Shown: positions 1 through 64,000 of the stretch, piece by piece
Layout of the letters: every line of letters begins with the position of its first letter
Position numbering within the stretch: position 1 is the first letter of the stretch
DNA from: Candidatus Multivoradales bacterium
GTDB taxonomy: Bacteria; Acidobacteriota; Thermoanaerobaculia; Multivoradales; JAHEKO01
Reading direction: 5' to 3'
Length of the DNA stretch: 64,000 nucleotides
Assembly (NCBI GenBank): GCA_965223855.1
Contig: CBDCXM010000009.1
Location: 544,001 to 608,000 of the forward strand
Program-made: the position numbers and the translations under genes
Notes under the pieces: generated by a model
The model's database searches: none
The model's input: only the letters and a program-made list of their open reading frames with translations
Told to the model about the DNA's origin: nothing

Positions 1-2
1 TC

Positions 3-305
3 CAGCACCATTTCGACCGGCGCGAGGGGGCGCGGGTCCTGGGCGAGATGCGGCGGGTCGCGAGCCGTGCGGTGGTGGTGAGCGATCTCAGGGCGTCCCG
101 ACTCGGCGCGTGGCTCGGAACGCTCGTGCTGCGACTTCTCAGGCTCGGCCCGGTGGCGAGCTATGACGGTCGCCTGAGTCTGCGCCAGGCCTGGAGCGAA
201 GCCGAGGTGCGCACCGCGGCCGGAGACGAGGCGGTGACTTCGCTCGAGCGGCGCTTCCCGTTCCGCTGGACGGCGGTGCTCGCACCGCTCTCCGGGCGCG
301 ACTGA
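3..305 (+). CDS. SAM-dependent methyltransferase, C-terminal part (5'-truncated by window)
   Basis: Frame open from window start: QHHFDRREGARVLGEMRRVASRAVVVSDL...YDGRLSLRQAWS...RRFPFRW, typical C-terminus of PKS-III-associated methyltransferases. Confidence 0.7.
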   Translation, partial: QHHFDRREGARVLGEMRRVASRAVVVSDLRASRLGAWLGTLVLRLLRLGPVASYDGRLSLRQAWSEAEVRTAAGDEAVTSLERRFPFRWTAVLAPLSGRD

Positions 306-369
306 GCTCCCCGACTGAGCTCCCCTCACTCGCCCCACACAACGGCTGGACACAGATAGTCTTCCGGGC

Positions 370-1125
370 ATGAACGACGGCACGTTCGAACTGCCCTCTC
401 CTCCCTGGATCGTCGGCCATCGGGGAGCCGCCGGTGAGGCCCCCGAGAACACGGTGCCGAGCCTGCTCCTCGCCGTCGATCAGGGTGCGGATATGGTCGA
501 GTTCGACCTCCAGTTGACTGCCGACGGGGCGCTCGTGCTGCACCACGACTGGACTCTCGAACGCATGGCCGGAGTCGATCGTGCGATCGAGGGCGCCGAT
601 CTCGACGAGCTGAGCGACCTCGACGTCGGCGGCCCGTTTCGGCGCGAGTCCGCTCCCGTCACCCTCGCGACCCTGGCGCAAGCACTCGAAGCGCTGCCGG
701 CATCGCTGCCGCTCAACCTCGAGCTCAAGCGCCGTGACGCCCCGGTCGCGGACTTCGCCGACCGCCTCGCGGCGACCCTGCCGGAGCATCGGGCGGTGCT
801 GGTTTCGAGCTTCGACTGGGCCCTGCTGACGGCGGTTCGCGAGCGCCTCCCGGGGCTGCCGCTGGCGCCGCTCGGCGGGCGGCGCGTCGATCCTGCTGCG
901 CTGCTCGATGTGGCCGACGAGCTCGACGCCTGGAGCGTCCACTGCCGGCACACCGTCGCCACCGACACGCTGGTCGGTCGCGCGATGGCCGCCGGAAGGC
1001 CCGTTCTGACCTACACTGTCAACGATGGGGCGACGGCACGCGACCTGTTCGACCGCGGTGTCGCCGGGGTGTTCACCGACTTCCCCGGGCGACTGCGGGC
1101 ACAGCTCGCTGCGGAGAAGGGCTAG
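370..1125 (+). CDS. glpQ: Glycerophosphodiester phosphodiesterase (GlpQ/UgpQ family)
   Basis: GHRGAAGEAPENT, VEFDLQLTADG, HD, ELK, SSF, YTVND, GVFTDFP motifs. Confidence 0.92.
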   Translation: MNDGTFELPSPPWIVGHRGAAGEAPENTVPSLLLAVDQGADMVEFDLQLTADGALVLHHDWTLERMAGVDRAIEGADLDELSDLDVGGPFRRESAPVTLATLAQALEALPASLPLNLELKRRDAPVADFADRLAATLPEHRAVLVSSFDWALLTAVRERLPGLPLAPLGGRRVDPAALLDVADELDAWSVHCRHTVATDTLVGRAMAAGRPVLTYTVNDGATARDLFDRGVAGVFTDFPGRLRAQLAAEKG

Positions 1126-2544
1126 ATGAGCGAGCTCCTCTCCTACGCCGTCGTCGATCAGGGGTCCACCGCGACCAAGGCGGCGCTGTGCGATCTGTCA
1201 GGCCGGATCTATCGCCACGCCGAAGAGCCCACCCCTACGAAGCGCGTCGACGGCCGTATCGAGATCGATGCCGAGGCGGTGGCCGATTCGGTCGAACGGT
1301 TGCTCACGCCACTGGTCCACGACGATCCGGTCGGCGCCATCGGTCTGACCTGCCAGCGCTCGACCTGTCTCGTCTGGGATCGCGACAGCGGGCACGCGAT
1401 GACGCCGGCGCTGTCGTGGCAGGACACCAGTCAGGTCGAGGCGATCGAGCGCCTCGCTCCGCATGCGGCGGACGTCGCACGGTTGACCGGTCTGCGCCTG
1501 TCGCCTCACTACGCCGCCTCCAAGCTCGCGGCGCTCCTCGGCGAAATCCCCGACGGCGCACGGAGGGCGGCGGCGGGAGAACTGGTGGCCGGTACCCTCG
1601 ACGCCTTTCTGTTGCAGCGCCTTACCGGCGAGCCGGCGACCGAGCCGGGGCACGCCGGCCGCACCCTGCTCTACAACCTCGACCGCGGCTCCTGGGATCC
1701 CCACCTTTGCGACCTCTTCGGAGTCCCTTCGCAGGCGCTGCCGCTGCTGCGACCGAGCGCCGGCGAGTGGGGGAGCTTCCAGGGAGTGCCGGTCTGCGCG
1801 GTGGCCGGCGACCAGCAGGCGGCCCTGGTCGGCCACGGCGGCTGGCGGGAAGGGGTGGTCGCGGTCCACTTCGGCACCGGAGCCTTCGTCCTCGCCTCGA
1901 CCGGAGTGCGGGTGCGCCGCCACGAGCGCCTGCTGTCGGCGGCCGTCGCCTCGACCGTCGGCGGTCGGCGCTTTCAGATCGAGGGGTCGATCAACAGCGC
2001 CGGGAGCGCCGTCGACTGGGCGCGCCGCTTCGGGAACCAGAGGCTCGACGACTGGGCAGCCCGCGAGCTGGTGCCGGAGAAGCTGCCGTGGGTGATCCCC
2101 TCCTTCGCCGGTCTCGGCGCCCCGTGGTGGCGGCCGCGCCAGCGCGCCTCGATCCACGGCCTCGATCTCACCACCGGCGGTGCCGAGATCCTCGGCGGCG
2201 TGCTCGCCGGCCTGGCGATGCGGGTGGTCGACAACCTGGAGGCGATCGTCGACGCCGGTCAGCTCCCGGAGACGGTCAGAGTCAGCGGCAAGCTGACGCG
2301 ACTGCACGGTCTGGTCGAGCTGATCGCCAACCTCGCCGGGGTGCCGGTCGAGGTCGCCGCCAACGAGGAGCTCGGGCTCACCGGCATCTGCCGGCTCGCC
2401 GCCGCCGGTCTCGGAGGGGGCGAGGAAGGCCTCGGTCGCGCGCCGGCGGCGGGCTGGGTCTGCGAGCCCACCTGGGGCGACGAGCGTCGCAAGGCGCTGC
2501 GGAACCGGTGGCACGAGCTGGTGGGCCGCTCAACCGGCGAGTAG
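1126..2544 (+). CDS. glpK: FGGY-family kinase, glycerol kinase-like
   Basis: DQGST, CQRST, SWQD, GDQQAAL, GTGAF, FAGLGAPWW motifs; abuts glpQ. Confidence 0.8.
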   Translation: MSELLSYAVVDQGSTATKAALCDLSGRIYRHAEEPTPTKRVDGRIEIDAEAVADSVERLLTPLVHDDPVGAIGLTCQRSTCLVWDRDSGHAMTPALSWQDTSQVEAIERLAPHAADVARLTGLRLSPHYAASKLAALLGEIPDGARRAAAGELVAGTLDAFLLQRLTGEPATEPGHAGRTLLYNLDRGSWDPHLCDLFGVPSQALPLLRPSAGEWGSFQGVPVCAVAGDQQAALVGHGGWREGVVAVHFGTGAFVLASTGVRVRRHERLLSAAVASTVGGRRFQIEGSINSAGSAVDWARRFGNQRLDDWAARELVPEKLPWVIPSFAGLGAPWWRPRQRASIHGLDLTTGGAEILGGVLAGLAMRVVDNLEAIVDAGQLPETVRVSGKLTRLHGLVELIANLAGVPVEVAANEELGLTGICRLAAAGLGGGEEGLGRAPAAGWVCEPTWGDERRKALRNRWHELVGRSTGE

Positions 2545-2575
2545 GTCCCGGCTTGTTCTCACCGGTTCCGGCCGG

Positions 2576-3091
2576 CTACCAGGCGAGCCAGTCGTTGCGG
2601 CGCCACGAGTTCCGCTTGCCGGGGACCGCCGTCAGACCGTGGCTCTCGAGCGCCTCGCCGAGGACGTGCAGAAATTCGTTGCGATCGTCGATCACCCCGA
2701 GGTTGAGATAGAACTCGCGCTCGTTCCCCTTGCGGTCGTGATGCACCAGCCGCAACGCCTGGGTGCCGGGGCGCGGCCCCATCGCCAGCACGTCGGAGAG
2801 CGCCAGCTTCTTCGCACGGAAGAGGTGGAGCGGCTGGTAGGAGAGGGTGTCGCCGTCGACGGTCACCGCGGCGCTGCCGGCGGTCCACCACACCTTGGCG
2901 AGCGTCGCCCAGAAAAGCGAGGTGTAGAGGAGCAGCACGCCGAACGCGCGCGCCGCCGGCACACTCCCCGGTTGACGCAACAGCCAGGAGATCGCCGCCA
3001 GCAGCGCCAGCACGCCGATGCCCCACAACAGCGCTTTGCGGCAGGTACTGCGAACCCAGGGGCGGAACGGGAAGGCGTGGCTCGTGCTCAT
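2576..3091 (-). CDS. Hypothetical membrane protein (2 TM + PH-like C-terminal region)
   Basis: MSTSHAF start; two hydrophobic segments then a soluble domain. Confidence 0.6.
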   Translation of the reverse strand: MSTSHAFPFRPWVRSTCRKALLWGIGVLALLAAISWLLRQPGSVPAARAFGVLLLYTSLFWATLAKVWWTAGSAAVTVDGDTLSYQPLHLFRAKKLALSDVLAMGPRPGTQALRLVHHDRKGNEREFYLNLGVIDDRNEFLHVLGEALESHGLTAVPGKRNSWRRNDWLAW

Positions 3092-3150
3092 CGACTCTCG
3101 TGGTCGCGGTCGACCCTGAACCGGTCTTCTCGACACCGCGTACTGAAAGG

Positions 3151-3939
3151 ATGATGACACGCGCCACGACTCTCGTCTTCACCGTTCTGGCCGCGATCGC
3201 GGCCCAAGCCCTCGTCTCGACGGAGCCCGTCGAGGCCGACGAGCGGCGCGTGGTGCTGGTCGAACTCTTCACCTCCCAGGGGTGTTCGAGCTGCCCGCCG
3301 GCCGACGAACTGCTGACCGAGCTCGGCACCGACGGGATCGCCGGCGTCGAGGTGATTCCGCTCTCGTTCCACGTCGACTACTGGAACTACATCGGCTGGA
3401 CCGATCCGTTCTCGGCCGCCGAGTGGTCGTGGCGCCAGCGCCGCTACGCCGCCCGCTTCGAGAGCGACCGTGTCTACACGCCGCAACTGGTGGTCGACGG
3501 GGTCGGCGAGTGCGTCGGTTCGCGCAAGAGCGACGTACGGCGCGAGATCGTGGCCGCCGCCGAGCGTGCCCGGGAAGCCCTCGTCGAAGTCGGTGTGAAC
3601 ACCGCGGGAGAGCTGGCCTGGAGCGCCTCACTCGCCGCCGATGCGGCGGGCAGCGGCGAAGTGCTGCTGGCGATCGTCGAGACCGGGCTCTCGACCGAGG
3701 TCGGGCGTGGGGAGAACGCCCGCCGCACGCTGCGCAACGATCACGTCGTCCGCCGCCTCGAAACGCTGGCGACGCTCGCTCCCGGCGAGGATGCGAACGC
3801 CGCGCACGCTCTCGATCTGCCGGCCGAGTGGCGACGCGACCGGCTGCGGGCGGTGGTCTTCGTTCAGGGAGTCGAGACGCTCGAGGTTCACGGCGCGGCG
3901 AGCGCGGCGCTGACTTCTGGACTTACTCCCGAGGGGTGA
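3151..3939 (+). CDS. DUF1223 secreted thioredoxin-fold protein
   Basis: Signal peptide; ELFTSQGCSSCPPAD, FHVDYWNYIGWTDPF, YTPQLVVDG, GEN motifs. Confidence 0.93.
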   Translation: MMTRATTLVFTVLAAIAAQALVSTEPVEADERRVVLVELFTSQGCSSCPPADELLTELGTDGIAGVEVIPLSFHVDYWNYIGWTDPFSAAEWSWRQRRYAARFESDRVYTPQLVVDGVGECVGSRKSDVRREIVAAAERAREALVEVGVNTAGELAWSASLAADAAGSGEVLLAIVETGLSTEVGRGENARRTLRNDHVVRRLETLATLAPGEDANAAHALDLPAEWRRDRLRAVVFVQGVETLEVHGAASAALTSGLTPEG

Positions 3940-5398
3940 CGAAGCGCTCGACGATCCAGTCGCCGACGAGCTTCAGCACCTCCGGCGACATCGTCTCCTC
4001 GATCCTGCCGTACTCGTCCACGGTGCCGCGCTCGGCCCGCTGGAAGAGGTGGTTGAGGCCCGGCAGCTTGCGCACGGTGACGTCGGCATTGCCGGCGGCC
4101 GCGAGCTGCTCCTCGATCACCGGCAGATTCTGATCGGCGTCGACCTGCAGGTCGAGCTCGCCGTTGAGCGCCAGCACCGGCACCTCTACCTCCCGCAGCA
4201 CCGGCCGCGGGTCGTGCTCCAGGAAGTACTGGAACCACGGCGTCAGCAGCCGGTCGAGCTGGGGCTCGATGGCGGCACGCGGATCGTCGCCGAGCGCCTC
4301 ACGCGCCGCCTCGCCGCCGAGCTCGAACTGTTCGAGGGCAAGCGCCATCAGGCGTTCGCGCACCGCGCCCTCCTCGGCTCCCGATAGAGCCGTATCGACG
4401 ATCTCCTCGAGCAGCTCGACCTGGCGATCGAGCGTCGCCGGATCCGCTCCCGCGGCCGCCGCCTGCAGCCGGGTCTGGAGCGGCAGGATCTCGCGCCCCG
4501 AGACTCCGGGGCCCGCCAGCATGACGACGAAGGCGACCGTGTCCGACCGGCTCGCTGCCAGCGGCCCGACCAACCCCCCCTCGCTGTGACCGAGGATGCC
4601 GATCCGGTTGGGCGCGACCTCGGGACGGGCGCGCAGCCACTCGATCGCCGACAGCACGTCGGCGGCGAAGTCCGAGGTGGTCGAGAGCTCGACGCTGCCG
4701 CTCGATCCGCCGACGCCTCGGTCGTCGCTCCGCAGCACGGCGATGCCCCGCCGTGCGAGAGCATCGGCGAGCACCCGGAACGGCCGGTGGTCGAAGAGCT
4801 CCTCGTCGCGGTTCTGCGCGCCGCTGCCGCTGACGAGGACCACCGCGGCGAATGGTCCTTCCCCCGGCGGAATCGTCAGCGTCCCGGCCAGCGTGACGTC
4901 GCCGTTCGCGTAGACGGCTTCTTCCTCGCGGTAGGGGAACGGCGGTTTCGGATCCTGTGGCCGGCCGGTCGTCTCGAGCGTCTCGCGCCCGAGCCGGAAG
5001 CTCAGTCGCGCCGCCCCCTGCGTGAAGGTCCCGGTCAGCTCGCCGTCGACGAGGCGACCGTCGAAGGTCGGGGCGCCCGGCACGCCGTCGATGGCGAAAC
5101 GAGCGCGGTCGCCGTCTACCGTGATCTCGCGCAGCGGCAGACCGAACGCCGATTGGGCCGGAATGTCGATCGTTCCGCTCCAACCAGACGGTGCGGCGGG
5201 CTGGAAGTCGAGCTTGACGACGAGCGGCGCCCCCGGCAGGTCGATCTCACCCTCCCAGTGCCCGGTCAGGTCGACCTCCGGCGCCGGCGCCGGCTCTTCG
5301 GCGACAACCGGTGCCACGACGACCAGTGCCACGACGGTCGTCAGACCCGAAAGCCAGGCTTTCCGCCGCCGAAGATCTGGTCGGTCAGCGCGTTCCAT
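3923..5398 (-). CDS. Secreted alpha/beta hydrolase (S9/S15-like) with N-terminal beta domain
   Basis: RPQDPKPPFPY, SGSGAQNRDE, DDRGVG, GHSEGG nucleophile elbow, GELDLQV, LNHLFQ. Confidence 0.9.
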   Translation of the reverse strand: MERADRPDLRRRKAWLSGLTTVVALVVVAPVVAEEPAPAPEVDLTGHWEGEIDLPGAPLVVKLDFQPAAPSGWSGTIDIPAQSAFGLPLREITVDGDRARFAIDGVPGAPTFDGRLVDGELTGTFTQGAARLSFRLGRETLETTGRPQDPKPPFPYREEEAVYANGDVTLAGTLTIPPGEGPFAAVVLVSGSGAQNRDEELFDHRPFRVLADALARRGIAVLRSDDRGVGGSSGSVELSTTSDFAADVLSAIEWLRARPEVAPNRIGILGHSEGGLVGPLAASRSDTVAFVVMLAGPGVSGREILPLQTRLQAAAAGADPATLDRQVELLEEIVDTALSGAEEGAVRERLMALALEQFELGGEAAREALGDDPRAAIEPQLDRLLTPWFQYFLEHDPRPVLREVEVPVLALNGELDLQVDADQNLPVIEEQLAAAGNADVTVRKLPGLNHLFQRAERGTVDEYGRIEETMSPEVLKLVGDWIVERFVTPRE

Positions 5399-5417
5399 CC
5401 TCGTCTCCCAGGCCGCC

Positions 5418-6182
5418 CTACGGCACCTGCCGCCCTTCCATTCCGCCCGCCACCGTCAGGAGCTCTCCACTCAGGTGCCCCGAGTCCTCCTCGGAGGCGA
5501 GGAAGCACACCGCCGCCGCGATGTCCTCGGGTGTCGCCACCTTCTTGAGCGACATGGTGGAGAGTGCCCTGGCGACCCGCGCCTCGTCCTCGAGCGCATC
5601 GGCCGACATCGGTGTCGCCACCCATCCGGGCGCCACCGCGTTGACCCGCACCTCGTTGCCGATCCGCGCCGCCTCGTTCTTCGCCGACAGCAGCAGGCCG
5701 GTCTGGATCGCCCCCTTGGCGGCGGCGTAGTCGGCATGCCCGGCCTCGCCGAAGCGGCCGGCGGTCGAGCCGATCAGCACCAGCGAGCCCGTCCCCGTGG
5801 TCGCCGCGTGAGCGAGGAAGGCACGGGCCGTGAGGAAGGTGGCGGTGAGGTTCGAGTCGAGCGTCGAACGCCAGCGCTCGGGCGGCAGCTCCCACAAAGG
5901 CAGGTCCGCTTCCGGCCACACCCCTGCGTTGGCGACGCACACCTGGACGGAACCGAGCGTCGCCACCGCCCGATCGAAGAGGTCCGTGACCGCCCCCTCA
6001 TCTCGAAGATCCGCGGCGAGAGCGACGCCGCCGACCTCGTCCGCCAGCCTTTCAGCCGCCCCCCTCGAAGAGCGATAGTGCACCGCTACGCGATAGCCGC
6101 GATTCGCCAGCGCCCGCACCACCGCCGTGCCGATCCCGCCCGCGCCTCCCGTCACCAGAGCCGTCTTCGTTCGAGCCTCCAT
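5418..6182 (-). CDS. SDR family oxidoreductase
   Basis: TGGAGGIG, NAG, YAAAK catalytic motif, VNAVAPG. Confidence 0.92.
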   Translation of the reverse strand: MEARTKTALVTGGAGGIGTAVVRALANRGYRVAVHYRSSRGAAERLADEVGGVALAADLRDEGAVTDLFDRAVATLGSVQVCVANAGVWPEADLPLWELPPERWRSTLDSNLTATFLTARAFLAHAATTGTGSLVLIGSTAGRFGEAGHADYAAAKGAIQTGLLLSAKNEAARIGNEVRVNAVAPGWVATPMSADALEDEARVARALSTMSLKKVATPEDIAAAVCFLASEEDSGHLSGELLTVAGGMEGRQVP

Positions 6183-6271
6183 GTCGCCGTACTGTAGGCG
6201 GGCGGGCCGCCGCACACAACGCCCGCGCCGGCTCGCCGGCCCCGTGGAAGGACGCAGGCTAGACTGCTGCC

Positions 6272-6649
6272 GTGAGCGGAATCGATCGTCTGGCCGACTG
6301 CGGGCGGCGGCCCAACTGCATCTCCTCCACCGCCTCGAACGAGCGCCGCCGCCTCGGGCCGTGGCCGCTGGCACTCGCCGCCGGGGACGCCTGGCCGCGC
6401 ATCGAGAGGGCGGTGACGGCGCTGCCGCGCACCCGCATCGTCACGAGCGAGGACGGGTATCTCCATGCCGAGTCGCGCACGCGCTGGTGCCGCTTCGTCG
6501 ACGATCTCGAGGTGGTGCTCGACGCCGAGCAGGGAGTGGTCGGAGTGCGCTCGGCATCGCGCATCGGCTACTCGGATCGTGGCGTCAACCGCCGTCGGGT
6601 GCGGGCACTCCTGGCGGAGCTCGTCGAGCGGGGCGTCGTGGCGGGATGA
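6272..6649 (+). CDS. DUF1499 domain protein
   Basis: C..RPNCISS, FVDDLE, RSASRIGYSDRGVNRRRV. Confidence 0.88.
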   Translation: MSGIDRLADCGRRPNCISSTASNERRRLGPWPLALAAGDAWPRIERAVTALPRTRIVTSEDGYLHAESRTRWCRFVDDLEVVLDAEQGVVGVRSASRIGYSDRGVNRRRVRALLAELVERGVVAG

Positions 6650-6972
6650 GCCGCTCCGCCGCGAGAGCCGACAGCTACCAACGCATCTACGACGTCGTCG
6701 AGCGCATCCCTCGCGGCCGGGTGGCGACGTACGGTCAGGTGGCGGTGCTCGCCGGGCTGCCGGGTCACGCCCGCCAGGTCGGCTACGCCCTCCACCGCAC
6801 CCCCGACGAGCGCGACCTGCCGTGGCAGCGGGTGATCAACGCCCGCGGCGAGGTCAGCAGCCGCGCCGAGCCGATGTTCGAGGGGATCCAGCGCGACCTG
6901 CTGGAAGCGGAGGGAATCGTCTTCGACCTGCGAGGCCGCGTCGACCTCGACCGCTATCGCTGGGAGCCCTGA
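6646..6972 (+). CDS. Alkyltransferase-like (ATL/YbaZ, MGMT family) protein
   Basis: IPRGRVATYGQVA, ARQVG, PWQRV (Trp replaces the catalytic Cys); ATGA overlap with upstream gene. Confidence 0.9.
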   Translation: MSRSAARADSYQRIYDVVERIPRGRVATYGQVAVLAGLPGHARQVGYALHRTPDERDLPWQRVINARGEVSSRAEPMFEGIQRDLLEAEGIVFDLRGRVDLDRYRWEP

Positions 6973-6976
6973 GCCG

Positions 6977-7696
<720 letters not shown>

Positions 7697-7705
7697 ACTC
7701 GCGTC

Positions 7706-8398
7706 ATGGAACTGCGTGCCGGGACGAGCGGCTTCAGCTACAAGGCGTGGAAGGGGGCCTTCTACCCCGAGGATCTCTCCGACAGGAAGATGCTCGAGTA
7801 CTACGGCTCACAGCTGCCGGCGGTCGAGATCAACAACACCTTCTACCGGCTGCCGAAGGCTTCCGTCCTCGAAGGGTGGGCGGAGAAGGTGCCCGAGGAC
7901 TTCCGCTTCTCGATCAAGGCGTCGCGGCGGATCACCCACTTCAAGCGTCTCAAGCGGCCGGTGGAAGAGACCGCCTATCTCGTCGAGACGGTCGCCGTCC
8001 TCGGCACGCGGCTCGGCGCGCTGCTGCTGCAACTGCCGCCCAACTTCAAGCGCGACGACGAGCGGCTGCGTGATTTCCTCACCCTGCTGCCCGCGGGGAC
8101 CCGAGCCGCCTTCGAGTTCCGCCACCCGAGCTGGTTCGACGACGCTACCTACGCCGCGCTCTCCGACCACAACTGCGCGTTGTGCCTCGCCGACACCGGC
8201 GGTGAGGGCGACGCGCCGCGGGTGGCGACCGCCGACTGGGGGTATTTGCGGCTGCGGCGCGAGGAGTACACCCCCGAAGAGCTCGCCGACTGGAACGGTT
8301 GGACCGCCGAGCAGTCGTGGTCGGACGCCCTGGTCTTCTTCAAGCACGAGGACGCCGGCGCCGGACCGCGGCTTGCCCGGACCTTCCTCGCACTGTGA
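7706..8398 (+). CDS. DUF72 (YecE-like) protein
   Basis: GTSGFSYKAWKG.FYP, VEINNTFY, QLPP, EFRHPSW, YLRLR, FFKH. Confidence 0.93.
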   Translation: MELRAGTSGFSYKAWKGAFYPEDLSDRKMLEYYGSQLPAVEINNTFYRLPKASVLEGWAEKVPEDFRFSIKASRRITHFKRLKRPVEETAYLVETVAVLGTRLGALLLQLPPNFKRDDERLRDFLTLLPAGTRAAFEFRHPSWFDDATYAALSDHNCALCLADTGGEGDAPRVATADWGYLRLRREEYTPEELADWNGWTAEQSWSDALVFFKHEDAGAGPRLARTFLAL

Positions 8399-8847
8399 GC
8401 GCCGAGCTGCGCCCCGCGCGGCCCGAGGAAGCGGCGGCGCTGACCGCTCTGGCGCTGGCTGCCAAAGCGCACTGGGGATATCCCGACGAATGGCTGGAAC
8501 TGTGGCGCCCGGGGCTTTCGTTCACCGCGGAGTCGATCGCGCGCGACTGGGTGCTCGTTGCCGTGGAAGAGGGCACTCCCTGCGCCGTCGCCGCCCTCGA
8601 AGGCAGACCGCCGCAGATGGAGCTCGGCCACCTGTGGGTCCACCCGGAGCACATGGGCGCCGGCCTCGGCCGACGGCTCTTCGAGGCGGCGACAGGAGAA
8701 GCCCGGGCCCGAGGCGCGAGCCGCCTCGAGATCGTCTCCGACCCTCACGCCGAGGGGTTCTACACCGCACTCGGCGCGCGACGGTTCGGTCACCTCGCGA
8801 GCGAACCTGGCGAGCGGACGCTGCCCCTCCTGCTCTACGATCTGTAG
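8395..8847 (+). CDS. GNAT acetyltransferase
   Basis: AKAHWGY, LWVHPEHMGAGLGRRL, SDPHAEGFY; GTGA overlap. Confidence 0.88.
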   Translation: MSAELRPARPEEAAALTALALAAKAHWGYPDEWLELWRPGLSFTAESIARDWVLVAVEEGTPCAVAALEGRPPQMELGHLWVHPEHMGAGLGRRLFEAATGEARARGASRLEIVSDPHAEGFYTALGARRFGHLASEPGERTLPLLLYDL

Positions 8848-8901
8848 CCGAGCCGGCGCCGGTGGAACATCCCGCCGCTGCCACCGGTTGAGACGCACGC
8901 C

Positions 8902-9609
8902 ATGCCTGATCGCCTCCGACCCATCGTCGTCGCCGTCGCTCTCGCGACCCTCGCCGCCCTTCTATCGCCGGCGGGCGCGAGCGAGCCGCTCTATTTCGAG
9001 CTCTGGCAACCGGAAGAGTCGGCCTCGGAGGAGACCGACCCGGGGGCCGATGACGGAGCGGAGATCGAACGCTCCCAGATCCTCCTCGCGATGGACCAGA
9101 TCGACGCCGAGTCGCCGATCGCCGAATGGTGCCGGCAGCAGAGGCTCCACCTGCCGGAGGAGACGCTGCCGCTCGCCCTGCTGCGCGAGGCGCCCTACAG
9201 CCGTTTCGAGACCGGCATCGTGCCGCTCGAGCTCGAGCTGCTGATCGACGACGTGGAGCTGCGCTACGCCCTCGGCACGAACCGCCCGCTCGGTGCCGAC
9301 GGTCTGAGCTTCCCGTACTTCGAGCTGTGCGCCCTCGGCTTCGGCCGCCGCGACGGCGGCGACTGGTCGCTCGACGTCGTCCACCTGTCGAATGCACGCG
9401 GACAGCAGATCGTCGTCGGCGTTTACAAGGGAGTGCTGCCGAAGCACGAGCGTGACTTCCTCGCAGCCTCGCTCGGCTACGACCACGAGCAGCCCGACCC
9501 GGCCGGCATCCTGCTGCTCGGCCAGGGAGAAGAGTTGCCGGCGATGCTGCTCGTGCGCTCCGAGAGCGGCGAGGCGTTCGACGCACTCCGCAGACGCATC
9601 GTCCGCTGA
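8902..9609 (+). CDS. Hypothetical secreted protein
   Basis: N-terminal signal peptide, acidic linker, host-like codon usage. Confidence 0.65.
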   Translation: MPDRLRPIVVAVALATLAALLSPAGASEPLYFELWQPEESASEETDPGADDGAEIERSQILLAMDQIDAESPIAEWCRQQRLHLPEETLPLALLREAPYSRFETGIVPLELELLIDDVELRYALGTNRPLGADGLSFPYFELCALGFGRRDGGDWSLDVVHLSNARGQQIVVGVYKGVLPKHERDFLAASLGYDHEQPDPAGILLLGQGEELPAMLLVRSESGEAFDALRRRIVR

Positions 9610-9628
9610 CACGCTAAGGTCCGCTGCC

Positions 9629-10039
9629 ATGTCCCCGGCCGGCTACTCAGGCACTCCGCTCGCCCGCAAGCTCGGTTTGAAGCCCGGCATGAGGGCCTGC
9701 GTCCTCAACGCCCCAGACCACTACGCCGAGCTCATCGCGCCCGAGCCGAAGGACATCCAGTGGCTCGGGCCGCGAGCCGGAGTGCTCGACTTCGTCCACC
9801 TCTTCGTGCTGCGCGAGACCGAGCTCGCCCGCCGGCTGTCTCGTCAGATGGAGCGCATCGTCAGCGACGGCATGATCTGGATTTCGTGGCCGAAGAAGGC
9901 GTCGAAGGTCAAGACCGACGTCACCGAAGACACGGTGCGCAAGCATGCCCTCAAGCTCGGGCTCGTCGACATCAAGGTGTGCGCGGTCGACGAGGTGTGG
10001 TCGGGGTTGAAGCTGGTGATCCGGAAAGAGAACCGGTAG
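9629..10039 (+). CDS. DUF3052 family protein
   Basis: GYSGTPLARKLG, WISWPKKASK, GLVDIKVCAVDEVWSGLK. Confidence 0.9.
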   Translation: MSPAGYSGTPLARKLGLKPGMRACVLNAPDHYAELIAPEPKDIQWLGPRAGVLDFVHLFVLRETELARRLSRQMERIVSDGMIWISWPKKASKVKTDVTEDTVRKHALKLGLVDIKVCAVDEVWSGLKLVIRKENR

Positions 10040-10278
10040 GACGAGGGGCGGGCTCAGAGCTCGCCCGCGACTTGCCTCGCGTGCCGGACGAGGACGACCG
10101 CGGCGGCTAGAATCAGAGCGATCGGCCACCTGTGCATAGGCGGGAATTTCGAGAGCCGCGTCGCGTACTCGTCGGGGGCACCGCTGTCGGTCCAGGGTCC
10201 GCTACCTCCCGCAGCTTCTCGCGTCGCACAGCCGGCGATGTCCCGCACGGAATCCGATCCGCCGAGCCCCGCCCCGAC

Positions 10279-10846
10279 ATGAGCTCCCGGTCACCGAAGA
10301 AACCCGACGACGACGTGACCGGCCTGCTCCGGGCCTGGAGCCGGGGCGAGGACGGAGTGGAAGCCACCCTGCTCGAACTCATCTACGCCGAGCTCCGAAA
10401 GCTCGCGATCGCTCATCTGAGGGCCGAAAGGAGCGATCACACGCTCGAGCCTGCCGCCCTGGTGCACGAGGCGTACCTGCGGTTGATCGATCAGCACCGT
10501 ACCGAGTGGCAGAGCCGTGAGCACTTCTACGGCATCGCCTCCAGGATGATGCGCCGAGTGCTGACCGACTACGCCCGACGGCGCGCGCGCGTCAAGCGGG
10601 GCGGCGACTGGGTGCGGGTCAGCTTGGAAGCCGTCCGAGCGGGAACCGAGCCGCTGTCGATCGAAGCGCGTGCGCTCGACGATGCGATCACCGAGCTCGC
10701 GTCGGTGGACGAACGCAAGGCACGGATCGTCGAGCTGAGATTCTTCGGCGGCCTGACCATTGGTGAAACGGCGAGTTTGCTCGCGTGCAGCCCGGCCACC
10801 GTGCGACGGGACTGGGCGTTCACCAAGGCGTGGCTGGTGGACCGCC

Positions 10847-10857
<11 letters not shown>
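10279..10857 (+). CDS. ECF sigma factor, kinase-associated (TIGR02999-like)
   Basis: VTGLLRAW, IYAELRKLA, HTLEPAALVHEAYLRL, HFYGIASRMMRR, ELRFFGGLT, TVRRDW. Confidence 0.93.
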
Positions 10858-13327
<2,470 letters not shown>

Positions 13328-13486
13328 CCCCGGTTCCTCCAGAGTCTCAGGATCCCTTGATCGAACGTCGCCCAGAGTACCCGAGGAGACTCGATGACTC
13401 AGTCCGTGCAGTTTCGACGCGTGGACAGTGAGACCCGCTGGCGTCGAGACCCGCCGCCAGACCGTGCCCACAGGGGAGGAAATCAG

Positions 13487-16400
13487 ATGACCCGAACGCT
13501 GCTCTCGACCCGTCTCGCGCTACTCGTGTCCATCGCCGGCGCCTCGATGCTGGCGGCCTACCAAGGCCCGATCCAGATCGTCAGCCACCAGCCGGGGAGT
13601 CCAGTCGGCGGCAACGGCCCCAGCCGCAGCTCCGACGTCAGCTGGGACGGCCGCTACGTGGTCTTCGATTCCACCGCCGACAATCTGGTGGCAAACGACG
13701 ACAACGGGCGCCGGGACGTTTTCCTGTGGGATCGCAAGACCGGCGACCTCACCGCGATCAGCGTGGTAAATCCGGCGGACCCCGAGTCAAGCACCGCTAA
13801 CGACGACAGTAACAACCCGAGCATCAGCGCCGACGGCAAGTTCGTCGTGTTCACGTCGCACGCCAGCGACCTGCCGGGCGCCAATGACGAGTGCAACACG
13901 TTTCTCTGGGACCGGGAGGCTGAGACGATCGAGATCGTCAGCGTCAAGGACAGCGGACACGGCTCGGGCCCCGGCAATGGCGCCTGCGGTTACGGCACAC
14001 CCGGGGTCAGTGACGACGGCGTGCGAGTGATCTTTGCTTCCACCTCCTGCGATCTCGTCCCGGATGACAGCCAGACTTGCTGGCCGTACGATTGGTCGCA
14101 GATCTTCGTTCGGAACCGTCGGTTCAGGACGACACGACGGCTGACGGACCCCGTCGATCCGACTGAGGAGAGGCCGAACGACCACAGCTCCGACCCCGTC
14201 ATCAGTGCCGACGGACGAAGCTTCGCCTTCCGTACCGCAGCGACGAACATCCCCGGCACTCCGAGCTGTTGCATCACGACGGTCGTCGAGCGCGATGGCG
14301 CCATCTTCGGAATCGACGACGGCGCCAGCCAACCCATCACGGGGAAGGATCTCGGGATCTCCGGTGACGGCAGCACGGTCGTCTTCAGCTCGACGACCGC
14401 TCACGTGCCGGAGGACACGGACGGGAAGTGGGACGCCTACGCCTGGACGCCGCAGGGCCTCAAGCTACTGAGCGGCGACGTTCCGGGTAACCCGCATCTC
14501 AAGTGGCCGGCGATCGACGACCGGGGGCGCAACGTAGTCTTCGAGTCCGCAAATCAGGTCTGGCACTACAACATGGAGTCCGGTGAAACAACACCGGTGA
14601 TCGTCCGCACGGACGGCAGCCCGCCAGGCTTCGGCGCCTACGACGGGCACATCAGCGGCGACGGAAGGAACGTCGTGTTCACCAGCCGCGATCACCTCCT
14701 GGTCGAGGGCGACGACAACGGGAACCAGTACGACGTCTTCTTTCGTGGAGATCTTCTCGATCTCGTGGATCCCTTCCACGAGCTGCTGGACAAGGATAGC
14801 GGCAAGATCGACAGCGAGGCTCACCACTGGGCGCGGCCGGATCTCACCGAGGTGAGCTCGGTGGTGGCCGACGGTGTCACTCCGATCATCATCCGCTACT
14901 TCGCCCACGACGTTCCCGGCACAGTGACGTTCTCGATCGACAGCCCGTTCGCCGACAGCGGCACCTTGAGCACCCGTGTGGGCTTCGCGAGCGGCGCTCC
15001 CGAGCGCCTTCAGACACTCGAGAGCGTCGCCACCGAGCCGACGCAGGCCGGCGAAGTGGCCTTCGCGCTCTACGAACCCCCATTGAACTTCGTGCGCCAG
15101 GGGGGCGCACCCACCTGCCCGGGCGGCACCGCGGAAGACACCTGCCGCGAAAGCCGGCTCGTGACCATCGCTGTCGACTTCACCCCGACCTCGGGATCTC
15201 GTTCGAGCGCGATCGCGCAGATCCCGCTCCTCCGGCCTCCCACGATGCTTGTCCACGGCCTCTGGCCCAAGAAGCAAACCTGGGAGCTAGACCTCATGTC
15301 GGACACCCGCTTTCACATCTACACTCACGACTACAAATCCACCAGCGGTCTCGCCTTCGCCGACAACCTCCTCCAACCGTACCTCGGTACCCGTCAGCTC
15401 CTCAGCGAGGTCCGAGCCCGACGCACCGCTGTGACCCAGATCGACTACGTGGGGCACAGCATGGGCGGAATCCTCGGCCGGATCTTCGTTGGCCGCCCTC
15501 CCGGCTACGACCCCTTCCCCGACTACGCGCCCGGCGAAACTTACGGTCAAGGCTACTTTCACAAGCTGATTACGGTCGGCAGTCCACACCGCGGTTCCCC
15601 TCATGCCAACTGCTACGAGCGCCTTCCCTCAGCCATCCGGGCGCTCATAGCTTCTGTCCAGGGGTATCGGTTCGGCGGAGTCGACGCGCTAGAGGATCTC
15701 GCGGTCGGTAGCGCAGTCAACCTCGCCCTCCCGGACGCCAACGTTTTCAGCCACGCAGTCGCCGGACTCGGTGGACGAGCTCTGTTCGACGACGCTCCTC
15801 TTGTGAACTGGCATCCCGCTTTCGCCATGCAACTGGACATCCTCGAGACCATGGGTGTTCCTACGCACGACGCCCTCTTTCCGGCGAGTTCGGAGCATGA
15901 TCTGGTGGTCGCTCAAGCGAGTCAGGAGGGGCGGCTTGCCCCCGACCACACGACTGGCCTTCTGGAAGAACTTCACATCGGCCCGAATTCCGAAACCAAC
16001 AGCGACGACGCCAACTGGGTCCTGGACTCCCTGTTGAACGAGCCGATCGACCCGCTCTTCGGGAGTTTCGCCTCGGCCTTCCCATTCCGCGATCCCGCAG
16101 ACATCGACCCCAGTGAACAGCTCTCGCCCACCCTCTGTGACGCCACCTGGGCGCAAGGCATTGGTGAGCTCGCCATCTCGGGTCCAGTGGTCGCCGCGCC
16201 CGGAGACACCGTCACGATCACGGTCGACGCAGACTTCAACACCCCGGTGCCGCCGCCGATCGATCGCGTTGTCGCCTACACCCGATTCTCCCAATCGGCC
16301 GCCCAGTCGGTCGCCGGGCCCTTCTTCGGGGCGCAGACCTTCGACATCCAGATGGACGTCCCGGCGGACGAGCACGGGACCGTTCAGGTCGAAGTCATCG

Positions 16401-17041
16401 CGTTCGCGAGCGGAGCCTCGGAGTACTACCTCGGACCCGGAATCACTTTCGAGGTGATTCCGACCGCGGAGCTCGAGTCCCTGCGTGTGGAGCCAGACCC
16501 GATGTTCCTCGACTACCTCACACCGTCGCAGAACCTGGTCGTGCACGGCACCTATGACGACGGCGTCGAACGCAGGATCCAGGGGCCTGAAGCCGGGACC
16601 ACATACACCAGCGACGACCCTCTCGTGGCCACGGTCGACGCCTACGGCAAGGTCGAAGCGATCAATCTCGGGTCCACCGCGATCCTCGTCGAGAACTCCG
16701 GGGTGGAGGACCACGCCACGATCCACGTCGGTACCAGCCGACTCAGACATCTCGATCCGTTGCCCTCTTCGAGGGATCTCTGGCTTCGTGTCGCTAGTGC
16801 CGAACCCGGCGCGACGATCGCCTTCTACTGGGATACCGACGCCGGCTCGGATGAAGTGCCGGGTTGTCCGGGTCTGACTTTCGGTCTCGACCAGGCCAAC
16901 CTCGAGGGGACGGCAACAGCCTCCTCGGACGGAACCGCCACGATCAAGCTCAACGGCGCCATCCAGGGTACGACCTATCTCCTTCAAGCGGTGGACGAGT
17001 CGCTTTGTGCCGTGAGCAACCTAGTTGAGGCCGACTGGTAG
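13487..17041 (+). CDS. Large secreted protein: TolB/PD40-like propeller + lipase-like alpha/beta hydrolase + Ig-like (Big_2) domain
   Basis: RBS GGGGAGGA; signal peptide; repeated SxDGRxVVF; VHGLW, GHSMGG, GSPHRGS; YTSDDPLVATVDAYGKVEA. Confidence 0.85.
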   Translation: MTRTLLSTRLALLVSIAGASMLAAYQGPIQIVSHQPGSPVGGNGPSRSSDVSWDGRYVVFDSTADNLVANDDNGRRDVFLWDRKTGDLTAISVVNPADPESSTANDDSNNPSISADGKFVVFTSHASDLPGANDECNTFLWDREAETIEIVSVKDSGHGSGPGNGACGYGTPGVSDDGVRVIFASTSCDLVPDDSQTCWPYDWSQIFVRNRRFRTTRRLTDPVDPTEERPNDHSSDPVISADGRSFAFRTAATNIPGTPSCCITTVVERDGAIFGIDDGASQPITGKDLGISGDGSTVVFSSTTAHVPEDTDGKWDAYAWTPQGLKLLSGDVPGNPHLKWPAIDDRGRNVVFESANQVWHYNMESGETTPVIVRTDGSPPGFGAYDGHISGDGRNVVFTSRDHLLVEGDDNGNQYDVFFRGDLLDLVDPFHELLDKDSGKIDSEAHHWARPDLTEVSSVVADGVTPIIIRYFAHDVPGTVTFSIDSPFADSGTLSTRVGFASGAPERLQTLESVATEPTQAGEVAFALYEPPLNFVRQGGAPTCPGGTAEDTCRESRLVTIAVDFTPTSGSRSSAIAQIPLLRPPTMLVHGLWPKKQTWELDLMSDTRFHIYTHDYKSTSGLAFADNLLQPYLGTRQLLSEVRARRTAVTQIDYVGHSMGGILGRIFVGRPPGYDPFPDYAPGETYGQGYFHKLITVGSPHRGSPHANCYERLPSAIRALIASVQGYRFGGVDALEDLAVGSAVNLALPDANVFSHAVAGLGGRALFDDAPLVNWHPAFAMQLDILETMGVPTHDALFPASSEHDLVVAQASQEGRLAPDHTTGLLEELHIGPNSETNSDDANWVLDSLLNEPIDPLFGSFASAFPFRDPADIDPSEQLSPTLCDATWAQGIGELAISGPVVAAPGDTVTITVDADFNTPVPPPIDRVVAYTRFSQSAAQSVAGPFFGAQTFDIQMDVPADEHGTVQVEVIAFASGASEYYLGPGITFEVIPTAELESLRVEPDPMFLDYLTPSQNLVVHGTYDDGVERRIQGPEAGTTYTSDDPLVATVDAYGKVEAINLGSTAILVENSGVEDHATIHVGTSRLRHLDPLPSSRDLWLRVASAEPGATIAFYWDTDAGSDEVPGCPGLTFGLDQANLEGTATASSDGTATIKLNGAIQGTTYLLQAVDESLCAVSNLVEADW

Positions 17042-17103
17042 GCCACGAGGCAAGGACGCTGCCGGAGCCCGATCAACACGCCAGCAGCGGCGGATCCCTG
17101 CTG

Positions 17104-17143
17104 TCCGTCACCTAATCTCTACTGGAGCTATTGGGTGACCGGA
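17104..17143. terminator. Hairpin between convergent genes
   Basis: TCCGTCACCTAAT...ATTGGGTGACCGGA imperfect inverted repeat. Confidence 0.4.
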
Positions 17144-17150
17144 GGCCTCG

Positions 17151-18389
17151 TCAGGAGGCCTCCGCCACCCTCCTGTCCGCCAACAACCCCATCACCTCGT
17201 CCACCTGCTGCCACCCCTGTCGCATGAGAAAGCTCGTGTTCCGCCCATAGGACTTCGCGCCGAGGATGAAGAACCCCGGCTCCGGGTTGACGAGGGTGTC
17301 GGCGCCGTGGCTCTCCTGGGCGAGACAGTCGCTGCTCCCCGCCCCCAGCAGCGCGGCGGCGAGTTTCATCGGGCCGCTGGTGGCGTAGCACTCGTGGATC
17401 TGGAGCTGTCGGTAGAGGGTGTGGTCGCCGACGGAGCCGGTGAGGCCGAGGACGCGATCGACCTCGAGCGTCTCGGTCGAGCCGTCGGTCGAGCGCAGGG
17501 TGACGGCGACGCCGTCTTCCCGCGGCTCGAAGCGGTCGATGACGACGCCGAGGCGGGTCTCGAAGCCGGGGGCGCCCACTTCGACGAGACCGCGGGCGGC
17601 GGCGGTGAGGCGCGAGCGTTCCGGCAGCGGGTCTTCGGGATCGACGTGCCAGCTCGGCTGCTCGCTTCGCAGCGCCCAGACGACCTGCGTGCCGTCGTCT
17701 TCCGCCGCGAGCTTCGCCAGACCTTCGGCGGCGGTCTGTGCCGAGTGGCCGGCGCCGACCAGCAGCACCCGGCGGCCACGCCAAGCGGCCGCATCGGCTT
17801 CGAGGTCGGGGATGCGTTGGGAGATGGAGCCCGACGCACTCGCTTCTCCGGGCGCCGGGATGCCGCCATCGCCGAGTCGATTCGGCTCCGAGTAGCTGCC
17901 GCTGCAGTCGAATACCAGGTCGGCGTGGTCGATGCGTTGCTCGCCGGCACCGTTCTCGACGAGCAGCCGGAAGCGGCGGGTCTCGCGCTCCCCGTCGCCG
18001 ATCGCCTCGTGCTTGAGCAACCCCTCGCGGCCTACGCTGACGACCCGGCTGCCGAGTTGCAGCCCTTCGGCCAGGGGTGAGGCTGCCGCGAGCGGCTCGA
18101 ACACCGTGCGGCGCAGCTCCGCGCCGGTCGGGCAGCTCTCGTCGTCCGGCGCCGAGCGGCCGAGCTTTTCGAGCGCGGCGCGCATGCGCGGCGAGACGTC
18201 GAGCGACCACGGCGAGAAGAGCCGCACGTGGCCCCAGTCGTCCATGTTGCCGGCGATCTTCGGCGCCGCTTCGTAGAGGGTGAAGCTCCACGCCTGCTCG
18301 GCCGCGGCCAGGGCGGCGTCGATGCCGGTCGGGCCGGCGCCGAGGATGGCGAGATGGGGGCTGCCGGTCAGGTCAGTCGTGTCGGTCAT
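17151..18389 (-). CDS. FAD/NAD(P)-dependent oxidoreductase (flavin monooxygenase-like, of a type often found in ars operons)
   Basis: GAGPTG, WGHVRLFSPW, GAGHSA, QIHECY, PEPGFFILGAKSYGR; TGATG coupling to upstream gene. Confidence 0.85.
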   Translation of the reverse strand: MTDTTDLTGSPHLAILGAGPTGIDAALAAAEQAWSFTLYEAAPKIAGNMDDWGHVRLFSPWSLDVSPRMRAALEKLGRSAPDDESCPTGAELRRTVFEPLAAASPLAEGLQLGSRVVSVGREGLLKHEAIGDGERETRRFRLLVENGAGEQRIDHADLVFDCSGSYSEPNRLGDGGIPAPGEASASGSISQRIPDLEADAAAWRGRRVLLVGAGHSAQTAAEGLAKLAAEDDGTQVVWALRSEQPSWHVDPEDPLPERSRLTAAARGLVEVGAPGFETRLGVVIDRFEPREDGVAVTLRSTDGSTETLEVDRVLGLTGSVGDHTLYRQLQIHECYATSGPMKLAAALLGAGSSDCLAQESHGADTLVNPEPGFFILGAKSYGRNTSFLMRQGWQQVDEVMGLLADRRVAEAS

Positions 18390-19408
18390 CAGAACCTCGA
18401 TGCGGCCCGCTCTCGGGCCGGCAGGATTTCCAGGCAGGTGGTCCACCAGCCGGTGAGCACAGTCTCGACGAACTCCTCGGGAAGTTCCTCGGCGCGCATC
18501 TCGGCGGCGAGCGCCTCGTGATCGTAGGCGAGCGGCACCAGTTCGACGCCGAGCTCGCTCCCGTCCGCCTCTAGCAGCGCGTACCAGACGTTGGTCCGGC
18601 CGTCGTTCGCCGGCCGGCCGATGACGCCGACGTTGACGAGGTCGCGCCCCGACGGCAAGCGACGGTGCCAGTGGAGCCCGCTGTGCGTGCACAGCACGCC
18701 GTCGCAGCGCTCGCGATCGAGCATCACTTCGAGGAACGGCACCGGGGCGGTCGACTCGAACAGGAACTCGTTGACCCGTCGCGGCGAGCCGTGGACGAGC
18801 AGCAGCTCGCGCTCGCCGACCCGGATCCGGCGCCGTCGCGGAAGCTCTCCCATCCAAGCCTTGAAGTCGTCCGAACAGCGCTCGGCGGTGTAGCGGTAGG
18901 AGAGCTCGGCGAAATGGTTGTCGCGCGGGTCGGTGTAGCCGCAGTTGCAGTCCTCGTGGCCGGTCGAGAGCGACTCCTCGTAGTTGCCCTGCAGCACCCG
19001 GACGTCGTGCTCGACCAGCAGCGGCCACACCTTCTCCGGGTTGGGCCCGAACCCGCCGAGGTCGCCGAGGCAGTAGAGCCGCTCGGCGCCCCGCTTGCGC
19101 GCGTCGTCGATCAGCGCCTGCAACGCGTAGTGGTTGTTGTAGACGCCGCCGAAGACGGCGACCCGCTCGAACGGACCTTCGATCGGTGTCGCATCGGTCG
19201 GCAGCTCGAGATAGCGCTCGGCCTCGGCAGCACGCTGCTCGTCCGCAAGGGTGCGGCCGGCGGTAGCGGTAGCGCGATGGAACTCGCCCAGCGGCACCAG
19301 CCGCTCCCCCCAGGTCGCCATGCCGCGATGCGCGGTGAGCTTGGCGCGCCGCTCTTCGTCGCGCAGCTCTTTGGGCTGACGCGGTTCGCTGGGCTTGCGG
19401 GAGGGCAT
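18389..19408 (-). CDS. Calcineurin-like metallophosphoesterase
   Basis: GGVYNN, CLGDL, GNYE, DCNCGY, HGSP, THSG, NVGVIGRP. Confidence 0.88.
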   Translation of the reverse strand: MPSRKPSEPRQPKELRDEERRAKLTAHRGMATWGERLVPLGEFHRATATAGRTLADEQRAAEAERYLELPTDATPIEGPFERVAVFGGVYNNHYALQALIDDARKRGAERLYCLGDLGGFGPNPEKVWPLLVEHDVRVLQGNYEESLSTGHEDCNCGYTDPRDNHFAELSYRYTAERCSDDFKAWMGELPRRRRIRVGERELLLVHGSPRRVNEFLFESTAPVPFLEVMLDRERCDGVLCTHSGLHWHRRLPSGRDLVNVGVIGRPANDGRTNVWYALLEADGSELGVELVPLAYDHEALAAEMRAEELPEEFVETVLTGWWTTCLEILPARERAASRF

Positions 19409-19581
19409 GGGGGGCGGCCTCGGGGCTCTAGAGGTCTACGGAGACGGACGCGGCCGGGATTGGCCGCGCAGCGTGCCGCGGATTCTACGCCCTGGCCGCG
19501 CCCGGGCCGGGCCGAGGGGCTAAGATGCCGCGAAGCTTCACTCCCAAGAACGGTTTCCGAGACTCCTCTGGAGGTGTGCGC

Positions 19582-20829
19582 GTGGAACGGCTGATCAGTC
19601 TGCTCGGTCTCTTCACCATGGTCGGTCTGGCGTGGGCGATGAGTTCCCACAAGAGGCGGGTCTCCTGGCGCCTGGTCGGCGCGGGGATGGCGCTCCAGTT
19701 CGTCTTCGCCCTGCTGATCCTGAAGACCGTCCCCGGGCAGGCCGTGTTCGCCGCCATGGGCGACTTCTTCCAGCAGATCCTCGGCTTCGTCGATCGCGGG
19801 TCGGCCTTCATGTTCGACATCTATCCGCGGCCCGGCGACGAGCCGCTGCCGCCGACCTACACGCTGTGGCGCTCGTTCGCCTTCGGAGTGCTGCCGACGG
19901 TCGTCTTCTTTTCGTCGCTGATGGCGATCCTCTACCACGTCGGCTTCATGCAGAAGGTGGTGCAGCTCTTCGCCTGGATCATGCAGCGCACGCTCGGCAC
20001 CTCGGGCGCCGAGAGCCTGTCGGCCGCGGCCAACATCTTCGTCGGCCAGACCGAGGCACCGCTGGTGATCCGCCCCTACGTCGCCAAGATGACGATGTCC
20101 GAGCTCAACGCGGTCATGGTCGGCGGCTTCGCCACCATCGCCGGCGGCGTGCTGGCGGCGTTCGTCGCCATGGGTCTCGACGCCGGGCACCTCATCACCG
20201 CGTCGGTGATCTCGGCACCCGCCGCGCTGCTGATCGCCAAGGTGATGCAGCCCGAGGTCGAGGAGCCGAAGACGCTCGGCTCCGTGAAGCTCGAGGTGGA
20301 GAAGCACAACGTCAACGTCGTCGAGGCGGCGGCGACCGGTGCCAGCGACGGCATCAAGCTCGCCTTCAACATCGCCGCGATGCTGATCGCATTCGTCGCC
20401 CTGGTGGCGATGGCCAACGCGCTGCTGGGCTGGTTCGGAGGGTTCTTCGGCTTCGAGGGTGAGACCGCATGGAGCCTCGAGAAGGCGTTCGGGCTCGTCT
20501 TCGCGCCGCTCGCCTACCTGATGGGGATTCCGTGGAGCGAGTGCCGCCTCGCCGGCGAGATCATCGGCACCAAGACGGCGGTCAACGAGTTCGTCGCCTT
20601 CGCCAGTCTCAGCACCCGGCTCGAGATGTTCAGCGAACGCACCGTCACGATCCTCACCTACGCCCTGGCCGGCTTCGCCAACTTCAGCTCGATCGGCATC
20701 CAGCTGGGCGGCATCGGCGCCATGGCCCCGGAGCGCCGCAGCGACCTCGCTCGCCTCGGCGTCAGGGCGATGATCGGAGGCACTCTCGCCGCCTTCATGA
20801 CGGCCTGTGTGGCGGGCCTCCTGATCTAA
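19582..20829 (+). CDS. nupC: Concentrative nucleoside transporter (CNT/NupC)
   Basis: RBS GGAGGT; FAFGVLPTVVFFS, ANIFVGQTEAPL, GFATIAG, NEFVAF, GFANFSSIGI. Confidence 0.95.
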   Translation: MERLISLLGLFTMVGLAWAMSSHKRRVSWRLVGAGMALQFVFALLILKTVPGQAVFAAMGDFFQQILGFVDRGSAFMFDIYPRPGDEPLPPTYTLWRSFAFGVLPTVVFFSSLMAILYHVGFMQKVVQLFAWIMQRTLGTSGAESLSAAANIFVGQTEAPLVIRPYVAKMTMSELNAVMVGGFATIAGGVLAAFVAMGLDAGHLITASVISAPAALLIAKVMQPEVEEPKTLGSVKLEVEKHNVNVVEAAATGASDGIKLAFNIAAMLIAFVALVAMANALLGWFGGFFGFEGETAWSLEKAFGLVFAPLAYLMGIPWSECRLAGEIIGTKTAVNEFVAFASLSTRLEMFSERTVTILTYALAGFANFSSIGIQLGGIGAMAPERRSDLARLGVRAMIGGTLAAFMTACVAGLLI

Positions 20830-20844
20830 CCCGTTCCCGTCCTC

Positions 20845-20850
20845 TATAAT
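20845..20850 (+). promoter_or_regulatory. Putative sigma70 -10 box
   Basis: Perfect TATAAT in a very GC-rich context, 75 nt upstream of the M15 peptidase gene. Confidence 0.4.
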
Positions 20851-20925
20851 CGGCAGTCCCTGGAGAACGAAACGCCCGTGTTGGTCGGGGTTTAGCGGCC
20901 AATCGGACAAAGGACTCGAGTCGCC

Positions 20926-21840
20926 TTGGATCGACGCAGCTTCCTGAGGATCGTCCCCCGCGTCGCCGGCGCCGCGACCGTCGGCGCGTTGCTGAAGGGG
21001 GGTTCTCCAGGTTCCAGACCCATGGAGGTCGATGAGGCGCTCGCCGCCGACCACACGGTCGAGCCGACGCGCGACGAGGGGAGCTTCGTCGCGCCGCCGA
21101 TTCACGGCGACTCGCCGCCGTCGGTCGCCCGCGCGGTCGTCAAGGCGCGCGACTTCGACCGCGCCTACGACGACGACGTCTGGATCGAGGATCCTCAGTG
21201 GGACATCCTCGTCTCCACCGCCGCCAGGCTCGAGCGGGCGCAGATCGTCGTCGGTCACGGCAACTTCAACCGCGTCGGCTTCGACGAGGTCGTGTCGTTC
21301 GCCAACAGCTATCCCGACATCGGCATCTTCGATCGCGAAGAGCTCGAGCTGATGGACGAGCTCTTTCACGCAGACGTCTCGAGCTACGGCTTCCTCGGCG
21401 ACAAGGTGATCGAGAACCTGACCGACCAGCTCGCGGAGAACGAACTCGAGCGGATCGCCGGCACCGGCCACTATCTGCTGCGCGGGCCGTCGCTCGAGAA
21501 GTACGAGCAGATCCGGCGCGACATCGGCGACTCCGTGCTCCTGACCTCGGGAGTCCGCGGCCTCGCCAAGCAGTACCACCTGTTCCTGCGCAAGGCGGTC
21601 GAGACCCAGGGCAACCTGTCGCAGGCGGCTCGCTCGCTGGCGCCGCCCGGATACTCGTTCCACGCGATCGGCGACTTCGACATCGGCAAGCGCGGCCTCG
21701 GCCCGGCCAACTTCACCGACTCCTTCGCCGACACCGACGAGTTCAGGAAGCTCATCGACCTCGGCTACATCGACATCCGCTACCCGGAGTCGAACGAGTA
21801 CGGCGTGCGCCACGAGCCGTGGCACATCAAGATCGGCTGA
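20926..21840 (+). CDS. Tat-exported M15 (VanY-like) D,D-carboxypeptidase
   Basis: DRRSFL twin-Arg signal; SGVR, APPGYSFH, D, EPWH zinc motifs. Confidence 0.85.
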   Translation: MDRRSFLRIVPRVAGAATVGALLKGGSPGSRPMEVDEALAADHTVEPTRDEGSFVAPPIHGDSPPSVARAVVKARDFDRAYDDDVWIEDPQWDILVSTAARLERAQIVVGHGNFNRVGFDEVVSFANSYPDIGIFDREELELMDELFHADVSSYGFLGDKVIENLTDQLAENELERIAGTGHYLLRGPSLEKYEQIRRDIGDSVLLTSGVRGLAKQYHLFLRKAVETQGNLSQAARSLAPPGYSFHAIGDFDIGKRGLGPANFTDSFADTDEFRKLIDLGYIDIRYPESNEYGVRHEPWHIKIG

Positions 21841-21992
21841 CCCGCTCCGGAGGCTGAGGCTCGCCCCTTCGCCGCGACAGGGACGGCGGCGAGCGAGGTC
21901 GCAAGGGGGGGAAGGCACCGAGAGCCGGGAGCAGGCGCGCAGCGACGAGCTATCGCGCGGCCCCGGCTGCGCGCGGCGTAGACTCGCCTGCC

Positions 21993-23327
21993 GTGTCTGC
22001 CCGCTCCGAGACCCCACCCGCCGCCGCGGTGGGCTACCTCGAACTCGTCCGTCGCAACCGCGACTTCCGGCGGCTGTGGCTGGGCGACGTCGCGTCGCAC
22101 CTCGGCGACTGGTTCAACACGATCGCCGTCTACACGCTGATCGACCGCCTCACCGGCTCGCCGCTGGCGCTGGGGCTGGTCTTCCTCACCAAGTCGCTGC
22201 CGTTCGCGCTCGCCGCCCCGATCGCCGGCCTCGTCGCCGATCGCTTCGACCGGCGACGGCTGATGATCGGTTGCGACCTCGTCAGGGCGCTCGTGGTGCT
22301 CGGCCTGCTGCTGGTGAGAGAGCCCGACGACGTGGTCTGGATCTACGTCCTCGGAGCGCTGCAGATGCTCGCGAGCGCGGTCTTCATTCCGGCTCGCTCG
22401 GCGTCGATCCCCAACGTCACCTCCGAGCGTGAGCTGCTGACCGCGAACGCGCTGTCGGCCGGCACCTGGTCGGCCCTTCTCGCCCTCGGAGCGGCGGTCG
22501 GCGGGTTCGCCACCGAGTGGCTCGGGGTGCGGGCCGTGTTCGTGATCGACAGCCTCACGTACCTCGTCTCCGCCTGGCTCGTCTGGCGGACCGTCATCCC
22601 CCAGCAGACCGACGCGGAGCCCTCCAGGGAGGCAGGGCTCGCGCCGCTGATCGGCACGGCGAGGCGCCAGGTGGTCGACGGTTGGCGCCAGCTACGGCAC
22701 GACCCGCGGATCGGCCGCGCTGCACTCGTCAAGTCCGCGTGGGCGCTCGGCGGCGGCGGCCTCGTCTACATGCTGGCGCTGCTGGGAGGTCAACTGACCC
22801 CTGCCGCACCGGCGCTCGGGATCGGATGGCTCTACGCGGCGCGCGGCCTCGGCACGGGCGTCGGCCCCGTGCTGCTGCGGAGATTCCTCCCGGCTCGCGA
22901 GCGCTGGCCGGGAGCCATCGGCTGGGGAATCGTCGTGAGCGGCCTCGGCTACTGGGCGGTCTCAGGCCTCTCCGCCCTACCGGCGCTCTTGCTGCTGGTG
23001 GTCCTCGCCCACTCGACCAGCGGCGCCAACTGGGTCGCCTCGACGGTCCTTCTCCAGGAGCGGACCGCCGATCGCTATCGCGGCCGGGTCTTCGCCACCG
23101 AGTGGCTGCTGCTGACGCTGGTCGACTCGCTGGCGATCCTGGTCGCCAGCCTGGTACTGGAGCGCGGGCTCCTGACGCTTCGTCAGGGCCTCTTCACCTT
23201 CGGCACCGTCCAGGTGCTGACGGGATTGCTATGGCTCGTCACGGCGGCGCGTGCAGAGAGGAAGGGCGGCGACGAAGGCCCTGACAACCCGGGAAGCTCG
23301 GAAGGTCAAAGCCACATCTCCATGTAG
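21993..23327 (+). CDS. MFS transporter (DHA3-like)
   Basis: FRRLWLG, GLVADRFDRRRLM, YRGRVF; about 12 TM. Confidence 0.92.
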   Translation: MSARSETPPAAAVGYLELVRRNRDFRRLWLGDVASHLGDWFNTIAVYTLIDRLTGSPLALGLVFLTKSLPFALAAPIAGLVADRFDRRRLMIGCDLVRALVVLGLLLVREPDDVVWIYVLGALQMLASAVFIPARSASIPNVTSERELLTANALSAGTWSALLALGAAVGGFATEWLGVRAVFVIDSLTYLVSAWLVWRTVIPQQTDAEPSREAGLAPLIGTARRQVVDGWRQLRHDPRIGRAALVKSAWALGGGGLVYMLALLGGQLTPAAPALGIGWLYAARGLGTGVGPVLLRRFLPARERWPGAIGWGIVVSGLGYWAVSGLSALPALLLLVVLAHSTSGANWVASTVLLQERTADRYRGRVFATEWLLLTLVDSLAILVASLVLERGLLTLRQGLFTFGTVQVLTGLLWLVTAARAERKGGDEGPDNPGSSEGQSHISM

Positions 23328-23356
23328 GACCGTTCTCGGTGTACGCTTCGCCGGCC

Positions 23357-23977
23357 ATGCTGCACGTCGTCGATCACCCGTTGATTCGCCACAAAGTCGG
23401 TTACCTGCGCGATCAGTCGACCTCGCCGTCGCTGTTTCGAGCCATCGTCACGGAGCTGTCGGCCATGATGATCGTGGAAGCACTCCGCGACGCGCCGACC
23501 GAGGCCTCGAGTGTCTTGACCTGGTCCGGACCGGCTCAGGTCCAGCGAGTTTCCGGCGAGAAGCTGGTGTTGTGCCCGATCCTCCGCGCCGGCCTCGGCA
23601 TGCTGGCTGGAGCGCAGTTGATTCTGCCGACCGCCGGCGTCGCCACCCTCGGGCTCGAGCGCGACGAGGAGACCCTCGAGCCGCGCGTCTACTACGAGAA
23701 GATGCCCGCCACCCTGCAGGGAGCCACGGTGCTGCTACTCGACCCGATGCTGGCGACCGGTGGCAGCGCGGTCGCAGCAGCCGCGAGGCTGCGCGCCGAA
23801 GGAGCCGCGCGGATTCGCGGTCTCTTCCTGATCTCGGCGCCTGAAGGGGTCGCGAGGCTCGAGAGGGCAGAGCCGGAGATGGACATCTACACCGCGGCCC
23901 TCGACCACCGTCTCAATCGCCGCGGCTACATCCTGCCGGGGCTCGGCGACGCGGGCGACCGGCTCTTCGGCACCTGA
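23357..23977 (+). CDS. upp: Uracil phosphoribosyltransferase
   Basis: HPLIRHK, PILRAGLGM, RDEETL, DPMLATGGS, GYILPGLGDAGDRLFGT. Confidence 0.97.
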   Translation: MLHVVDHPLIRHKVGYLRDQSTSPSLFRAIVTELSAMMIVEALRDAPTEASSVLTWSGPAQVQRVSGEKLVLCPILRAGLGMLAGAQLILPTAGVATLGLERDEETLEPRVYYEKMPATLQGATVLLLDPMLATGGSAVAAAARLRAEGAARIRGLFLISAPEGVARLERAEPEMDIYTAALDHRLNRRGYILPGLGDAGDRLFGT

Positions 23978-23992
23978 GCGGTAGCGCCACCG

Positions 23993-24766
23993 TCACCCCG
24001 AATCGAGGACGAAGACACGACGGGCGTTGGCGGTCGTCACGACGGCGAGCTCCTCGAACGACACCTCTTTGACCTCTGCGAGCTTGCGAGCGGTCGTCGC
24101 CACGAACGCCGGTTCGTTGGCGACCTTGCCGTGGCCGCGGGGCGTGAGCCACGGCGAGTCGGTCTCGACGAGGCACTGCTCGAGCGGGGTCACCCGCGCC
24201 GCGGCGCGCACGTTCCCGGCACGCGGATAGGTGAGGATGCCGGAGAACGAGACCGGCCACCCCCACTCGACGAACGGCACCACCTCCTCCTCGTCGCCGG
24301 CGAAGCAGTGGACGACGCCGCGCAGGCCGTCGGCGGCGGCGCGCTCGAGCCTGGCGGCGGCCCGGGGATACTCGTCGCGGATGTGCAGGATCAGCGGCAG
24401 GTCGCACTCGAAGGCCAGGTCGACGTGGCGGTCCAGGAACTCCTCCTGAAGGGAGAGGGGCGCCCGGTCCCAGTAGGAGTCGAGACCGCTCTCGCCGATC
24501 GCCACCACCTTCTCGTGGCGGGCGAGCTCCGCGACCCTCGCCAGATCTCCGTCCTGCGCCTCGGCGACGTGGTTGGGGTGGATGCCGACGGCGGCCCACA
24601 GACCCTCTTGCGACGCGACGAAGTCGAGCACTCGCGGGGCGCTCGGAGCGTCGATCGCGACGACCACGGCCTCCTCGACACCGGCCGCGCGGGCACGCTG
24701 CCACGCCCCGGCGGGATCGTCGGCCAGCGCGTCGTAGGTCAGGTGGCAGTGAGTGTCGAAGAGCAC
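23993..24766 (-). CDS. tatD: TatD family DNase
   Basis: DTHCHL, GIHP, AIGESGLD, ILHIRD, VVHCF, ETDSP, NEP. Confidence 0.95.
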   Translation of the reverse strand: MLFDTHCHLTYDALADDPAGAWQRARAAGVEEAVVVAIDAPSAPRVLDFVASQEGLWAAVGIHPNHVAEAQDGDLARVAELARHEKVVAIGESGLDSYWDRAPLSLQEEFLDRHVDLAFECDLPLILHIRDEYPRAAARLERAAADGLRGVVHCFAGDEEEVVPFVEWGWPVSFSGILTYPRAGNVRAAARVTPLEQCLVETDSPWLTPRGHGKVANEPAFVATTARKLAEVKEVSFEELAVVTTANARRVFVLDSG

Positions 24767-24801
24767 GGGCCGGGAAGATAGCAGGTGTAGACTCGCCCGC
24801 C

Positions 24802-25311
<510 letters not shown>

Positions 25312-25451
25312 TCGCACCGTCATCGGCCATCCGTTGTCATGCCGACGACCCCGCGAGGGATCAGCGTGCAACCGTCGACCCAGCGGCCGTCGTATCATTC
25401 GAGACAGGCCCTCACGGGCGTCCTCTTCGTTACCTGACCAGGAGTTCCATC

Positions 25452-25919
25452 ATGCGTCGTCTCCCCCATCTCCCCCTCTTCGCCGTCGTCATCTGCACCG
25501 GCCTGGTGGCCGGCTTCGCCCTCGCCGCGTCGGAGGAGTCGAGCGAGTTCGGCGATGCGCAGGCCGACGCTGAGCGCTACATGCGCTACTACAGCGAGAT
25601 CGAGCTCACCCCCGAGCAGGAGAAGGTCAAGCGCGAGGCGCTGGAGGCGCTGCCCGCCGCGTGCTGCAGCGACAACAGCGCCTACACCTGCTGCTGTCCC
25701 TGCAACCTCTCACGGACCGTCTGGGGTCTGTCGGCCCACCTGATCGCCAATGAAGGCGCCGACGCAGCGACCGTGCGCACCGCGGTCGAGCAGTGGTACC
25801 AGCGGGTCAACCCGGACGGCTTCCCCGGCAACACCTGCTACACCGGCGGCTGCGGCAAGCCGTTCTCCCATGGCGGCTGCGGCGGCATGAACCCGACGCG
25901 GCTGAGCTGGGCGCAGTAG
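25452..25919 (+). CDS. Small Cys-rich secreted hypothetical protein
   Basis: RBS AGGAG; signal peptide; ACC...TCCCPCN...CYTGGC...GGCGGM. Confidence 0.8.
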   Translation: MRRLPHLPLFAVVICTGLVAGFALAASEESSEFGDAQADAERYMRYYSEIELTPEQEKVKREALEALPAACCSDNSAYTCCCPCNLSRTVWGLSAHLIANEGADAATVRTAVEQWYQRVNPDGFPGNTCYTGGCGKPFSHGGCGGMNPTRLSWAQ

Positions 25920-25983
25920 GCGTCCAGCAGCCCGTGGCGGGTAGCCGGGCCGATCGAGGCGCCGGCATGGCACCATAGCGCCC

Positions 25984-27672
25984 ATGGAGGGCCTCGACAG
26001 TCGACCGCGCTGGCAACCGTGGCAGGTCGTCGCCGTCGTCGCCGCCCTGCTCTTCCTCCCCTGGCTCCACCAGCGGAGCCTCTGGTACCCGGACGAGCCG
26101 GACGTGGCGGAGCCCACGATCTCGATGCTCGAGAGCGGCGACTGGGTCGTGCCGCGGCACAACGACGAGGCGTGGCTCGACTACCCCCCCGTGACCTACT
26201 GGCTGGGGGCGATCAGCAGCTCGGTCGCGGGCGCGTGGAGCCCGTTCGCGCTGCGCCTTCCGGTCGCGCTGCTGGCGACGCTGCTCGCCGCGCTCACGGC
26301 GTGGGCCACCACACGCCTCGCCGGCCGGGCGGCGGGGTTGTGGGCCGGCCTCACGATGGTGACCGCCCCGCATTTCGCCTATCAGGCGACCAACTTCCAT
26401 CCCGACATGGCGTTCGCCGTCTTCATCGCGCTGGGCATCGCCGCCTACGCTCGCGGCGCCGGTGACGGCTCCGGCCGACCCCGCTACCTGTGGATGGTCG
26501 CGGGCTTCGCCTGCTTCGGCGGCGCGATGCTCTCGAAAGGGCCGCTGGGGCTGCTGCTGCCGGGGCTGATCCTCTTCGTCTGGCACGCCGTCCAGAGACA
26601 GTGGGGAGCGATGCTGCGCCTCGCGCCACTGGCTCTGGTGTCGATCGCGGTCTCCCTCGCCTGGTACGGGCCCCTCATAGGAGCCCTCGGCTGGCAGGAG
26701 GTCTCGACCGAGCTCTACCTCCAGAACTTCGCCCGCTACGAGGACACCAGCCGCGGGCACGGTGGCAAGGGGTGGTGGTACTACCTGGAGCGCCTGTGGG
26801 TCGACTGGGCCCCCTGGTCGCTCCTGCTCCCCGGCGCCGTCGCCGCGGCATTCGCGGCACGCCGCCGGGATCCCTGGGTGCGGCTCGCACTCTTGTGGAT
26901 CTTCCTGAGCGTCGCCTTCTTCACGCTCGCAGCGACCAAACGACAGGTCTATCTGCTTCCCGTCTACCCGGCGATCGCCTTCCTGATCGGTCGCTGGGTC
27001 GGAGCGGCGCTGGAGGACGGCCGGCGATCGCTCCCGCGCGCCATGCAGATCCTCGGCGGACTCTGTGCGGTCGTGGGGCTGGTCCTCCTCGGTGCGGCGA
27101 TCTTCACCGGGCCGCTCGAGGAGCGGCTCGCCCGCAGCGAGCTGCCGCTCGACGAGTTCCGGCTGCCACTCCTGGTCCTTGGCGCGAGCCTCGGCGGCGG
27201 CGGGATCGTTGCCTTCCTGGCGGCGCGCCGCGGACGGCCGCAACGCGGTCTCGGGGCGGCCGCGGTGGGACTGTGGCTGTGCTACGCCGTCGCCTTCGGC
27301 GGCATCCTCCCGCGGCTCGACGGTGGCAAGTCCTACGGCGAGGCGGTGCGGGCACTGCGGGCCTCGGCGGGCGAGGAGCCCTTCGGCTTCTACCCGCCCG
27401 ACATCCAGAACAAGAGAGCCGGCTTCCGGGTGGAGGACCCTGCCTTCATGCCCCTCGAGGTTCTCTCCTCGCCGGAGGAAGTGGAGGCCTACCTGTCGTC
27501 CGGTTCGAGACTCGTCATCCTCCACCCGTCGCGCGAAGCCGAGATCGGAGGGAGCGAGCGGGGGGAAAGACCCCGGCAGGAGATCGAGCTCGGAAGCAGG
27601 AAGTTCGTCGTCCTCGGCCCGGAAGTCGACCCCGAGGTCGAAGGGCCGGAGGCTTCCGAACCCACTCCCTGA
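25984..27672 (+). CDS. ArnT/PMT-type (GT-C) glycosyltransferase
   Basis: PDEP, GDWVVP, YPP, KGPLG, WYY, K..VYLLP; many TM. Confidence 0.92.
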   Translation: MEGLDSRPRWQPWQVVAVVAALLFLPWLHQRSLWYPDEPDVAEPTISMLESGDWVVPRHNDEAWLDYPPVTYWLGAISSSVAGAWSPFALRLPVALLATLLAALTAWATTRLAGRAAGLWAGLTMVTAPHFAYQATNFHPDMAFAVFIALGIAAYARGAGDGSGRPRYLWMVAGFACFGGAMLSKGPLGLLLPGLILFVWHAVQRQWGAMLRLAPLALVSIAVSLAWYGPLIGALGWQEVSTELYLQNFARYEDTSRGHGGKGWWYYLERLWVDWAPWSLLLPGAVAAAFAARRRDPWVRLALLWIFLSVAFFTLAATKRQVYLLPVYPAIAFLIGRWVGAALEDGRRSLPRAMQILGGLCAVVGLVLLGAAIFTGPLEERLARSELPLDEFRLPLLVLGASLGGGGIVAFLAARRGRPQRGLGAAAVGLWLCYAVAFGGILPRLDGGKSYGEAVRALRASAGEEPFGFYPPDIQNKRAGFRVEDPAFMPLEVLSSPEEVEAYLSSGSRLVILHPSREAEIGGSERGERPRQEIELGSRKFVVLGPEVDPEVEGPEASEPTP

Positions 27673-27681
27673 CGTTCGGGG

Positions 27682-28800
27682 CTAGGGCACCGCAGGTTCG
27701 CCGCCGCCCGTCGCGCGTGCGATCCGCACCACCACCGACTCCAGATCGACCCGGCCGTCACGGTTGGTCTGCACGGCCACCGTCAGTTCCCTGTCGAGAT
27801 AGTGGGCGACGTGGGAGCGATATCCGGACCACAGCCCCGCGTGGCCGAAGGAACGGGTCGGCGCGTGAACGAAGACGCCGAAGCCGTAGTGCCACTCCGC
27901 TCCCGGCTTGCGATATCCCGACTCGAGCATGAGGGTGAGGCTCTCGGTCGAAACCAGCTCGCCGCGGGCGAGCGATCGGTAGAAGCGCGCGAGCATTTCC
28001 GGCGTGACGATCAGCCCTCCCCCCGTCCACTCCGACCGCGGGTCGAGCTTCATCCGCCCGTCCTTGCGGTAGACGCTCGCGCCGCCCGTGTAGCCGATCG
28101 CCACGTCGGTCAGCACCGCGTCATCCTGCGCCCTGACGCGATCGAGTCCGAGCGGCACGAGCACCCGTTCCTCCAGCAGCTCGAAGTAGCCGCGCCCGGT
28201 CGCCGCCTCGATCACCCGCCCGAGGACCAGATAGCCGATGTCCGTGTAGCGGTACCCCTCGCCGGGGGCGAAGGAGGGCCGCTTGCCGAGCGTGAAGGCG
28301 ATCAGCTCCTCCGGCTCGTAGTAGGCGCTGCCGTGCCGAAGCACCCGCACGATCATCGACAGCAGAAAACTCGGCCGACCCGGATAGTCGCCGAGCCCGG
28401 CGGAATGTGACAGCAGATGCCGCACGCGAATCTCCTCCGCGTTCGGCAACCGCGCGAACCAGTCGCGACCTCCCAGCCACTTCGAGATCGGATCATCGAG
28501 CGACAGCACCCCCTCTTCGACCAGCAGCATCGTCAGGGCCGCGACGAACGTCTTGCCGGTACTGCCGCCCGGCATGCCGATGTCGTTGTCGAGTGGTATC
28601 CCCGCCTTCCTGTCCGCCACGCCGACGGCGGCCCTCACCACCGATCCATCCGCGAGCACCACCGCGGCCCGCAAGCCCGGCATCTCCCGGTCGCGCATCT
28701 CCTTGTCCAGCAGCGCCGCCAGCGAGAACTCGTCCAGCACCGACGCCGACACGAGGGCAGGGAGCAGAATCAGGGCCGCAAGCGCGCCGCAAAGCTTCAT
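27682..28800 (-). CDS. Serine hydrolase, beta-lactamase (class C-like) family
   Basis: Signal peptide; GSTGK (SxxK), LLSHSAGL, YTDIGY, HAG. Confidence 0.9.
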   Translation of the reverse strand: MKLCGALAALILLPALVSASVLDEFSLAALLDKEMRDREMPGLRAAVVLADGSVVRAAVGVADRKAGIPLDNDIGMPGGSTGKTFVAALTMLLVEEGVLSLDDPISKWLGGRDWFARLPNAEEIRVRHLLSHSAGLGDYPGRPSFLLSMIVRVLRHGSAYYEPEELIAFTLGKRPSFAPGEGYRYTDIGYLVLGRVIEAATGRGYFELLEERVLVPLGLDRVRAQDDAVLTDVAIGYTGGASVYRKDGRMKLDPRSEWTGGGLIVTPEMLARFYRSLARGELVSTESLTLMLESGYRKPGAEWHYGFGVFVHAPTRSFGHAGLWSGYRSHVAHYLDRELTVAVQTNRDGRVDLESVVVRIARATGGGEPAVP

Positions 28801-28899
28801 CCCCTACCACCCTACCCCGCCGTCGGCGGGGCCTCGCCGCGAACTCCGTCGCTCGGCTCCCGACTCTCGCCGGAGAAGCTGCAGCCTCGCGTGCCATCA

Positions 28900-28972
28900 A
28901 GGACGACGAAGGGGTTTCTCCACCCGGGGCATGGTCGGGTGAGGCCGGGGGGAGAAAGGGCTTCGTCGTCCT
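28900..28972. repeat. Long intergenic hairpin
   Basis: AGGACGACGAAG/CTTCGTCGTCCT and TTTCTCC/GGAGAAA arms around a GGG/GGG internal loop. Confidence 0.6.
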
Positions 28973-29001
28973 GAATCGACAGGACGAGAACAGCGGCCGT
29001 T

Positions 29002-29394
29002 TCAGCGAGGCTCGAGCCGGAACTGCTCCGGCAACAGCTCCGCCAGCCGACGACGCCGCGTCACCGTCCCTTCGGCGTCGACGATCACCACCTCCAGGTC
29101 GCCGAACTCCGAGAGCACCTGCCGGCAGGCGCCGCACGGCCCCGCCTTGCCGTCGGTCGCGATCACCACCCGGCGAAACTCGCGATGACCTGCCGTGACC
29201 GCCGCACCGACCGCCACCCGCTCGGCGCAGTTCGTCAGGCCGTAGGAGGCGTTCTCTACGTTGCAGCCCGCGAACACGTCGCCGTTCGCCGTCTCGAGAG
29301 CCGCGCCGACGTAGTAGCGCGAGTAGGGGGCGTGCGCGTTGGCACGCGCCGCCAACGCAGCCTCGATCAGGGGTTGGAGGTCGTCGTCCGCCAT
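29002..29394 (-). CDS. cdd: Cytidine deaminase
   Basis: [35 protein letters not shown]. Confidence 0.97.
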
Positions 29395-29466
29395 CGCTGC
29401 GATCCTAGCCTGAACCCCTCCCGACTTCCCGCTCCAGGGCCTCAGCCTGCTGGCGAGAGGTCCCTA

Positions 29467-30741
29467 CTAGCCTCTCAGCTCGATCAGGAGCGGGGGCGGC
29501 TCCACCGGCTCGTCACCGATCGCGACCGTCGCTTCGAGCGCTCCGGCAGCCAGCCGGCCGGGATCGCCGTACAGAGTGAAGAGCGGGTCGCCCGCCTCGA
29601 TGCGGTCGCCGATCCGGACCTGTGCTTCCACCCCGACCGACGGATCGACCCGGTCGCCCTGACGCTTGCGGCCGCCGCCCAGCTCGATCACCGCGAATCC
29701 GACCCCTTCGCCGTCGAAGCCGGTGACCCAGCCGGAGCGGGTCGCGACGACGTCATGCGCCTCGGCGAGCGATCGCGGCGCTTCCAGATCGCCCCCCTGA
29801 GCCGCCACCATCCGCGCCAGCCGCTCGCGGGCGGAGCCATCGTCGATCGTCGCCGTGAGCCGGGCTCTCGCCGCTCCCTCGTCTTCTTCGATCCCGGTCG
29901 CCACCAGAAGATCGGCGCACAGCGCCAGCGTCACCTCCAGCAGATCGTCCGGAGCGCATCCCTCGAGCAGTGCCACCGCCTCGTCCACCTCGTTCGCGTT
30001 GCCGACCGCTCGGCCGAGCGGCTGGCTCATGTCGGTGAGCCGCGCGCTGGTCTTCACCCCGTAGACACGTCCCGCAGCGACCAGCGACGCGGCCAGCTCG
30101 CGGGCCCCTTCCAGGGTTTTCATGAACGCCGCCGAGCCAACCTTGACGTCGAACACCAGGGCGTCCAGGGTCTCGGCGACCTTCTTCGACAGGATGCTGC
30201 CGGTGATGAGCGGCACGCTCGCCACCGTGGCGGTGACGTCGCGCAGCGCGTAGAGGCGCCGATCGGCCGGCGCGATCTCGGCGGTCGCGCCGGTGATGAC
30301 GCAGCCGGCGGTCGCCAGCACGCGATCGATCTCGTCGAGCGACAGGTCGGTCCGGAAACCGGGAATCGCTTCGAGCTTGTCGAGGGTGCCACCGGTCGAG
30401 CCGAGGCCGCGACCCGAGATCATCGGCACCTCGAGACCGCACACCGCCAGCAGCGGCGCCAGCGCGATCGAAACCTTGTCGCCGATGCCGCCGGTCGAGT
30501 GTTTGTCGACCCGCGGTCGGTCGCTACGCCGCGGCAGCTCGGTGCCGCTCGCCACCATCGCGCCGGTCAGCGCCGCCGTCTCCTCGGCGCTCATGCCGTT
30601 GAGATAGACCGCCATGGCCCAGGCGGCCATCTGCTCGTCGCCGACGGCACCCGAGGTGTAGCCCTCGATCCACGTCTCGATCTCGGCGGCCCCATGGGTG
30701 CCTCCGTCACGCTTGACGGCGATGAACCGCTCCGGATTCAT
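29467..30741 (-). CDS. deoA: Thymidine/pyrimidine-nucleoside phosphorylase
   Basis: KRDG, DKHSTGGIGDK, SGRGLGSTGGTLDKLE, LYALRDVTATV, SILSKK. Confidence 0.95.
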   Translation of the reverse strand: MNPERFIAVKRDGGTHGAAEIETWIEGYTSGAVGDEQMAAWAMAVYLNGMSAEETAALTGAMVASGTELPRRSDRPRVDKHSTGGIGDKVSIALAPLLAVCGLEVPMISGRGLGSTGGTLDKLEAIPGFRTDLSLDEIDRVLATAGCVITGATAEIAPADRRLYALRDVTATVASVPLITGSILSKKVAETLDALVFDVKVGSAAFMKTLEGARELAASLVAAGRVYGVKTSARLTDMSQPLGRAVGNANEVDEAVALLEGCAPDDLLEVTLALCADLLVATGIEEDEGAARARLTATIDDGSARERLARMVAAQGGDLEAPRSLAEAHDVVATRSGWVTGFDGEGVGFAVIELGGGRKRQGDRVDPSVGVEAQVRIGDRIEAGDPLFTLYGDPGRLAAGALEATVAIGDEPVEPPPLLIELRG

Positions 30742-31568
30742 CCGCCGACCGTCTCCGGCAGGATCGCCTCGACGATCGCGGTCAGATGCCGGCTCGCTCC
30801 ATCCGCCGCCTCCAGCACTTCCTCGTGGCCGGTCTCGTCGAGGCAGTCGGGCCGGCACAGGTTGGTGATCACGGAGAGCCCCAGCACCCGCATCCCGGCG
30901 TGGCGGGCGACGATGACCTCGGGAACCGTCGACATGCCGACCGCATCGGCACCGAGACGGCGCAGCATCCGGTACTCGGCACGGGTCTCGAAGCTCGGCC
31001 CGGTGAAGCCGGCGTAGACACCGGGATGAGCCACCGCGTCGAGGCGTCGCGCGATCGACAGCGCCCGGTCACGGAGGCCCGCGTCGTAGGGCGCGCTCAT
31101 GTCCGGGAAACGCGGCCCCAGCTCGTCGTCGTTGATGCCGAAGAGCGGGTTGTCGAACATCATGTTGATGTGATCTTCGATCACCATCACATCGCCCGAG
31201 CCGAACCGCGGGTTGAGACCACCGCTGGCGTTCGAAACCACCAGAAGCTCGCAGCCGAGCGCTTTCATCACCCGCACCGGGTAGGTCACCTGGGCGAGTG
31301 TCCACCCCTCGTACTTGTGAAAGCGCCCCTGCATCACCACGACCGGTACGCCGGCGAGGGTTCCGAGGAGCAGCCGTCCGGCATGACCTTCGGCGGTCGA
31401 GCGGGGGAAATGGGGCAGCTCGGAGTAGTCGAAGGCGGCCTCCTCCTCCACCCTGTCCGCGAGCGGTCCGAGGCCGCTGCCGAGGATGATCCCGGCCCGC
31501 GGCATCCCCTGCCAGCTCCCGCGGATCGCGGCCGTCGTCTCGGCGACCTGCTCCCGCACTCCCTTCAC
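30738..31568 (-). CDS. punA: Purine nucleoside phosphorylase, trimeric type (Asn specificity residue)
   Basis: ILGSGLG, GHAG, QGRFH.YEG, GPRFPDMS, GPSFETRAE, GMSTVPE, ITN. Confidence 0.95.
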   Translation of the reverse strand: MKGVREQVAETTAAIRGSWQGMPRAGIILGSGLGPLADRVEEEAAFDYSELPHFPRSTAEGHAGRLLLGTLAGVPVVVMQGRFHKYEGWTLAQVTYPVRVMKALGCELLVVSNASGGLNPRFGSGDVMVIEDHINMMFDNPLFGINDDELGPRFPDMSAPYDAGLRDRALSIARRLDAVAHPGVYAGFTGPSFETRAEYRMLRRLGADAVGMSTVPEVIVARHAGMRVLGLSVITNLCRPDCLDETGHEEVLEAADGASRHLTAIVEAILPETVGG

Positions 31569-31570
31569 CG

Positions 31571-32401
31571 TCAGCTCCGCGCTTCGTGCTCGAGGACCGC
31601 CCTGACCAGGGTCCTGAGCTTCGGCGCCGCGGCCTCGGCGGCTGCGACGATCTCGGAAGCCTCCGCCTCTTCGAGCGCGTCGGGCAGGCACATGTCGGTC
31701 ACCACCGACATGCCGAACACCCGCATCCCCGCGTGCACCGCGGTGATCGTCTCGGGAATCGTCGACATGCCGACGACGTCGGCGCCGATCGCCCGCAGGA
31801 AGCGGTACTCGGCGCGGGTTTCCAGGCAGGGACCGGTGACCGCCACGGTGACGCCACGGTGGGCAGCGAAGTCTCCCCTGCGCGCGGCCGCCAGGGCGAC
31901 GTCGATCAGCGCCGGATCGTAGGGGGCACTCATGTCCGGGAAGCGCGGTCCCAACTCGTCGTCGTTGATACCGATCAACGGGTTGTCGCCGAGCAGGTTG
32001 ATCTGGTCGTCGATCACCATCACGTCGCCGACGCGATAGTTCGGGTTGAGGCCGCCGGTCGCCTGACTGACGATCAGCAGCTCGGCGCCGAGCGCCTTCA
32101 TCACCCGGATCGGCAGCGTGATCTGCTGCAGCGGGTACCCCTCGTAGAGGTGGAACCGGCCCTGCATCGCGACGACGGTGACGCCGTCGAGCGTCCCCAT
32201 CACCAGCCGTCCGGCGTGCGACAGCGCCGTCGAGTGCGGGAAGTGCGGCAGGTCCGCGTAGTCGATCGTCATCGGCGACTCGATCTCGTCGGCCACGCCG
32301 CCGAGACCGCTGCCGAGGATCAGGCCAGCGTGAGGGGCACCGTCCCATCGTTGTCGGATCGCCGCGACCACGTCGTCGATCCGGCCTCGCAGTTCGAGCA
32401 T
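31571..32401 (-). CDS. punA: Purine nucleoside phosphorylase, trimeric type, second paralogue (Asp specificity residue)
   Basis: ILGSGLG, QGRFHLYEG, GPRFPDMS, GPCLETRAE, GMSTIPE, VTD. Confidence 0.95.
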   Translation of the reverse strand: MLELRGRIDDVVAAIRQRWDGAPHAGLILGSGLGGVADEIESPMTIDYADLPHFPHSTALSHAGRLVMGTLDGVTVVAMQGRFHLYEGYPLQQITLPIRVMKALGAELLIVSQATGGLNPNYRVGDVMVIDDQINLLGDNPLIGINDDELGPRFPDMSAPYDPALIDVALAAARRGDFAAHRGVTVAVTGPCLETRAEYRFLRAIGADVVGMSTIPETITAVHAGMRVFGMSVVTDMCLPDALEEAEASEIVAAAEAAAPKLRTLVRAVLEHEARS

Positions 32402-32406
32402 TCCGT

Positions 32407-32769
32407 TCAGGCCCTCCCCTCGATCGCCGCTTCCTCGCGGCCGCGCGGCTGCCCATCGACCTCGTCGGCGGCCGCCTCCTGCTGCAGCCAACGCCGGAAC
32501 TCCTCGTCGACCGTCGCCGTGATCTTGCGCCGGAAAGGGCGGAAGATCCACGGCACCCTGACGTCGATGTCGTAGCAGTCGTCGCACACCGTGATCCGGC
32601 CTCCGATGCGGGTCCCTGAGACCTTGAAGCCGACCTCGGCCGTCTCAGCATCGAGCCACGAGGTGGCGACGTCGTACTCGGCATAGTTCTGCCGGTAGGC
32701 GCCCAGGGCGCGATCCAGCAGATCCTTCGCCCGATCGGGGGCGAGCGTGTGGCGAACGGAGTGCTTCAT
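32407..32769 (-). CDS. PHA_gran_rgn-like hypothetical protein
   Basis: H.L...A N-terminus, W, F.V.G..I.G.I.V, .VPW.FRPF...I...V pattern. Confidence 0.6.
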   Translation of the reverse strand: MKHSVRHTLAPDRAKDLLDRALGAYRQNYAEYDVATSWLDAETAEVGFKVSGTRIGGRITVCDDCYDIDVRVPWIFRPFRRKITATVDEEFRRWLQQEAAADEVDGQPRGREEAAIEGRA

Positions 32770-32944
32770 CCGGGGTTCCTCGAAGACGCCGGGATGATAG
32801 CGCGTGGAGTCGCCACGACCGCGCCGGCACCGCGCATCCCCGCCCGTTTGGTACCCTCACCGAGGCCCGCAGCGGCACCGTCCGCCGCGGTCTCGAAGGG
32901 AACGGTGGGACTGGGGAGTCCCGCGAACAGCAAGGGAGATTGGA

Positions 32945-33214
32945 ATGAAGGTGCGTGTTCCGCGCCCGGAGCGATGGGCCGTGGTCTATCTCGCAAGGGG
33001 AGACTCGGAGCCGGAGCTGCTGGGAGGCTCGGTATCGCTGGCGGGAGCGAAGCAGATTGCCCGCGCCTGGTGGGACCTTCACACCGAGCGCCGGCTCGAC
33101 CGCAGCGACCGCGACTTCGTCGCCGTCTGTGCAGTCCAGGGCGGGCAGATCGACCCGGGGATATGGCATGCCAGACTCGACCGACGGGGTTGGAGCGGAG
33201 TCGACGATCGCTGA
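32945..33214 (+). CDS. Small hypothetical protein
   Basis: RBS GGGAG; MKVRVPRPERWAVVYL, protein-like composition. Confidence 0.5.
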   Translation: MKVRVPRPERWAVVYLARGDSEPELLGGSVSLAGAKQIARAWWDLHTERRLDRSDRDFVAVCAVQGGQIDPGIWHARLDRRGWSGVDDR

Positions 33215-33335
33215 CACTTCCGGCCGGGCCGGCGGGAACCTCCCGCGACCTGGGAGGGTCGAACCAGCCTGACCTCTCACCTCACGCCACCTCGCTCGCC
33301 GGGCCGGTGAAAGTACGCTCTCTGAGGAGCCTGCC

Positions 33336-35642
33336 ATGCCTCGACTCTCAGCCTTCAGCCTCGCCCTGATCCTCGCTCTGGCAGCCGGATCCGTGTTCGC
33401 GGACTGGTCTCACTGGCGAGGGCCCGCGCGCGACGGCGACGCCGGGCCAACCGGCTTCCCACCCGGTTCCGTGACCATGGAAGTGCTGTGGAACCAGGAG
33501 CTCGGCTCGGGGTACTCGAGCGTCTCCGTGGTCGCGGACCTCGCGGTGACGGCAGCGACGATCGGCGACGCCGACTGGGTCGTCGCCTTCGATGCGGCGA
33601 CGGGGCGGAAGCGGTGGCGCTATCGGCTCGGCGACGCCTTTCGCGGCCGCTCCGGTTCCGATGACGGCCCGATGGCGACACCGGCACTCGCGGCCGGCAA
33701 GGTCGTCGCAGTGTCGGGAGAGGGGTCGCTCGTCGTTCTCGACGCGACCAGCGGGCGGGAGCTGTGGAAGCGCGACCTCGTTGCCGACGACGAAGCACGG
33801 GTCGAGGTCTACGGCTACTCGGCCGCGCCGCTCGTCGACGGCGACACAGTGATCGTTCAGCTCGGCTCCGAGAGCGCCATGCTGGCGGCGTTCGCCCTCG
33901 AGGACGGGACGTCGCTGTGGCGTTCCGCGGGGGCGCTTGCGACCCACCACAATCCGTCCATCGTCGAGCTGGCTGGCCGGCGTCAGGTGGTCGCCTCGGG
34001 CGTCACCTCGGTCCACGGTTTCGACGTCACAGACGGCTCGACGTTGTGGAGTCTCGATCTCGAGGACCATTCCGAGAGCGGGGAGATCGTCCCGCTCGGG
34101 ACCGACCGCGTGCTCGTGACCCGCTGGAGCGATGTCCACGCCATCGAAGTGACTGTGGCTGGCGAGGCGATGACGGCGGCGCTCGTGTGGAGCTCGAACA
34201 GCCTCGGCAACACCTACGCGGTACCGGTGGTCCGCGACGGCTACCTCTACGGCCTCAAACGCGGCTTCCTGACCTGCGTCGATGCCGCCACCGGAGAGGT
34301 CGTGTGGCGGTCCAGACCTCCGGGCGGAAACACCATCGTGGCGGCCGGCGGCAGCCTCTTCCTGCTCACCACCGACGGCGAACTCGTCGGGGTCGAGGCG
34401 ACGGCCGACGGCTACCGTGAGACCGGACGCGCGGATCTGTTCGACACCGGCTCCGTTCACACTCCGGCAAGTGCGTCCGGCGGCAGGCTCTTCGTTCGCA
34501 ACCTCCACTCGATCGCCGCCGTCGCCGTCGCTCCCGGGCAGGCACTCGCGGCGACAGGCGAGTCGATCGCCCCCCCAGCCGGCTCCGTTCTCGCCGGGCT
34601 CGCGAGCGACCTCGCCGGCGAAGGTGGAGCTTCGGCCGTCGACGCGTTCCTCGATCGCCACCCGGTGTCGCCGATTCTCGACGGCGAACACGTTCATTTC
34701 GTCTACCGTGGCGACGTCGAGGACCTGGCGCTGCTTGGAGACATGACCGGCGGCAACACCGAGGAGGTGATGCACCGCCTCGGAGACTCCGACCTCTTCT
34801 TCCGCAGCTACCCGTTGCCGGCCGGTGAACGCTGGGAGTACACCCTGCGCGAGTTCGACCGCGGATTTCCCGACCCGCGCAATCCCGACCGGGTGGGCGC
34901 CGAGGGACGGGAGCGCTCGGTCGTTCGGTTCCCGGGCTGGTCGGACCTCGAGACGGCGGCTGAGGCTGCCGGCGAGTTCGCCGAGCACACCCTGCCCGCG
35001 GAGTCGGAGGACGGTGACGAGCTGGCGCTCACGATCTACTCCCCGGCGGCGGCGGGCGACGGTCCGCTACCGATGCTCGTCTGGTTCGACGGCCGGGGGG
35101 CGCAGAGCGACGGCAGGATCCCGCAGACCCTCGACCGCCTCGCGGCGGAGGGCCTGGCAGTGCGGGCCGTCTTCCTGAGACTGCCCGGGAACTACGCCTG
35201 GGAGGTGGGTCTCGACGCGCTCCGAGCGGCGCTGCGCGACAGGATCCTCCCTCTCCTCGACGCGCACTACCCCGCGAGCGGCTCCCGCTTCCTCGTCGCG
35301 CAGGGCTGGACCGCGGAGGTCGCCCTGCCGGTCGCGCTCGAGCTGGGTTTCTCGGGCCTCGCGCTCCAGTCGCCGGTCATCGGCTCGCCGCGGCCGGAGG
35401 CGAGGGTGCGGGAGGCCGCCCCCGGAGTCGACGAGTTCGCCCTCTGGGTCGACTACGGCCGCTTCGACACCACGTACCCGGTGCAAGGCTGGTCCGCCTC
35501 GGGAGCGGCGGGGGACCTGGAGTCTCTGTTCTCCGAACTCGGCTTCCGCGCCACGCGGCTCGAGACCGGAGGAGGCGCCAACTGGACTCGCTGGCGCGGC
35601 GCGACCCCGGCGCTGGTGCGCTCGCTCGCCGGGAACGAGTAG
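33336..35642 (+). CDS. Secreted PQQ-like (BamB) beta-propeller fused to Fes-like esterase-fold domain
   Basis: WSHWRGP.RDG, repeated DAATG..W; CBM48-like segment LGDM..EY..DPRNP; esterase-like C-terminus. Confidence 0.85.
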   Translation: MPRLSAFSLALILALAAGSVFADWSHWRGPARDGDAGPTGFPPGSVTMEVLWNQELGSGYSSVSVVADLAVTAATIGDADWVVAFDAATGRKRWRYRLGDAFRGRSGSDDGPMATPALAAGKVVAVSGEGSLVVLDATSGRELWKRDLVADDEARVEVYGYSAAPLVDGDTVIVQLGSESAMLAAFALEDGTSLWRSAGALATHHNPSIVELAGRRQVVASGVTSVHGFDVTDGSTLWSLDLEDHSESGEIVPLGTDRVLVTRWSDVHAIEVTVAGEAMTAALVWSSNSLGNTYAVPVVRDGYLYGLKRGFLTCVDAATGEVVWRSRPPGGNTIVAAGGSLFLLTTDGELVGVEATADGYRETGRADLFDTGSVHTPASASGGRLFVRNLHSIAAVAVAPGQALAATGESIAPPAGSVLAGLASDLAGEGGASAVDAFLDRHPVSPILDGEHVHFVYRGDVEDLALLGDMTGGNTEEVMHRLGDSDLFFRSYPLPAGERWEYTLREFDRGFPDPRNPDRVGAEGRERSVVRFPGWSDLETAAEAAGEFAEHTLPAESEDGDELALTIYSPAAAGDGPLPMLVWFDGRGAQSDGRIPQTLDRLAAEGLAVRAVFLRLPGNYAWEVGLDALRAALRDRILPLLDAHYPASGSRFLVAQGWTAEVALPVALELGFSGLALQSPVIGSPRPEARVREAAPGVDEFALWVDYGRFDTTYPVQGWSASGAAGDLESLFSELGFRATRLETGGGANWTRWRGATPALVRSLAGNE

Positions 35643-35669
35643 GTAGAACAGCCGGGCCGGACTCCGCCT

Positions 35670-35924
35670 TCAGTCGACGATGCCGACGACCAGCGAGCGC
35701 ATCGGCGCCGAGTCGTCCTCGAGGATCTGCCGCGCACCGTTGCCCTCGTCGAGGACCAGGACCGTCTCTCCGTGCCCGGCACCGATGGCGTCGAGCGCGA
35801 GCAGGTAGCCGTCGGTCGGTCCGCCTTCTTCGTCGAGTCGCTCGACCACCAGCAGCCGGCGACCGTCGATCACCGGGTGGTGGATCGTCGAGACGACGCT
35901 GCCGACGATGCGCCCGAGAATCAT
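35670..35924 (-). CDS. BMC pentamer (EutN/CcmL)
   Basis: MILGRIVGSVVST, ALDAIGAGHGETVLV, VVGIVD. Confidence 0.95.
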   Translation of the reverse strand: MILGRIVGSVVSTIHHPVIDGRRLLVVERLDEEGGPTDGYLLALDAIGAGHGETVLVLDEGNGARQILEDDSAPMRSLVVGIVD

Positions 35925-36205
35925 CGCGGTGATTCCCCGTCGAGACGGACGTCGTCGACCAGCCCGACGACGGCGTGGTCGACCGGCACGTACCAGGGGT
36001 CGAGGGTCAGCGCCGCCTCACGACTCTCGACCCAGTAGACGAGTTCGCCGGGGCCCGCCATCCGGGTCCCGTCGGCGCAGACGATCGGCTCGCCCGCCGG
36101 CTGCCGGCGGCGATCGAGGGGCTGGACCCACAGGAGCGGCACCCCTTCGAGGCCGTCGGCGACCAGCGCGGGCACCAGGGTTCCGGTCACCCGTCCCAGG
36201 AGCAT
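35921..36205 (-). CDS. BMC pentamer (EutN/CcmL)
   Basis: MLLGRVTGTLV, AGPGELV, SREAA, PVDHAVVGLVD. Confidence 0.92.
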   Translation of the reverse strand: MLLGRVTGTLVPALVADGLEGVPLLWVQPLDRRRQPAGEPIVCADGTRMAGPGELVYWVESREAALTLDPWYVPVDHAVVGLVDDVRLDGESPR

Positions 36206-36828
36206 GCGACCTCCTCGGGGTACTCGGCGCCTGCGGGCTCGACTCCGGGGCCGGGCGCGAAGGCGCTGCCGGTGGCGAGCAGCGCGCGCAGGTTGTCGTC
36301 GAGGCGCGGTAGCAGCGAGCGGCCGAGGACGGCCTCGCCGGCGCGCTCGGCGGCCAGCTCGAGGGCGGTCGTCGCGGTCGTCAGATCGCCCGACAGCAAT
36401 CCGACCGCCTTGCCGCCGAGATCGTCGGCGAGGCGTACCTCGACGATCTCGACGTCCGTGCCCTTGACCGCCGCGTCGAGGCCGCGCAGCAGCGCCGGTG
36501 AGGTGGCGCACTCGAGCACCGCGAGTGCGTCGCCGCCCGGCGTGCGGCGCTCGCCGACCACCGCGTCGTGAAGCTGCGGGTGGACGTCGCCCAGGAAGAC
36601 GCCGTCGAGCTCCCTCGCGGAGTCGGCGACCGCGAAGGCGACCTCGGTCGCCGCCACGCTGCCGCCGACGAGGACCAGGTAGCGGCCGGGGTGGACGGTC
36701 CCGGCGCGCAACAGGGCGATCGGTGCCGCCTTGACCATCCGGTCGGCGGCCGCGAGGCCGGCGGCGATGCTCGCCCACTCGACCAGCGCCAGTGCGGCGT
36801 GGCGACGCTCTCCCGCGGCCTTCGCCAT
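36187..36828 (-). CDS. BMC trimer (PduT-like tandem BMC domain)
   Basis: SIAAGLAAADRMVKAA, PGRYLVLVGG, second domain DAAVKG..LGGK. Confidence 0.9.
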   Translation of the reverse strand: MAKAAGERRHAALALVEWASIAAGLAAADRMVKAAPIALLRAGTVHPGRYLVLVGGSVAATEVAFAVADSARELDGVFLGDVHPQLHDAVVGERRTPGGDALAVLECATSPALLRGLDAAVKGTDVEIVEVRLADDLGGKAVGLLSGDLTTATTALELAAERAGEAVLGRSLLPRLDDNLRALLATGSAFAPGPGVEPAGAEYPEEVACSWDG

Positions 36829-36829
36829 C

Positions 36830-38272
36830 TCAGACGATGCGGAAGTGATCGACCATCACGCAGCGGCGCAGGCGGCTGAAGCTGATCGGCCCGGTCAGGC
36901 CCTCGCCGGTCGGGCTGGCGATGGTGAAGCTGGTGTGGCCCTCGCCTCCCTCGCCGAGACCGGCATAGAACGGACCGTTCTTGGTGAAGATGCTGGTGTT
37001 GATCACCCGGGCCATCTTCGACAGCGCCTCGATGTCGCGCGAGTACATGCCGGACGAATGGCCGAAGCCGTGCTCCGCCTCCTTCGCCAGCTCGATGCCG
37101 CGATCCACGTCGGGGACGGAGGTGACCGGCAGCACCGGCATCATCTGCTCGGTCCACACCAGCGGATGCTCGTTCGGCACGCGCGCCACGGCGAGGCGTG
37201 GGTTGCCGTGACCGGAGATGCCGGCCGCATCGAGAATCACCCCAGCATCCTTGCCGATGAAGTCTTTGTGGACCACCGAGCGGCGACCCGGGCCGCGGTT
37301 CTCGGCAAAGATCGTCCGCTCGACCTTCTCGAGCTCCGCCGGGTCGAGCAGGTAGGCACCGTGGCGCTCCATCTGCGCGACGAGCTCGTCGACGATCGAG
37401 TAGACGGCGATCACTTCCTTTTCGTCGGTGCAGACGATGTTGTTGTCGAACGACGCCCCGGCGACGATCGACCTGCCGGCGTGCTCGAGGTCGGCGGTCT
37501 CATCGACCACCACCGGCGGGTTGCCAGGGCCGGCGCAGATCGCCCGCTTGCCGCTCTTCATCGCCGCGCGCACGACTCCCGTGCCGCCTGTGACCACCAG
37601 CAAACGGATCCCCTTGTGGGTCATCAGCTCCTGCGCCGACTCGATCGTCGGCTGCGCCACGCCGCAGACGACGTTCGGCGGTCCGCCGGCCGCCTGGATC
37701 ACCCGGTGGAGCAGACGGATGTTGTGCTTCGAGCATTCGGCGGCGTTGGGGTGGACGTTGAAGACCACGGTGTTGCCGGCCGAGACCATGGCGATCGTGT
37801 TGCAGATGATCGTCGAGGTCGGATTGGTGGTCGGCGTGATCGCGCCGATGACGCCGTAGGGAGCGTACTCGGTGAGGGTGAGGCCCCGGTCGCCGGTCAC
37901 CGCCTGCGGCGTCAGCGTTTCGACGCCGGCGGTCTTGTTGGTGACCAGCCGGTTCTTGACGATCTTGTCGCTCGTGCGCCCGAGGCCGGTCTCTTCGTGC
38001 GCCATGCGAGCCAGCTCCTCGGCATGCTCGAGCATCGACTCGCGGATCGCCGCGATGATGGTGGTGCGTCGCTCGAGCGACAGCTCATCGAGTCGCCGGA
38101 ACGCCTCCCGGGCCGCAGCGACGGCATCATCGACGGTCGCGAAGATCCCTTCGCCGAGCCCGGCGCCGGTCGACGTCGACGGCACGGATGCCGGTCCGGC
38201 GGAGGCTCCTCCCGCAATCCGCGCCGCCAGCCGGTCGGCGATCCGCTCGACCTGAGCCTCGCTGAGGCTCAC
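36830..38272 (-). CDS. eutE: CoA-acylating aldehyde dehydrogenase (EutE/PduP type) with N-terminal encapsulation peptide
   Basis: ETGLG, PTTNPTST, VTGG, AGPGNPP, SFDNNIVCTDEK, EQMMP; N-terminal helix SEAQVERIADRLAARI. Confidence 0.93.
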   Translation of the reverse strand: MSLSEAQVERIADRLAARIAGGASAGPASVPSTSTGAGLGEGIFATVDDAVAAAREAFRRLDELSLERRTTIIAAIRESMLEHAEELARMAHEETGLGRTSDKIVKNRLVTNKTAGVETLTPQAVTGDRGLTLTEYAPYGVIGAITPTTNPTSTIICNTIAMVSAGNTVVFNVHPNAAECSKHNIRLLHRVIQAAGGPPNVVCGVAQPTIESAQELMTHKGIRLLVVTGGTGVVRAAMKSGKRAICAGPGNPPVVVDETADLEHAGRSIVAGASFDNNIVCTDEKEVIAVYSIVDELVAQMERHGAYLLDPAELEKVERTIFAENRGPGRRSVVHKDFIGKDAGVILDAAGISGHGNPRLAVARVPNEHPLVWTEQMMPVLPVTSVPDVDRGIELAKEAEHGFGHSSGMYSRDIEALSKMARVINTSIFTKNGPFYAGLGEGGEGHTSFTIASPTGEGLTGPISFSRLRRCVMVDHFRIV

Positions 38273-38568
38273 CCGTCAGCCCCCTTGCTGTAGCGCTCCT
38301 TGCCGTCGGTCTCCCAGCTGTCGACGATCGCCATCACCACGGCGTCGACCGGCTTGCCGTCGGTCGCCGCCGTCTGGCGGGCCGACGAACCGCTGGCGAA
38401 GAGCACCATCTCGCCGACCCCGGCACCGACGCCGTCGACCGCCACGACCGATCCACCGGCCGGCTTGTTGTCCGGCCCGTAGAGACCGAGCATCAGGAAG
38501 CGCAGCCCCCTGAGCTTCTCCTCCTTCTGGGTGGCGACGACGGTGCCGAGCACCTTGGCGAGCTTCAC
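38269..38568 (-). CDS. BMC pentamer (EutN/CcmL)
   Basis: KLAKVLGTVVATQK, VAVDGVGAGVGE, SGSSAR, PVDAVVMAIVD. Confidence 0.95.
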   Translation of the reverse strand: MKLAKVLGTVVATQKEEKLRGLRFLMLGLYGPDNKPAGGSVVAVDGVGAGVGEMVLFASGSSARQTAATDGKPVDAVVMAIVDSWETDGKERYSKGADG

Positions 38569-38569
38569 G

Positions 38570-38872
38570 CTACTTCTTGGCCTTGGCGGCCTCGGCGTCA
38601 CGTCCCAGCGGGATCACCAGATCGACGTTGGTGTGCGGCCGAGCGATCACATGCACCGCCACGACGTCACCGACTCGCGCCGCCGCCGTCTGCCCGGCGT
38701 CGCATGCCGCCTTCACCGCCGCCACGTCGCCGCGGATGACCGCGGTCGTGTAGCCGCCGCCGGTCTTCTCGTAGCTCACGAGCTCGACCCGCGCCGCCTT
38801 GACCATGGCATCGGCCGCCTCGACCATCGCCGGGAAGCTCCGGCATTCGACCATTCCCAAAGCTTCGGACAT
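38570..38872 (-). CDS. BMC hexamer (EutM/PduA type)
   Basis: [34 protein letters not shown]. Confidence 0.97.
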
Positions 38873-38929
38873 AGACCTACCTCCTGACCCCCGTGCCGTC
38901 CGGCACGCGGTTGATGACGGGACGGGGCG

Positions 38930-39553
38930 TCACTTCGCCCTCCCGGTGAGACTCTCGATCGCCTGCACGGCCGCGACCTGCGCGACCTCGACGTCTTCTT
39001 CCTCTCCGCCGATGTAGACGCGGCCGAAGCTGCCGACCGCCCGTACCTCGAGGATGTTGATGTTCGCCGCCTTCTCCGCCTCGTTGGCCGCCAGCGCCGC
39101 GTAGGCCGCCGGCTCGCACTCGAGGACGAAGAGCGTCTGCCCTGACAGGATCATGTTGCCGTGGCGCATCCGATTGACGAGCATCGTCTGGGTGTCGGCG
39201 AGATGACGCACCACCTGGTTCGACACCACCCGCGGCTTCATCCGATCCTGCTCGGTCAACCCGAGCGCGTCGAGGATCGCCGCACCCGCCTCCCGGACCT
39301 GGGCCTGAGAGTCGGAGTGGACTTCCAGCATGCCGAAGTGCCGCTCGACGATCTGCATCCCGGGCGTCACGTCGGTCGACTTGAGCGCGACGTCGGTGAT
39401 CCGGTTGACCTCCATCCCGGGTGCGATCTCGATGAAGAGACTCGCCTGCCCAGTGCGGGGCAGATACCCCTTCGAGATCGTCGCCTGGAACGAGGCGAAC
39501 TGCGGCTGCAGAGAATCGAGGATCACGAAGGCCCTCAGATCGACGTCGCTCAT
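38930..39553 (-). CDS. BMC permuted double-stacking trimer (CcmP/CsoS1D type)
   Basis: LRAFVILDSLQPQ, EIAPG, VERHFGMLEVH, NRMRHG, ANEAEKAA, GSFGR. Confidence 0.93.
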   Translation of the reverse strand: MSDVDLRAFVILDSLQPQFASFQATISKGYLPRTGQASLFIEIAPGMEVNRITDVALKSTDVTPGMQIVERHFGMLEVHSDSQAQVREAGAAILDALGLTEQDRMKPRVVSNQVVRHLADTQTMLVNRMRHGNMILSGQTLFVLECEPAAYAALAANEAEKAANINILEVRAVGSFGRVYIGGEEEDVEVAQVAAVQAIESLTGRAK

Positions 39554-39569
39554 CGGTTCCTCATCTCCC

Positions 39570-40910
39570 TCAGGCGCTCACGGTGGCCGCCACCGCCTCC
39601 TGGACGATCGCGATCGAGGCGCTGGCACCGAGCCGGGTCGCCCCCGCCTCGATCATCGCCCGCGCATCGCTGTAGGACTTGATGCCGCCGGACGCCTTGA
39701 CCTCCATGCCGGCCGGCCGCACGACCTCGGCCATCAGGGCGACGTCGGCGACCGTTGCGCCGCCGGTCGAGAAGCCGGTCGACGTCTTGACGAAGTGCGC
39801 TCGCGCCTGGCGCGAGAGCTCCGACGCCCGCCTCTTCTCGTCGTCGGTCAGGAGCGCTGTCTCCAGGATCACCTTGCACACAGCGCTACCGTCGCGGCAC
39901 GCCTCGACCACCGCGCGGATGTCGCGCAGCACCAGATCCTCGAGACCGCTCTTCATGGCGCCGACGTTGAGCACCATGTCGATCTCCTTCGCCCCGGCGC
40001 GGATCGCGCGCCGAGCCTCGAACGCCTTGATCTCCGGCTCGTTGGCGCCGAGGGGGAAGCCGACCACCGTGCAGGTGAGCACCTCGGAGCCACGCAGCAG
40101 TCGAGCGGCCAGCGGTACCCAGGTCGGATTGACGCACACCGACCGGAAGTTGTGCTCCCGCGCCTCGGCACAGAGCTTCTCGACCTGGTCCTGGGTCGCG
40201 TCGGGTTTGAGCAGCGTGTGGTCGATGTAGCGGGCGAGGTCTTCAGGGATCCGCCCCGGCGGCTCGACCTCGGCGACACTGGTGAGCCCGGTTGCTCCCA
40301 GGCGGATCAGGCCACGGGCCGTCTCGGGGCAGTCGCCGACGCACTGCCCGGCAGGCTGCCCGACCGACCCGAGCTTGGCGTGAAGCCGGGCGATCACCCG
40401 CTCGAGGTCGTGCTCCGACAGCGCAGGTTCACCTCCGGCTGCCGCCGGAGCCACCGCGGGCCCCCCGGCGCCGGCGCCGTCGCCGATCATCGCCACCCGC
40501 TTGCGATGGCGCGGCTCGGTGCACTCCGTGGCAAGCCAGACGTCGACGATCTGACGCGCCAGCCCCGGCCCGATCAACGCGGCGCCGAGGGTCAGGACGT
40601 TGGCGTCGTTGTGCTCACGACTGTTGCGCGCGCTCGACACGTCGTAGGCGAGCGCAGCCCGCACGCCCGGCACCTTGTTGGCCGCCATCGAAGAACCGAT
40701 GCCTGCGCCGTCGATCATGATCCCGACGTCGGCACGCCCCTCCGCCACCGCCTCGGCCACCGCGCGGGCGAACACCGGGTAGTCAACCGCGTCGGTGGTC
40801 GAGGTCCCGAGGTCGGTCACCTGGTGCCCGGCCGCCGTCAGATGCCAGGTCAACGCCGCCTTGAGCTCGACTCCACCGTGGTCGGCACCGATGGCGATTC
40901 TCACGACCAC
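39570..40910 (-). CDS. deoC: RpiB-DeoC fusion (sugar-phosphate isomerase + deoxyribose-phosphate aldolase) with internal encapsulation-peptide-like helix
   Basis: GADHGG, DYP, DGAGIGS..ANKVPG, REHNDAN; [40 protein letters not shown]. Confidence 0.93.
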
Positions 40911-41245
40911 ACCTCCGAGTCGTCGCGACGTTCCGAGGCGAGCACCGGCCGGATCACCCCTTCCTCGCTCTCGAGCACCGACTGGAGCGTCCGAACATGA
41001 AATCGCAGCCGCTCGAGCCCGAGCTCGGTCATCCGGAACTCGGTCACCGAACGCCGACCCCGCAGCCCCTTGCGGATGTCGATGTATCCGGCATCGGCCA
41101 GCTTGTTGGTCTGCACATGGAGATTGCCGTCGGCAAGACCGGTCTCGCGCTTGAGCTCGGTGAAGCGCACCGCCTCGCCGGGGGCCAGGGTGGCCAGAAT
41201 GGCGAGCCGCGCAGGGGAGGTGATCATCTCGTCGAACTGTGGCAA
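40901..41245 (-). CDS. Winged-helix transcriptional regulator (HTH_34, MarR/ArsR-like)
   Basis: [31 protein letters not shown]; overlaps start of rpiB-deoC. Confidence 0.88.
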
Positions 41246-41268
41246 CGCAGGGGCTTACGAGCTGTTTT

Positions 41269-41287
41269 TACTTCGTCTCTTGAAGTA
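41269..41287. promoter_or_regulatory. Palindromic operator 1
   Basis: TACTTC-N7-GAAGTA, overlapping the minus-strand -10. Confidence 0.7.
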
Positions 41288-41313
41288 TTGCTCGCTACAG
41301 ACGCAGCAGTCAA
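41284..41313 (-). promoter_or_regulatory. Putative sigma70 promoter of the regulator-BMC operon
   Basis: TTGACT-N18-AATACT on the minus strand. Confidence 0.5.
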
Positions 41314-41339
41314 GCTTTGCGGCCGCCCAATGCTGCCTA

Positions 41340-41358
41340 AACTTCACATTTTGAAGTA
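41340..41358. promoter_or_regulatory. Palindromic operator 2
   Basis: AACTTC-N7-GAAGTA, overlapping plus-strand TAAACT (41338-41343). Confidence 0.65.
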
Positions 41359-41396
41359 ATGCGGCTCCACTGGCGTGGGGGCTTCTCGGATCGACC

Positions 41397-41520
41397 GGCG
41401 TCCGGCCGACCGAGGGATCCTTGCGACAGGGACGTCGCCCCGCTTTCAGGTGTGGCTCGGGACGGCTCGAACGAGGCATCTGATGCCCTGCTGCAAGGTT
41501 CCCTCGGTCGGCCGGACGCC
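41397..41520 (+). repeat. Structured repeat unit 1 (66-nt core 41426-41491)
   Basis: CAGGGACGTCGCCCC-N23-GCTCGAACGAGG-N9-CCCTGC inside a long inverted repeat (21 bp perfect plus extension). Confidence 0.85.
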
Positions 41521-41623
41521 TATGTGGGTGAGACTTCGGGCCGGCTCGCAGTTCGCGGGTGGACTTGTCGAAGCAGGGGCATCGAGCTTTTCGAGCCTTC
41601 TCGCGGTTCGAGCCGGCACTCTC

Positions 41624-41732
41624 GACTCTGCTCAGGCTCCCCCCGCAGGGATGTCGCCCTGCTGTTCAGGGTGAAGCCGGTCTGCTCGAACGAGGGTACT
41701 CATACCCTGCGGCTGGGAGCCTGGGCAGGGTC
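41624..41732 (+). repeat. Structured repeat unit 2 (core 41645-41710)
   Basis: GCAGGGATGTCGCCCT-N23-GCTCGAACGAGG-N9-CCCTGC with a different outer stem. Confidence 0.85.
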
Positions 41733-41838
41733 TCGGTTGCCTACGGTTCGTTGCGGGGATGGAGAAGGGGTTCGACGAGATTAGAGAGAGGGGAGGACCC
41801 CCCTCCCGTCCCAGTGGTGCGCACCGGTACCGTGCGTA

Positions 41839-41965
41839 GGAGCCCCAGCCTTGCGGAGGGTTCCGGCCGCAGGGTGTCGGTGCCCTCGTTCTAGGAGGTC
41901 CGCGCTTCAGATTCCCCTGGGGCGACATCCCTGCGGGGGAACCCTTCGCACGGCGCAGGGGCTCC
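41839..41965 (-). repeat. Structured repeat unit 3 (core 41869-41934, inverted)
   Basis: Reverse complement reads GCAGGGATGTCGCCCC-N23-CCTAGAACGAGG-N9-CCCTGC; own outer stem. Confidence 0.85.
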
Positions 41966-42064
41966 GGGTGTATCCGCGCACACCGTCGCTGAGACCCTCT
42001 GGATCTTCCAAGCCGACTTCACTAGGTCCCTCCACCTCGGAGACCCACCGTCGCCGCCCCGGTA

Positions 42065-42190
42065 GGCGGGCGGCCCGAGCGCAGATCCCGTCAGGCAGGG
42101 CATCAGATGCCTCGTTCGAGCAGAACCGCAGGACACATACCCCTGGGGCGACGTCCCTGCAGACGGGAACTGCGATCGGGCCGGCCCGCC
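42065..42190 (-). repeat. Structured repeat unit 4 (core 42095-42160, inverted)
   Basis: Reverse complement reads GCAGGGACGTCGCCCC-N23-GCTCGAACGAGG-N9-CCCTGC; own outer stem. Confidence 0.85.
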
Positions 42191-42266
42191 GGCAGTCAAA
42201 GAAGGCCGTCAGACTTCCAGTGCGGATTGAGCGGTCGGATCCGAGCCGCCGGCAACCACCAGGGAG

Positions 42267-43211
42267 TCAGGTCTTGCAGGAAACCCCGTACACATGGCAA
42301 GTCCAGCAGGCCGGATGTGCCAGCGGGAAGGGGTTGAGGGTGTCCTTGAGCGTCTCCCCCATCTTGCCGCTCGGCTCGTTGACGAGGATCGGGCAGACCC
42401 ACACTCCCTGGTCGGTGACCATGCGGCAGTTGGAGCACTGGAGGTGGTCCCAGTCACCGTCCGGGGCGTCGCCTTCGCGCAGCACCTGCCAGCTCTCGTA
42501 GGCGGCGGAGCGCTCCGCTTCGGCGCCGATCCGGAACACCGGGAGGATCTTGAGCCGCGGGCGTTCGACGCCGAGCTCGCGCAGCAGCTCGAAGAAGCGC
42601 TCCTTGCCGGCGGCCGAACCGTTGGCGTCGTGGACCTCGGTGACGGTGATCACCGGGTTGATCCCGGCGGCGGCGAGGTTCGAGATCCCCTCGAGGATAC
42701 GGACGAAGGTCCCTTCGCCGCGGATCGGATCGTTGGACTCCGCATCGTAGCCGTCCATCGACACACGGAAGTCGAGCGAGTAGTCGGCTCCGGTGGCGAG
42801 CTCGGCCAGCCGCTCGCAGCGCGCCGGATCGAGCAGCAAACCGTTGGTCAGCACGTTGGCCGGACCGAAGTCCAGGGTGCGCGCGAGGATCGCCTCCATC
42901 TCCGGGTTGAGGAACGGCTCGCCGCCGGTGAAGTAGAACTCCCGCACCCCGAGCTCGGCCGCCTCGAGCAGGTAGGGCTCGATCTCCTCGAGCGTCATCC
43001 CCTCGTGGGTGTGATTGGTCGGCGACGACGAGACGAAGCAGTGGGTGCAGGCGAGGTTGCAGACCGTGCCGGCGACCTGGAACCACAGGGTGTCGAGGGA
43101 GCGCAGGGCGGCGACCGGCACGGCGCCGGGGCGCGGCTGCGGACTCACGGTCGCCGGGGTCGTCCCCTCCTTTTCAGTCACCGCGTTCTCAGCCATGGTG
43201 TTCTCAGCCAT
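42267..43211 (-). CDS. Radical SAM protein (distantly ArsS-like)
   Basis: CNLACTHC, TGGEPF, LTNG, C-terminal CSNCRM..CP..HPACWTC...SC; last gene of the arsM operon. Confidence 0.88.
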   Translation of the reverse strand: MAENTMAENAVTEKEGTTPATVSPQPRPGAVPVAALRSLDTLWFQVAGTVCNLACTHCFVSSSPTNHTHEGMTLEEIEPYLLEAAELGVREFYFTGGEPFLNPEMEAILARTLDFGPANVLTNGLLLDPARCERLAELATGADYSLDFRVSMDGYDAESNDPIRGEGTFVRILEGISNLAAAGINPVITVTEVHDANGSAAGKERFFELLRELGVERPRLKILPVFRIGAEAERSAAYESWQVLREGDAPDGDWDHLQCSNCRMVTDQGVWVCPILVNEPSGKMGETLKDTLNPFPLAHPACWTCHVYGVSCKT

Positions 43212-44010
43212 CGGTGCCTCCCACGTCGAGATAGTCGATCACTTCCGGGGTCTTGGGGTTGTCGAACAGCTCTCCGCAGCAGCCCACCTCGAGCACGCGA
43301 CCGACCCCGTCACGTCGGCAGACGCAGGCGACGTTGTCGGCCAGGCGCCGCGCCTGTGCGAGGTCGTGGGTGACGAGGACCACGGTGTGGTCGCGGGCGA
43401 GGTCGGCGGCGAGACGTTCGATGGCGGCGGTCGCCTTCGGGTCGAGAGCGCTCGTCGGCTCGTCCATCAGGATCACCTCGGGCCTCAGCGCCAGGGCGCG
43501 GGCGAGGCACAGTCGCTGTTGCTGGCCGACCGAGAGTTCGACCGCCGGGCGATCGAGCCGGTCGGCGACCTCGTCCCACAGCGCCGAGCCGTCGAGCGCC
43601 TCGCGCAGCCGCTCCTCGAGGCCGTCGCGGCTCAGCCGCTCGACCTGGCGGACGCCGAAGAGGACGTTGCGGCGGATCGACGCCGGGAAGACCACCGGCT
43701 GCTGGAAGAGCATGCCGATGCGGCTGCGGAGGCGGTCGGCATCGACGGCGGCGCCGTAGATCGGTCGGCCGCGAAACAGCACCTCGCCCGTCACTTCGAG
43801 CGGCGGCGACTCGAGCTCGAGGAGCCGGTTGAACGCCTTGAGGAGCGTGCTCTTGCCGGCGCCCGACGGTCCGATGACGGCGAAGATGCCGCGCTCGGGG
43901 ATCGCGAGATCGACCGCGTCGAGGATCGCCTGCTCACCGCTCGCCACGCGCAGGTTGCGGGCGGTGAGGATCGGCTCCGGGGGTGCCGGCATCGACAGGA
44001 CGTCAGCCAT
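43204..44010 (-). CDS. pstB: PstB-like ABC ATPase
   Basis: GPSGAGKST, IGMLFQQP, LSVGQQQRLCLARAL, MDEPTSALDP, VTH, LF.NP. Confidence 0.88.
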   Translation of the reverse strand: MADVLSMPAPPEPILTARNLRVASGEQAILDAVDLAIPERGIFAVIGPSGAGKSTLLKAFNRLLELESPPLEVTGEVLFRGRPIYGAAVDADRLRSRIGMLFQQPVVFPASIRRNVLFGVRQVERLSRDGLEERLREALDGSALWDEVADRLDRPAVELSVGQQQRLCLARALALRPEVILMDEPTSALDPKATAAIERLAADLARDHTVVLVTHDLAQARRLADNVACVCRRDGVGRVLEVGCCGELFDNPKTPEVIDYLDVGGTDG

Positions 44011-44854
44011 GTCGCGCCTCCTCCGCGGCTCTGAGGCGCAGCGGCAGCGCCGCGAGACTCAGACCCAGCACCAGCGCCAGCAGCACGAAGGCGGCCGCCC
44101 ACAGGTGGCTCGACGCCGCCGGGTCGAACGAGTCCTGGGCGAGCGTGAACACATGGTAGGGCAGCGCCAGGACCGGGCTCTCGACGACCCCGCGGGGGAG
44201 CGTCACGCCCGAGAAGACCGCGGCGGTGAAGAGGATCGGCGCCGTCTCGCCGGCGGCACGGGCGAGCCCCAGGAGCGCCCCCGACGCCCCGCCGGCCCAG
44301 CATTGCGGCAGCACCACGGTCGTAGCGACCTGTGCGCGGCTCAGCCCGAGCGCCGAAGCGGCCGAGAGATAGCGGGTCGGCAACGCCTCGATTCTCTCGA
44401 CGAGGGCGACGGCGATCGTCGGCACGATCATCCAGCCGAGCACGATGCCCCCACCGAGCCACGACTTGCCCCAGCCGAAGAACTTGACGAACACGATCAG
44501 GCCGAGGATTCCGAACAGGATCGACGGCACCGCGTGGACGGCGTAGAGGATCCGCTTCATCGTGCGGCCGGTCCGCGCGCCGACCCACAGCGTCTCGATG
44601 AGCGACCAGCCCAGCGCGAGCGGCGCCGCCACGGCCAGCGCCGTGGTCACCAGGAGCAGCGTGCCGAGAAGCTGGTATCGCACCCCGCCGCTGCCGATCC
44701 GTTCGCCGGCGGCGGCGGTGACGAACTCGCCGCCCAGGCTCGGCAGGCCGCGCACCAGGATCACAGCGACGATGCCGACGAGTAGCGCGCAGGCGGCAAC
44801 CGCGCAGGCGGCGGCTGAGACCTTCAGGCCGCGATCGAGCGCCCTACGCACCAC
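44003..44854 (-). CDS. pstA: PstA-like permease
   Basis: VPSILFGILG, ASALG, ARAAGETAPILFT, LPYH. Confidence 0.88.
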   Translation of the reverse strand: MVRRALDRGLKVSAAACAVAACALLVGIVAVILVRGLPSLGGEFVTAAAGERIGSGGVRYQLLGTLLLVTTALAVAAPLALGWSLIETLWVGARTGRTMKRILYAVHAVPSILFGILGLIVFVKFFGWGKSWLGGGIVLGWMIVPTIAVALVERIEALPTRYLSAASALGLSRAQVATTVVLPQCWAGGASGALLGLARAAGETAPILFTAAVFSGVTLPRGVVESPVLALPYHVFTLAQDSFDPAASSHLWAAAFVLLALVLGLSLAALPLRLRAAEEARHG

Positions 44855-45728
44855 GCATCTCCCGGCGATCCGGCAGCCAACGGCCGGCGATCAGGGTGAG
44901 CGCCATCACCAGCGACAGCAGGACCAGCCCGAGGCCGACGATCGCTCCCCAGTGAAGCGGGTCGCCGTAGGCGAGGAAGGTCTCGGACGAGCCGAGCTTG
45001 CTGGTGAGCGTCTGCCCAGGCTCGAGCCAGGCGCGGAAGCCGAGCAACGCCTGGTTGTCCATCCGCCCGACGACCAGGAAGACGGCGATCGTCTCCCCCA
45101 TCGCGCGGCCGAGGCCGAGCAGCAGCGCGGCACCGAGCCCGGGGGCGGCCTGCGGCAAGGCGACCTTGACGACCGACTCCGCCTTCGTCGCTCCGAGCGC
45201 CCGGGCGGCGCGGCGCTGAGAGCCCGGCACGCCACGCAGCGCGTCGTCGGCGAGCGTCATCACCGTCGGCAGGATCATCACCGCCAGCAGCACGCCGGCG
45301 GTCAGCAGGGTGTCGCCCGAGAGCGGCTCGAACGGTTCGAGCAGGCGGTAGATCCAGTCGCGCAGCAGCAGCACCCCGAGGAGACCGAACACGACCGATG
45401 GGACCCCGGCGAGGAGCTCGATCGGCACCTTGACCCACCAGCGCCTGCGGTCGCTCATGTACTCCGCGGTCCAGATCGCCGCGCCGAGCGCCAGCGGCGC
45501 CGCCAGCACGAGCGCGATCGCCGACACGACGACCGAACCGTAGACCATCGGCAACACCCCGAACTCCTGCGCCCGGTAGTGCCAGGTCTTGCCCGTGAGG
45601 TAGCCGAGCCCCTCGTGCTGCCACACCGGCACGCTCTGGGCGACGAACGAGCCGAGGAGGGTGACGACGAAGGCGAGCGTCAGCGCCGTCGCGACCCAGC
45701 TCGCGGGACGGATCCAGCCGGCGTTCAT
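44844..45728 (-). CDS. pstC: PstC-like permease
   Basis: FGVLPMVYGS, ELLAGVPSVVFG, MILPT, ALGAT, GRAMGETIAV. Confidence 0.9.
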   Translation of the reverse strand: MNAGWIRPASWVATALTLAFVVTLLGSFVAQSVPVWQHEGLGYLTGKTWHYRAQEFGVLPMVYGSVVVSAIALVLAAPLALGAAIWTAEYMSDRRRWWVKVPIELLAGVPSVVFGLLGVLLLRDWIYRLLEPFEPLSGDTLLTAGVLLAVMILPTVMTLADDALRGVPGSQRRAARALGATKAESVVKVALPQAAPGLGAALLLGLGRAMGETIAVFLVVGRMDNQALLGFRAWLEPGQTLTSKLGSSETFLAYGDPLHWGAIVGLGLVLLSLVMALTLIAGRWLPDRREMRGA

Positions 45729-45762
45729 GGCCGGTCGGCGATCCCGTGGAGCGGCACGGACG

Positions 45763-46620
45763 TCATGGAGAACTCGTCGCCTCCGAGGATTGCGGCGGCA
45801 GCGGCAGGAAGCCGTGCCGGCCGACCAGCTCCTGGCCGCGCGCGTCGAGGATGAGATCGATCAGCCGCCGAGCTGCCCCATCGGGCGGACCGTCGGTCAT
45901 CACGTTGAGCGGCCTGGCAAGCGGATAACGGCCGCTGAGCACGTTGTCGCTCGTCGGTCGCACCTCTTCCTCGCCCGGCTCGCACAGCCCGAGGGCGAAG
46001 GTCCTCTCTCCGTCGGCCCAGGCGGCGGAGAGCTGCGTGACGGCGCCGCGGGTGGAGGCGACCTTGGTGCGCGCCTCCTCGTTCGAACCGACCTCCGGCA
46101 GACTCACCAGCGGCGCGGCGTCGCCGTCGCCGTAGAGCCAGTCGGCGAACACCTCCCATGTGCCGCGCCCGGGCTCCTTGTTGAAGAACACCACGCGGCG
46201 ATCGGGGCCGCCGACCTCGGTCCAGCGCGCGGTCTCGCCCTCGTAGAGGGAGCGCACCTGGGCACGTGAGAGACAGCGCACTCCGGCCTGCCAGACATCC
46301 GCCGACACGACCAGCGCAAGTGCATCCGAGCCGAGGGTCGTCACCCGGAAGTCGACGTGCGGGAAACGCTCACGGTCGCCCGCGGTGAGCGGCCGCGACA
46401 CCATCGCCAGGTCGGCGCGCCCGTCGGCCAGCGCCGCGATACCTCCGGAGCTGCCGCCCGCCGTATCGACGTGGATCTCGAGCCCCTCCTCGGCGCGCAG
46501 GATGGCCGCCGCCTCGCTGACCACCGGATTGACGGTCGTCGAGCCGTTGATGCGCAACGCCGCCGAAGCCGGCAGCGCCAGCAGCACGACCGCGACCCAG
46601 GCGACGCCCCTCAGCAACAT
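45763..46620 (-). CDS. pstS: PstS-like periplasmic oxyanion-binding protein with atypical pocket
   Basis: Signal peptide; INGSTTV, GGSSGG, MVSR, DAL, KEPGRGT, YPLARPL. Confidence 0.85.
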   Translation of the reverse strand: MLLRGVAWVAVVLLALPASAALRINGSTTVNPVVSEAAAILRAEEGLEIHVDTAGGSSGGIAALADGRADLAMVSRPLTAGDRERFPHVDFRVTTLGSDALALVVSADVWQAGVRCLSRAQVRSLYEGETARWTEVGGPDRRVVFFNKEPGRGTWEVFADWLYGDGDAAPLVSLPEVGSNEEARTKVASTRGAVTQLSAAWADGERTFALGLCEPGEEEVRPTSDNVLSGRYPLARPLNVMTDGPPDGAARRLIDLILDARGQELVGRHGFLPLPPQSSEATSSP

Positions 46621-47768
46621 CCGTCCGGGCCGCAACAGTCGGCGGCCGCCTCGACGGTGGCGTCGTAGTCCTCGCCCTTGGTCTCGCGCGGATGGCGGAG
46701 CACCGTCCGGGAGCAATCGAACGGCTCGGCACCTTCGAGCGGGATCTCCTCCAGCGGATCGACGAAGTCGAACTGCCCCGTGTAGGGCTCCTGGCGGTAG
46801 AGCTCATAGGTCTTGTCGCACACCGCGTAGCGGTAGCCACGCTGCATCCGATGGCCGTCGTCGTCGAGCACCTCCTTGAAGGGGCCGCGGTAGACCACCG
46901 CCTGCTTGCGCTCCCAGCACGCCCCCTCCTTGCCCTTGAACGCCTCGACGGTAAGCGAGCGGAACTCGATCCCCTCCACCGTCTGCCACGGCTCGACCTG
47001 GCGCTCGAGCACCCGGATGCCGTGAAAGCCGGCGCGCTCGAACGCCTCGAGGAAGCCGCTCTCGGTGAGCGCCCCGGAGATGCAGCCGCTCCACAACTCC
47101 GGATCCTGCTGCAGCTCGAGCGGCACTTCCTCGTCGCTCACGATGTCGGAGATCACCGCCCGGCCGCCGCGGCGCAGCACCCGGTAGATCTCTTCGAACA
47201 TCTGCTCCTTGAGGTCGCTGTCGACGAGGTTGAGGACACAATTCGAAACCACGACGTCGACCGAATCGGAGGCGATCATCGGCTCGCTGGTCCGCAGCCG
47301 GGCCGCGACCTCCTCCAGCTGGATCAGCCGCTCGACGCTGTCGACCGGCTGCTTCGCGAGCTCCGCTTCCAACCGGTCGAGATCGAGCGCCAGATCCTGA
47401 ATCCGGCCACGCCGGAACTCGACGTTCGAGAACCCCGTCTTCTCCGCCACCACCGGCTCGTTGCGGCGCGCGACGTCGAGCATGTCCGGGGTCATGTCGA
47501 CGCCGATCACCCTCCCCTCGGCACCCACCACCTGAGAGGCGATGAAGCAGATCTTGCCGGTGCCGCTGCCGAGATCGAGCACGGTCTCGCCGGGCTTGAG
47601 GTGCTTCGACGGATCGCCGCAGCCGTAGTCGCGCTCGATCACCTCGCTGGGGATCACCTCGAGGTACTGCGGGTCGTAGTCGACCGGGCAGCACAGCTCC
47701 GGCACCTGGGCGCGAGCCCCCTCGCTGTAGCGCTCGCGGACGTTCTTCTCTACATTGGCAACGGACAT
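46611..47768 (-). CDS. arsM: Arsenite methyltransferase-like (ArsM/AS3MT type) SAM methyltransferase
   Basis: RBS AAGGAG; LCCP, DYGCG, VLDLGSGTG, GVDMT, SNCVLNL, WSGCISGA, VCDKT, C-terminal CCGPDGCC. Confidence 0.8.
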   Translation of the reverse strand: MSVANVEKNVRERYSEGARAQVPELCCPVDYDPQYLEVIPSEVIERDYGCGDPSKHLKPGETVLDLGSGTGKICFIASQVVGAEGRVIGVDMTPDMLDVARRNEPVVAEKTGFSNVEFRRGRIQDLALDLDRLEAELAKQPVDSVERLIQLEEVAARLRTSEPMIASDSVDVVVSNCVLNLVDSDLKEQMFEEIYRVLRRGGRAVISDIVSDEEVPLELQQDPELWSGCISGALTESGFLEAFERAGFHGIRVLERQVEPWQTVEGIEFRSLTVEAFKGKEGACWERKQAVVYRGPFKEVLDDDGHRMQRGYRYAVCDKTYELYRQEPYTGQFDFVDPLEEIPLEGAEPFDCSRTVLRHPRETKGEDYDATVEAAADCCGPDGCC

Positions 47769-47912
47769 CGCTCTCTCCTTCTCGGCACCACTCCACTCTG
47801 GCTTCACGCGAGTCGGCCTGCGGCCCGCGGAACGCTGCGGCGACCGCCCTCGCGGTCGACCGCTTTCCCGCCGGTGCGCGAGGAACGCGCTACCGGCTCT
47901 TCGCCCTGGAGG

Positions 47913-48674
47913 TCAGAGGGGAGGGGCGCGGCCCGCGGGGGCGGCAACCGCCTCGGCGGGGCGAAGCCGACGCGGCGCTCCGGCCCAGCGGGCGAGGCTC
48001 GCGAGGGTGACGCCGACGCGCGCCAGCAACCTGCGCCAGGCGCCGGTCAGCAGGCGGGCCCGTGCGCTCCACCATTCGAGATCGTTCCTCGAGTCGAGGT
48101 CGCGCAACGGCTCGAGCAGGTGGACCCGGAGGCCCGCGGTCTCGAGCGTCTCGACGAGCGAGCGGAGGGTCGCGGTGGAGCGCCAACGCACCCGGTCGAG
48201 CAACGCCGCCACCGGCCGCGCGGCCGCCAGCAGGTAGATCCCGCCGTCGGTCGACGGCCCGACGACCACGGAGTCGGGTCGGGTAGTGACCCGCTGCAGT
48301 GCCGCGGCCACCGTCTGGCGGCCGATGCCGGGCGTATCCGTGCCGACCACCACCAGCGGTGCCGACCCCTCCGCCTCGACGGTCGCCACGGCGGCGACCA
48401 GGCGCTCGCGGAAACTGTCGCCCGCCTGCGTCACGAAGGTCGCGTCGGCGACCCGTGAGGCGCTGCGCGGTGCCGCCATCACGAGGCGGCAGCCGTTCGC
48501 TCGCCCCGCCTCGAGGACCGCCGCCAGCCCCTGTTCGTGGACCGCGCGCTCGATCGCTGCGCCCCGCGCGCCGAGCCAGCCGCGACGGGCCTGTTCGCGG
48601 CCCGGCCCGAGCGTGAAAACGACGAGGGCGGGCGCGTCGGGGCGGGCGGCGGTGCTGGGGCGGTTCAGGGGCAC
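47913..48674 (-). CDS. DUF2064 (TIGR04282-like glycosyltransferase-fold) protein with C-terminal RAPP motif
   Basis: QAGDSFRERL, VGTDTP, GPSTDGGIYL, W, LRDLD; ends ...PAGRAPPL*. Confidence 0.82.
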   Translation of the reverse strand: MPLNRPSTAARPDAPALVVFTLGPGREQARRGWLGARGAAIERAVHEQGLAAVLEAGRANGCRLVMAAPRSASRVADATFVTQAGDSFRERLVAAVATVEAEGSAPLVVVGTDTPGIGRQTVAAALQRVTTRPDSVVVGPSTDGGIYLLAAARPVAALLDRVRWRSTATLRSLVETLETAGLRVHLLEPLRDLDSRNDLEWWSARARLLTGAWRRLLARVGVTLASLARWAGAPRRLRPAEAVAAPAGRAPPL

Positions 48675-48765
48675 ACAGTTCCTACGAGACCGAAACGGCA
48701 ACGGTTTTCCCGTTGGAGTCTACCCGTTGGGGGATCCTTCGCCTCGGCCCTTCGCATCGACTCAG

Positions 48766-49185
48766 ATGCAGCGGCGGTCGGGCTATCATCGGCCTCCCTT
48801 GATCCGCTTCCTCTTCCTCACGATCCCGCTCGCGACCCTGCTGCTGGGCGGTGCAGCGCTCGGCTTCGATCTGCTCGACGGCGGCGAGTTCGGACCGCGT
48901 CTCGACGGAAAGACGGTGGCGGGCGGCTGGCTCCTCGAAGCGACCGCTCTGGCGGCCCTCTTTCTGCTGGTCCAGGGCCGGGGCGGCAGCTGGTGGCTCG
49001 ACGGACTGCTCGCCGCCTGGCTCGGCTGGATCTTCCGCGGCCCGGTGATGGTGCTGGTGGTGGTCGAGCAGCTCGGCGGCGGCCGCGACCCGTGGTGGAC
49101 GATGGCGCTCCAGTCGCTGCTCGTCTACTCGCTGGTCGGCTTCCTGATGGCGCTCGTGGCGCGGAAGCTCGGGGTCCGGCGGTGA
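48766..49185 (+). CDS. Hypothetical 4-TM membrane protein
   Basis: Four hydrophobic helices; GTGA overlap with the PKS gene; start uncertain. Confidence 0.65.
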   Translation: MQRRSGYHRPPLIRFLFLTIPLATLLLGGAALGFDLLDGGEFGPRLDGKTVAGGWLLEATALAALFLLVQGRGGSWWLDGLLAAWLGWIFRGPVMVLVVVEQLGGGRDPWWTMALQSLLVYSLVGFLMALVARKLGVRR

Positions 49186-50243
49186 GGATCGCGGGGCTCG
49201 GGCACGCGTTCCCGCCCCATTTCTACGATCAGCAGCAACTCATCGCCGCCGCCGAGGCGCAGTGGGGCTCCGACTTCCACAACCCGGAGCGGATCCGCCG
49301 ACTGTTCTCGAACGTCGCCGTCGGCGGCCGCCATCTGGCGCTGCCGCTCGAGCGCTATGCCGACCTCGGCTCGTTCGGGGCCGCCAATGACGCCTGGATC
49401 GAGGTCGGCACGGCGATCGGCGCCGAGGCGCTCGAGGCGGCCCTCGACGACGCCGGGCTGACGGCGGAGACGCTCGAGGCGCTCGTCACCGTCTCCGTCA
49501 CCGGGCTCGCTACGCCGTCGCTCGACGCCCGGTTGATGAACGTGATGCCGCTTGCGCCGACCCTCAAGCGGACGCCGATCTTCGGCCTCGGCTGCGTCGC
49601 CGGGGCCGCCGGCCTGGCGCGCGCGGCAGACTACCTGCGTGGGCACCCCGGCGCGGCGGTCGCGCTGTTGTCGGTCGAGCTGTGCTCGCTCACGCTGCAG
49701 CGCGAGGACCTGTCGATCGCCAACCTGATCGCCTCGGGGCTCTTCGGCGACGGCGCCGCGGCGGCCGTCCTCGTCGGCGCGGAGCATCCCGCCGTCCACC
49801 ATGCGGCGGGGCCGCGGATCGTCGATACCCGCGCCTCCTTCTATCGAGACACCGAGGACGTGATGGGTTGGACGATCTCCGAGCGCGGCTTCCAGATCGT
49901 ACTGTCGGCCGAGGTACCGGAGATGGTGGAGCGCCACCTGAGGGCCGACGTCGATGCCTTCCTCGCCGACCACGGTCTCGAGCCTGGCGACATCGGCTGC
50001 TGGACCGCGCACACAGGAGGGCCACGCGTGCTCGAAGCGATGGAATCCGCGCTCGAGCTCCCGGCGGGTGCCCTCGACGCGAGCTGGCGCTCGCTGCGCG
50101 AGGTCGGCAACCTGTCGTCGACCTCCGTCTTGCTGGTGCTGGAGGAGACGGTCCGCGAAGATCGCCCCGAACCGGGCACGCCGGGGCTGCTGATGGCGAT
50201 GGGCCCCGGGTTCTGCTCCGAGCTGGTACTGCTCGAGTGGTGA
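49182..50243 (+). CDS. Type III polyketide synthase (SrsA/FtpA-like)
   Basis: FGLGCVAG (Cys), VELCSL, LFGDGAAA, HTGG (His), GNLSS (Asn), MGPGF. Confidence 0.95.
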   Translation: MRIAGLGHAFPPHFYDQQQLIAAAEAQWGSDFHNPERIRRLFSNVAVGGRHLALPLERYADLGSFGAANDAWIEVGTAIGAEALEAALDDAGLTAETLEALVTVSVTGLATPSLDARLMNVMPLAPTLKRTPIFGLGCVAGAAGLARAADYLRGHPGAAVALLSVELCSLTLQREDLSIANLIASGLFGDGAAAAVLVGAEHPAVHHAAGPRIVDTRASFYRDTEDVMGWTISERGFQIVLSAEVPEMVERHLRADVDAFLADHGLEPGDIGCWTAHTGGPRVLEAMESALELPAGALDASWRSLREVGNLSSTSVLLVLEETVREDRPEPGTPGLLMAMGPGFCSELVLLEW

Positions 50244-50321
50244 CCTGGGGACGAGGACGGCGACGGAAGGACCGATGAGCGTTCGCCGTACGCTTCTCGA
50301 GCCACTCTCGAAGGCCTCTCC

Positions 50322-51209
50322 ATGACCACCGACCCGACGTCCCCGGAACTGCGCCGCCTGGTCGCCTGCCCCGGCTGCGCGTTGCAGTACGACGCCACCG
50401 GCCACGAGCCGCCGGGGCGCTTCCGCTGCGCCTGTGGGGAGGTGGTCGTGGTCGAAGCCGGCGTCCCGGCCGAGGCGGCAGTGGTGCGCTGCTCCGCTTG
50501 TGGCGCTCCACGCCGCCACGCGGCGCCGGCCTGCGAGCACTGCGGCGCCGACTTCACCCTTCACGAGCGCGACCTCCACACGCTGTGTCCGGGTTGCGTC
50601 ACCCGTATCAGCGACCGCGCACGCCACTGCCACGCCTGCGGCATCGCGATCGTGCCGCAGGGCCGCGTCGGCGCGCTGACCGATCGACCGTGTCCGGTGT
50701 GCGGAGAGTCGCATCGTCTCTACAGCCGCAACGTCGAGGGGCAGATCACGGTGCTCGAGTGCGACCACTGCGCCGGTCTGTGGCTCGGCCACCGCATCTT
50801 CGAGCTGCTCGAGACGGCCTCGGAACGAGCGCTCGAGCCGCTGGGAGAGGTCGAGGCCGCGCCGGTGACGGACGTGGCCGCCCTCGACGGCACCAGCTTC
50901 TACCGCGCCTGCCCGCAATGCTCGAAGCTCATGCATCGTCGCAACTACGGGCGCAAGAGCGGGGTGATCGTCGACGTCTGTCAGCAGGACGGCATCTGGT
51001 TCGATCGTGGCGAGCTCGACCGCATCCTCGCCTGGCGGCGCGACGGCGGTGCGCTGCGGGCCGAGCGCCTCGCTGCCGAGACACCTCCGGCCCGCGACGC
51101 CGGAGCCGCCACGCCGACGCTGCCCGACCTGATGGGCGACGGCGACCACCCGGCTCTCGACTTCATCGAGATGCTGCTCGACGCGCTGCTCGGCTTTCTC
51201 CGGCGCTAG
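50322..51209 (+). CDS. Multi-zinc-ribbon protein with two zf-TFIIB-like domains
   Basis: Many CxxC pairs; C..C.GLWL and DVC..DGIWFDRGEL motifs. Confidence 0.85.
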   Translation: MTTDPTSPELRRLVACPGCALQYDATGHEPPGRFRCACGEVVVVEAGVPAEAAVVRCSACGAPRRHAAPACEHCGADFTLHERDLHTLCPGCVTRISDRARHCHACGIAIVPQGRVGALTDRPCPVCGESHRLYSRNVEGQITVLECDHCAGLWLGHRIFELLETASERALEPLGEVEAAPVTDVAALDGTSFYRACPQCSKLMHRRNYGRKSGVIVDVCQQDGIWFDRGELDRILAWRRDGGALRAERLAAETPPARDAGAATPTLPDLMGDGDHPALDFIEMLLDALLGFLRR

Positions 51210-51245
51210 GGGGAAGACCAGCCGGGTCCTTCTGCGGGCCCGGAA

Positions 51246-52430
51246 TCAGCGCGCCGTCGCACGGCGCGGCCACCACCAGATCGCCGCCCCGACAGCGAGG
51301 GCGATCTCGAACGCTCCGCACAGGGCGAAGGCGAAGCCGAAACCACGCTCGGCGTACGCCCAGGCACCAACGAGCGGCCCGATGGCGAAGCCGAGCGAGC
51401 CGGCGAGGTTGAAGCCGCCCATCGCGCTGGCACGGGTCTCCGGCGCTGCGAGCTGCGCCGTCAGGAGCATCGCCGGCGGGAACATCACCGCGGCGAAGAC
51501 GCCGAGGGCGATCATCACCGGCCCGAGGAGCGCCAGGTCGGCGACGCCGACCGTCGTCAGCACGATGCCGTAGACGAGTGAGCCGAAGATCAGCGGCCGG
51601 TACGGCCCGGTGCGGTCGGTCATGCGGCCGGTGAACACCTGCAGGAACGCGAACGGCAGCAGGAAGAGCGACAGATAGCGCCCCCGCACCGCTGCGTCGC
51701 CCGCCCCCAGAGTGTCGAGATAGAGCGGGAAGACGACGACGAAGAGGCCCACCGCCAGTCGATCGACGAAGTGGAAGAGCATCGGCAGCAGCAGGCGTGG
51801 CCGCTCGCGCAGCGCCAGCGCGATACGCCGCAGTCGCACGCCGCGCTGGAGCGACTTCGACTCCACCAGTGCCAGCGCGGCCAGCGCCAGCACGGCGAAC
51901 AGGATCGCCGCCGCGCCGAGCGGCGCGCGGGCGCCGAACCAGCGCGTCAGATAGCCGCCGAACGGCGCCCCGATCCCCACTCCGAGGATGAGGCTCGCCC
52001 CCATCAGACCCATCGAGCGGCCGGAGCGTTCGCGGTCGGGTCGGTCGAGCACCGAGGCCATCACCAGCGACCAACCCATCACCGTGCACGCCCCCTGAAC
52101 GAAGCGCAGCGCCAGCAACGAGGGCACCGTTTCGACGCCCTGGTAGGCGGCGTAGATCAGCGCCGAGCTGGCGAAGCCGACGACGATGAACGGCCGGCGT
52201 CGCCCGAGCCGATCGCTGGCGAGTCCCCAGATCGGCGCGAACAGGATGTAGGCGATCGTCTCGACCGAGAAGAACAGCGTCGCGTCGCGCACCGTGCCGC
52301 CGAGATCGTCGATGACGAACTCCTTGAGCCCGGCGACCACCAGGGTGAGGTTGAACATCGCGCCGAACAGCAGCGCGCATGGCAGGAGCACACCGCGGCC
52401 GAAGCGGGAGGATTCGCTGGACGAACTCAC
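51246..52430 (-). CDS. MFS transporter
   Basis: GLASDRLGRRR, RFVQG, GRMTDRTG; about 12 TM. Confidence 0.92.
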   Translation of the reverse strand: MSSSSESSRFGRGVLLPCALLFGAMFNLTLVVAGLKEFVIDDLGGTVRDATLFFSVETIAYILFAPIWGLASDRLGRRRPFIVVGFASSALIYAAYQGVETVPSLLALRFVQGACTVMGWSLVMASVLDRPDRERSGRSMGLMGASLILGVGIGAPFGGYLTRWFGARAPLGAAAILFAVLALAALALVESKSLQRGVRLRRIALALRERPRLLLPMLFHFVDRLAVGLFVVVFPLYLDTLGAGDAAVRGRYLSLFLLPFAFLQVFTGRMTDRTGPYRPLIFGSLVYGIVLTTVGVADLALLGPVMIALGVFAAVMFPPAMLLTAQLAAPETRASAMGGFNLAGSLGFAIGPLVGAWAYAERGFGFAFALCGAFEIALAVGAAIWWWPRRATAR

Positions 52431-52467
52431 GGCTGAAGGAAGCTGTTGGGGGAGCCGGGGGGCGGCC

Positions 52468-53172
52468 TCAGCGACCGGTGTCCTGGACCTCGAACTCGAT
52501 CCGGCGGTTCACCGCGCGGCCGTCGGGCGTTTCGTTCGAGACCAGCGGCCGATCGGGGCCGTAGCCGACCGCGGTCAACCGCTCTCGCGGCACTCCGGCC
52601 GCGACGAGGTAGGAGAGCACCGACTCGGCCCGACGCAGCGAAAGCTCGAGGTTCTCGTCGCGCGGCCCGCTGGCATCGGTATGCCCGGCGATTTCGATCC
52701 GCCCGCCCTCGCAGCCGGTGAGCGCCGCAACCAGTGCCGAGAGCGCCCCTTCGCTCGATTCGCGCAGGGCCGCACTGCTGCTCTCGAAGTCGATTCGCCC
52801 GGCGGTCAGAGCCTCGTCGATCGCTCCCTGGCAGGCGGTGATCGAGGAGCTGGATTCGATGCCCTGCGCCGGATCAGTGTCGACCCCGGCGGCAGGCGGC
52901 GCGATGTCGAGGGTGAGGCGGTTGGCGACGTTGCGCACGCCTTCAATCCCGGCGACGCTGTGTCCGGCGGCCTGCTTGCGCTCGACGTTGGGCACCGTCC
53001 CCTCGAGCAGCACGTCCCGCCCGTCGACCGTCGCCGTCACCTGGTCGAGACCCTGCTGGTCGACGGCGCTCTGCACTTCGTCGGAGAGTCTCGACTCGAC
53101 GGCGCGCGCCTCGGTCCAGGCGCACACGAACGCGGTCGCGACCAGCACGAGGATGGCGAGGAGCGGTCTCAC
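52468..53172 (-). CDS. BON + OmpA domain protein
   Basis: VDGRDV.LEG, GVRNVAN.L; F....A.L, GHTD, N..LS.RRA, GYG, NRRIEF. Confidence 0.9.
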   Translation of the reverse strand: MRPLLAILVLVATAFVCAWTEARAVESRLSDEVQSAVDQQGLDQVTATVDGRDVLLEGTVPNVERKQAAGHSVAGIEGVRNVANRLTLDIAPPAAGVDTDPAQGIESSSSITACQGAIDEALTAGRIDFESSSAALRESSEGALSALVAALTGCEGGRIEIAGHTDASGPRDENLELSLRRAESVLSYLVAAGVPRERLTAVGYGPDRPLVSNETPDGRAVNRRIEFEVQDTGR

Positions 53173-53210
53173 GGCAGTGCCATAATGCTGTCACGATTCG
53201 AGCCTCCGAG

Positions 53211-53462
53211 GTGGACCCGCGACAGGAAATCCGGCAACAGATCGAGGGGATCGCCACCTCTGAGTTCGGCTGGCGGGGCGCCCTCGCGGAGGAGATGCGG
53301 ATTCAGACCGACCTCGGCCTCGACTCGCTGCGGGCGATGGCATTGATCGTCGAGATCGAGAACCGCTTCGAGATCGTGCTCGAACCGGAGGACGAGGCGC
53401 GACTGGAGACGATCGGAGACCTCATAGATCTGGTGATCGAGCGCCGGCCGACCCTGGGCTGA
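53211..53462 (+). CDS. Acyl carrier protein
   Basis: DLGLDSL phosphopantetheine motif, IENRFEI, TIGDL. Confidence 0.92.
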   Translation: MDPRQEIRQQIEGIATSEFGWRGALAEEMRIQTDLGLDSLRAMALIVEIENRFEIVLEPEDEARLETIGDLIDLVIERRPTLG

Positions 53463-53478
53463 AACGCCAAGCGACGAC

Positions 53479-55203
53479 ATGGCGACCACACTGCAGGAGC
53501 TCCTGCTCGCGACCGCCGATGCCGGTCGCGGCGGGCTGCGGTTCGTCGACCGCCGGGAGCAGGCGGTCTTCGTCCCCTGGCACGAAGTCGCCGAGCGCGC
53601 TCTGGCGGCAGCGGCGGAGCTCGCCGCTCGAGGCGTCGCCGCGGGTGACCGGCTGGCGATCATCCTCAGGACCTCGCCCCGCTTCTTCGACGCCTTCTTC
53701 GGCGCACTCTTCGCCGGCGCCGTCCCGGTGCCCCTCTACCCCCCGGTGCGCCTCGGAAAGCTGGCCGAGTATCACCGCCGCACCGCCGCCATGCTTCACG
53801 CGGTCGGAGCGCGCCATCTCGTCAGCGAACCGGGTCTCTCGGGGCTGCTGGGAGAGTCGACCGGCAGCACCGTCGCGATCCTCGAGCTCGGTAATCCGCC
53901 GACCGCAGGCGTCGCGACCCCGCCGATCACGACCCCCACCGAGCTCGCGCTGGTGCAGTTCTCCTCCGGTACCACCGTCGATCCGAAGCCGGTGGCGCTC
54001 GGCCACCGCGCGGTGCTCGCGCAGACACGGCTCCTGAACGACCACTGGCGGCATCTCGAAGAAGCGAGCGGCGTATCGTGGCTGCCGCTCTACCACGACA
54101 TGGGGCTCATCGGCTGCGTGTTTCCGGCACTGGAGCTCGCCGCCGAGCTGACCCTGCTGCCCCCGGAGCTCTTCGTCCACCGCCCGGCGCTGTGGCTGCG
54201 GACGCTGTCCCGCTACCGCGGCACCGTCTCACCGGCGCCCAACTTCGCCTACGGGCTGTGTGTCGATCGGATCACCGACGATGAGCTCGAAGGGGTCGAT
54301 CTCTCGCCCTGGAGGGTGGCGCTCAACGGCGCCGAGACCGTCTCGCCGGAGGTGCTGCGACGTTTCGTCGAGCGCTTCGCTCCATTCGGCTTCCGACGGG
54401 AAGCTCTGTCGCCCGTCTACGGGCTCTCGGAGGCGAGTCTCGCCGTCACCTTCCCGGACCTCGGAGCGCCGTTCGAGACGCTGGTCGTCGATCGCCGGCG
54501 CCTCGCCGAAGAGGGTGTCGCCGTCGATGCCGCCGAGGGGCGCGAGCTGGTGTCGGTCGGGCGGCCGCTGCCCGAGTTCGAGATCGAGATCCGGGGAGAC
54601 GACGGCTCGAAGCTCGGCGACGACCGGGTCGGGCGTCTGTGGGTGCGGGGGCCCTCGCTGATGGACGGCTACCTCGACCGCCCCGAAGCGACCGCCGGCG
54701 CGCTCGTCGACGGCTGGCTCGACACCGGCGACCGCGGCTTCCGGCGTGACGGCCAGCTGTACCTCGTCGGCCGCGACAAGGATCTGCTGATCGTGCGCGG
54801 ACGCAACCATGCACCCGAAGAGGTCGAGCGCGCCGTCGACCGGGTCGCCGGAGTCCGCACGGGCTGCTGTGCCGCGGTCGGCGCCCCGCAGGAAGACAGC
54901 GGCGAAGAGGCGGTGCGGCTGTTCGTCGAGCTGCGGCGCGGCATCGCGCCGTCGCCCGACCTGGAGCGCCGCTGTCGTGACGCCGTACGCGAGGAGACCG
55001 GGATCGAGATCGACGAGCTCCACCTGCTCTCACCGGGCACCCTGCCCCGCACTTCGTCGGGAAAGATCCGCCGGGGTGAGACGCTGCACCGCCACCTGAC
55101 CGGGCACCTCACGCCGCCGAAGCGCTTCCACCTCGGCCGACTCGCCGTCGCCTGGTGGCGATCGTGGCGGGCGCGCCGCGCACCGCGGAGAGCCGACGCA
55201 TGA
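53479..55203 (+). CDS. Fatty acyl-AMP ligase (FAAL)
   Basis: QFSSGTT.DPK, SWLPLYHDMGLIG, PNFAY, NGAE, YGLSEA, WLDTGD, GRDKD..IVRGRN, PRTSSGK. Confidence 0.93.
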   Translation: MATTLQELLLATADAGRGGLRFVDRREQAVFVPWHEVAERALAAAAELAARGVAAGDRLAIILRTSPRFFDAFFGALFAGAVPVPLYPPVRLGKLAEYHRRTAAMLHAVGARHLVSEPGLSGLLGESTGSTVAILELGNPPTAGVATPPITTPTELALVQFSSGTTVDPKPVALGHRAVLAQTRLLNDHWRHLEEASGVSWLPLYHDMGLIGCVFPALELAAELTLLPPELFVHRPALWLRTLSRYRGTVSPAPNFAYGLCVDRITDDELEGVDLSPWRVALNGAETVSPEVLRRFVERFAPFGFRREALSPVYGLSEASLAVTFPDLGAPFETLVVDRRRLAEEGVAVDAAEGRELVSVGRPLPEFEIEIRGDDGSKLGDDRVGRLWVRGPSLMDGYLDRPEATAGALVDGWLDTGDRGFRRDGQLYLVGRDKDLLIVRGRNHAPEEVERAVDRVAGVRTGCCAAVGAPQEDSGEEAVRLFVELRRGIAPSPDLERRCRDAVREETGIEIDELHLLSPGTLPRTSSGKIRRGETLHRHLTGHLTPPKRFHLGRLAVAWWRSWRARRAPRRADA

Positions 55204-56420
55204 AGGCGCCCGAAGGGACGGCGATCGTCGTCGGCGGCGGCCCGGCAGGGCTCGCGACCGCCATTGCGCTGCGCCGGCACGATTTCGAGGTGACGATCTT
55301 CGACCGCGGCGAGCCGCCGATCGACAAGGCGTGCGGCGAGGGCATCATGCCGGCCGGTGTCAGGGCGCTCGACCGGCTCGGGGTGCGGCGGGGCGCCCTC
55401 GAAGGACGGGAGTTTCGCGGCATCAAGTACCTGGGAGAACGCTTCGCCGGAGAGCTGCCGTCGGAGGCCGTGGCTTTGGTCCGAGAAGACCGGCCTCCGG
55501 CGAACGAGGCTCGAGAAGACATAGCTCCCGACGACATCGTCGAAGTGCGCGGCGACCTCCCCGAGCCCGGGGGTCTCGCGGTGCGCCGGACGGCGCTCCA
55601 GCGGGCGCTCGTCGAGCGCGCGGAGGAGGTCGGCGTCGACCTTCGCTGGCGCACGGCGGTCCGCGGCCTCGTCGAGTACGGCGTCACCACCGACGACGGC
55701 CACCACCGCGCGCGCTGGATCCTCGGCGCAGACGGCCTTCATTCCCGCGTCCGTCAGTGGGGCGGCTTCGGCCCCGTGCCGAGCCGCCGGCCGGCCCGCT
55801 TCGGTGTGCGCCGCCACTACGACGTCCGCCCGTGGAGCGACGACGTCGAGGTCTACTGGGGCAACCGCTGCGAGGCGTACGTCTGGGGACTCGCCGGCGA
55901 CGAGGTCGGCGTGGCGATCCTGTGGAGCGGCGGCAAGAGCAGCTTCGACCGGCTGCTGCAGCGCTTTCCGAGGCTCGAAAAGAGGCTCGCCGGTGCCACG
56001 CCGACCAGTCACGACCAGGGCGCCGGGCCGTTCGATCAGCGGGTCCGCGAGCCGAGCCGCGGCCACCTCGCCCTGGTCGGCGACGCCGCCGGCTACCGCG
56101 ACGCGATCACCGGCGAGGGGGTGGCGCTGTCGCTCGAGCAGGCACTCGCGCTCGCCGACTGCCTGGGGCGGGGATCGCTCAAGGGCTACCCGCGGGCGTT
56201 GCGCCGACTCACCGCGCGCCCCTACGCCTTCATCCGTCTGCTGCTCTTTGTCGAGCAGCGGCCGGCGATGCGGCGGCGGATGCTCGACGCTCTCGCCGAC
56301 GATCCATGGATCTTCCAGCGTCTGCTCGACATCCACGCCGGGGCCGCCCCGCTGACCTCGCTCGGTATCGTCGGCGGCTGGACCCTGGTGCGGCGCCTGA
56401 TCCTCGACGGCGGCTACTGA
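55200..56420 (+). CDS. FAD-dependent monooxygenase/oxidoreductase (SrsC/FtpE-like)
   Basis: GGGPAG, DKACGEG, RRT.L, ADGLHS, GDAAGY.D.ITGEG; ATGA coupling to FAAL. Confidence 0.9.
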   Translation: MKAPEGTAIVVGGGPAGLATAIALRRHDFEVTIFDRGEPPIDKACGEGIMPAGVRALDRLGVRRGALEGREFRGIKYLGERFAGELPSEAVALVREDRPPANEAREDIAPDDIVEVRGDLPEPGGLAVRRTALQRALVERAEEVGVDLRWRTAVRGLVEYGVTTDDGHHRARWILGADGLHSRVRQWGGFGPVPSRRPARFGVRRHYDVRPWSDDVEVYWGNRCEAYVWGLAGDEVGVAILWSGGKSSFDRLLQRFPRLEKRLAGATPTSHDQGAGPFDQRVREPSRGHLALVGDAAGYRDAITGEGVALSLEQALALADCLGRGSLKGYPRALRRLTARPYAFIRLLLFVEQRPAMRRRMLDALADDPWIFQRLLDIHAGAAPLTSLGIVGGWTLVRRLILDGGY

Positions 56421-56990
56421 GCGGCGGTCGCCGCAGCATCGGTCGGCAGCCCGGCTCGGCGCTCATCGAGTCGCGCCAGCGCCTCGGCCGCCACCCGCAG
56501 CCGATAGCCGAGCTCGAAATAGCGCCTTTCCCGGCAAGCCCGTACGCCGTCGGCGAGCGCCGCCAGGACGACGTGCACCTCCAGCGCCTCGAGGTACGGC
56601 GCCCCGGCGACGAGCGTGCGGCGATCGACCCGCTCCAGGCTCTCGAGGGCGAGGGCGCAGCGCTCATGTCGAGCGAGCCGCCACAGCCGGTGCCGCGTTT
56701 CGAGCAGGCGGCGGGACTCGCTCAGCAGCGGTACCGCCCGATCGAAGCTCCGCCACCACGAGGCGACATCGTCTTCCGCCCCGGCGGTGGGCCCCGATCG
56801 TTCGAGCGACACGCCGTCGGCATCGCCGACGATCACCGCCCGGGATTGCGTCCCGGCTGCCTGGGCCGCGGCCACGAAGACGGCCGCCGCGGTGAAGAGT
56901 CGAACGATTCCTACGACACCGGTCCGCGGGCGCTCGCGCGCGGCCTGTCGTTGTGTGACCAACGTTCTTCTGACACTCCGTAGGCATCTC
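56414..56990 (-). CDS. Hypothetical protein (start uncertain)
   Basis: Signal-like stretch LFTAAAVFVAAAQAAG followed by a helical region; fills the gap between genes. Confidence 0.4.
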
Positions 56991-57072
56991 ATGCCCCGAA
57001 AGACGCGAAGCGGGCGGAGATCCTTGCACCGCCGCCGGAGGTCACCGGGCGCACGGGACGTAGAATTCCCCC

Positions 57073-58650
57073 GTGGCACGTCGTCGGAGCAGGAAAGAGC
57101 CGTCAACCGGCTGGCACGCAGTGCGTGCCGTCGAGAAGCCGATCGTCCCGACCTCCGCGCACGGTCGCTTCTCGCTCGCCCTCGCCTACGCCAACAGCTA
57201 CCACGTCGGCATGTCGAGCCTCGCCTTCCAGCGGGTGTTCGAGCTCGTCCACCAGACGCCGGACTGGAGCTGCGAGCGCTTCTTCCTCGACGGCGACGGG
57301 ATGCCGCTGTCGGTCGACACCGACTCGCCGCTCGACGCCTTCGGTGCGATCGCCTTCTCGATCTCGTTCGAGGAGGACTACGTGCACTTCCTGCAGATGC
57401 TCGATCGAGCCGGAATCGCCGCCCGCCGGGAAGCCCGCGGCGACGGCGACCCGCTGGTGATCGTCGGCGGCTCGTGCGCGATGATCAACCCGCTGACGCT
57501 CTCGGCCTTCGTCGACGTCTTCCCCCTGGGCGCCGCCGAGAACGTCCTCCCGGAGCTGCTGGCGGCGCTCGCCGAGGAGGAGGACCGCGAGGCGGTCCTC
57601 GCACGCCTCGCCGGGTGCGACGGCTTCTACGTCCCGGCGCACCACCGCCCCGAGGAGGGGGGGCTCGAGGCGCGGCTCAAGAAGCTCGAGCTCTCCGCCG
57701 AGCAGATGCGCCGGCCGGGCAACCTGCCGACCACCGCCATCGTCACCCCGCACACCGAGTTCGCGAACAAGTTCCTGATCGAGATGTCGCGCGGCTGCCC
57801 CGAGAAGTGCCGCTATTGCTGGGCGACCTTCGGCATGGGGTCGTTCCGCTGGCACCCGACCGAGTTCATCCTCGAAGCGATCGAGGGCGCCCGCGGCATC
57901 ACCGACCAGCTCGGCTTTGTCGCCACCGCCGTCGGCGACCACCCGGAGATCGAGCGCATCCTCCACGAGGCTAACCGGATGGGCTTCCGCAGCTCGCTCT
58001 CCTCGGTGCGCATCCCGGCGGTGACCCCGGGTCTGCTCGAGGCGCTCAAGGCGTCCGGCGACCGGTCGATCACCCTGGCGCCGGAGACCGGCAGCGACTC
58101 GCTGCGGGTGAAGCTCAACAAGCCGATCCCGAACTCCGTGCTCTACGACAAGGTGCGAATGATCTTCCGCCACGGCCTGACGCACCTGAAGCTCTACTTC
58201 ATCGTCGGCCTGCCCGAGGAGTCGATGGAGGACGTGCAGGCGATCCTCGACGTCGCCACGGAGTGCCGCCGCATCATGCTCGAGGAGCTCGCCCCGACCG
58301 GTGTCATCGGCCACATCCACCTCGGCGTCAACATCCTCATCCCCAAGCCCTACACCGGCTACCAGCGCGAGACGATGGAGGACGAGGCGACCCTCAAGGC
58401 GAAGCTCAAACTGGTGAAGAGGGGCGCCGCGGCGATCCCCAACCTTTCGCTCGCCACCATGCCGATCCGTCAGGCGATCTGGCAGACCTACATCACCAAG
58501 GCGGGCTCCGACGCCGCCGACCTGCTCGAAGCGGCGGCGGCCGGGGAGCCGATCTCGTCACTCCTGAGGCGCCACGCCGGCCGCATCGAGGCGGAGGTCT
58601 TCGCCCGCGGTGAGGGGAAGCTGCGATGGCACTTCCTGCAGACGGGTTGA
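57073..58650 (+). CDS. Radical SAM protein with B12-binding-like N-terminal domain
   Basis: Y.VGMSSL.FQ, GG.....NP, EMSRGCPEKCRYC, TLAPETGS, KLYFIVGLP, PKP.T. Confidence 0.9.
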   Translation: MARRRSRKEPSTGWHAVRAVEKPIVPTSAHGRFSLALAYANSYHVGMSSLAFQRVFELVHQTPDWSCERFFLDGDGMPLSVDTDSPLDAFGAIAFSISFEEDYVHFLQMLDRAGIAARREARGDGDPLVIVGGSCAMINPLTLSAFVDVFPLGAAENVLPELLAALAEEEDREAVLARLAGCDGFYVPAHHRPEEGGLEARLKKLELSAEQMRRPGNLPTTAIVTPHTEFANKFLIEMSRGCPEKCRYCWATFGMGSFRWHPTEFILEAIEGARGITDQLGFVATAVGDHPEIERILHEANRMGFRSSLSSVRIPAVTPGLLEALKASGDRSITLAPETGSDSLRVKLNKPIPNSVLYDKVRMIFRHGLTHLKLYFIVGLPEESMEDVQAILDVATECRRIMLEELAPTGVIGHIHLGVNILIPKPYTGYQRETMEDEATLKAKLKLVKRGAAAIPNLSLATMPIRQAIWQTYITKAGSDAADLLEAAAAGEPISSLLRRHAGRIEAEVFARGEGKLRWHFLQTG

Positions 58651-58693
58651 GGCGCGAAGCCGCCCCGCGAAATCCCGAGCCACGCGACGTCCG

Positions 58694-58721
58694 GTAACAA
58701 CCCGCGCCGCCGTGCCCCTGT
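58694..58721 (+). promoter_or_regulatory. Putative ECF-type promoter, copy 1
   Basis: GTAAC-N15-GCCCCTGT, same spacing as the copy at 60450. Confidence 0.55.
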
Positions 58722-58760
58722 AGGAGATTGAACCCGACGTGGCCCCTGGTGAGGTCTACC

Positions 58761-60416
58761 ATGCGTCGTCCCTTCGCCCCCCGTTCGAGTCCGACGGTTC
58801 CGGCCGCCCTTCTCCTCCTAACAGCTCTGGCGGTGATCGCCCCCGGCTGCCGCAGCTCGGGGACCACCGCGCCTCAGCAGCCGGTGCGATATGTCGCCGC
58901 CGCAAGGCCCTCGGGAAACGCCCTCGCTCGGGTGACCCAGAGCCTCGACGGGCTCGCCTGGACGGTGCCGCAGACGATCGTCGACTCGAGCGGCAGCGCG
59001 GTGCCCGCCTCGACCTCGATCGGTATCGCCTGGGACGGAGTGCTCTACCACGCCGCCTGGTTCGATGGCTCCCGCCTGCGCTACGCCACCTCCGGCAACG
59101 GAGACGACTGGCTCGCCTCCGCTTCCGACCTCGGGACCTTTCCGGTCGGCAGTCAGGCGCGGCCCGCCGTCGCCGCGGGAGCGGGAAAGGTGCTGGTGGC
59201 GTTCCTCAGCGGCAGTCAGATCGTCGTCGTCGACATCAGCGCACCGAGTCCCCTCGTCGTCTCCGGTTCGGCGTCGGCCGGTCCGGCACTGGCCTTCGGC
59301 AACGGCCGCTTCGTCCTCGCCTTCCCGAGCGCCGCCCCACGTTCGCTGCAGGTCCGCACCTCCGGCGACGGCGTCACCTGGGCGACCGGGGCCAACCTGC
59401 CCGCCGCGGGCTTCCAGCCCGGTGCCGTGGCACTCGGCTTCGATGGCGGTCGCTTTCAGCTCGTCCAGCGGATCTCGGTCAGCACCGGCACCCTGTCGCG
59501 TACCGACCTCCAGACCTTCACCTCGAGCGACGGCGCAAGCTGGACGGCCGCCGACGTCCCCCGCGGTCAGGCATTCGGCACCGGCACCGCCATCGCCGGC
59601 AGCGCCGGCGGACGGCTGCTGCTCGACGCCTCGACCCGGGTCCACGCCTACGTGGGCACTTCGCCGCCGGTCGCGGTCGGCTGGACCGCCCTCAACGGGC
59701 TCGGCCTCACCCGGGGTCGCGGCCGTGCGATGGCGAGCTTCTCGCTCGACTCGGTCACGGTGACCCGGGCTCAGGAGCGCAGTGGTGACGAGCCTTACTT
59801 CCTCGTCTACAGCTTCCACTCGCGGGTGGCGCGCCCCGGATCGACGCGGGTCCACTGGTCGGGGGCTCTCGAGAAGGTCGGCGACGACCTCGGCGACGGC
59901 GACATGCGGCCGATCCCTCCCGCCATGGGCAGCACCGCCTGGACGATCGAGCCGGCGCGCGACCTGGTCGACAACACCAACGGCCAGGTGGACATCATGG
60001 GGGCGGTGATCGTCGCGATCGAGGAAGACGGCTGCCCTGACAGCGGCGTTGCTGCCAGAGCACGGCAGGCGGAGACCGTGATCGCCGGCGCAATCGAGAG
60101 CCTCATCGCAGGCGGAACCCTGGGCACCCTGTTGAACCAGTCGTCGCGCAACGCAGCTGTCGCCGCCGCGACGACCTCCGTGCGCAACTCGCTCGGCGGC
60201 GGCAGCGGTTTCAAGAGCTTCTTCGGCTGCGCCACCGACCGCGACGATCAGATCCAGGATCGGATCGTGCTGTTCGTCGGCACGGAACTCTTCACCGAGG
60301 ACCCGTCGATGCGCACCTTCCGGATCGACCCGACGCGACCGACCCTGCCGATCTCGCTGACGTTCACCGACCCCGACACCACCTGGACGGTGGCCGCGAC
60401 GCTGCGGGTGCACTGA
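58761..60416 (+). CDS. Lipoprotein with Asp-box/BNR-like propeller repeats and a C-terminal domain
   Basis: Lipobox IAPGC; SLDGLAW, SGNGDDW, SGDGVTW, SSDGASW; GDEPY and EED motifs in C-terminal part. Confidence 0.8.
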   Translation: MRRPFAPRSSPTVPAALLLLTALAVIAPGCRSSGTTAPQQPVRYVAAARPSGNALARVTQSLDGLAWTVPQTIVDSSGSAVPASTSIGIAWDGVLYHAAWFDGSRLRYATSGNGDDWLASASDLGTFPVGSQARPAVAAGAGKVLVAFLSGSQIVVVDISAPSPLVVSGSASAGPALAFGNGRFVLAFPSAAPRSLQVRTSGDGVTWATGANLPAAGFQPGAVALGFDGGRFQLVQRISVSTGTLSRTDLQTFTSSDGASWTAADVPRGQAFGTGTAIAGSAGGRLLLDASTRVHAYVGTSPPVAVGWTALNGLGLTRGRGRAMASFSLDSVTVTRAQERSGDEPYFLVYSFHSRVARPGSTRVHWSGALEKVGDDLGDGDMRPIPPAMGSTAWTIEPARDLVDNTNGQVDIMGAVIVAIEEDGCPDSGVAARARQAETVIAGAIESLIAGGTLGTLLNQSSRNAAVAAATTSVRNSLGGGSGFKSFFGCATDRDDQIQDRIVLFVGTELFTEDPSMRTFRIDPTRPTLPISLTFTDPDTTWTVAATLRVH

Positions 60417-60449
60417 GGCGACCCCGCGGCTTCGACCCGAAGGCGCCCT

Positions 60450-60477
60450 GTAACCAATCGCGCGCTCCGGCCCCTGT
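60450..60477 (+). promoter_or_regulatory. Putative ECF-type promoter, copy 2
   Basis: GTAAC-N15-GCCCCTGT. Confidence 0.55.
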
Positions 60478-60532
60478 GACTACAGACCTGACCACCACCC
60501 TCCGAATCACCGATCGTCGCAGGGAGAGGACC

Positions 60533-61555
60533 ATGCCGAGACCCTGGAGAACCTTGTTCGCGCTCTCGATTCTGTGCCTCGCCGCCAGCGCGGCCCAGGC
60601 GAGTGAGACCACGACGAAGTGCTACGAGAGCTGCCATCAGGAGCGGGCCAAGTGCACCGACACGGTAGCGGAGAACGCGCCGAAGACCGATTGCGTCACT
60701 CAGCTGCTGGGCGACCTCAACAACTGCACCGCCGAGTGGCAGCGCGCCTTCCGCGCCTCCTGGACACAGCCGGGGATTCTGCCGTGGGCACGCTCGCAGC
60801 GTCATGCCTGCGAGACCCGGGCGCACAGCCGGCGCTCGCAATGCGAGGCGGCGTGGAAGCCTTCTCAGGAGGCCCTGAAACTCTGCTTCGAGCTCGAGAC
60901 CAAGTGCGAGACCCGCTGCGAAGAGGAGTGCTACGCGCGGGAGGGAGACGAGACCGATTGCAGCAATCCGACGACCTACGGCGGCGGTGGCGGGGTCTCG
61001 TACCGGGTGCGACCCTGTCCGCCGAGCACGGTAAGGAGCTTCGGGGTGCTCGGACTCTGCGAGGCGACGTTCCGGGGTCGCGACTCCTCTCCGCCCGGAG
61101 AAGACGGCTGCCCGAGCGGGACGCGCCGGGGCCCCGACGACCGTTGCGTGCCGACCTTCACGGTCGCGGTGGCGCCCTTCGGCGACGAGCATCTGCTGCT
61201 TTGCCCGCCGGGGACTCGGCCGAGCCCGATCGATGGCGGCTGCGTCTTCGGAGGCGGAACCGATGGAGGCGACACCGGCGCCGAGCCGGGGCGCAATGTC
61301 TGCCCTCCCGGCACAACGCCGTCCCCCGACGACGGGACGTGCCTGCCGACGATCTCCCCGCCACAGCCCGGTGGAGTCATCGCCATCGACCCGTCGCTCG
61401 GACTGCGTCCGCTGCCCGAGCTCTCGCTCGAGCAGGTGAACGCCGTCGCCGGCTACGGCGCTCTGGTCACCTCGGACGTCGCTGCGGGCCTCGAAGCGAC
61501 GGCGGAGGCTCTCGGCATGGAGCTGGTGCGACCGGAGGAGACGCCGGACCCGTAG
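60533..61555 (+). CDS. Cys-rich secreted protein with CPxGT repeats
   Basis: RBS GGAGAGG; signal peptide; helical CxxxC region; three CP(S/P)GT...D..C repeats. Confidence 0.75.
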   Translation: MPRPWRTLFALSILCLAASAAQASETTTKCYESCHQERAKCTDTVAENAPKTDCVTQLLGDLNNCTAEWQRAFRASWTQPGILPWARSQRHACETRAHSRRSQCEAAWKPSQEALKLCFELETKCETRCEEECYAREGDETDCSNPTTYGGGGGVSYRVRPCPPSTVRSFGVLGLCEATFRGRDSSPPGEDGCPSGTRRGPDDRCVPTFTVAVAPFGDEHLLLCPPGTRPSPIDGGCVFGGGTDGGDTGAEPGRNVCPPGTTPSPDDGTCLPTISPPQPGGVIAIDPSLGLRPLPELSLEQVNAVAGYGALVTSDVAAGLEATAEALGMELVRPEETPDP

Positions 61556-61612
61556 GCAGCCCCGGGACGCCCTCCCATCGGCACCGTACGCCCGCCCAAA
61601 CGGCGTGCGGGC

Positions 61613-62518
61613 TCAGGGGCCTCTTCCGGTCTTCTCCTCCAGCTCCTCCAGCGTCCGCGGCCAGTCCTTCTTCATCAGTTGCGACAGCACCCGGTCGGCG
61701 AGCAGCTTGCCGCCCGTCTGGCAGGTGACGCAGTAGTTGGCTTCGTTGTCGGCGTAGAGGATCCGCTGCACCGGATCGCCGCACACGGGGCACGGCTCAC
61801 CGTACTTGCCGTGCACCGCCATCTCGGGGCGGAAGGCGGTCACCTTGTCGGGGAACGCGCCGTCGAGCTCGGCGACGAAGCGCTCGCGCCATTCGGTCAG
61901 CACCTCGACCGCCGCTTCGAAGAGGCGCGCCGCCTCTCCGTCGCCGATCGTCGCGGTGCGCAGGAACGGCGAGAGCTGCGCCCGGTGGAGGATCTCGTCC
62001 GAGTACGCGTTGCCGACGCCGGAGAAGATCCGCGGGTCGGTCAGCGCCCGCTTGAGGGTGTGGCGGTGCGCCCTGAGCGCCGCGGTGAAACCCTCGACCG
62101 TACCGCCCACCACTTCAATGCCGCCCGGATCGTGCTCCGCGACCCCCTCCTCCCCCTCGACGACGTAGAGCGACGCCCGCTTCTTGCTCCCCGCCTCGGT
62201 CAAGAGCAGCGATCCGTGGGCGAAGTCGAACGCCGCCAGGCCGAGCTTGCGCGGCACCTTCACCCCGACGCCCTTCCAGCGCAGGCGGCCGGCGATCATC
62301 AGGTGGAGGACAAGATGGAGATCGCCTTCGAGGTCGAAGACGATCCGTTTGCCGAGGCGGCGCGCACCGACGACCTCGCGGCCATGAGCCTCCGTCAGCG
62401 GCGGCCGAACCGAGCGCAGCAGAAACGGGCTGCCCAGCCGGACGCGCTCCAACGGATGGCCCACCACATGTCCACGCAAAGCATGAACGTAGGCCTCTAC
62501 GTCGGGGTACTCGGGCAT
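61613..62518 (-). CDS. Fpg/Nei family DNA glycosylase
   Basis: N-terminal PE, RLGK, HLMIAG, GVGNAYSDE (H2TH), CPVC..CVTCQ zinc finger. Confidence 0.93.
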   Translation of the reverse strand: MPEYPDVEAYVHALRGHVVGHPLERVRLGSPFLLRSVRPPLTEAHGREVVGARRLGKRIVFDLEGDLHLVLHLMIAGRLRWKGVGVKVPRKLGLAAFDFAHGSLLLTEAGSKKRASLYVVEGEEGVAEHDPGGIEVVGGTVEGFTAALRAHRHTLKRALTDPRIFSGVGNAYSDEILHRAQLSPFLRTATIGDGEAARLFEAAVEVLTEWRERFVAELDGAFPDKVTAFRPEMAVHGKYGEPCPVCGDPVQRILYADNEANYCVTCQTGGKLLADRVLSQLMKKDWPRTLEELEEKTGRGP

Positions 62519-62590
62519 GCCTCGTCACTCTATCGGTGGCCTCACCTCCACCGGAGTACGAATCGTGCGAGACCGGATCGTGCTGGAGCT

Positions 62591-64000
62591 CTAGTCGGAG
62601 GCGTCGGGCTCGCGGCCGTTCAGGAGATCGAACCCCCGATCGATCTCTGCGTGACTGCCGACCAGCACCAGGTCGTCACCCTCCTCGAGCACGGTGCCGG
62701 CATCGGGGTTGGGCTGCGGCTTCTCTCCGCGAACGACCGCCAGCACGGTGGCGCCGGTGCGTCGTCGCAGGTCGAGGTCGCGCAGCGAGCGGCCGACGAC
62801 GGCACTCCCGGGCTCGATGCGGAAGATGTCGGTCGTCCCCGCCTCCAGCGCATCGAGGACCGCAGCCGACACCGCGGGGCTGCCCTCCGGCGAGCGGAGC
62901 ATCCGGTAGCCCTCGCCACGCAGCACCCGGGTCTGCGCCCGCACGACGTTGCGCGGCACGTGGAAGCGCTCGAGCACGAGGGTGAAGATCTCGATCGCGG
63001 TCTCGAACTCCTCGGCCACGACCTCGTTGGCGCCGAGCGCGCGCAGCTCCTCGATCTCGTCGAGCCGACGGGTCCGCACCACGAGCTCGACCGTCGGGTT
63101 GAGGTCTCTGGCGACCTGCACGGCGCGCTTCTGGGCGGTGTGGTCCGAGAGCGCGAACACCACGAGGCGCGCCCGCTCGATCCCGGCGTGCTCGAGCACC
63201 TCGCGCCGGGTCGCGTCGCCGAAGAAGATCGGTTCGCCGGCGCGCCGGCCGCGCTTCACCGTCTCGGAGTTGAGCTCCGCGACCACGTAGCGGATCCCCG
63301 CCTCCCGCAGCACCCGGGCGACGAGCCGGCCGCCGGCGCCGAAGCCGAGCACGATCACGTGTTCGCGGGCCGCCGCCACCTCTTCCGGCGAATCGGCGGC
63401 GGGCGACTCCCAGCGTCGAGCCCAGGCCCGGCCGGCGGCGGGTGCGAGAGAGACGAGGAGTGGCGTCAGGACCATGGTGAGCACCACGGCGCTCAGCAGG
63501 AGCTGGTACGCCGCCGCTTCGAGCAGGCCGTGCGATCGCCCCACCTCCATGAGGAGGAACGAGAACTCGCCAATCTGCGCCAGGCCGAGCCCGGCGACGA
63601 TGCGGATGCGCGCCGGCAGGCCGACGGCGAAGACGGCACCGCCGGCGACCACGCTCTTGATCACGACGACCGCCCCGGCCAGCAGCAGGATCGCCGGCCA
63701 GTTCGCGACGACGAAGCGCAGATCGACCAGCATGCCGATCGAGATGAAGAAGACGCTGGCGAAGAGATCGCGGAACGGCGCCACGTCCGCCACCGCCTGG
63801 TGGCTGTACTCGGTCTCCGAGATCAGCAGGCCGGCGACGAAGGCACCCAGCGCCAGCGAGAAGCCGAGCACATGGGTCCCCCATGCGAGCGCCAGGCACA
63901 GCCCGAGCGAGCCGAGGACGAAGGTCTCGCGGGCGCGGGTGCGGGCGATGCGGTCGAAGAGCGCGGGGGCGACCCGGCGGGCGATCAGCACGACGGCACC
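62591..64000 (-). CDS. Kef-type CPA2 K+/H+ antiporter with TrkA-N and TrkA-C domains (5'-truncated)
   Basis: SLALGAFVAG, PFRDLF, FF.SIGM, LAQIGEFSF, GFGAGG, FGDAT, RCK-C. Confidence 0.92.
   Translation of the reverse strand, partial: GAVVLIARRVAPALFDRIARTRARETFVLGSLGLCLALAWGTHVLGFSLALGAFVAGLLISETEYSHQAVADVAPFRDLFASVFFISIGMLVDLRFVVANWPAILLLAGAVVVIKSVVAGGAVFAVGLPARIRIVAGLGLAQIGEFSFLLMEVGRSHGLLEAAAYQLLLSAVVLTMVLTPLLVSLAPAAGRAWARRWESPAADSPEEVAAAREHVIVLGFGAGGRLVARVLREAGIRYVVAELNSETVKRGRRAGEPIFFGDATRREVLEHAGIERARLVVFALSDHTAQKRAVQVARDLNPTVELVVRTRRLDEIEELRALGANEVVAEEFETAIEIFTLVLERFHVPRNVVRAQTRVLRGEGYRMLRSPEGSPAVSAAVLDALEAGTTDIFRIEPGSAVVGRSLRDLDLRRRTGATVLAVVRGEKPQPNPDAGTVLEEGDDLVLVGSHAEIDRGFDLLNGREPDASD

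Follow-up and report, generated by a model that had tools for sequence, protein, structure and literature searches.

A four-unit hairpin array between two operons of a Candidatus Multivoradales bacterium, a probable cluster of oversized, GTAG-tagged REP/REPIN-like elements

The array described here lies in a window of 64,000 nt (the whole stretch of DNA that was analysed, from the genome designated G000), where it fills a 1-kb spacer between two operons. All the real genes flanking it, as judged by GC3 periodicity, are on the - strand (Table 1). The upstream operon (window 42267-47807, -) comprises a methyltransferase, a PstS-like binding protein, two permeases, an ABC ATPase and a radical SAM protein, the last of which had its best NCBIfam matches far below the cut-offs (103 against 380 bits for the Rv1681 family and 53 against 300 bits for the ArsS-like family). 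The downstream operon (window 35921-41245, -) is a complete microcompartment operon of the sugar-phosphate type, encoding the HTH_34 regulator, an RpiB-DeoC fusion, BMC-domain shell proteins of 207, 100 and 213 aa, two EutN-type vertex proteins and an aldehyde dehydrogenase. Upstream of the regulator are AT-rich palindromes of the ACTTCA-N5-TGAAGT type, whose conservation extends to four related genomes; they recur upstream of orthologous regulators also at loci which carry no array units. These palindromes, which lie nearer to the gene and are distinct from the array units, are likely to be the operators of the regulator. The sole promoter-like site noticed at the array locus is on the - strand, in the interval between unit 1 and the regulator, and neither a promoter-like site on the + strand nor a terminator-like site on either strand was found there. 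No recombinase, integrase, transposase, reverse transcriptase or Cas protein was found among 29 ORF translations from about 26-55 kb of the window, a set which includes some spurious alternative frames.

Table 1. Features of the array locus and their positions in the 64,000-nt window
Feature	Position	Strand	Remarks
Winged-helix (HTH_34) regulator, first gene of the downstream microcompartment operon	40901..41245	-	
Promoter-like site for the regulator gene, between the array (unit 1) and the gene	41284..41313	-	Beside AT-rich palindromes
Unit 1 hairpin, CCGG foot to CCTA foot	41395..41522	+	Core 41427-41491; opposite-strand tag ATAGG
First linker, weaker hairpin overlapping the 5' foot of unit 2	41536..41621	.	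z -2.8 on +, -2.4 on -
Unit 2 hairpin	41613..41743	+	Core 41646-41710; opposite-strand tag GTAGG
Central spacer between inward-facing tags (tail-to-tail junction of units 2 and 3)	41744..41834	.	No significant fold
Unit 3 hairpin, inverted	41835..41967	-	Core 41869-41933; GTAGG tag is the left end, + strand
Third linker	41968..42062	.	No significant fold
Unit 4 hairpin, inverted	42063..42192	-	Core 42095-42159; GTAGG tag is the left end, + strand
Radical SAM gene, last gene of the upstream operon	42267..43211	-	Stop codon 75 nt from unit 4

The core pattern was matched exactly four times in the 64-kb window, twice on each strand, while no match was expected by chance and none of 100 shuffled sequences gave any. 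The start-to-start intervals of the cores (219, 224 and 226 nt) and the order of two units on the + strand followed by two inverted ones were as given in the preliminary description of this DNA. Since the core match is 65 nt long in all four units, both internal gaps are equal in length between the units, in line with the fixed N23 and N9 segments which had been claimed. Each unit is a hairpin of 128-133 nt that starts with CCGG and ends with CCTA, and on the opposite strand this end reads as the tag GTAGG in three units and ATAGG in one, the GTA or ATA being unpaired and the GG paired. The arms, from CCGG to the core, measure 32-34 nt and differ in sequence between copies while keeping their complementarity; the outer stems had been described as divergent and complementary, which they are, but their length had been put at 20-30 bp, which is too short. 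The hairpin, the foot motif and the three core boxes, which are identical across the four units, have been preserved while the arm sequences of the array diverged to near saturation. The linkers and spacers between the units are 90-95 nt long and have no other copy elsewhere in their own genome, and the first linker is possibly a decayed unit.

Every core of the four units sits within a long inverted repeat. Folded as RNA the units gave z-scores of -5.6 to -8.9 and as single-stranded DNA of -4.9 to -8.7, with none of 200 shuffles reaching the stability of the native folds. We aligned the four units in the core-forward orientation and derived a consensus structure with RNAalifold, which consists of one main helix of 36 pairs and two small apical helices. 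On this structure 88.6% of the alignment cells were paired, as against 36-48% when the partners were slid by 1-3 columns, and 18 of the 44 consensus pairs had changed on both sides; none of 500 shuffles reached the observed values of the pairing and covariation measures. It had been argued beforehand that a want of covariation would speak against selection on structure, and the covariation found is strong. The hairpin array is thus a real and statistically robust feature.

In the consensus fold the N9 segment pairs with AYGTCG of the first box, and this helix holds one covarying pair, C-G in two units and U-A in the other two. The preliminary description had N9 and its flanks always forming a small hairpin; such a hairpin does exist as a competing fold, good in three of the four units. 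The helices of the apical domain have four pairs each and mixed counts, and their support is weak. The hairpin noticed earlier in the first linker is present but modest (z -2.8) and partly uses the foot of unit 2, and the other two linkers showed no significant structure in the fold test. As to the G-T mismatches noted earlier in outer stems on the + strand, 16 such pairs were counted on that strand and 9 on the other. Over 15 elements of the wider family described below, G-U pairs on the core-forward strand were in excess (66 vs 35), and folding energy favoured the forward strand in just 9 of the 15.

We also compared the contigs of three sequencing runs at this locus. One of these spans the whole stretch without any difference and may be its source, and the contigs of the two other runs end inside or beside hairpins. 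No credible inversion or excision joint between units was present in the contigs of the three runs; one listed joint, from 40770 to 42576, was disregarded because of its 22-nt side and foreign depth. Compared with the window, a contig of 393 nt from run X3 (depth 4.5) shows 15 differing positions and three insertions; the 14 of these differences that are listed all fall within 41550-41613, in the first linker, and unit 2 is identical. This contig may represent a strain variant or an assembly error.

Scattered in the intergenic DNA of G000 are about 17 longer hairpins (145-190 nt) which are related to the array units and have in common with them the foot motif, the constant arm length and part of the core. 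A genome-wide scan for hairpins with CCGG...CCTA feet gave 14 matches, about 9-10 of which are hairpins of 164-187 nt outside the array; the others were unit 1, two matches shorter than 60 nt which are likely due to chance, the 175-nt match at C9:409330, which is poorly paired and was also taken as chance, and a second register at one locus. The larger of the relatives fall into two subfamilies. The first has 13 elements in G000 with a core motif of the GGGGGACG-TCGCGCG type, from which a three-way apical domain of about 110 nt starts, and 7 of these 13 carry the complete CCGG...CCTA foot (counted by eye); the second has three members (C9:177757, 178009 and 1533466). Among the elements of the array and of the first subfamily, all nine whose limits were set correctly have 32-35 nt between CCGG and the core, in spite of unrelated arm sequences. 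We considered whether the arms could be captured 'spacers' and ruled this out, as further matches to the 5' arms of 14 elements did not exceed 17 nt anywhere in the genome. A pair of family members with 81% identity show eight differences in the arm, each of them mirrored in the other arm, and their core changes lie in loops. Taken as a family, these elements have two feet, one with an unpaired tag of the GTAGG type and the other with CC|GG; two arms of about 33 nt, free in sequence and obliged to be complementary; and a conserved apical domain capping the stem, 64 nt long in the array and about 110 nt in the larger relatives.

When aligned with MAFFT, the first box of the array units fell on the GGGGGACGTCGC motif of the larger family and the N9/CCCTG end of the units on the inner 3' stem of the copies from the congener G002, and about 50 nt of the larger core were absent from the units. 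This alignment suggests that the 64-nt core of the array is an internally deleted derivative of the larger core. All elements checked are intergenic, most of them between convergent genes or less than 100 nt from a stop codon, and both orientations are represented; of the eight members that have an upstream stop codon no more than 100 nt away, six are in the sense orientation (counted by eye).

The comparison of orthologous sites showed that the family behaves as non-autonomous DNA, mobile or prone to insertion and deletion, which is present at some of these sites and absent from others. Two copies in G002 (L133 and L137) stand where G000 has empty spacers of 67 and 88 nt, the G000 copy at C9:390558 stands where G002 has a spacer of 73 nt, and a fourth site is occupied in G002 by a GTAGG-family hairpin and in G000 by a MITE-like element of the TAGCCYGRACTTCTCACGCC type (see below). 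No target-site duplication or excision product was seen in these alignments, in which the empty sites are too diverged to fix the boundaries. At the array locus itself, the spacer between the radical SAM and regulator genes holds four units in G000, while the syntenic spacer of G002 is 641 nt long with two decayed hairpins and that of G003 is 267 nt long with no units. The two hairpins of G002 have the same feet as the array and are ordered forward then reverse, and one of them is a truncated copy of the family found in G002. In two other congeners the contigs (G001:C147 and G004:C317, loci L092 and L093) end 296 and 62 nt upstream of the orthologous regulator, that is, at a position equivalent to the array, which suggests that repeats difficult to assemble are present there too.

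A covariance model (R1) built from the four units, when run as had been proposed on the array's own genome, recovered the four units alone (150 of 5622 first-look candidates scored), and it found none in 60 relatives, with 54 candidates scored per genome, a depth at which weak copies could be missed. Relaxed matching of the single boxes in the own genome (2 and 1 substitutions) gave 197 and 472 sites, and the two boxes combined returned only the four array units. In the GTDB species-representative set the array core gave 81 pattern matches with varied spacing, and none of the 80 loci scored with R1 was supported; the best scores (E 0.51 and 0.85), one of them off the pattern site, were taken as chance. 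In the JGI metagenome contigs a single sequence matched three times, unsupported by the model at that position; a plasmid collection gave one 43-nt chance match to the array and a phage collection none. The motif of the larger core was present in two of 61 genomes, namely G000 and G002, the latter one of four congeners, and absent from the other 59 (G005 is among the relatives in these tallies); a sample of 400 genomes of the phylum gave single matches in six genomes, as compared to three control matches. G002 has seven copies of the larger core, and since their inner arms are alike, their sequences suggest a recent burst. Rfam 15 produced no match in the window at the gathering thresholds, and at E<=10 the array region had just sub-threshold matches to hairpins resembling miRNA precursors; nine loci of relatives gave no match above threshold and the family elements none. 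The earlier remark that no known Rfam motif is recognisable here thus stands for the window, the region and the loci of the relatives, and the array is assigned to no Rfam family.

The preliminary description had also proposed to look for a RAYT, TnpA or recombinase gene accompanying the repeats, and we found no matching transposase or recombinase. PF01797 had 16 matches in G000, and a protein search for the Y1-like family had 26. A RAYT-like gene is present at C9:452705-453364 (NF047646, 68.6 bits as against a cut-off of 80 bits). On either side of it are short repeats of the GGTGACAGGATAC type in inverted arrangement, which recur elsewhere in the genome as paired hairpins, in the layout of a classical REPtron. 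The gene was rejected as the cognate enzyme, being flanked by short REPs of its own and not by the array-type repeat, and no RAYT flanked by array-type repeats was found in G000, an assembly that is 92% complete. The genome further encodes multi-copy HUH/Y1-like proteins of about 300 aa (e.g. C9:525706-526617, C9:92884-93795 and C9:3053057-3053968), whose genes have inverted repeats of the GGTTCCGGGTGAATAGTC type and tandem repeats of 155 nt at their flanks; this family resembles the 'TIRYT' genes in the outline of them given by Di Nocera et al. (PMC3733652). We rejected it as a partner, as its flanking repeats are different and its counts in the congeners do not track the hairpins; it is present in 47 of 61 relatives, throughout the order, and therefore does not follow their distribution.

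The largest REP superfamily is recognised by an unpaired GTAG at one end, and according to PMC3733652 these GTAG REPs are extragenic, lie downstream of ORFs and between unidirectional or convergent genes, occur as singletons, as tail-to-tail or head-to-tail dimers and as clusters (BIMEs), form species-specific families and keep the changes in their stems complementary. The array family agrees with that account in its tag (GTAGG in three units, ATAGG in one), its extragenic habit, with about 17 dispersed relatives (a low copy number for a REP family), its clustering, its restriction to few genomes of one lineage as in species-specific families, and its complementary stem changes; in the terms of the same source, units 1-2 and 3-4 are arranged head-to-tail and the two middle ones, 2 and 3, make up a tail-to-tail dimer. 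REPs are given there as 20-40 bp long with stems mostly of 6-9 bp and tens to hundreds of copies, unlike the elements of the array family, which measure 128-190 nt (128-133 nt with 36 main-helix pairs in the array and 145-187 nt in the relatives), pair over about 45 bp, bear a conserved and structured apex, number about 20 and were not found at the flanks of any RAYT gene. On account of this disparity in size, copy number and RAYT linkage we do not call the array family a member of any described family. For REPINs, PMC3116915 reports that length and pairing capacity are constrained in the variable part, with compensatory changes common, that a hairpin of about 100 nt is the likely replicative unit, and that the elements occur in ordered clusters and in lineage-restricted populations. 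The array family shares with these REPINs the long hairpin with pairing-preserving change, the ordered clusters and the lineage restriction, but the two ends of REPINs in that account are conserved inverted REPs, their middle is variable and they are tied to a single-copy RAYT, a link not found for the array family, whereas here the apex and a 4-nt foot are conserved, not 16-mer ends, and the arms vary.

Other systems resemble the array less. The family is, like MITEs, small, non-coding, palindromic, intergenic and insertion-polymorphic, and its members are likely internal-deletion derivatives of longer relatives. MITEs have terminal inverted repeats that are conserved between copies and are flanked by target duplications; the arms of the array family differ between copies in G000 and no duplication is visible in the flanks, though the copies in G002 do share arms. 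A true MITE-like family with conserved termini coexists in G000: it consists of hairpins of 180-190 nt with termini of the TAGCCYGRACTTCTCACGCC type, with about 20-25 copies among those listed (e.g. C8:163712-163902, C8:332732-332914, C9:1316702-1316884 and C9:2078172-2078370). The array is not CRISPR-like, as had been recognised from the start: two of its units lie in inverse orientation, and what varies are arms complementary to each other.

Taking these results together, the best reading is that the array consists of four copies of a short, locus-specific subfamily of lineage-restricted long palindromic repeats. We consider it reasonably probable that these are non-autonomous palindromic elements of an oversized, GTAG-tagged, REP/REPIN-like kind, clustered in the manner of a BIME and evolving with their structure preserved, and the array is best filed as an oversized variant of the REP/REPIN/BIME kind and not as an RNA gene or a recombination array. 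Of the readings offered earlier, a structured RNA array on the one hand and a REP/REPIN-like or recombination-site family on the other, the REP-like one is favoured because of the GTAG-type foot tag, the dispersed family of about 20 intergenic hairpins, the restriction to two congeneric genomes and the polymorphism of the sites. It had been held that hundreds of copies of a described REP family would reduce the array to an ordinary repeat, and what we observed are few copies and no described family. The reading has to accommodate that no cognate enzyme was identified, that elements of 128-190 nt in about 20 copies are far from classical REPs of 20-40 bp, and that neither a target-site duplication nor an excision product was seen.

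From the tag, the clusters, the location habits and the pairing-preserving change, all as in GTAG REPs and REPINs, we infer a non-autonomous element that would act as a folded single strand, by analogy with the REPs and REPINs handled by HUH/Y1 enzymes. The folded strand may be single-stranded DNA during replication or transposition, or RNA when the element is read through; the apical boxes would serve as the recognition module for a putative protein and the foot as the place of processing. Probably the four units are the product of local duplications of a single internally deleted copy that this spacer already held in the common ancestor with the congener. If the array affects its host locally, for instance by blocking read-through from the upstream operon into the regulator and the microcompartment operon, this would be a by-product or an exaptation.

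Purely selfish spread does not easily account for everything seen in the array. Its units are confined to this one locus and their arms are near saturation while three boxes remain identical, which looks like purifying selection in place, and the G-U excess on the core-forward strand (which would fit RNA too) also argues against selfish spread alone. It is conceivable, although we regard it as rather doubtful, that the elements form an undescribed folded-strand class, with a conserved apex, a sequence-free stem of about 33 bp, a GTAGG/CCGG foot and a handler not yet linked to REPs, and that the array is kept by purifying selection for a host role at the operon boundary, as RNA or as single-stranded DNA.

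The main rival, the proposal that the four units are putative functional structured RNAs, either a processed ncRNA array or cis-acting 3'/5'-UTR modules, is disfavoured and in our judgement unlikely. Units 3 and 4 would then come from - strand read-through of the upstream operon and units 1 and 2 from a divergent + strand promoter beside the regulator gene, and the conserved boxes would form a protein- or ligand-binding apical domain. Strong covariation and a fixed core geometry are what such RNAs would show, but the helices of that apical domain are weakly supported and no usable Rfam match was obtained even at E<=10. The inner helix has G-U at two conserved positions in three of the four units on the core-forward strand, which along with the forward G-U excess in the family speaks for RNA, and so does the invariance of the three boxes in spite of saturated arms and with no other copy as a source; against this, the core is absent from all other genomes and metagenomes searched, the spacers of congeners hold decayed units or none, and the parent family is insertion-polymorphic. 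By virtue of the forward-forward-reverse-reverse layout a transcript from either side would read its first two units forward, and the sense orientation prevails among family members near an upstream stop codon; yet both orientations occur within this one spacer and across the family, and neither a promoter-like site on the + strand nor any terminator-like site was found.

That the units are folded-strand recombination sites, attC-like or other, used by a site-specific recombinase for cassette capture or for inversion between units of opposite orientation, is highly improbable. Integron attC sites are recognised by their fold and not by their sequence, and have variable arms and conserved ends. 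The conserved fold, the free arm sequence and the inverted pairs of the array recall these sites, and the contigs of two runs break at its hairpins; but the 29 ORF translations include no integrase, recombinase, transposase or reverse transcriptase, the 90-95-nt spacers hold no cassettes, the foot motif is different and does not appear to fit attC core sites, the array has a conserved apex which attC sites are not known to have, and the contigs contain no credible joint between units. Just as improbable is that the units are double-stranded DNA binding sites with boxes bound by a protein and the palindromy incidental, for which the three invariant boxes with fixed spacing and the place of the array upstream of a regulator gene could be cited, as compensatory change over arms of about 33 bp has no role in duplex binding, the likely operators of the regulator are the other, AT-rich palindromes, conserved at loci without units, and relatives of the units sit at the 3' ends of unrelated genes.

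Most work on repeats of the REP, REPIN and MITE kind has dealt with Proteobacteria, in which they are short palindromes linked to RAYT transposases. The oversized REP/REPIN-like family proposed here retains the GTAG-type tag and the intergenic location and differs in being four to five times larger than a classical REP and in its inverted conservation, with the apex kept and the arms free and no cognate enzyme in sight. If the apex is indeed a recognition module, the family would offer a compact system for studying the way in which folded-strand elements are recognised and measured, and would also illustrate how selfish hairpins come to be permanently lodged between operons. For annotation, it may be borne in mind that hairpin arrays can be mistaken for RNA genes and that they break short-read assemblies. 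The inverted-repeat scan of G000 also brought up, at C9:2808258-2809484, a repeat of about 243 nt in at least five copies arranged in tandem, every one of which starts with AAGGAGGAGTTCGAACTC.

Follow-up and report, generated by a model that had tools for sequence, protein, structure and literature searches.

What does a Pst-type ABC importer do inside an operon of arsenic genes, and which anion does it carry? In the window, by which we mean the whole stretch of 64,000 nucleotides that was analysed, a DUF2064 gene, arsM, pstS, pstC, pstA, pstB and a radical SAM gene span positions 42267-48701 of the minus strand with no gap larger than 144 nt (Table 1). The DUF2064 gene is separated from arsM by 105-144 nt, the pstS start codon (ATG at 46620) overlaps the arsM stop codon so that the two genes share 10 nt, and pstS and pstC are 34 nt apart. 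The remaining pairs overlap by 11 nt (pstC/pstA), 8 nt (pstA/pstB) and 8 nt (pstB/radical SAM). Coordinates and translations therefore bear out the tight one-strand coupling behind DUF2064 that the initial annotation of this DNA had described. The gene set recurs across many genomes, which, like the invariant motif of its binding protein, speaks against a chance arrangement. Our literature searches found no paper describing the combination of arsM, radical SAM gene and Pst variant.

Judged from its sequence, this segment, from a soil-type bacterium, is a genuine operon of arsenic genes whose radical SAM enzyme belongs to a new family partnered with ArsM, because the binding protein has an altered pocket, the transporter belongs to an arsenic-linked clade, and the radical SAM enzyme is distinct from ArsS and ArsL and occurs in fusions with ArsM. 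The earlier claim of an arsenic-linked operon is thereby supported. The transporter type stands beside arsenic genes in many bacteria and is probably part of coping with or using arsenic.

Table 1. Genes of the operon and accessory or neighbouring genes in the window.
Feature	Position	Strand	Basis and remarks
DUF2064 / TIGR04282-like nucleotide-sugar-transferase-like protein	47913..48701	-	first gene of the operon
ArsM-like As(III) SAM methyltransferase, arsinothricin-type branch	46611..47768 (alternative GTG start 47807)	-	NF040538
PstS-like periplasmic binding protein, S-type, FNKEPGRGTWE pocket variant, signal peptide	45763..46620	-	PBP_like_2
PstC-like permease	44844..45728	-	TIGR02138
PstA-like permease	44003..44854	-	TIGR00974
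PstB-like ATPase	43204..44010	-	TIGR00972
Radical SAM enzyme, uncharacterised ArsM-partnered family	42267..43211	-	PF04055, 79 bits
HTH_34 winged-helix regulator	40901..41245	-	PF13601, 66.5 bits; ~1 kb downstream of radical SAM
Metallophos_2 phosphoesterase	18389..19408	-	PF12850, 27.8 bits; 74% identity to L042 neighbour
Pyr_redox_2-like flavoprotein	17128..18291	-	57% identity to L042 neighbour
Type III polyketide synthase, divergent neighbour	49149..50243 (start approximate)	+	Chal_sti_synt_N/C

The methyltransferase matches Methyltransf_31 in Pfam (103.4 bits), as expected of a class I SAM fold, and scores under the curated cut-offs of NF040538 (345.7, cut-off 500), PRK11873 (205.3, cut-off 263) and NF038099 (121.9, cut-off 400). 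Alignment with CmArsM (4FR0/4KW7) showed that the cysteines of the YGCG, SNC(V) and (S)GC motifs are kept; the translation also contains an N-terminal CC pair, an insertion of 36 residues and the tail sequence CCGPDGCC. Because all arsenite-binding cysteines are retained in this alignment, the earlier naming of the gene as arsM-like is supported. The DUF2064 protein exceeds the gathering threshold of PF09837 (66 vs 25.8 bits) and falls under the cut-off of TIGR04282 (82.6 vs 134 bits); its gene precedes arsM in most related loci. The genome also encodes a true TIGR04283 protein (218.9 bits, cut-off 182).

The radical SAM enzyme has 314 residues, with a CX3CX2C motif at Cys51/55/58 and a C-terminal cluster of Cys259, 273, 302, 305 and 312, and both sets of cysteines are conserved in 121 of 121 sequences. 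Its C-terminal tail ends ...CWTCHVYGVSCKT. From this cysteine pattern it is a canonical-looking twitch/SPASM-type enzyme, for which cluster binding is predicted. A structure model of middling confidence (pLDDT 72) gave BlsE, SkfB, anSME, MoaA and viperin as the best Foldseek fold matches (E 1e-10 to 1e-6, TM ~0.4-0.56, identity 11-23%). The window enzyme shares with these twitch/SPASM proteins a similar predicted fold, the CX3CX2C motif and the C-terminal cysteine cluster, whereas none of them acts on arsenic, the role proposed here.

As in the arsenosugar pathway, which combines ArsM, ArsS (TIGR04167) and TIGR04282/TIGR04283 proteins, an ArsM, a radical SAM enzyme and a DUF2064 protein are brought together in one operon. 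Unlike that pathway, the DUF2064 protein stays under the TIGR04282 cut-off, and the radical SAM enzyme reached 53.1 bits against TIGR04167 (cut-off 300) and is without DUF3641, whereas the ArsS of locus L208, our positive control, scored 427.9 bits. We therefore rejected an identification as ArsS, in line with the initial annotation, which had placed the enzyme in a different subfamily. The arsinothricin pathway (ArsM and ArsL) offers a second likeness, in that the window ArsM is closest to NF040538 and is paired with a radical SAM enzyme; its cysteine spacing also resembles that of BgArsM (PMC8552651, available text). ArsL has 428 residues, a CX3CX2C motif at 194-201 and an RCCLKC tail (PMC8552651 and 10.1101/2024.02.01.577332, available text), unlike the shorter window enzyme with its motif at 51-58 and its different tail. 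ArsL was rejected as well, since its model NF040542 is absent from the 25 best of 53 NCBIfam matches and the tail is not RCCLKC; the ArsL-like control at locus L164 scored 320.3 bits.

The tie between this enzyme and ArsM, which had been proposed from their proximity in the window, is supported by gene fusions in both domain orders. Among the best 120 longer relatives, 111 have the radical SAM domain followed by the methyltransferase and two have the reverse order, and a relative that is a reciprocal best hit of the window enzyme is fused to ArsM in 8 of the 23 genomes picked by PstS. The two adjoin each other in 31 of 50 full-flank loci picked by the radical SAM enzyme, and 17 of the 50 have no ArsM. 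In five of five genomes whose radical SAM locus is without ArsM, a search at E<=1e-20 gave no ArsM homologue elsewhere either. The enzyme is still accompanied there by its two usual partners, so its chemistry may not depend on methylation.

These partners are two accessory enzymes that fusion also identifies: among the same 120 relatives, three are fused to Metallophos_2 (P0314, P0330, P0384) and one to Pyr_redox_2 (P0279). The phosphoesterase gene usually follows the radical SAM gene elsewhere, and the flavoprotein gene usually takes third place in that operon. In the window both are displaced, the former by 23 kb, and the flavoprotein has no Pfam match of its own at 1e-5. With ArsM fusions in well over 100 protein clusters, the family is a concrete and widespread candidate for the bacterial synthesis of arsenolipids and related compounds.

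Turning to the importer, the binding protein matches PBP_like_2 at 85.9 bits (gathering threshold 27) and scores under the TIGR02136 cut-off (131.9 vs 206.6 bits), as do the two other PstS proteins of the genome (149.8 and 147.4). Its closest solved sequence is C. perfringens PBP-1 (4Q8R, E 1e-17), whose SREDGSGT aligns with the KEPGRGT string. Arg125 and Ser129 of 4Q8R are among its nine phosphate contacts (PMC5381212, available text). Taken with this published list, the alignment confirmed that exactly two contact positions differ, as had been suspected from the string: Arg125 is replaced by Lys and Ser129 by Arg, and seven of nine contacts are kept. Both replacements are fixed in the clade, together with Asp127 to Pro or Ala and Arg132 to Trp. 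In effect an Arg is shifted from the 125- to the 129-equivalent site, and Gly-Thr is now followed by Trp. K-E-x-x-R-G-T is common among PstS-like proteins, and the Lys/Arg exchange by itself is nothing exceptional; the clade marker is the Trp after Gly-Thr. All 21 clade members from related loci carry FNKE[PA]GRGTWE without variation, and this one short motif defines a Pst clade that tracks arsenic genes.

Ser75 (invariant in A1) aligns with Ser59 of 4Q8R. Because a Ser thus stands where the selectivity Asp would be, we assigned the protein to the S-type, like C. perfringens PBP-1 and Synechocystis SphX, which belong to the same fold family and have Ser at the position of the Asp that makes the low-barrier hydrogen bond. 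S-type proteins are without the Asp hydrogen bond that confers high selectivity for phosphate over arsenate, and the solved S-type protein discriminates between the two only ~150-fold (PMC5381212 and PMC13614923, available text). This counts against the phosphate reading given below, since no structural basis is known here for an importer that would keep arsenate out. Two putative proton-relay residues, D99 (nearly invariant) and R236 (invariant), were mapped by us onto PMC13614923.

Among the other subunits, PstC exceeds its cut-off (TIGR02138, 224.2 vs 196.45 bits), whereas PstA (TIGR00974, 156.4 vs 193.45) and PstB (TIGR00972, 268.4 vs 343.2) fall under theirs; the canonical PstB pair on contig C8 reached 399.5 and 384.7. 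In the PstS tree, the window protein falls in a clade of 144 leaves (support 0.95), within a subclade of 47 leaves of which 39 are ArsM-linked, whereas all five PhoU-linked PstS proteins fall in another clade. A sister clade of 37 representatives is altogether without the STT and GT motifs. The contexts of 80 metagenome clade loci comprised ArsM (30), an ArsR-family gene (22), radical SAM only (3), ArsC/ArsP (1), UbiB (3) and none of these (21). Arsenic-gene neighbours were present in 56 of the 80 and in 20 of 23 genome loci, across several architectures and GC contents of 0.51-0.71. Clade members follow either ArsM with one of three radical SAM types (window type, ArsS or ArsL-like) or an ArsR-family regulator, which in the 22 loci stands alone in front of pstSCAB. 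In clusters with the three radical SAM types, the importer genes come either right behind ArsM or in the interval from DUF2064 to ArsM; the order at L208 is DUF2064-PstSCAB-ArsM-ArsS, and at L164 the ArsL-like radical SAM gene occurs with ArsM and GNAT. Phylogeny and synteny thus link a distinct PstS clade with ArsM and with radical SAM genes in many genomes other than that of the window.

The clade is also set apart from PhoU. Among clade loci flanked on each side by 900 nt or more, none of 19 and none of 29 contained PhoU, whereas it was present in 9 of the 12 Pst loci of ordinary type from the phylum. The window contains no phoU, and the Pfam scan of 61 window ORFs outside 10040-13393 detected no response-regulator or histidine-kinase families; the absence of phoU and phoBR stated in the initial annotation thus stands in full for phoU and, for phoBR, within the scanned ORFs. 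That annotation had also proposed looking for a separate canonical pst-phoU locus. Contig C8 carries one, phoU-pstS-pstB-pstB, with the sole full PhoU match of the genome (C8:433784-434410) beside PstS and two PstB, so that the window locus is not the only pst locus. Another Pst locus is likewise present in nine of ten genomes with a clade member; the tenth, G652, has no PstC match apart from the clade member and apparently lacks any other Pst.

Our preferred reading, to which we give a probability of roughly 45%, is that the importer would carry phosphate, supplied under arsenic stress. We lean to it because of the loci that consist only of an arsR-type gene and pstSCAB and because of a known ArsR-controlled precedent: pst1 of A. 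tumefaciens 5A (pstS1C1A1B1-phoU1) is As(III)-induced and ArsR1-repressed (PMC7965956, available text). A count over 21 arsenic islands gave ten pst1 operons (PMC3834237, available text), and the likeness to pst1 of arsenite oxidisers, within the available text on it, extends to a second Pst beside arsenic genes, apart from the housekeeping pst-pho locus, and, for strain 5A, to the ArsR-family gene preceding many clade members (22 of 80). The seven kept contacts, the PstC score and G652 also favour phosphate. Against phosphate stand the two altered direct contacts, which are fixed throughout the clade. The pst1 analogy itself is limited, since proteobacterial pst1 carries phoU and phoB whereas the examined clade loci do not, the PstS belongs to another clade with an altered pocket, and the setting is one of ArsM/radical SAM operons rather than aio/ars islands. 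ArsR/SmtB-family regulators, moreover, need not sense arsenic.

The initial annotation had suggested a dedicated importer of arsenate or methylated pentavalent arsenicals that feeds ArsM and the radical SAM enzyme for deliberate organoarsenical synthesis, which we consider possible though doubtful. The two fixed contact changes and the added Trp beside the site, the lack of adjacent PhoU in the examined clade loci and the additional Pst locus in nine of ten clade genomes and in this one are consistent with it. An arsenic supply role would more directly explain why the importer lies within operons of biosynthetic appearance that carry one of three radical SAM types, true ArsS among them. By its nature, an S-type pocket excludes arsenate poorly (PMC5381212, available text), and the arsinothricin cluster of B. 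gladioli adjoins pitA, a phosphate/arsenate carrier gene (PMC8552651, available text). Arsenic-induced import of arsenate alone would, however, be harmful in the 22 loci that hold only the regulator and pstSCAB; ArsM, ArsS and ArsL use trivalent arsenic, yet the operon has no arsenate reductase, and the only ArsC-like match of the genome lies elsewhere and below cut-off. The kept contacts and G652 argue against arsenical import too. Another tetrahedral oxyanion or small anion (thioarsenate, antimonate, phosphite or sulfate-like), linked to arsenic by shared regulation only, is an improbable ligand: in the pocket a Ser donor has given way to a second basic residue, and the sister clade shows that the scaffold drifts to other ligands, but D99 and R236 seem kept and point to a protonated phosphate-like anion, and sulfur, antimony and phosphite genes were not seen in the annotated loci. 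All four subunits are Pst-like and Pst paralogues are common, which would fit an ordinary phosphate-starvation paralogue that came to lie beside arsenic detoxification genes through chance gene order; the fixed clade-specific motif in a separate, well-supported clade, the recurrence of arsenic neighbours across architectures and compositions, the lack of PhoU and, in the window, the coupling of the importer genes to ArsM and the radical SAM gene at the level of translation make this very unlikely.

Under the preferred phosphate reading, the DUF2064 protein, ArsM and the radical SAM enzyme, together with the displaced phosphoesterase and flavoprotein, would turn arsenite into an organoarsenical. 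ArsM would methylate As(III) on its conserved cysteines, as expected from its family, and the radical SAM enzyme, which stands where ArsS stands in arsenosugar clusters, would make or remodel an As-C bond, the simplest route being that a radical derived from SAM adds to a trivalent arsenical. The product may then be processed by the DUF2064 transferase. The special-clade importer would be expressed with the arsenic genes, untied from PhoU, and would keep phosphorus entering under arsenic while the housekeeping Pho system is misled or shut, with the ligand as the least certain step. If so, the clade would show how phosphorus supply is freed from the Pho regulon in bacteria other than Proteobacteria; if the clade imports arsenicals instead, it would represent a new class of arsenic uptake system.

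SAM-dependent formation of carbon-arsenic bonds is known for only three enzymes, ArsM, ArsS and ArsL (PMC12159101, available text). In a joint reading that we regard as unlikely, the radical SAM enzyme, unrelated to ArsS and ArsL and repeatedly fused to ArsM across phyla, would provide a fourth route that makes a new organoarsenical with the phosphoesterase and flavoprotein, and the Trp-marked Pst clade would be the first dedicated ABC importer of arsenate or methylated arsenate, also supplying arsenosugar and arsinothricin-like pathways.

No ArsR gene adjoins the window operon. The HTH_34 protein is a possible regulator of it, and its gene follows the radical SAM gene in the nearest relatives only (L013, L015 and L132). 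The polyketide synthase scores 189 bits as DpgA-like, under the cut-off of 425, and adjoins most loci picked by the radical SAM enzyme and none of the fused-type loci L112-L119; it is a conserved divergent neighbour in this class, with a putative link to the operon.

We selected the ORFs of the window (G+C ~70%; C9:544001-608000 in a genome of 4.52 Mb, 9 contigs and 92.5% completeness) through third-position G+C and then scanned them against Pfam and NCBIfam. The initial annotation had described arsM-like, pstS, pstC, pstA, pstB and radical SAM genes as a tight one-strand array behind DUF2064, and the coordinates and family scores show this to be correct as written (see the table). From ArsM to the radical SAM gene, neighbouring genes overlap by 8-11 nt or are spaced by 34 nt, and 105-144 nt lie between the end of DUF2064 and the start of ArsM. 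An Rfam search of positions 40500-50500 (E<=0.1) gave zero matches, and a terminator scan gave none, with 2.3 expected by chance. The sole promoter-like site in the scan, at 41313-41284, is located near a 1 kb stretch 3' of the radical SAM gene (41246-42266), in which neither of the two plus-strand ORFs has a Pfam or NCBIfam match. In other genomes, the place of this stretch is taken by a phosphoesterase gene. Close relatives of the window come from metagenome-assembled genomes that bear a Thermoanaerobaculia or Acidobacteriota label.

Coordinates (window positions), strands and best family scores of the operon genes and of two displaced genes
Feature	Position	Strand	Family score or remark
DUF2064	47913-48701	-	PF09837, 66 bits; TIGR04282, 82.6 bits (below cut-off 134)
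ArsM-like methyltransferase	46611-47768	-	NF040538, 345.7 bits (below cut-off 500)
PstS-like	45763-46620	-	PBP_like_2, 85.9 bits; TIGR02136, 131.9 bits (below cut-off 206.6)
PstC	44844-45728	-	TIGR02138, 224.2 bits (above cut-off 196.45)
PstA	44003-44854	-	TIGR00974, 156.4 bits (below cut-off 193.45)
PstB	43204-44010	-	TIGR00972, 268.4 bits (below cut-off 343.2)
Radical SAM	42267-43211	-	PF04055, 79 bits
Metallophos_2 phosphoesterase	18389-19408	-	23 kb from radical SAM, same strand
Pyr_redox_2-type flavoprotein	17128-18291	-	23 kb from radical SAM, same strand

Because a locus with a full PhoU, a PstS and PstB genes is present on contig C8 of the same genome, the Pst system of the window is an extra, divergent one beside a canonical phoU-pst locus, the existence of which the initial annotation had raised as a point to check. 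The C8 locus comprises PhoU (C8:433784-434410; 226.2 bits, above 130.25), an adjoining PstS (C8:432568-433509) and, nearby, two PstB that exceed the cut-off (399.5 and 384.7 bits). A third PstS is encoded at C9:3099474.

The pocket segment of the PstS-like protein reads FFNKEPGRGTWEVF, and the same place in its closest solved relative, PBP-1 of C. perfringens (4Q8R, E 1e-17), reads VVVSREDGSGTRDAF. Nine phosphate contacts are described for 4Q8R, namely Ser11, Thr12, Ser13, Ser41, Ser59, Arg125, Ser129, Gly130 and Thr131 (PMC5381212). Aligned with these, 7 of 9 are kept or conservatively replaced, and the two phosphate-contacting positions said earlier to differ are exactly Arg125, changed to Lys, and Ser129, changed to Arg. 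Because Ser replaces the selectivity Asp of classical PstS, the protein is classed, by sequence, as an S-type binding protein. According to the cited descriptions, the short hydrogen bond responsible for high phosphate-over-arsenate selectivity is missing from this type, and PBP-1 discriminates between the two anions only about 150-fold (PMC5381212; PMC13614923). The Lys/Arg arrangement is not rare, since a whole-library search found DKEPGRGTREVF or similar in many of 150 representatives; the mark of the clade is the Trp after Gly-Thr rather than this arrangement. The motif FNKE[PA]GRGTWE is fixed in all 21 members from related loci, at an overall identity of 59-76%. In a sister clade of 37 PstS-like representatives (among P0130-P0227; support 1.0), Trp-Glu is retained, and both phosphate motifs, Ser-Thr-Thr and Gly-Thr, have been lost; its members are probably binding proteins for another ligand.

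In even samples, relatives with at least 55% identity were found in only 3 of 401 genomes of the phylum, every other match having at most 35%, and in 24 of 401 genomes of the class. Among the 23 matches outside the window's own genome, ArsM stands beside the transporter in 19, a radical SAM gene only in 1 and UbiB genes in 1, and the remaining 2, one of them at a contig end, are flanked by none of the query genes. Scanning metagenomes with aligned sequences of the clade yielded 80 loci, for which the contexts were ArsM (30), an ArsR/SmtB-family regulator directly before pstS (22), radical SAM only (3), ArsC with an ArsP-type permease (1), UbiB (3) and none (21). When only the 45 loci that have 1.5 kb or more of upstream sequence are counted, the numbers were 23 for ArsM, 11 for ArsR, 2 for radical SAM only, 1 for ArsC/ArsP, 1 for UbiB and 7 for none; all these counts are descriptive, as some loci in the three sets share contigs and relatives are not independent. 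PhoU was present in 0/19 and 0/29 clade loci with at least 900 nt on either side of pstSCAB; among ordinary Pst loci from the same phylum, 9 of 12 carried it.

A PstS tree (FastTree, LG; 202 sequences, midpoint root), from which sequences below 230 residues and representatives outside 255-320 residues were left out, provided the phylogeny with arsM synteny that the initial annotation had proposed. All Trp-type proteins form one clade (144 leaves, support 0.95), within which 39 of the 47 leaves of the window's subclade (0.959) and 7 of the 12 leaves of a second subclade (0.913) are ArsM-linked. A poorly resolved group of 46 leaves (0.26) contains 21 ArsR-linked proteins, and the classical clade (23 leaves, 0.979) holds all 5 PhoU-linked PstS. 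An ArsR-family gene also stands before two ordinary-clade PstS of the phylum (loci L214 and L215; pocket NKA.GR[SA]TL), so the linkage of Pst systems to ArsR may have more than one origin. At four loci (L207, L111, L200 and L211), clade members adjoin one or two UbiB/ABC1 kinase genes, not arsenic genes, and L207 also has a phosphate-selective porin gene.

Two loci carry the transporter together with other radical SAM enzymes. Locus L208 has the order DUF2064-PstSCAB-ArsM-ArsS, and its ArsS is a true one at 427.9 bits (above 300). On a metagenome contig (L164, 2409-8718), an ArsL-like radical SAM of the CUAEP/CCAEP-tail family (NF040542, 320 bits; NF040546, 401.6 bits; both below cut-off) is followed by ArsM, an M20 peptidase, a GNAT acetyltransferase and Trp-type PstSCAB, an arrangement resembling an arsinothricin-like cluster that has an importer of its own.

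The radical SAM enzyme of the window has a CX3CX2C motif (Cys51/55/58) and, close to its C-terminus, another five cysteines, motif and cysteines alike being invariant across 121 of 121 sequences. Its predicted model (mean pLDDT 72) resembles the twitch/SPASM enzymes BlsE, SkfB, anSME, viperin and MoaA. As had been supposed, it is not ArsS (53.1 bits versus 300, no DUF3641 domain), and the ArsL features given in the sources (428 residues, motif at 194-201, RCCLKC tail; PMC8552651; 10.1101/2024.02.01.577332) likewise rule out ArsL. The best 120 relatives are 74-89% identical, by which measure the family is strongly conserved; in the Protein Atlas, the matches were confined to generic 'radical SAM' clusters of Acidobacteriota and Planctomycetota. 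Across 80 loci selected through this enzyme, the usual order is radical SAM, Metallophos_2, Pyr_redox_2, with a type III PKS, an ICMT-family methyltransferase and an acyl-AMP ligase divergently upstream, and DUF2064-ArsM with or without PstSCAB is inserted either in front of the radical SAM gene or after Metallophos_2 and ahead of the flavoprotein. Flanks are complete for 50 loci, which comprise 17 with ArsM and Pst, 14 with ArsM only, 17 with neither and 2 with Pst without ArsM. PDB sequence searches returned nothing for the flavoprotein, only uncharacterised metallophosphoesterases for the phosphoesterase and one putative nucleotide-diphospho-sugar transferase for DUF2064.

In 8 of 23 class genomes, a protein of 820-870 residues joins radical SAM/SPASM and ArsM domains, with DUF2064 before and PstSCAB after it; at L112, the only one of these loci whose annotation extends far enough, the divergent upstream gene encodes a true TIGR04283 transferase (210.2 bits, above 182). 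The fused radical SAM domain and the window enzyme are reciprocal best hits (41% identity over 165 residues), and a cysteine-rich CCGPDG..CC tail is common to the window ArsM and the fused ArsM. Longer relatives of the radical SAM enzyme number 247 at E<=1e-10. Among the best 120 of these, 111 have the radical SAM domain followed by an ArsM-like methyltransferase, including forms of 600-730 residues that are 39-49% identical to the window enzyme over ~90% of its length; 2 have the reverse order (P0274, 75% identical; P0275, 53% identical), 1 is fused to Pyr_redox_2 and 3 to Metallophos_2. Because of these domain fusions, we consider the functional link between radical SAM and ArsM settled. In P0279, P0314, P0330 and P0384, from other lineages, a radical SAM domain of the window type is joined to Pyr_redox_2 or Metallophos_2, so radical SAM, Pyr_redox_2 and Metallophos_2 are likely partners in one reaction sequence. 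No ArsM homologue (E<=1e-20) was found in any of 5 genomes whose radical SAM operon has no neighbouring ArsM, which counts against a strict dependence of the radical SAM enzyme on methylation. Records under the names Nitrospirota, Zixibacteria, Elusimicrobia, Brocadiales and Acidobacteria contain fusion proteins of 820-870 residues with an additional N-terminal domain (P0291-P0393, L112-L119). In some of these proteins, the presence of a precomputed PqqD-like domain (PF05402) hints at a peptide or carrier-bound substrate.

Aligned with CmArsM structures, the window ArsM retains all three arsenite-binding cysteines, and its N-terminus carries a Cys pair. Elsewhere in the genome there are a second, classical ArsM on C9 and a true TIGR04283 transferase on C8, both among unrelated genes; within the 92.5% complete assembly, ArsS and Acr3 gave no match and the sole ArsC-like match was below cut-off. 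We propose that ArsM would methylate As(III), that the radical SAM enzyme may form or remodel an As-C bond, taking the position occupied by ArsS in arsenosugar clusters, and that DUF2064, the phosphoesterase and the flavoprotein could process the product, the importer presumably being co-expressed with the DUF2064, ArsM and radical SAM genes. Pst operons beside arsenic genes are already known, as are ArsM-radical SAM pairs. What appears undescribed so far is the Pst clade marked by Trp and lacking PhoU, its location within ArsM operons and a radical SAM family fused to ArsM that is distinct from ArsS and ArsL; a literature search on these combinations, on arsenosugar genes with phosphate ABC transporters and on DUF2064 with arsenic, covering main texts and few subscription journals, gave no matching paper among those listed.

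For the importer, we tentatively favour phosphate as the ligand, taken up under arsenic stress (probability roughly 0.45). The retention of most predicted pocket contacts and a PstC above cut-off argue for phosphate, as do the 22 loci with only an ArsR-family gene and pstSCAB. Also in favour of phosphate is one 97% complete genome (G652, locus L103), where the Trp-type system, preceded by DUF2064 alone without ArsM or radical SAM, is the sole PstC match (E<=1e-30). Precedents are the pst1 operon of A. tumefaciens, described as repressed by ArsR1 and induced by As(III) (PMC7965956), and Pst operons reported in arsenic islands (PMC3834237). An arsenical as the cargo is a less probable reading, to which the fixed alteration of pocket contacts, the lack of PhoU at clade loci, the embedding of the importer in three kinds of biosynthetic cluster and the weak intrinsic selectivity described for S-type pockets point; furthermore, an additional Pst locus is present in 9 of the 10 genomes tested. 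Transport of another anion is unlikely, and we give very little credence to an accidental adjacency of Pst and arsenic genes.

The type III PKS was rejected as an unproven member of the pathway, being adjacent in the class only and absent from fused-type loci. Divergent from the operon, positions 49149-58650 encode this enzyme together with a zinc-ribbon protein, an MFS carrier, an OmpA-like protein, a fatty acyl-AMP ligase, a geranylgeranyl-reductase-like flavoprotein and a B12-binding-type radical SAM, and may constitute an alkyl-resorcinol or pyrone lipid cluster. Between the radical SAM gene and the displaced phosphoesterase and flavoprotein genes lies a bacterial microcompartment locus (36187-40910, with 29002-32587 and 19525-20829) containing two BMC shell genes, EutN, an aldehyde dehydrogenase and an RpiB-DeoC fusion. 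A cytidine deaminase, a NupC nucleoside carrier and two nucleoside phosphorylases are encoded nearby. The locus resembles a compartment for the catabolism of deoxyribose or sugar phosphates.

Follow-up and report, generated by a model that had tools for sequence, protein, structure and literature searches.

In the tnaAB operon, the 24-residue TnaC peptide responds to free Trp within the ribosomal tunnel by stalling at the termination step, and this stall blocks Rho. A more general class of arrest proteins was published in 2025, in which a RAPP or RGPP motif is found near the C-terminus of proteins of less than 300 residues, encoded upstream of diverse genes (PMC12992588). All seven C-terminal RAPP/RGPP proteins of S. 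lividans that were tested arrest translation, one of them without any localisation signal, and mutagenesis of ApdA/ApdP indicated that G is fully permissive, that S, D and P are partially permissive, and that the Arg is irreplaceable (PMC12992588). Most of what is known about RAPP-type arrest peptides concerns small secreted or membrane proteins that act as 'monitoring substrates'. A signal or transmembrane (TM) segment is typical of these substrates, not universal, and the authors of the 2025 survey consider the source of the pulling force an open question where localisation is not involved (PMC12992588). CruR, a DUF2946 protein of Bordetella pertussis (bp2923), is a RAPP-dependent, copper-responsive upstream regulator, in which EF-P is not involved (PMC9426467).

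The window analysed here is a stretch of 64,000 nucleotides from Candidatus Multivoradales bacterium (contig CBDCXM010000009.1, positions 544,001 to 608,000). It contains, ahead of an arsenic methylation gene, a gene which, judging from its sequence, probably codes for a cytosolic domain with an enzyme fold to which a RAPP-type arrest module is fused. Since its strictly conserved RAPP tail is of a kind known to stall ribosomes, the gene is probably also a switch for the genes behind it.

The DUF2064-like gene and its operon

The DUF2064-like gene extends over 47913..48674 on the minus strand, as do all features described below unless stated otherwise. It codes for a protein of 253 residues (P0003) from a GTG at 48674, the start used in the protein collection, whereas the longest form of the ORF (47913..48701, minus strand) begins with a TTG at 48701. 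The first-pass annotation had attributed a DUF2064 fold to this first gene of the minus-strand operon and had noticed the absence of the usual N-terminal motif, and both observations were confirmed. The protein scores above the Pfam DUF2064 threshold (PF09837; 66 bits vs 25.8), DUF2064 and NTP_transf_3 being the only families returned by the Pfam scan. Unlike canonical TIGR04282 proteins, it falls below the cut-off of that model (82.6 bits vs 134), matching profile positions 67-189 only, and it has LVVFTLGPGREQARRGWLG in place of the canonical N-terminal K.P..G.VKTRL motif.

Proteins sharing the C-terminal tail of the window protein form a family, which has in common with canonical DUF2064/TIGR04282 proteins ('arsenosugar biosynthesis glycosyltransferase'; PDB 3CGX) the core motifs Q..G..G.R, G(T/S)D.P, GP..DGG.YL and D.D...DL, a positive Pfam assignment, and an association in genomes with arsM and radical SAM genes. 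PDB 3CGX matches the tailed-family profile with E = 6e-21. Compared with canonical DUF2064, the tailed proteins are about 30 residues longer and end in RxPP, a tail which is absent from about 50 canonical members of other phyla and from a canonical paralogue encoded elsewhere in the same genome, with TKPAVPGRVKTRL at its N-terminus. The tailed subfamily has a conserved N-terminal motif of its own, FTLGPxRExxRRxLLP, and its alignment reveals invariant residues at Q70, R78, the Asp of GTD (D100) and PDGG. Signal and TM segments were assessed by 19-residue hydropathy only, rather than with a dedicated predictor; in the 82 proteins considered no N-terminal hydrophobic segment was found, and values of at least 1.6 were reached in ten of them, in every case internally. 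We read the window protein as cytosolic, of about 250 residues, with a divergent DUF2064 (GT-A/MobA-like) domain followed by a C-terminal module of about 50 residues.

Behind this gene lies arsM (46611..47768), coding for an arsenite methyltransferase-like protein whose best NCBIfam match, NF040538, reaches 346 bits and is below the cut-off of 500. Profile matches identify the following genes as those of a PstS-like (45763-46716), PstC (44844-45728), PstA (44003-44854) and PstB-like (43204-44010) ABC transporter and of a radical SAM protein harbouring a CNLACTHC motif (42267..43211). The latter was considered as a candidate ArsL of arsinothricin; its best NCBIfam match is the Rv1681 family, with 103 bits against a cut-off of 380. 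On the other side, a short divergent intergenic region (48675..48765) presumably holds the operon promoter and is followed by a small membrane-protein ORF, which starts at about 48766 on the plus strand. A promoter and terminator scan of 47600-49400 returned 0 sites for either, and no sigma-70-like site. Among the scanned ORFs next to the DUF2064-like gene, none was identified as ArsR, and the nearest winged-helix gene (40901-41245) is marginal on an ArsR-family model (E 0.0099).

With regard to the tailed family, the next gene is arsM in 29 of 43 non-redundant loci and a radical SAM gene, of the same family as that of the window, in eight; the remaining six loci mostly have a transporter gene at this place. 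By a rough estimate, nine of 39 loci have a co-directional gene upstream; in the other 30, the closest ORF on that side runs in the opposite direction or is missing. The tailed DUF2064-like gene thus usually heads its operon.

Conservation of the RxPP core and of the tail length

The conserved motifs of the DUF2064 core end with DLDSRNDL (48078..48101), which is followed by an Arg/Leu-rich segment, WRRLLARVGVTLASLARW (47985..48038), in which ungapped anchoring reveals an i, i+3/4, i+7 pattern suggestive of an amphipathic helix. Then come a Pro/Ala-rich linker (47934..47984), poorly conserved in sequence (0.2-0.8 bits per position) and conserved in length, the GRAPP codons GGC CGC GCC CCT CCC (47919..47933, RAPP itself occupying 47919..47930), and a last Leu codon with the TGA stop (47913..47918). 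The protein ends in GRAPPL, with one residue past the core, after a linker of about 45 residues, as had been annotated; from DLDSRNDL to the Arg of RAPP, 49 residues are counted. Comparison of homologues shows that this length is fixed, the distance from DxDxxxDL to the Arg having a median of 50 (IQR 49-51) in 196 unique tails. Ungapped alignment of the family anchored on the Arg recovers W-37, L-34, L-30, L-26, R-21, P-20 and G-1, and positions -19 to -2 are weakly conserved.

The motif R[AGS]PP is located 1-9 residues ahead of the stop in 20 out of 20 best orthologue loci from relatives. Of 84 homologues, relatives which are not independent of one another, 81 have it among their last 25 residues, vs 2.3 of 84 expected from shuffled tails. 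At the level of representatives at 50% identity, 129 of 150 carry R[AGS]PP, nine carry RPPP, and two carry KAPP, the last at odds with the reported irreplaceable Arg (PMC12992588); the others are fragments or tail-less canonical DUF2064 proteins. RAPP is thus conserved far beyond chance, by a wide margin. The first-pass annotation had made its idea of an arrest leader depend on this conservation among orthologues, and the near-invariance of the motif leaves that idea in place. The second position is restricted to A, G, S or P in the family, RSPP being used by 15 of the 84 members, and these natural variants match the arrest-permissive set published for ApdA/ApdP (PMC12992588). The Arg is invariant in 99% of 232 tails, which had been selected by the motif. 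Of note, the codons vary synonymously (CGC, CGG or CGA for R; GCC, GCG or GCT for A; CCT, CCG or CCC for P), so that selection on the motif acts at the peptide level.

Elsewhere in the genome, RAPP and RGPP are avoided: in a heuristic background set of 2620 ORFs, the observed/expected ratios are 0.41 for RAPP and 0.32 for RGPP, vs 1.43 for AAPP. RSPP, with a ratio of 1.13, is not under-represented. Three of the 2620 ORFs harbour R[AGS]PP in their last 15 residues, and the two other C-terminal RAPP ORFs of the genome, which sit directly upstream of TonB-dependent receptor genes, belong to the published class. Genes for both Rho and EF-P are present.

A sister group of the tailed family is found in Flavobacteriia, where 120 of the 120 best homologues end in NKGSP, an RGSP-like core. 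Its spacing from the end of the domain is fixed at 46 residues (117 of 117), and the gene lies upstream of SusC/SusD genes in four loci out of four. Psychroserpens, Algibacter, Flavivirga and Polaribacter are among the genera with the NKGSP form. RGSP is a proven arrest core, as cited in PMC10987492; a search of the literature on NKGSP returned nothing relevant.

A proposed nascent-chain switch and its alternatives

We favour, with moderate confidence, a model in which a DUF2064 domain is combined with a RAPP arrest module, the stall sets downstream expression with a CruR-like Rho output, and the arrest is released by ligand binding or folding. The C-terminal module would comprise the Arg/Leu amphipathic helix, G-R-A-P-P and, between them, the Pro-rich linker, which is constant in length. 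In the arrested ribosome the P-site tRNA would carry R-A-P while the A site is occupied by the codon for the second Pro; by analogy with the published cases, the Pro codon 47922-47924 is predicted to be in the P site and the Pro codon 47919-47921 in the A site (PMC12992588). During the stall, as far as can be deduced from the primary structure only, the putative helix would be in the distal tunnel or vestibule, with the DUF2064 core just beyond the exit port. The duration of the stall would then set the expression of arsM, the pst-like transporter and the radical SAM gene. By analogy with CruR, the stalled ribosome would keep Rho off the C-rich stretch that surrounds the stop codon, and release of the stall would lead to Rho termination in the spacer. 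Release itself may occur through the pulling force generated as the nascent domain folds or binds a putative ligand.

The candidate rut-like region is a C>G composition bubble covering the codons of the tail and the beginning of the spacer (47854..48011). When 78-nt windows are centred at -60 to +20 relative to the stop, C>G is positive at -20 and 0 in 20 out of 20 loci, with a mean of +0.17 at -20 vs a background of -0.02 (sd 0.09), and the first 40 non-coding nucleotides contain more C than G in 38 of 43 loci; in the window, the skew past the stop is weak (+0.075). A test for selection of a rut site at the RNA level revealed no enrichment of synonymous C in the tail (0.60 vs 0.57, p = 0.15), and the coding half of the bubble thus follows from the Pro/Ala content. 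The conserved C>G stretch across the stop is weakly consistent with a CruR-like Rho mechanism.

Stalling might also be constitutive, a fixed pause that protects the transcript or determines how much upstream product is made relative to downstream product, while the DUF2064 domain senses no ligand. Every argument for arrest holds equally for such a pause; moreover, the domain has no ligand site that can be pointed to, its nucleotide-binding loop at the N-terminus is altered, and the window protein has one Cys in all. The semi-conserved cysteines of the family are missing from it. Sensing of As(III) via cysteines was discounted on these grounds, binding by thiols being unlikely because of the single Cys. 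What makes a constitutive pause improbable in our opinion is the strict ruler of 46 or 50 residues between the end of the domain and the core, for which there is little reason if it is unimportant where at the tunnel exit the domain sits. The subfamily, besides, retains its own N-terminal motif, and CruR, with the same architecture, is relieved by its ligand (PMC9426467).

We give about the same low credence to the proposal that RxPP is a functional motif of the mature protein, such as a tag for degradation, a peptide for docking or recognition or a part of the fold, with incidental pausing and no regulation. The domain is of full size, conserved and enzyme-like, with the invariant residues listed above, and the helix-like segment of the window protein aligns with the C-terminal region of the DUF2064 structure 3CGX, so that the tail helix has a counterpart there. 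A structural element would also have a tail of fixed length, and this length could thus reflect a role in the folded protein; further, no conserved RNA device is found downstream. However, the motif is identical to the arrest core, its natural variants being just those that permit arrest, while the residues past the motif vary both in number (1-14) and in sequence. The avoidance of RAPP and RGPP in the rest of the genome, where the only two further C-terminal instances are leaders of the classical type, does not fit a motif of this kind either, nor does the sister lineage, which swapped in an RGSP-like core instead of an unrelated sequence. Finally, the gene stays at the head of operons that differ in content.

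The output could in principle be exerted through the RNA, the RAPP codons pairing just 5' of the arsM Shine-Dalgarno (SD) sequence and the stalled ribosome remodelling the leader in a SecM/ermC-type manner. The 144-nt spacer (47769..47912), which separates the DUF2064-like gene from the ATG of arsM at 47768, contains the two hairpins described in the first-pass annotation (47870-47897 and 47837-47863). The SD sequence, AGAAGGAG (47775..47782), is predicted to be mostly unpaired. The imperfect complementarity reported between the RAPP/stop segment and the leader before this SD is real: according to the folding, the leader segment 47785..47800 pairs with 47914-47929 in a locus-specific stem of 14 bp in three blocks, with a duplex energy of -24.4 kcal/mol, which is part of the MFE fold. 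This stem is stronger than those formed by the RAPP segment with 16 of 17 foreign leaders. The spacer of the window alone is somewhat more structured than its shuffles (z = -1.91, 8 of 200 being equally good), spacers across loci having a mean z of -0.69; for the fold of 47760-47945, z is -0.98 and 31 of 200 shuffles are equally good. Unlike the motif, the pairing stands out from chance only weakly.

The pairing exists in the window, yet it is not conserved. Over 18 loci, cognate RAPP-leader duplexes are no better than non-cognate ones (-20.3 vs -21.1 kcal/mol, permutation p = 0.86), and RNAalifold found 0 consensus pairs in 17 orthologous regions. Forcing open the footprint of a stalled ribosome leaves the unpaired probability of the SD almost as it was (0.41 to 0.43 over 18 loci, with an increase in five, a decrease in one and no change in 12), and in the window, where the SD is already largely open, it drops from 0.64 to 0.50. 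The pairing partners of the SD are mostly local, in the middle of the spacer. These SD and stem tests are thermodynamic models only. An Rfam search of 47000-49500 returned nothing relevant. A conserved unmasking of the SD of the SecM-secA, MifM or ermCL type was rejected on the same results, and attenuation through the RNA is very unlikely. Of the attenuator proposed in the first-pass annotation, the peptide part is retained, with its motif, linker, position at the operon head and permissive variants, whereas the pairing of the RAPP codons with the leader as a means of tuning arsM is not supported.

The favoured model, that of a stall released by folding or ligand binding, can be extended to the whole group, although we do so tentatively and regard the extension as possible rather than probable. 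Tailed DUF2064-like proteins would be widespread cytosolic nascent-chain sensors of metabolites, in which ligand-dependent folding, across a ruler of 46 or 50 residues, would relieve arrest at the core, which is RxPP in Acidobacteriota and NKGSP in Flavobacteriia, and switch the downstream operons, probably via Rho. If this is true, the operons switched are those of arsenic methylation, radical SAM proteins and phosphate-type transporters in Acidobacteriota, and of SusC/SusD transporters in Flavobacteriia, and a post-transcriptional layer of control is added to arsenic methylation and organoarsenical operons. The tailed family represents a concrete and testable case, with a soluble domain of about 200 residues and known fold (PDB 3CGX) held at a fixed distance from the core, hundreds of natural variants, and a sister group in cultured marine Flavobacteriia that are not pathogenic. 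For annotators, the label 'TIGR04282 family arsenosugar biosynthesis glycosyltransferase' on tailed proteins may conceal a regulator.

Comparison with described arrest systems

In accordance with the first-pass annotation, no arrest leader with a DUF2064 fold was found in the literature, where the general RAPP/RGPP class has been published (PMC12992588). Our searches returned nothing on the DUF2064 family, nor anything tying arsenite methyltransferase or arsenic to arrest peptides, and the main text of PMC12992588 has 0 mentions of 'arsen' or 'methyltransferase'.

With ApdA, ApdP, SecM-type peptides and the S. lividans RAPP/RGPP proteins, the tailed family shares the R-[A/G]-P-P core and the same tolerated variants (PMC12992588, PMC10951233, PMC10987492). 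As in the RAPP-like arrest peptides, the core is near the C-terminus of a protein of less than 300 residues, encoded directly upstream of co-directional genes, and the sequence N-terminal to it is variable (PMC12992588). Most of these peptides are monitoring substrates of the secretory or membrane type, which Sec/YidC releases by pulling (PMC12992588, PMC10951233, PMC10987492). Unlike most of them, the tailed family is devoid of a signal or TM segment and harbours a conserved globular domain.

CruR is similar in architecture. It is likewise encoded by the first gene of its operon, with RAPP a few residues before the stop and then a GC-rich intergenic region of 100-160 nt (PMC9426467). In both, the spacing between the sensing element, proposed in our case, and RAPP is conserved (45 from CXXC to RAPP in CruR, about 50 here), and a C>G bubble runs from the 3' part of the coding sequence into the spacer, which in CruR goes with a Rho-dependent terminator (PMC9426467). 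CruR differs in being an exported and poorly structured protein of 145 residues, which responds to Cu via CXXC, whereas the present domain of about 200 residues is read as cytosolic, has an enzyme fold and lacks CXXC; the genes downstream code for a TonB-dependent transporter in the former, and for arsenic methylation and a phosphate-type transporter in the latter (PMC9426467). The window protein has no match to Pfam DUF2946.

The proposed output resembles that of TnaC, in that a nascent-chain stall near the stop would cover a region of Rho entry where the spacer begins. Unlike TnaC, the RAPP core would arrest ribosomes that are still elongating, and the part proposed to sense is a folded domain that has left the tunnel.

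The DUF2064-like gene and its operon

The ORF at 47913..48701 (minus strand), whose start in the protein collection is the GTG at 48674 (253 aa, P0003), codes for a protein scoring 66 bits against Pfam DUF2064 (cut-off 25.8) and 82.6 bits against NCBIfam TIGR04282, below the cut-off of 134 and over profile positions 67-189 only. Its N-terminus reads LVVFTLGPGREQARRGWLG at the place of the canonical K.P..G.VKTRL loop; a canonical paralogue at another locus of the same genome has TKPAVPGRVKTRL there. The protein ends in GRAPPL-TGA, as the first-pass annotation had reported, and we refer to this gene and its relatives as tailed. A spacer of 144 nt separates it from arsM (46611..47768, minus), which is followed by a PstS-like, PstC, PstA and PstB set and then by a radical SAM gene (42267..43211, minus). 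On the plus strand, divergent from the operon, lie a small membrane-protein ORF without Pfam match (48766..49182, start at about 48766), a type III polyketide synthase (49182..50243) and a protein with several zinc ribbons (50322..51209). With its nearest upstream neighbour running the other way, the tailed gene heads its transcription unit. Over 39 loci, a rough method gave 30 in which the nearest upstream ORF lies on the other strand or is lacking, and nine in which it is co-directional.

Of 43 non-redundant tailed loci, 29 have arsM as the next gene, mostly after a spacer of 56-144 nt, and eight a CNLACTHC radical SAM gene; the other six are followed by genes for PhnS-like binding proteins, a TonB-dependent-receptor-like protein, a symporter or a lipoprotein. 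Recognizable by LDTLWFQVxGTVCNLACTHCF, this radical SAM family constantly accompanies the tailed gene and is also found downstream in L022, L031, L037, L043, L044, L045, L012 and L032 (loci outside the window). Its best NCBIfam match is the Rv1681 family (about 105 bits, cut-off 380), and in some loci a 315-340-aa protein and a flavoprotein come after it. Just downstream of it in the window, a winged-helix HTH_34 regulator gene (40901..41245, minus) precedes a fused RpiB-like isomerase and DeoC-like aldolase of 446 aa (39570..40910, minus), near which short ORFs (38270-38872) appear microcompartment-shell-like, judged by eye.

Conservation of the C-terminal tail

A homologue is present in 37 of 41 genomes of relatives, and in the 20 best loci the protein invariably ends in R[AGS]PP plus 1-9 unconserved residues. 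In a collection of 5.8 billion proteins, 81 of 84 matches carry the motif within the last 25 residues (RAPP 53, RSPP 15, RGPP 13), against 2.3 expected when each tail is shuffled; the motif is missing from two fragments and from a distant DUF2064. Of 173 representatives (50% identity, E up to 1e-30), the best 150 comprise 129 with R[AGS]PP, nine with RPPP (P0113, P0127, P0129, P0162, P0170, P0172, P0176, P0190 and P0213), two with KAPP (P0206 and P0211) and one, of the acidobacterial-type family like the others, with RGSP (P0166), the remainder being fragments, frameshifted forms and tail-less canonical members. These rare variants could serve to probe which cores arrest. The residues found at position 2 (A, G, S, P) fall within the arrest-permissive spectrum described for ApdA/ApdP, where Gly is tolerated fully, Ser, Asp or Pro in part, and the Arg cannot be replaced (PMC12992588). 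Selection works at the peptide level, the motif codons differing synonymously between relatives.

The conservation of linker length, a check proposed along with the RAPP motif, is borne out. In 196 unique tails, the distance from DxDxxxDL, the last core motif, to the Arg has a median of 50 (IQR 49-51), and is 49 in the window protein. Ungapped anchoring on this Arg recovers W-37, L-34, L-30, L-26, R-21, P-20, P-17 and G-1, with low information from -19 to -2. The hydrophobic positions follow the i, i+3/4, i+7 pattern of an amphipathic helix, and in alignment they correspond to the C-terminal region of the solved DUF2064 structure 3CGX. Going by the generally known length of the ribosomal tunnel, R-A-P at the peptidyl-transferase centre would place residues -20 to -37 in the distal tunnel or vestibule, and the DUF2064 core, ending at -50, just outside the tunnel.

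The MAGs with tailed members carry the labels Thermoanaerobaculia, Holophagales or Acidobacteriota and, in two cases, Deltaproteobacteria; both the tail and the motif are absent from about 50 canonical DUF2064 genes that the same scan picked up in other phyla. Within the window's genome, a heuristic set of 2620 ORFs (71% of the DNA) gives observed/expected ratios of 0.41 for RAPP, 0.32 for RGPP and 1.43 for AAPP, with no depletion of RSPP (1.13). Only three of these 2620 proteins have R[AGS]PP within the last 15 residues. The other two (L101:4131-4484, minus, and L102:461-973, plus; both outside the window) are 117 and 170 aa long, with N-terminal hydrophobic segments, the former being His-rich, and each gene lies directly upstream of a TonB-dependent receptor gene. 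They are probably classical RAPP leaders, small RAPP proteins in this position being a class described for CruR (PMC9426467) and in PMC12992588.

In a core tree excluding the tail, four Flavobacteriia homologues (L048:3902-4510, L058:1944-2621, L063:3836-4516 and L076) fall inside the tailed clade (support 0.83). They are devoid of the canonical N-terminal loop, their tails end in (F/Y)NKGSP plus about five residues, with a frameshift just before the motif in L076, and all four have SusC-like (TonB-dependent transporter) and SusD-like genes 45-124 nt downstream. The xNKGSP motif occurs in all 120 best homologues of one member, 117 times among the final 20 residues, and the DxDxxxDx-to-Lys spacing is 46 in 117/117 tails. 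For RGSP, the core of Mannheimia SecM, arrest is cited as proven, and NSP/NAP-stop candidates are described as specific to Bacteroidota (PMC10987492). NKGSP, on which our literature search found no paper, may be a relative of RGSP that serves as an arrest core of Bacteroidota type. An exchange of arrest-like cores at a single position, in genes that head different operons, speaks for a tail with a regulatory role rather than for a structural motif.

Rho termination and RNA pairing as proposed outputs

CruR offers the closest worked example (PMC9426467): ribosomes stalled at RAPP in the operon's first gene cover a C>G-rich rut region that extends from the 3' coding part into a GC-rich spacer, until the nascent chain binds its ligand, the stall is lifted and Rho terminates transcription. 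By analogy, stalling in the tailed gene would shield a C>G-rich stretch from Rho, and release would allow termination. Genes for Rho and EF-P are present in the window's genome. C exceeds G around the tailed-gene stop in 78-nt windows centred from -60 to +20, and the C-G skew is positive at -20 and 0 in 20/20 loci, its mean at -20 (+0.17, background -0.02, sd 0.09) being reached by 1.7% of background genes. Likewise, 38 of 43 loci have more C than G in the first 40 non-coding nt, as do 50% of 3' flanks in the background. The tail shows no enrichment of synonymous C (0.60 vs 0.57, p = 0.15), so that the coding half of the C>G bubble follows from Pro/Ala content, and the window's post-stop skew is small (+0.075). 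For these two reasons, the compositional support is partial and Rho output stands as a reasoned analogy.

The first-pass annotation had instead proposed that the RAPP/stop codons pair with the leader just 5' of the arsM SD. The complementarity does exist at the window locus (47914-47929 with 47785-47800; 14 bp in three blocks, within the MFE fold), as do the two enclosed hairpins, and only 1 of 17 foreign leaders matches the window's own duplex. The fold of 47760-47945 is unremarkable (z = -0.98; 31/200 shuffles as good); the window spacer taken by itself shows mild structure (z = -1.91), and 17 spacers average z = -0.69, only one being below -2. Cognate duplexes show no gain in strength over non-cognate ones (-20.3 vs -21.1 kcal/mol; permutation p = 0.86). 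Forcing open a 31-nt stalled-ribosome footprint left mean SD accessibility unchanged over 18 loci (0.41 to 0.43; up in five, down in one, unchanged in 12), with a drop from 0.64 to 0.50 in the window; the partners of the SD are mostly local. RNAalifold returned no consensus pair in 17 orthologous regions. Since these comparative tests are negative, we reject pairing as a conserved device; being thermodynamic models on GC-rich RNA, they fall short of proof, and make the proposed pairing very improbable.

Comparison with known arrest leaders

Proteins below 300 aa that carry RAPP/RGPP close to the C-terminus and are encoded upstream of diverse genes are a known kind, with arrest in 7/7 S. lividans cases (PMC12992588). 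Arrest by the predicted RAPP module is what we consider likely here. That this module, fused to a DUF2064 domain, sets expression of the downstream operon is a reading we favour with less assurance, and ligand sensing by the domain is put forward tentatively, as a putative function. The main text of PMC12992588 mentions neither arsenic nor methyltransferases, further downstream-gene groups being placed in its appendix and source data. Unlike the class described there, the tailed family has a conserved cytosolic enzyme-fold domain rather than a signal or TM segment, sits at an arsenic and organoarsenical operon, and has an acidobacterial range with a sister KGSP form. With CruR, it shares a conserved spacing before RAPP, measured there from the sensor (PMC9426467) and here from DxDxxxDL.
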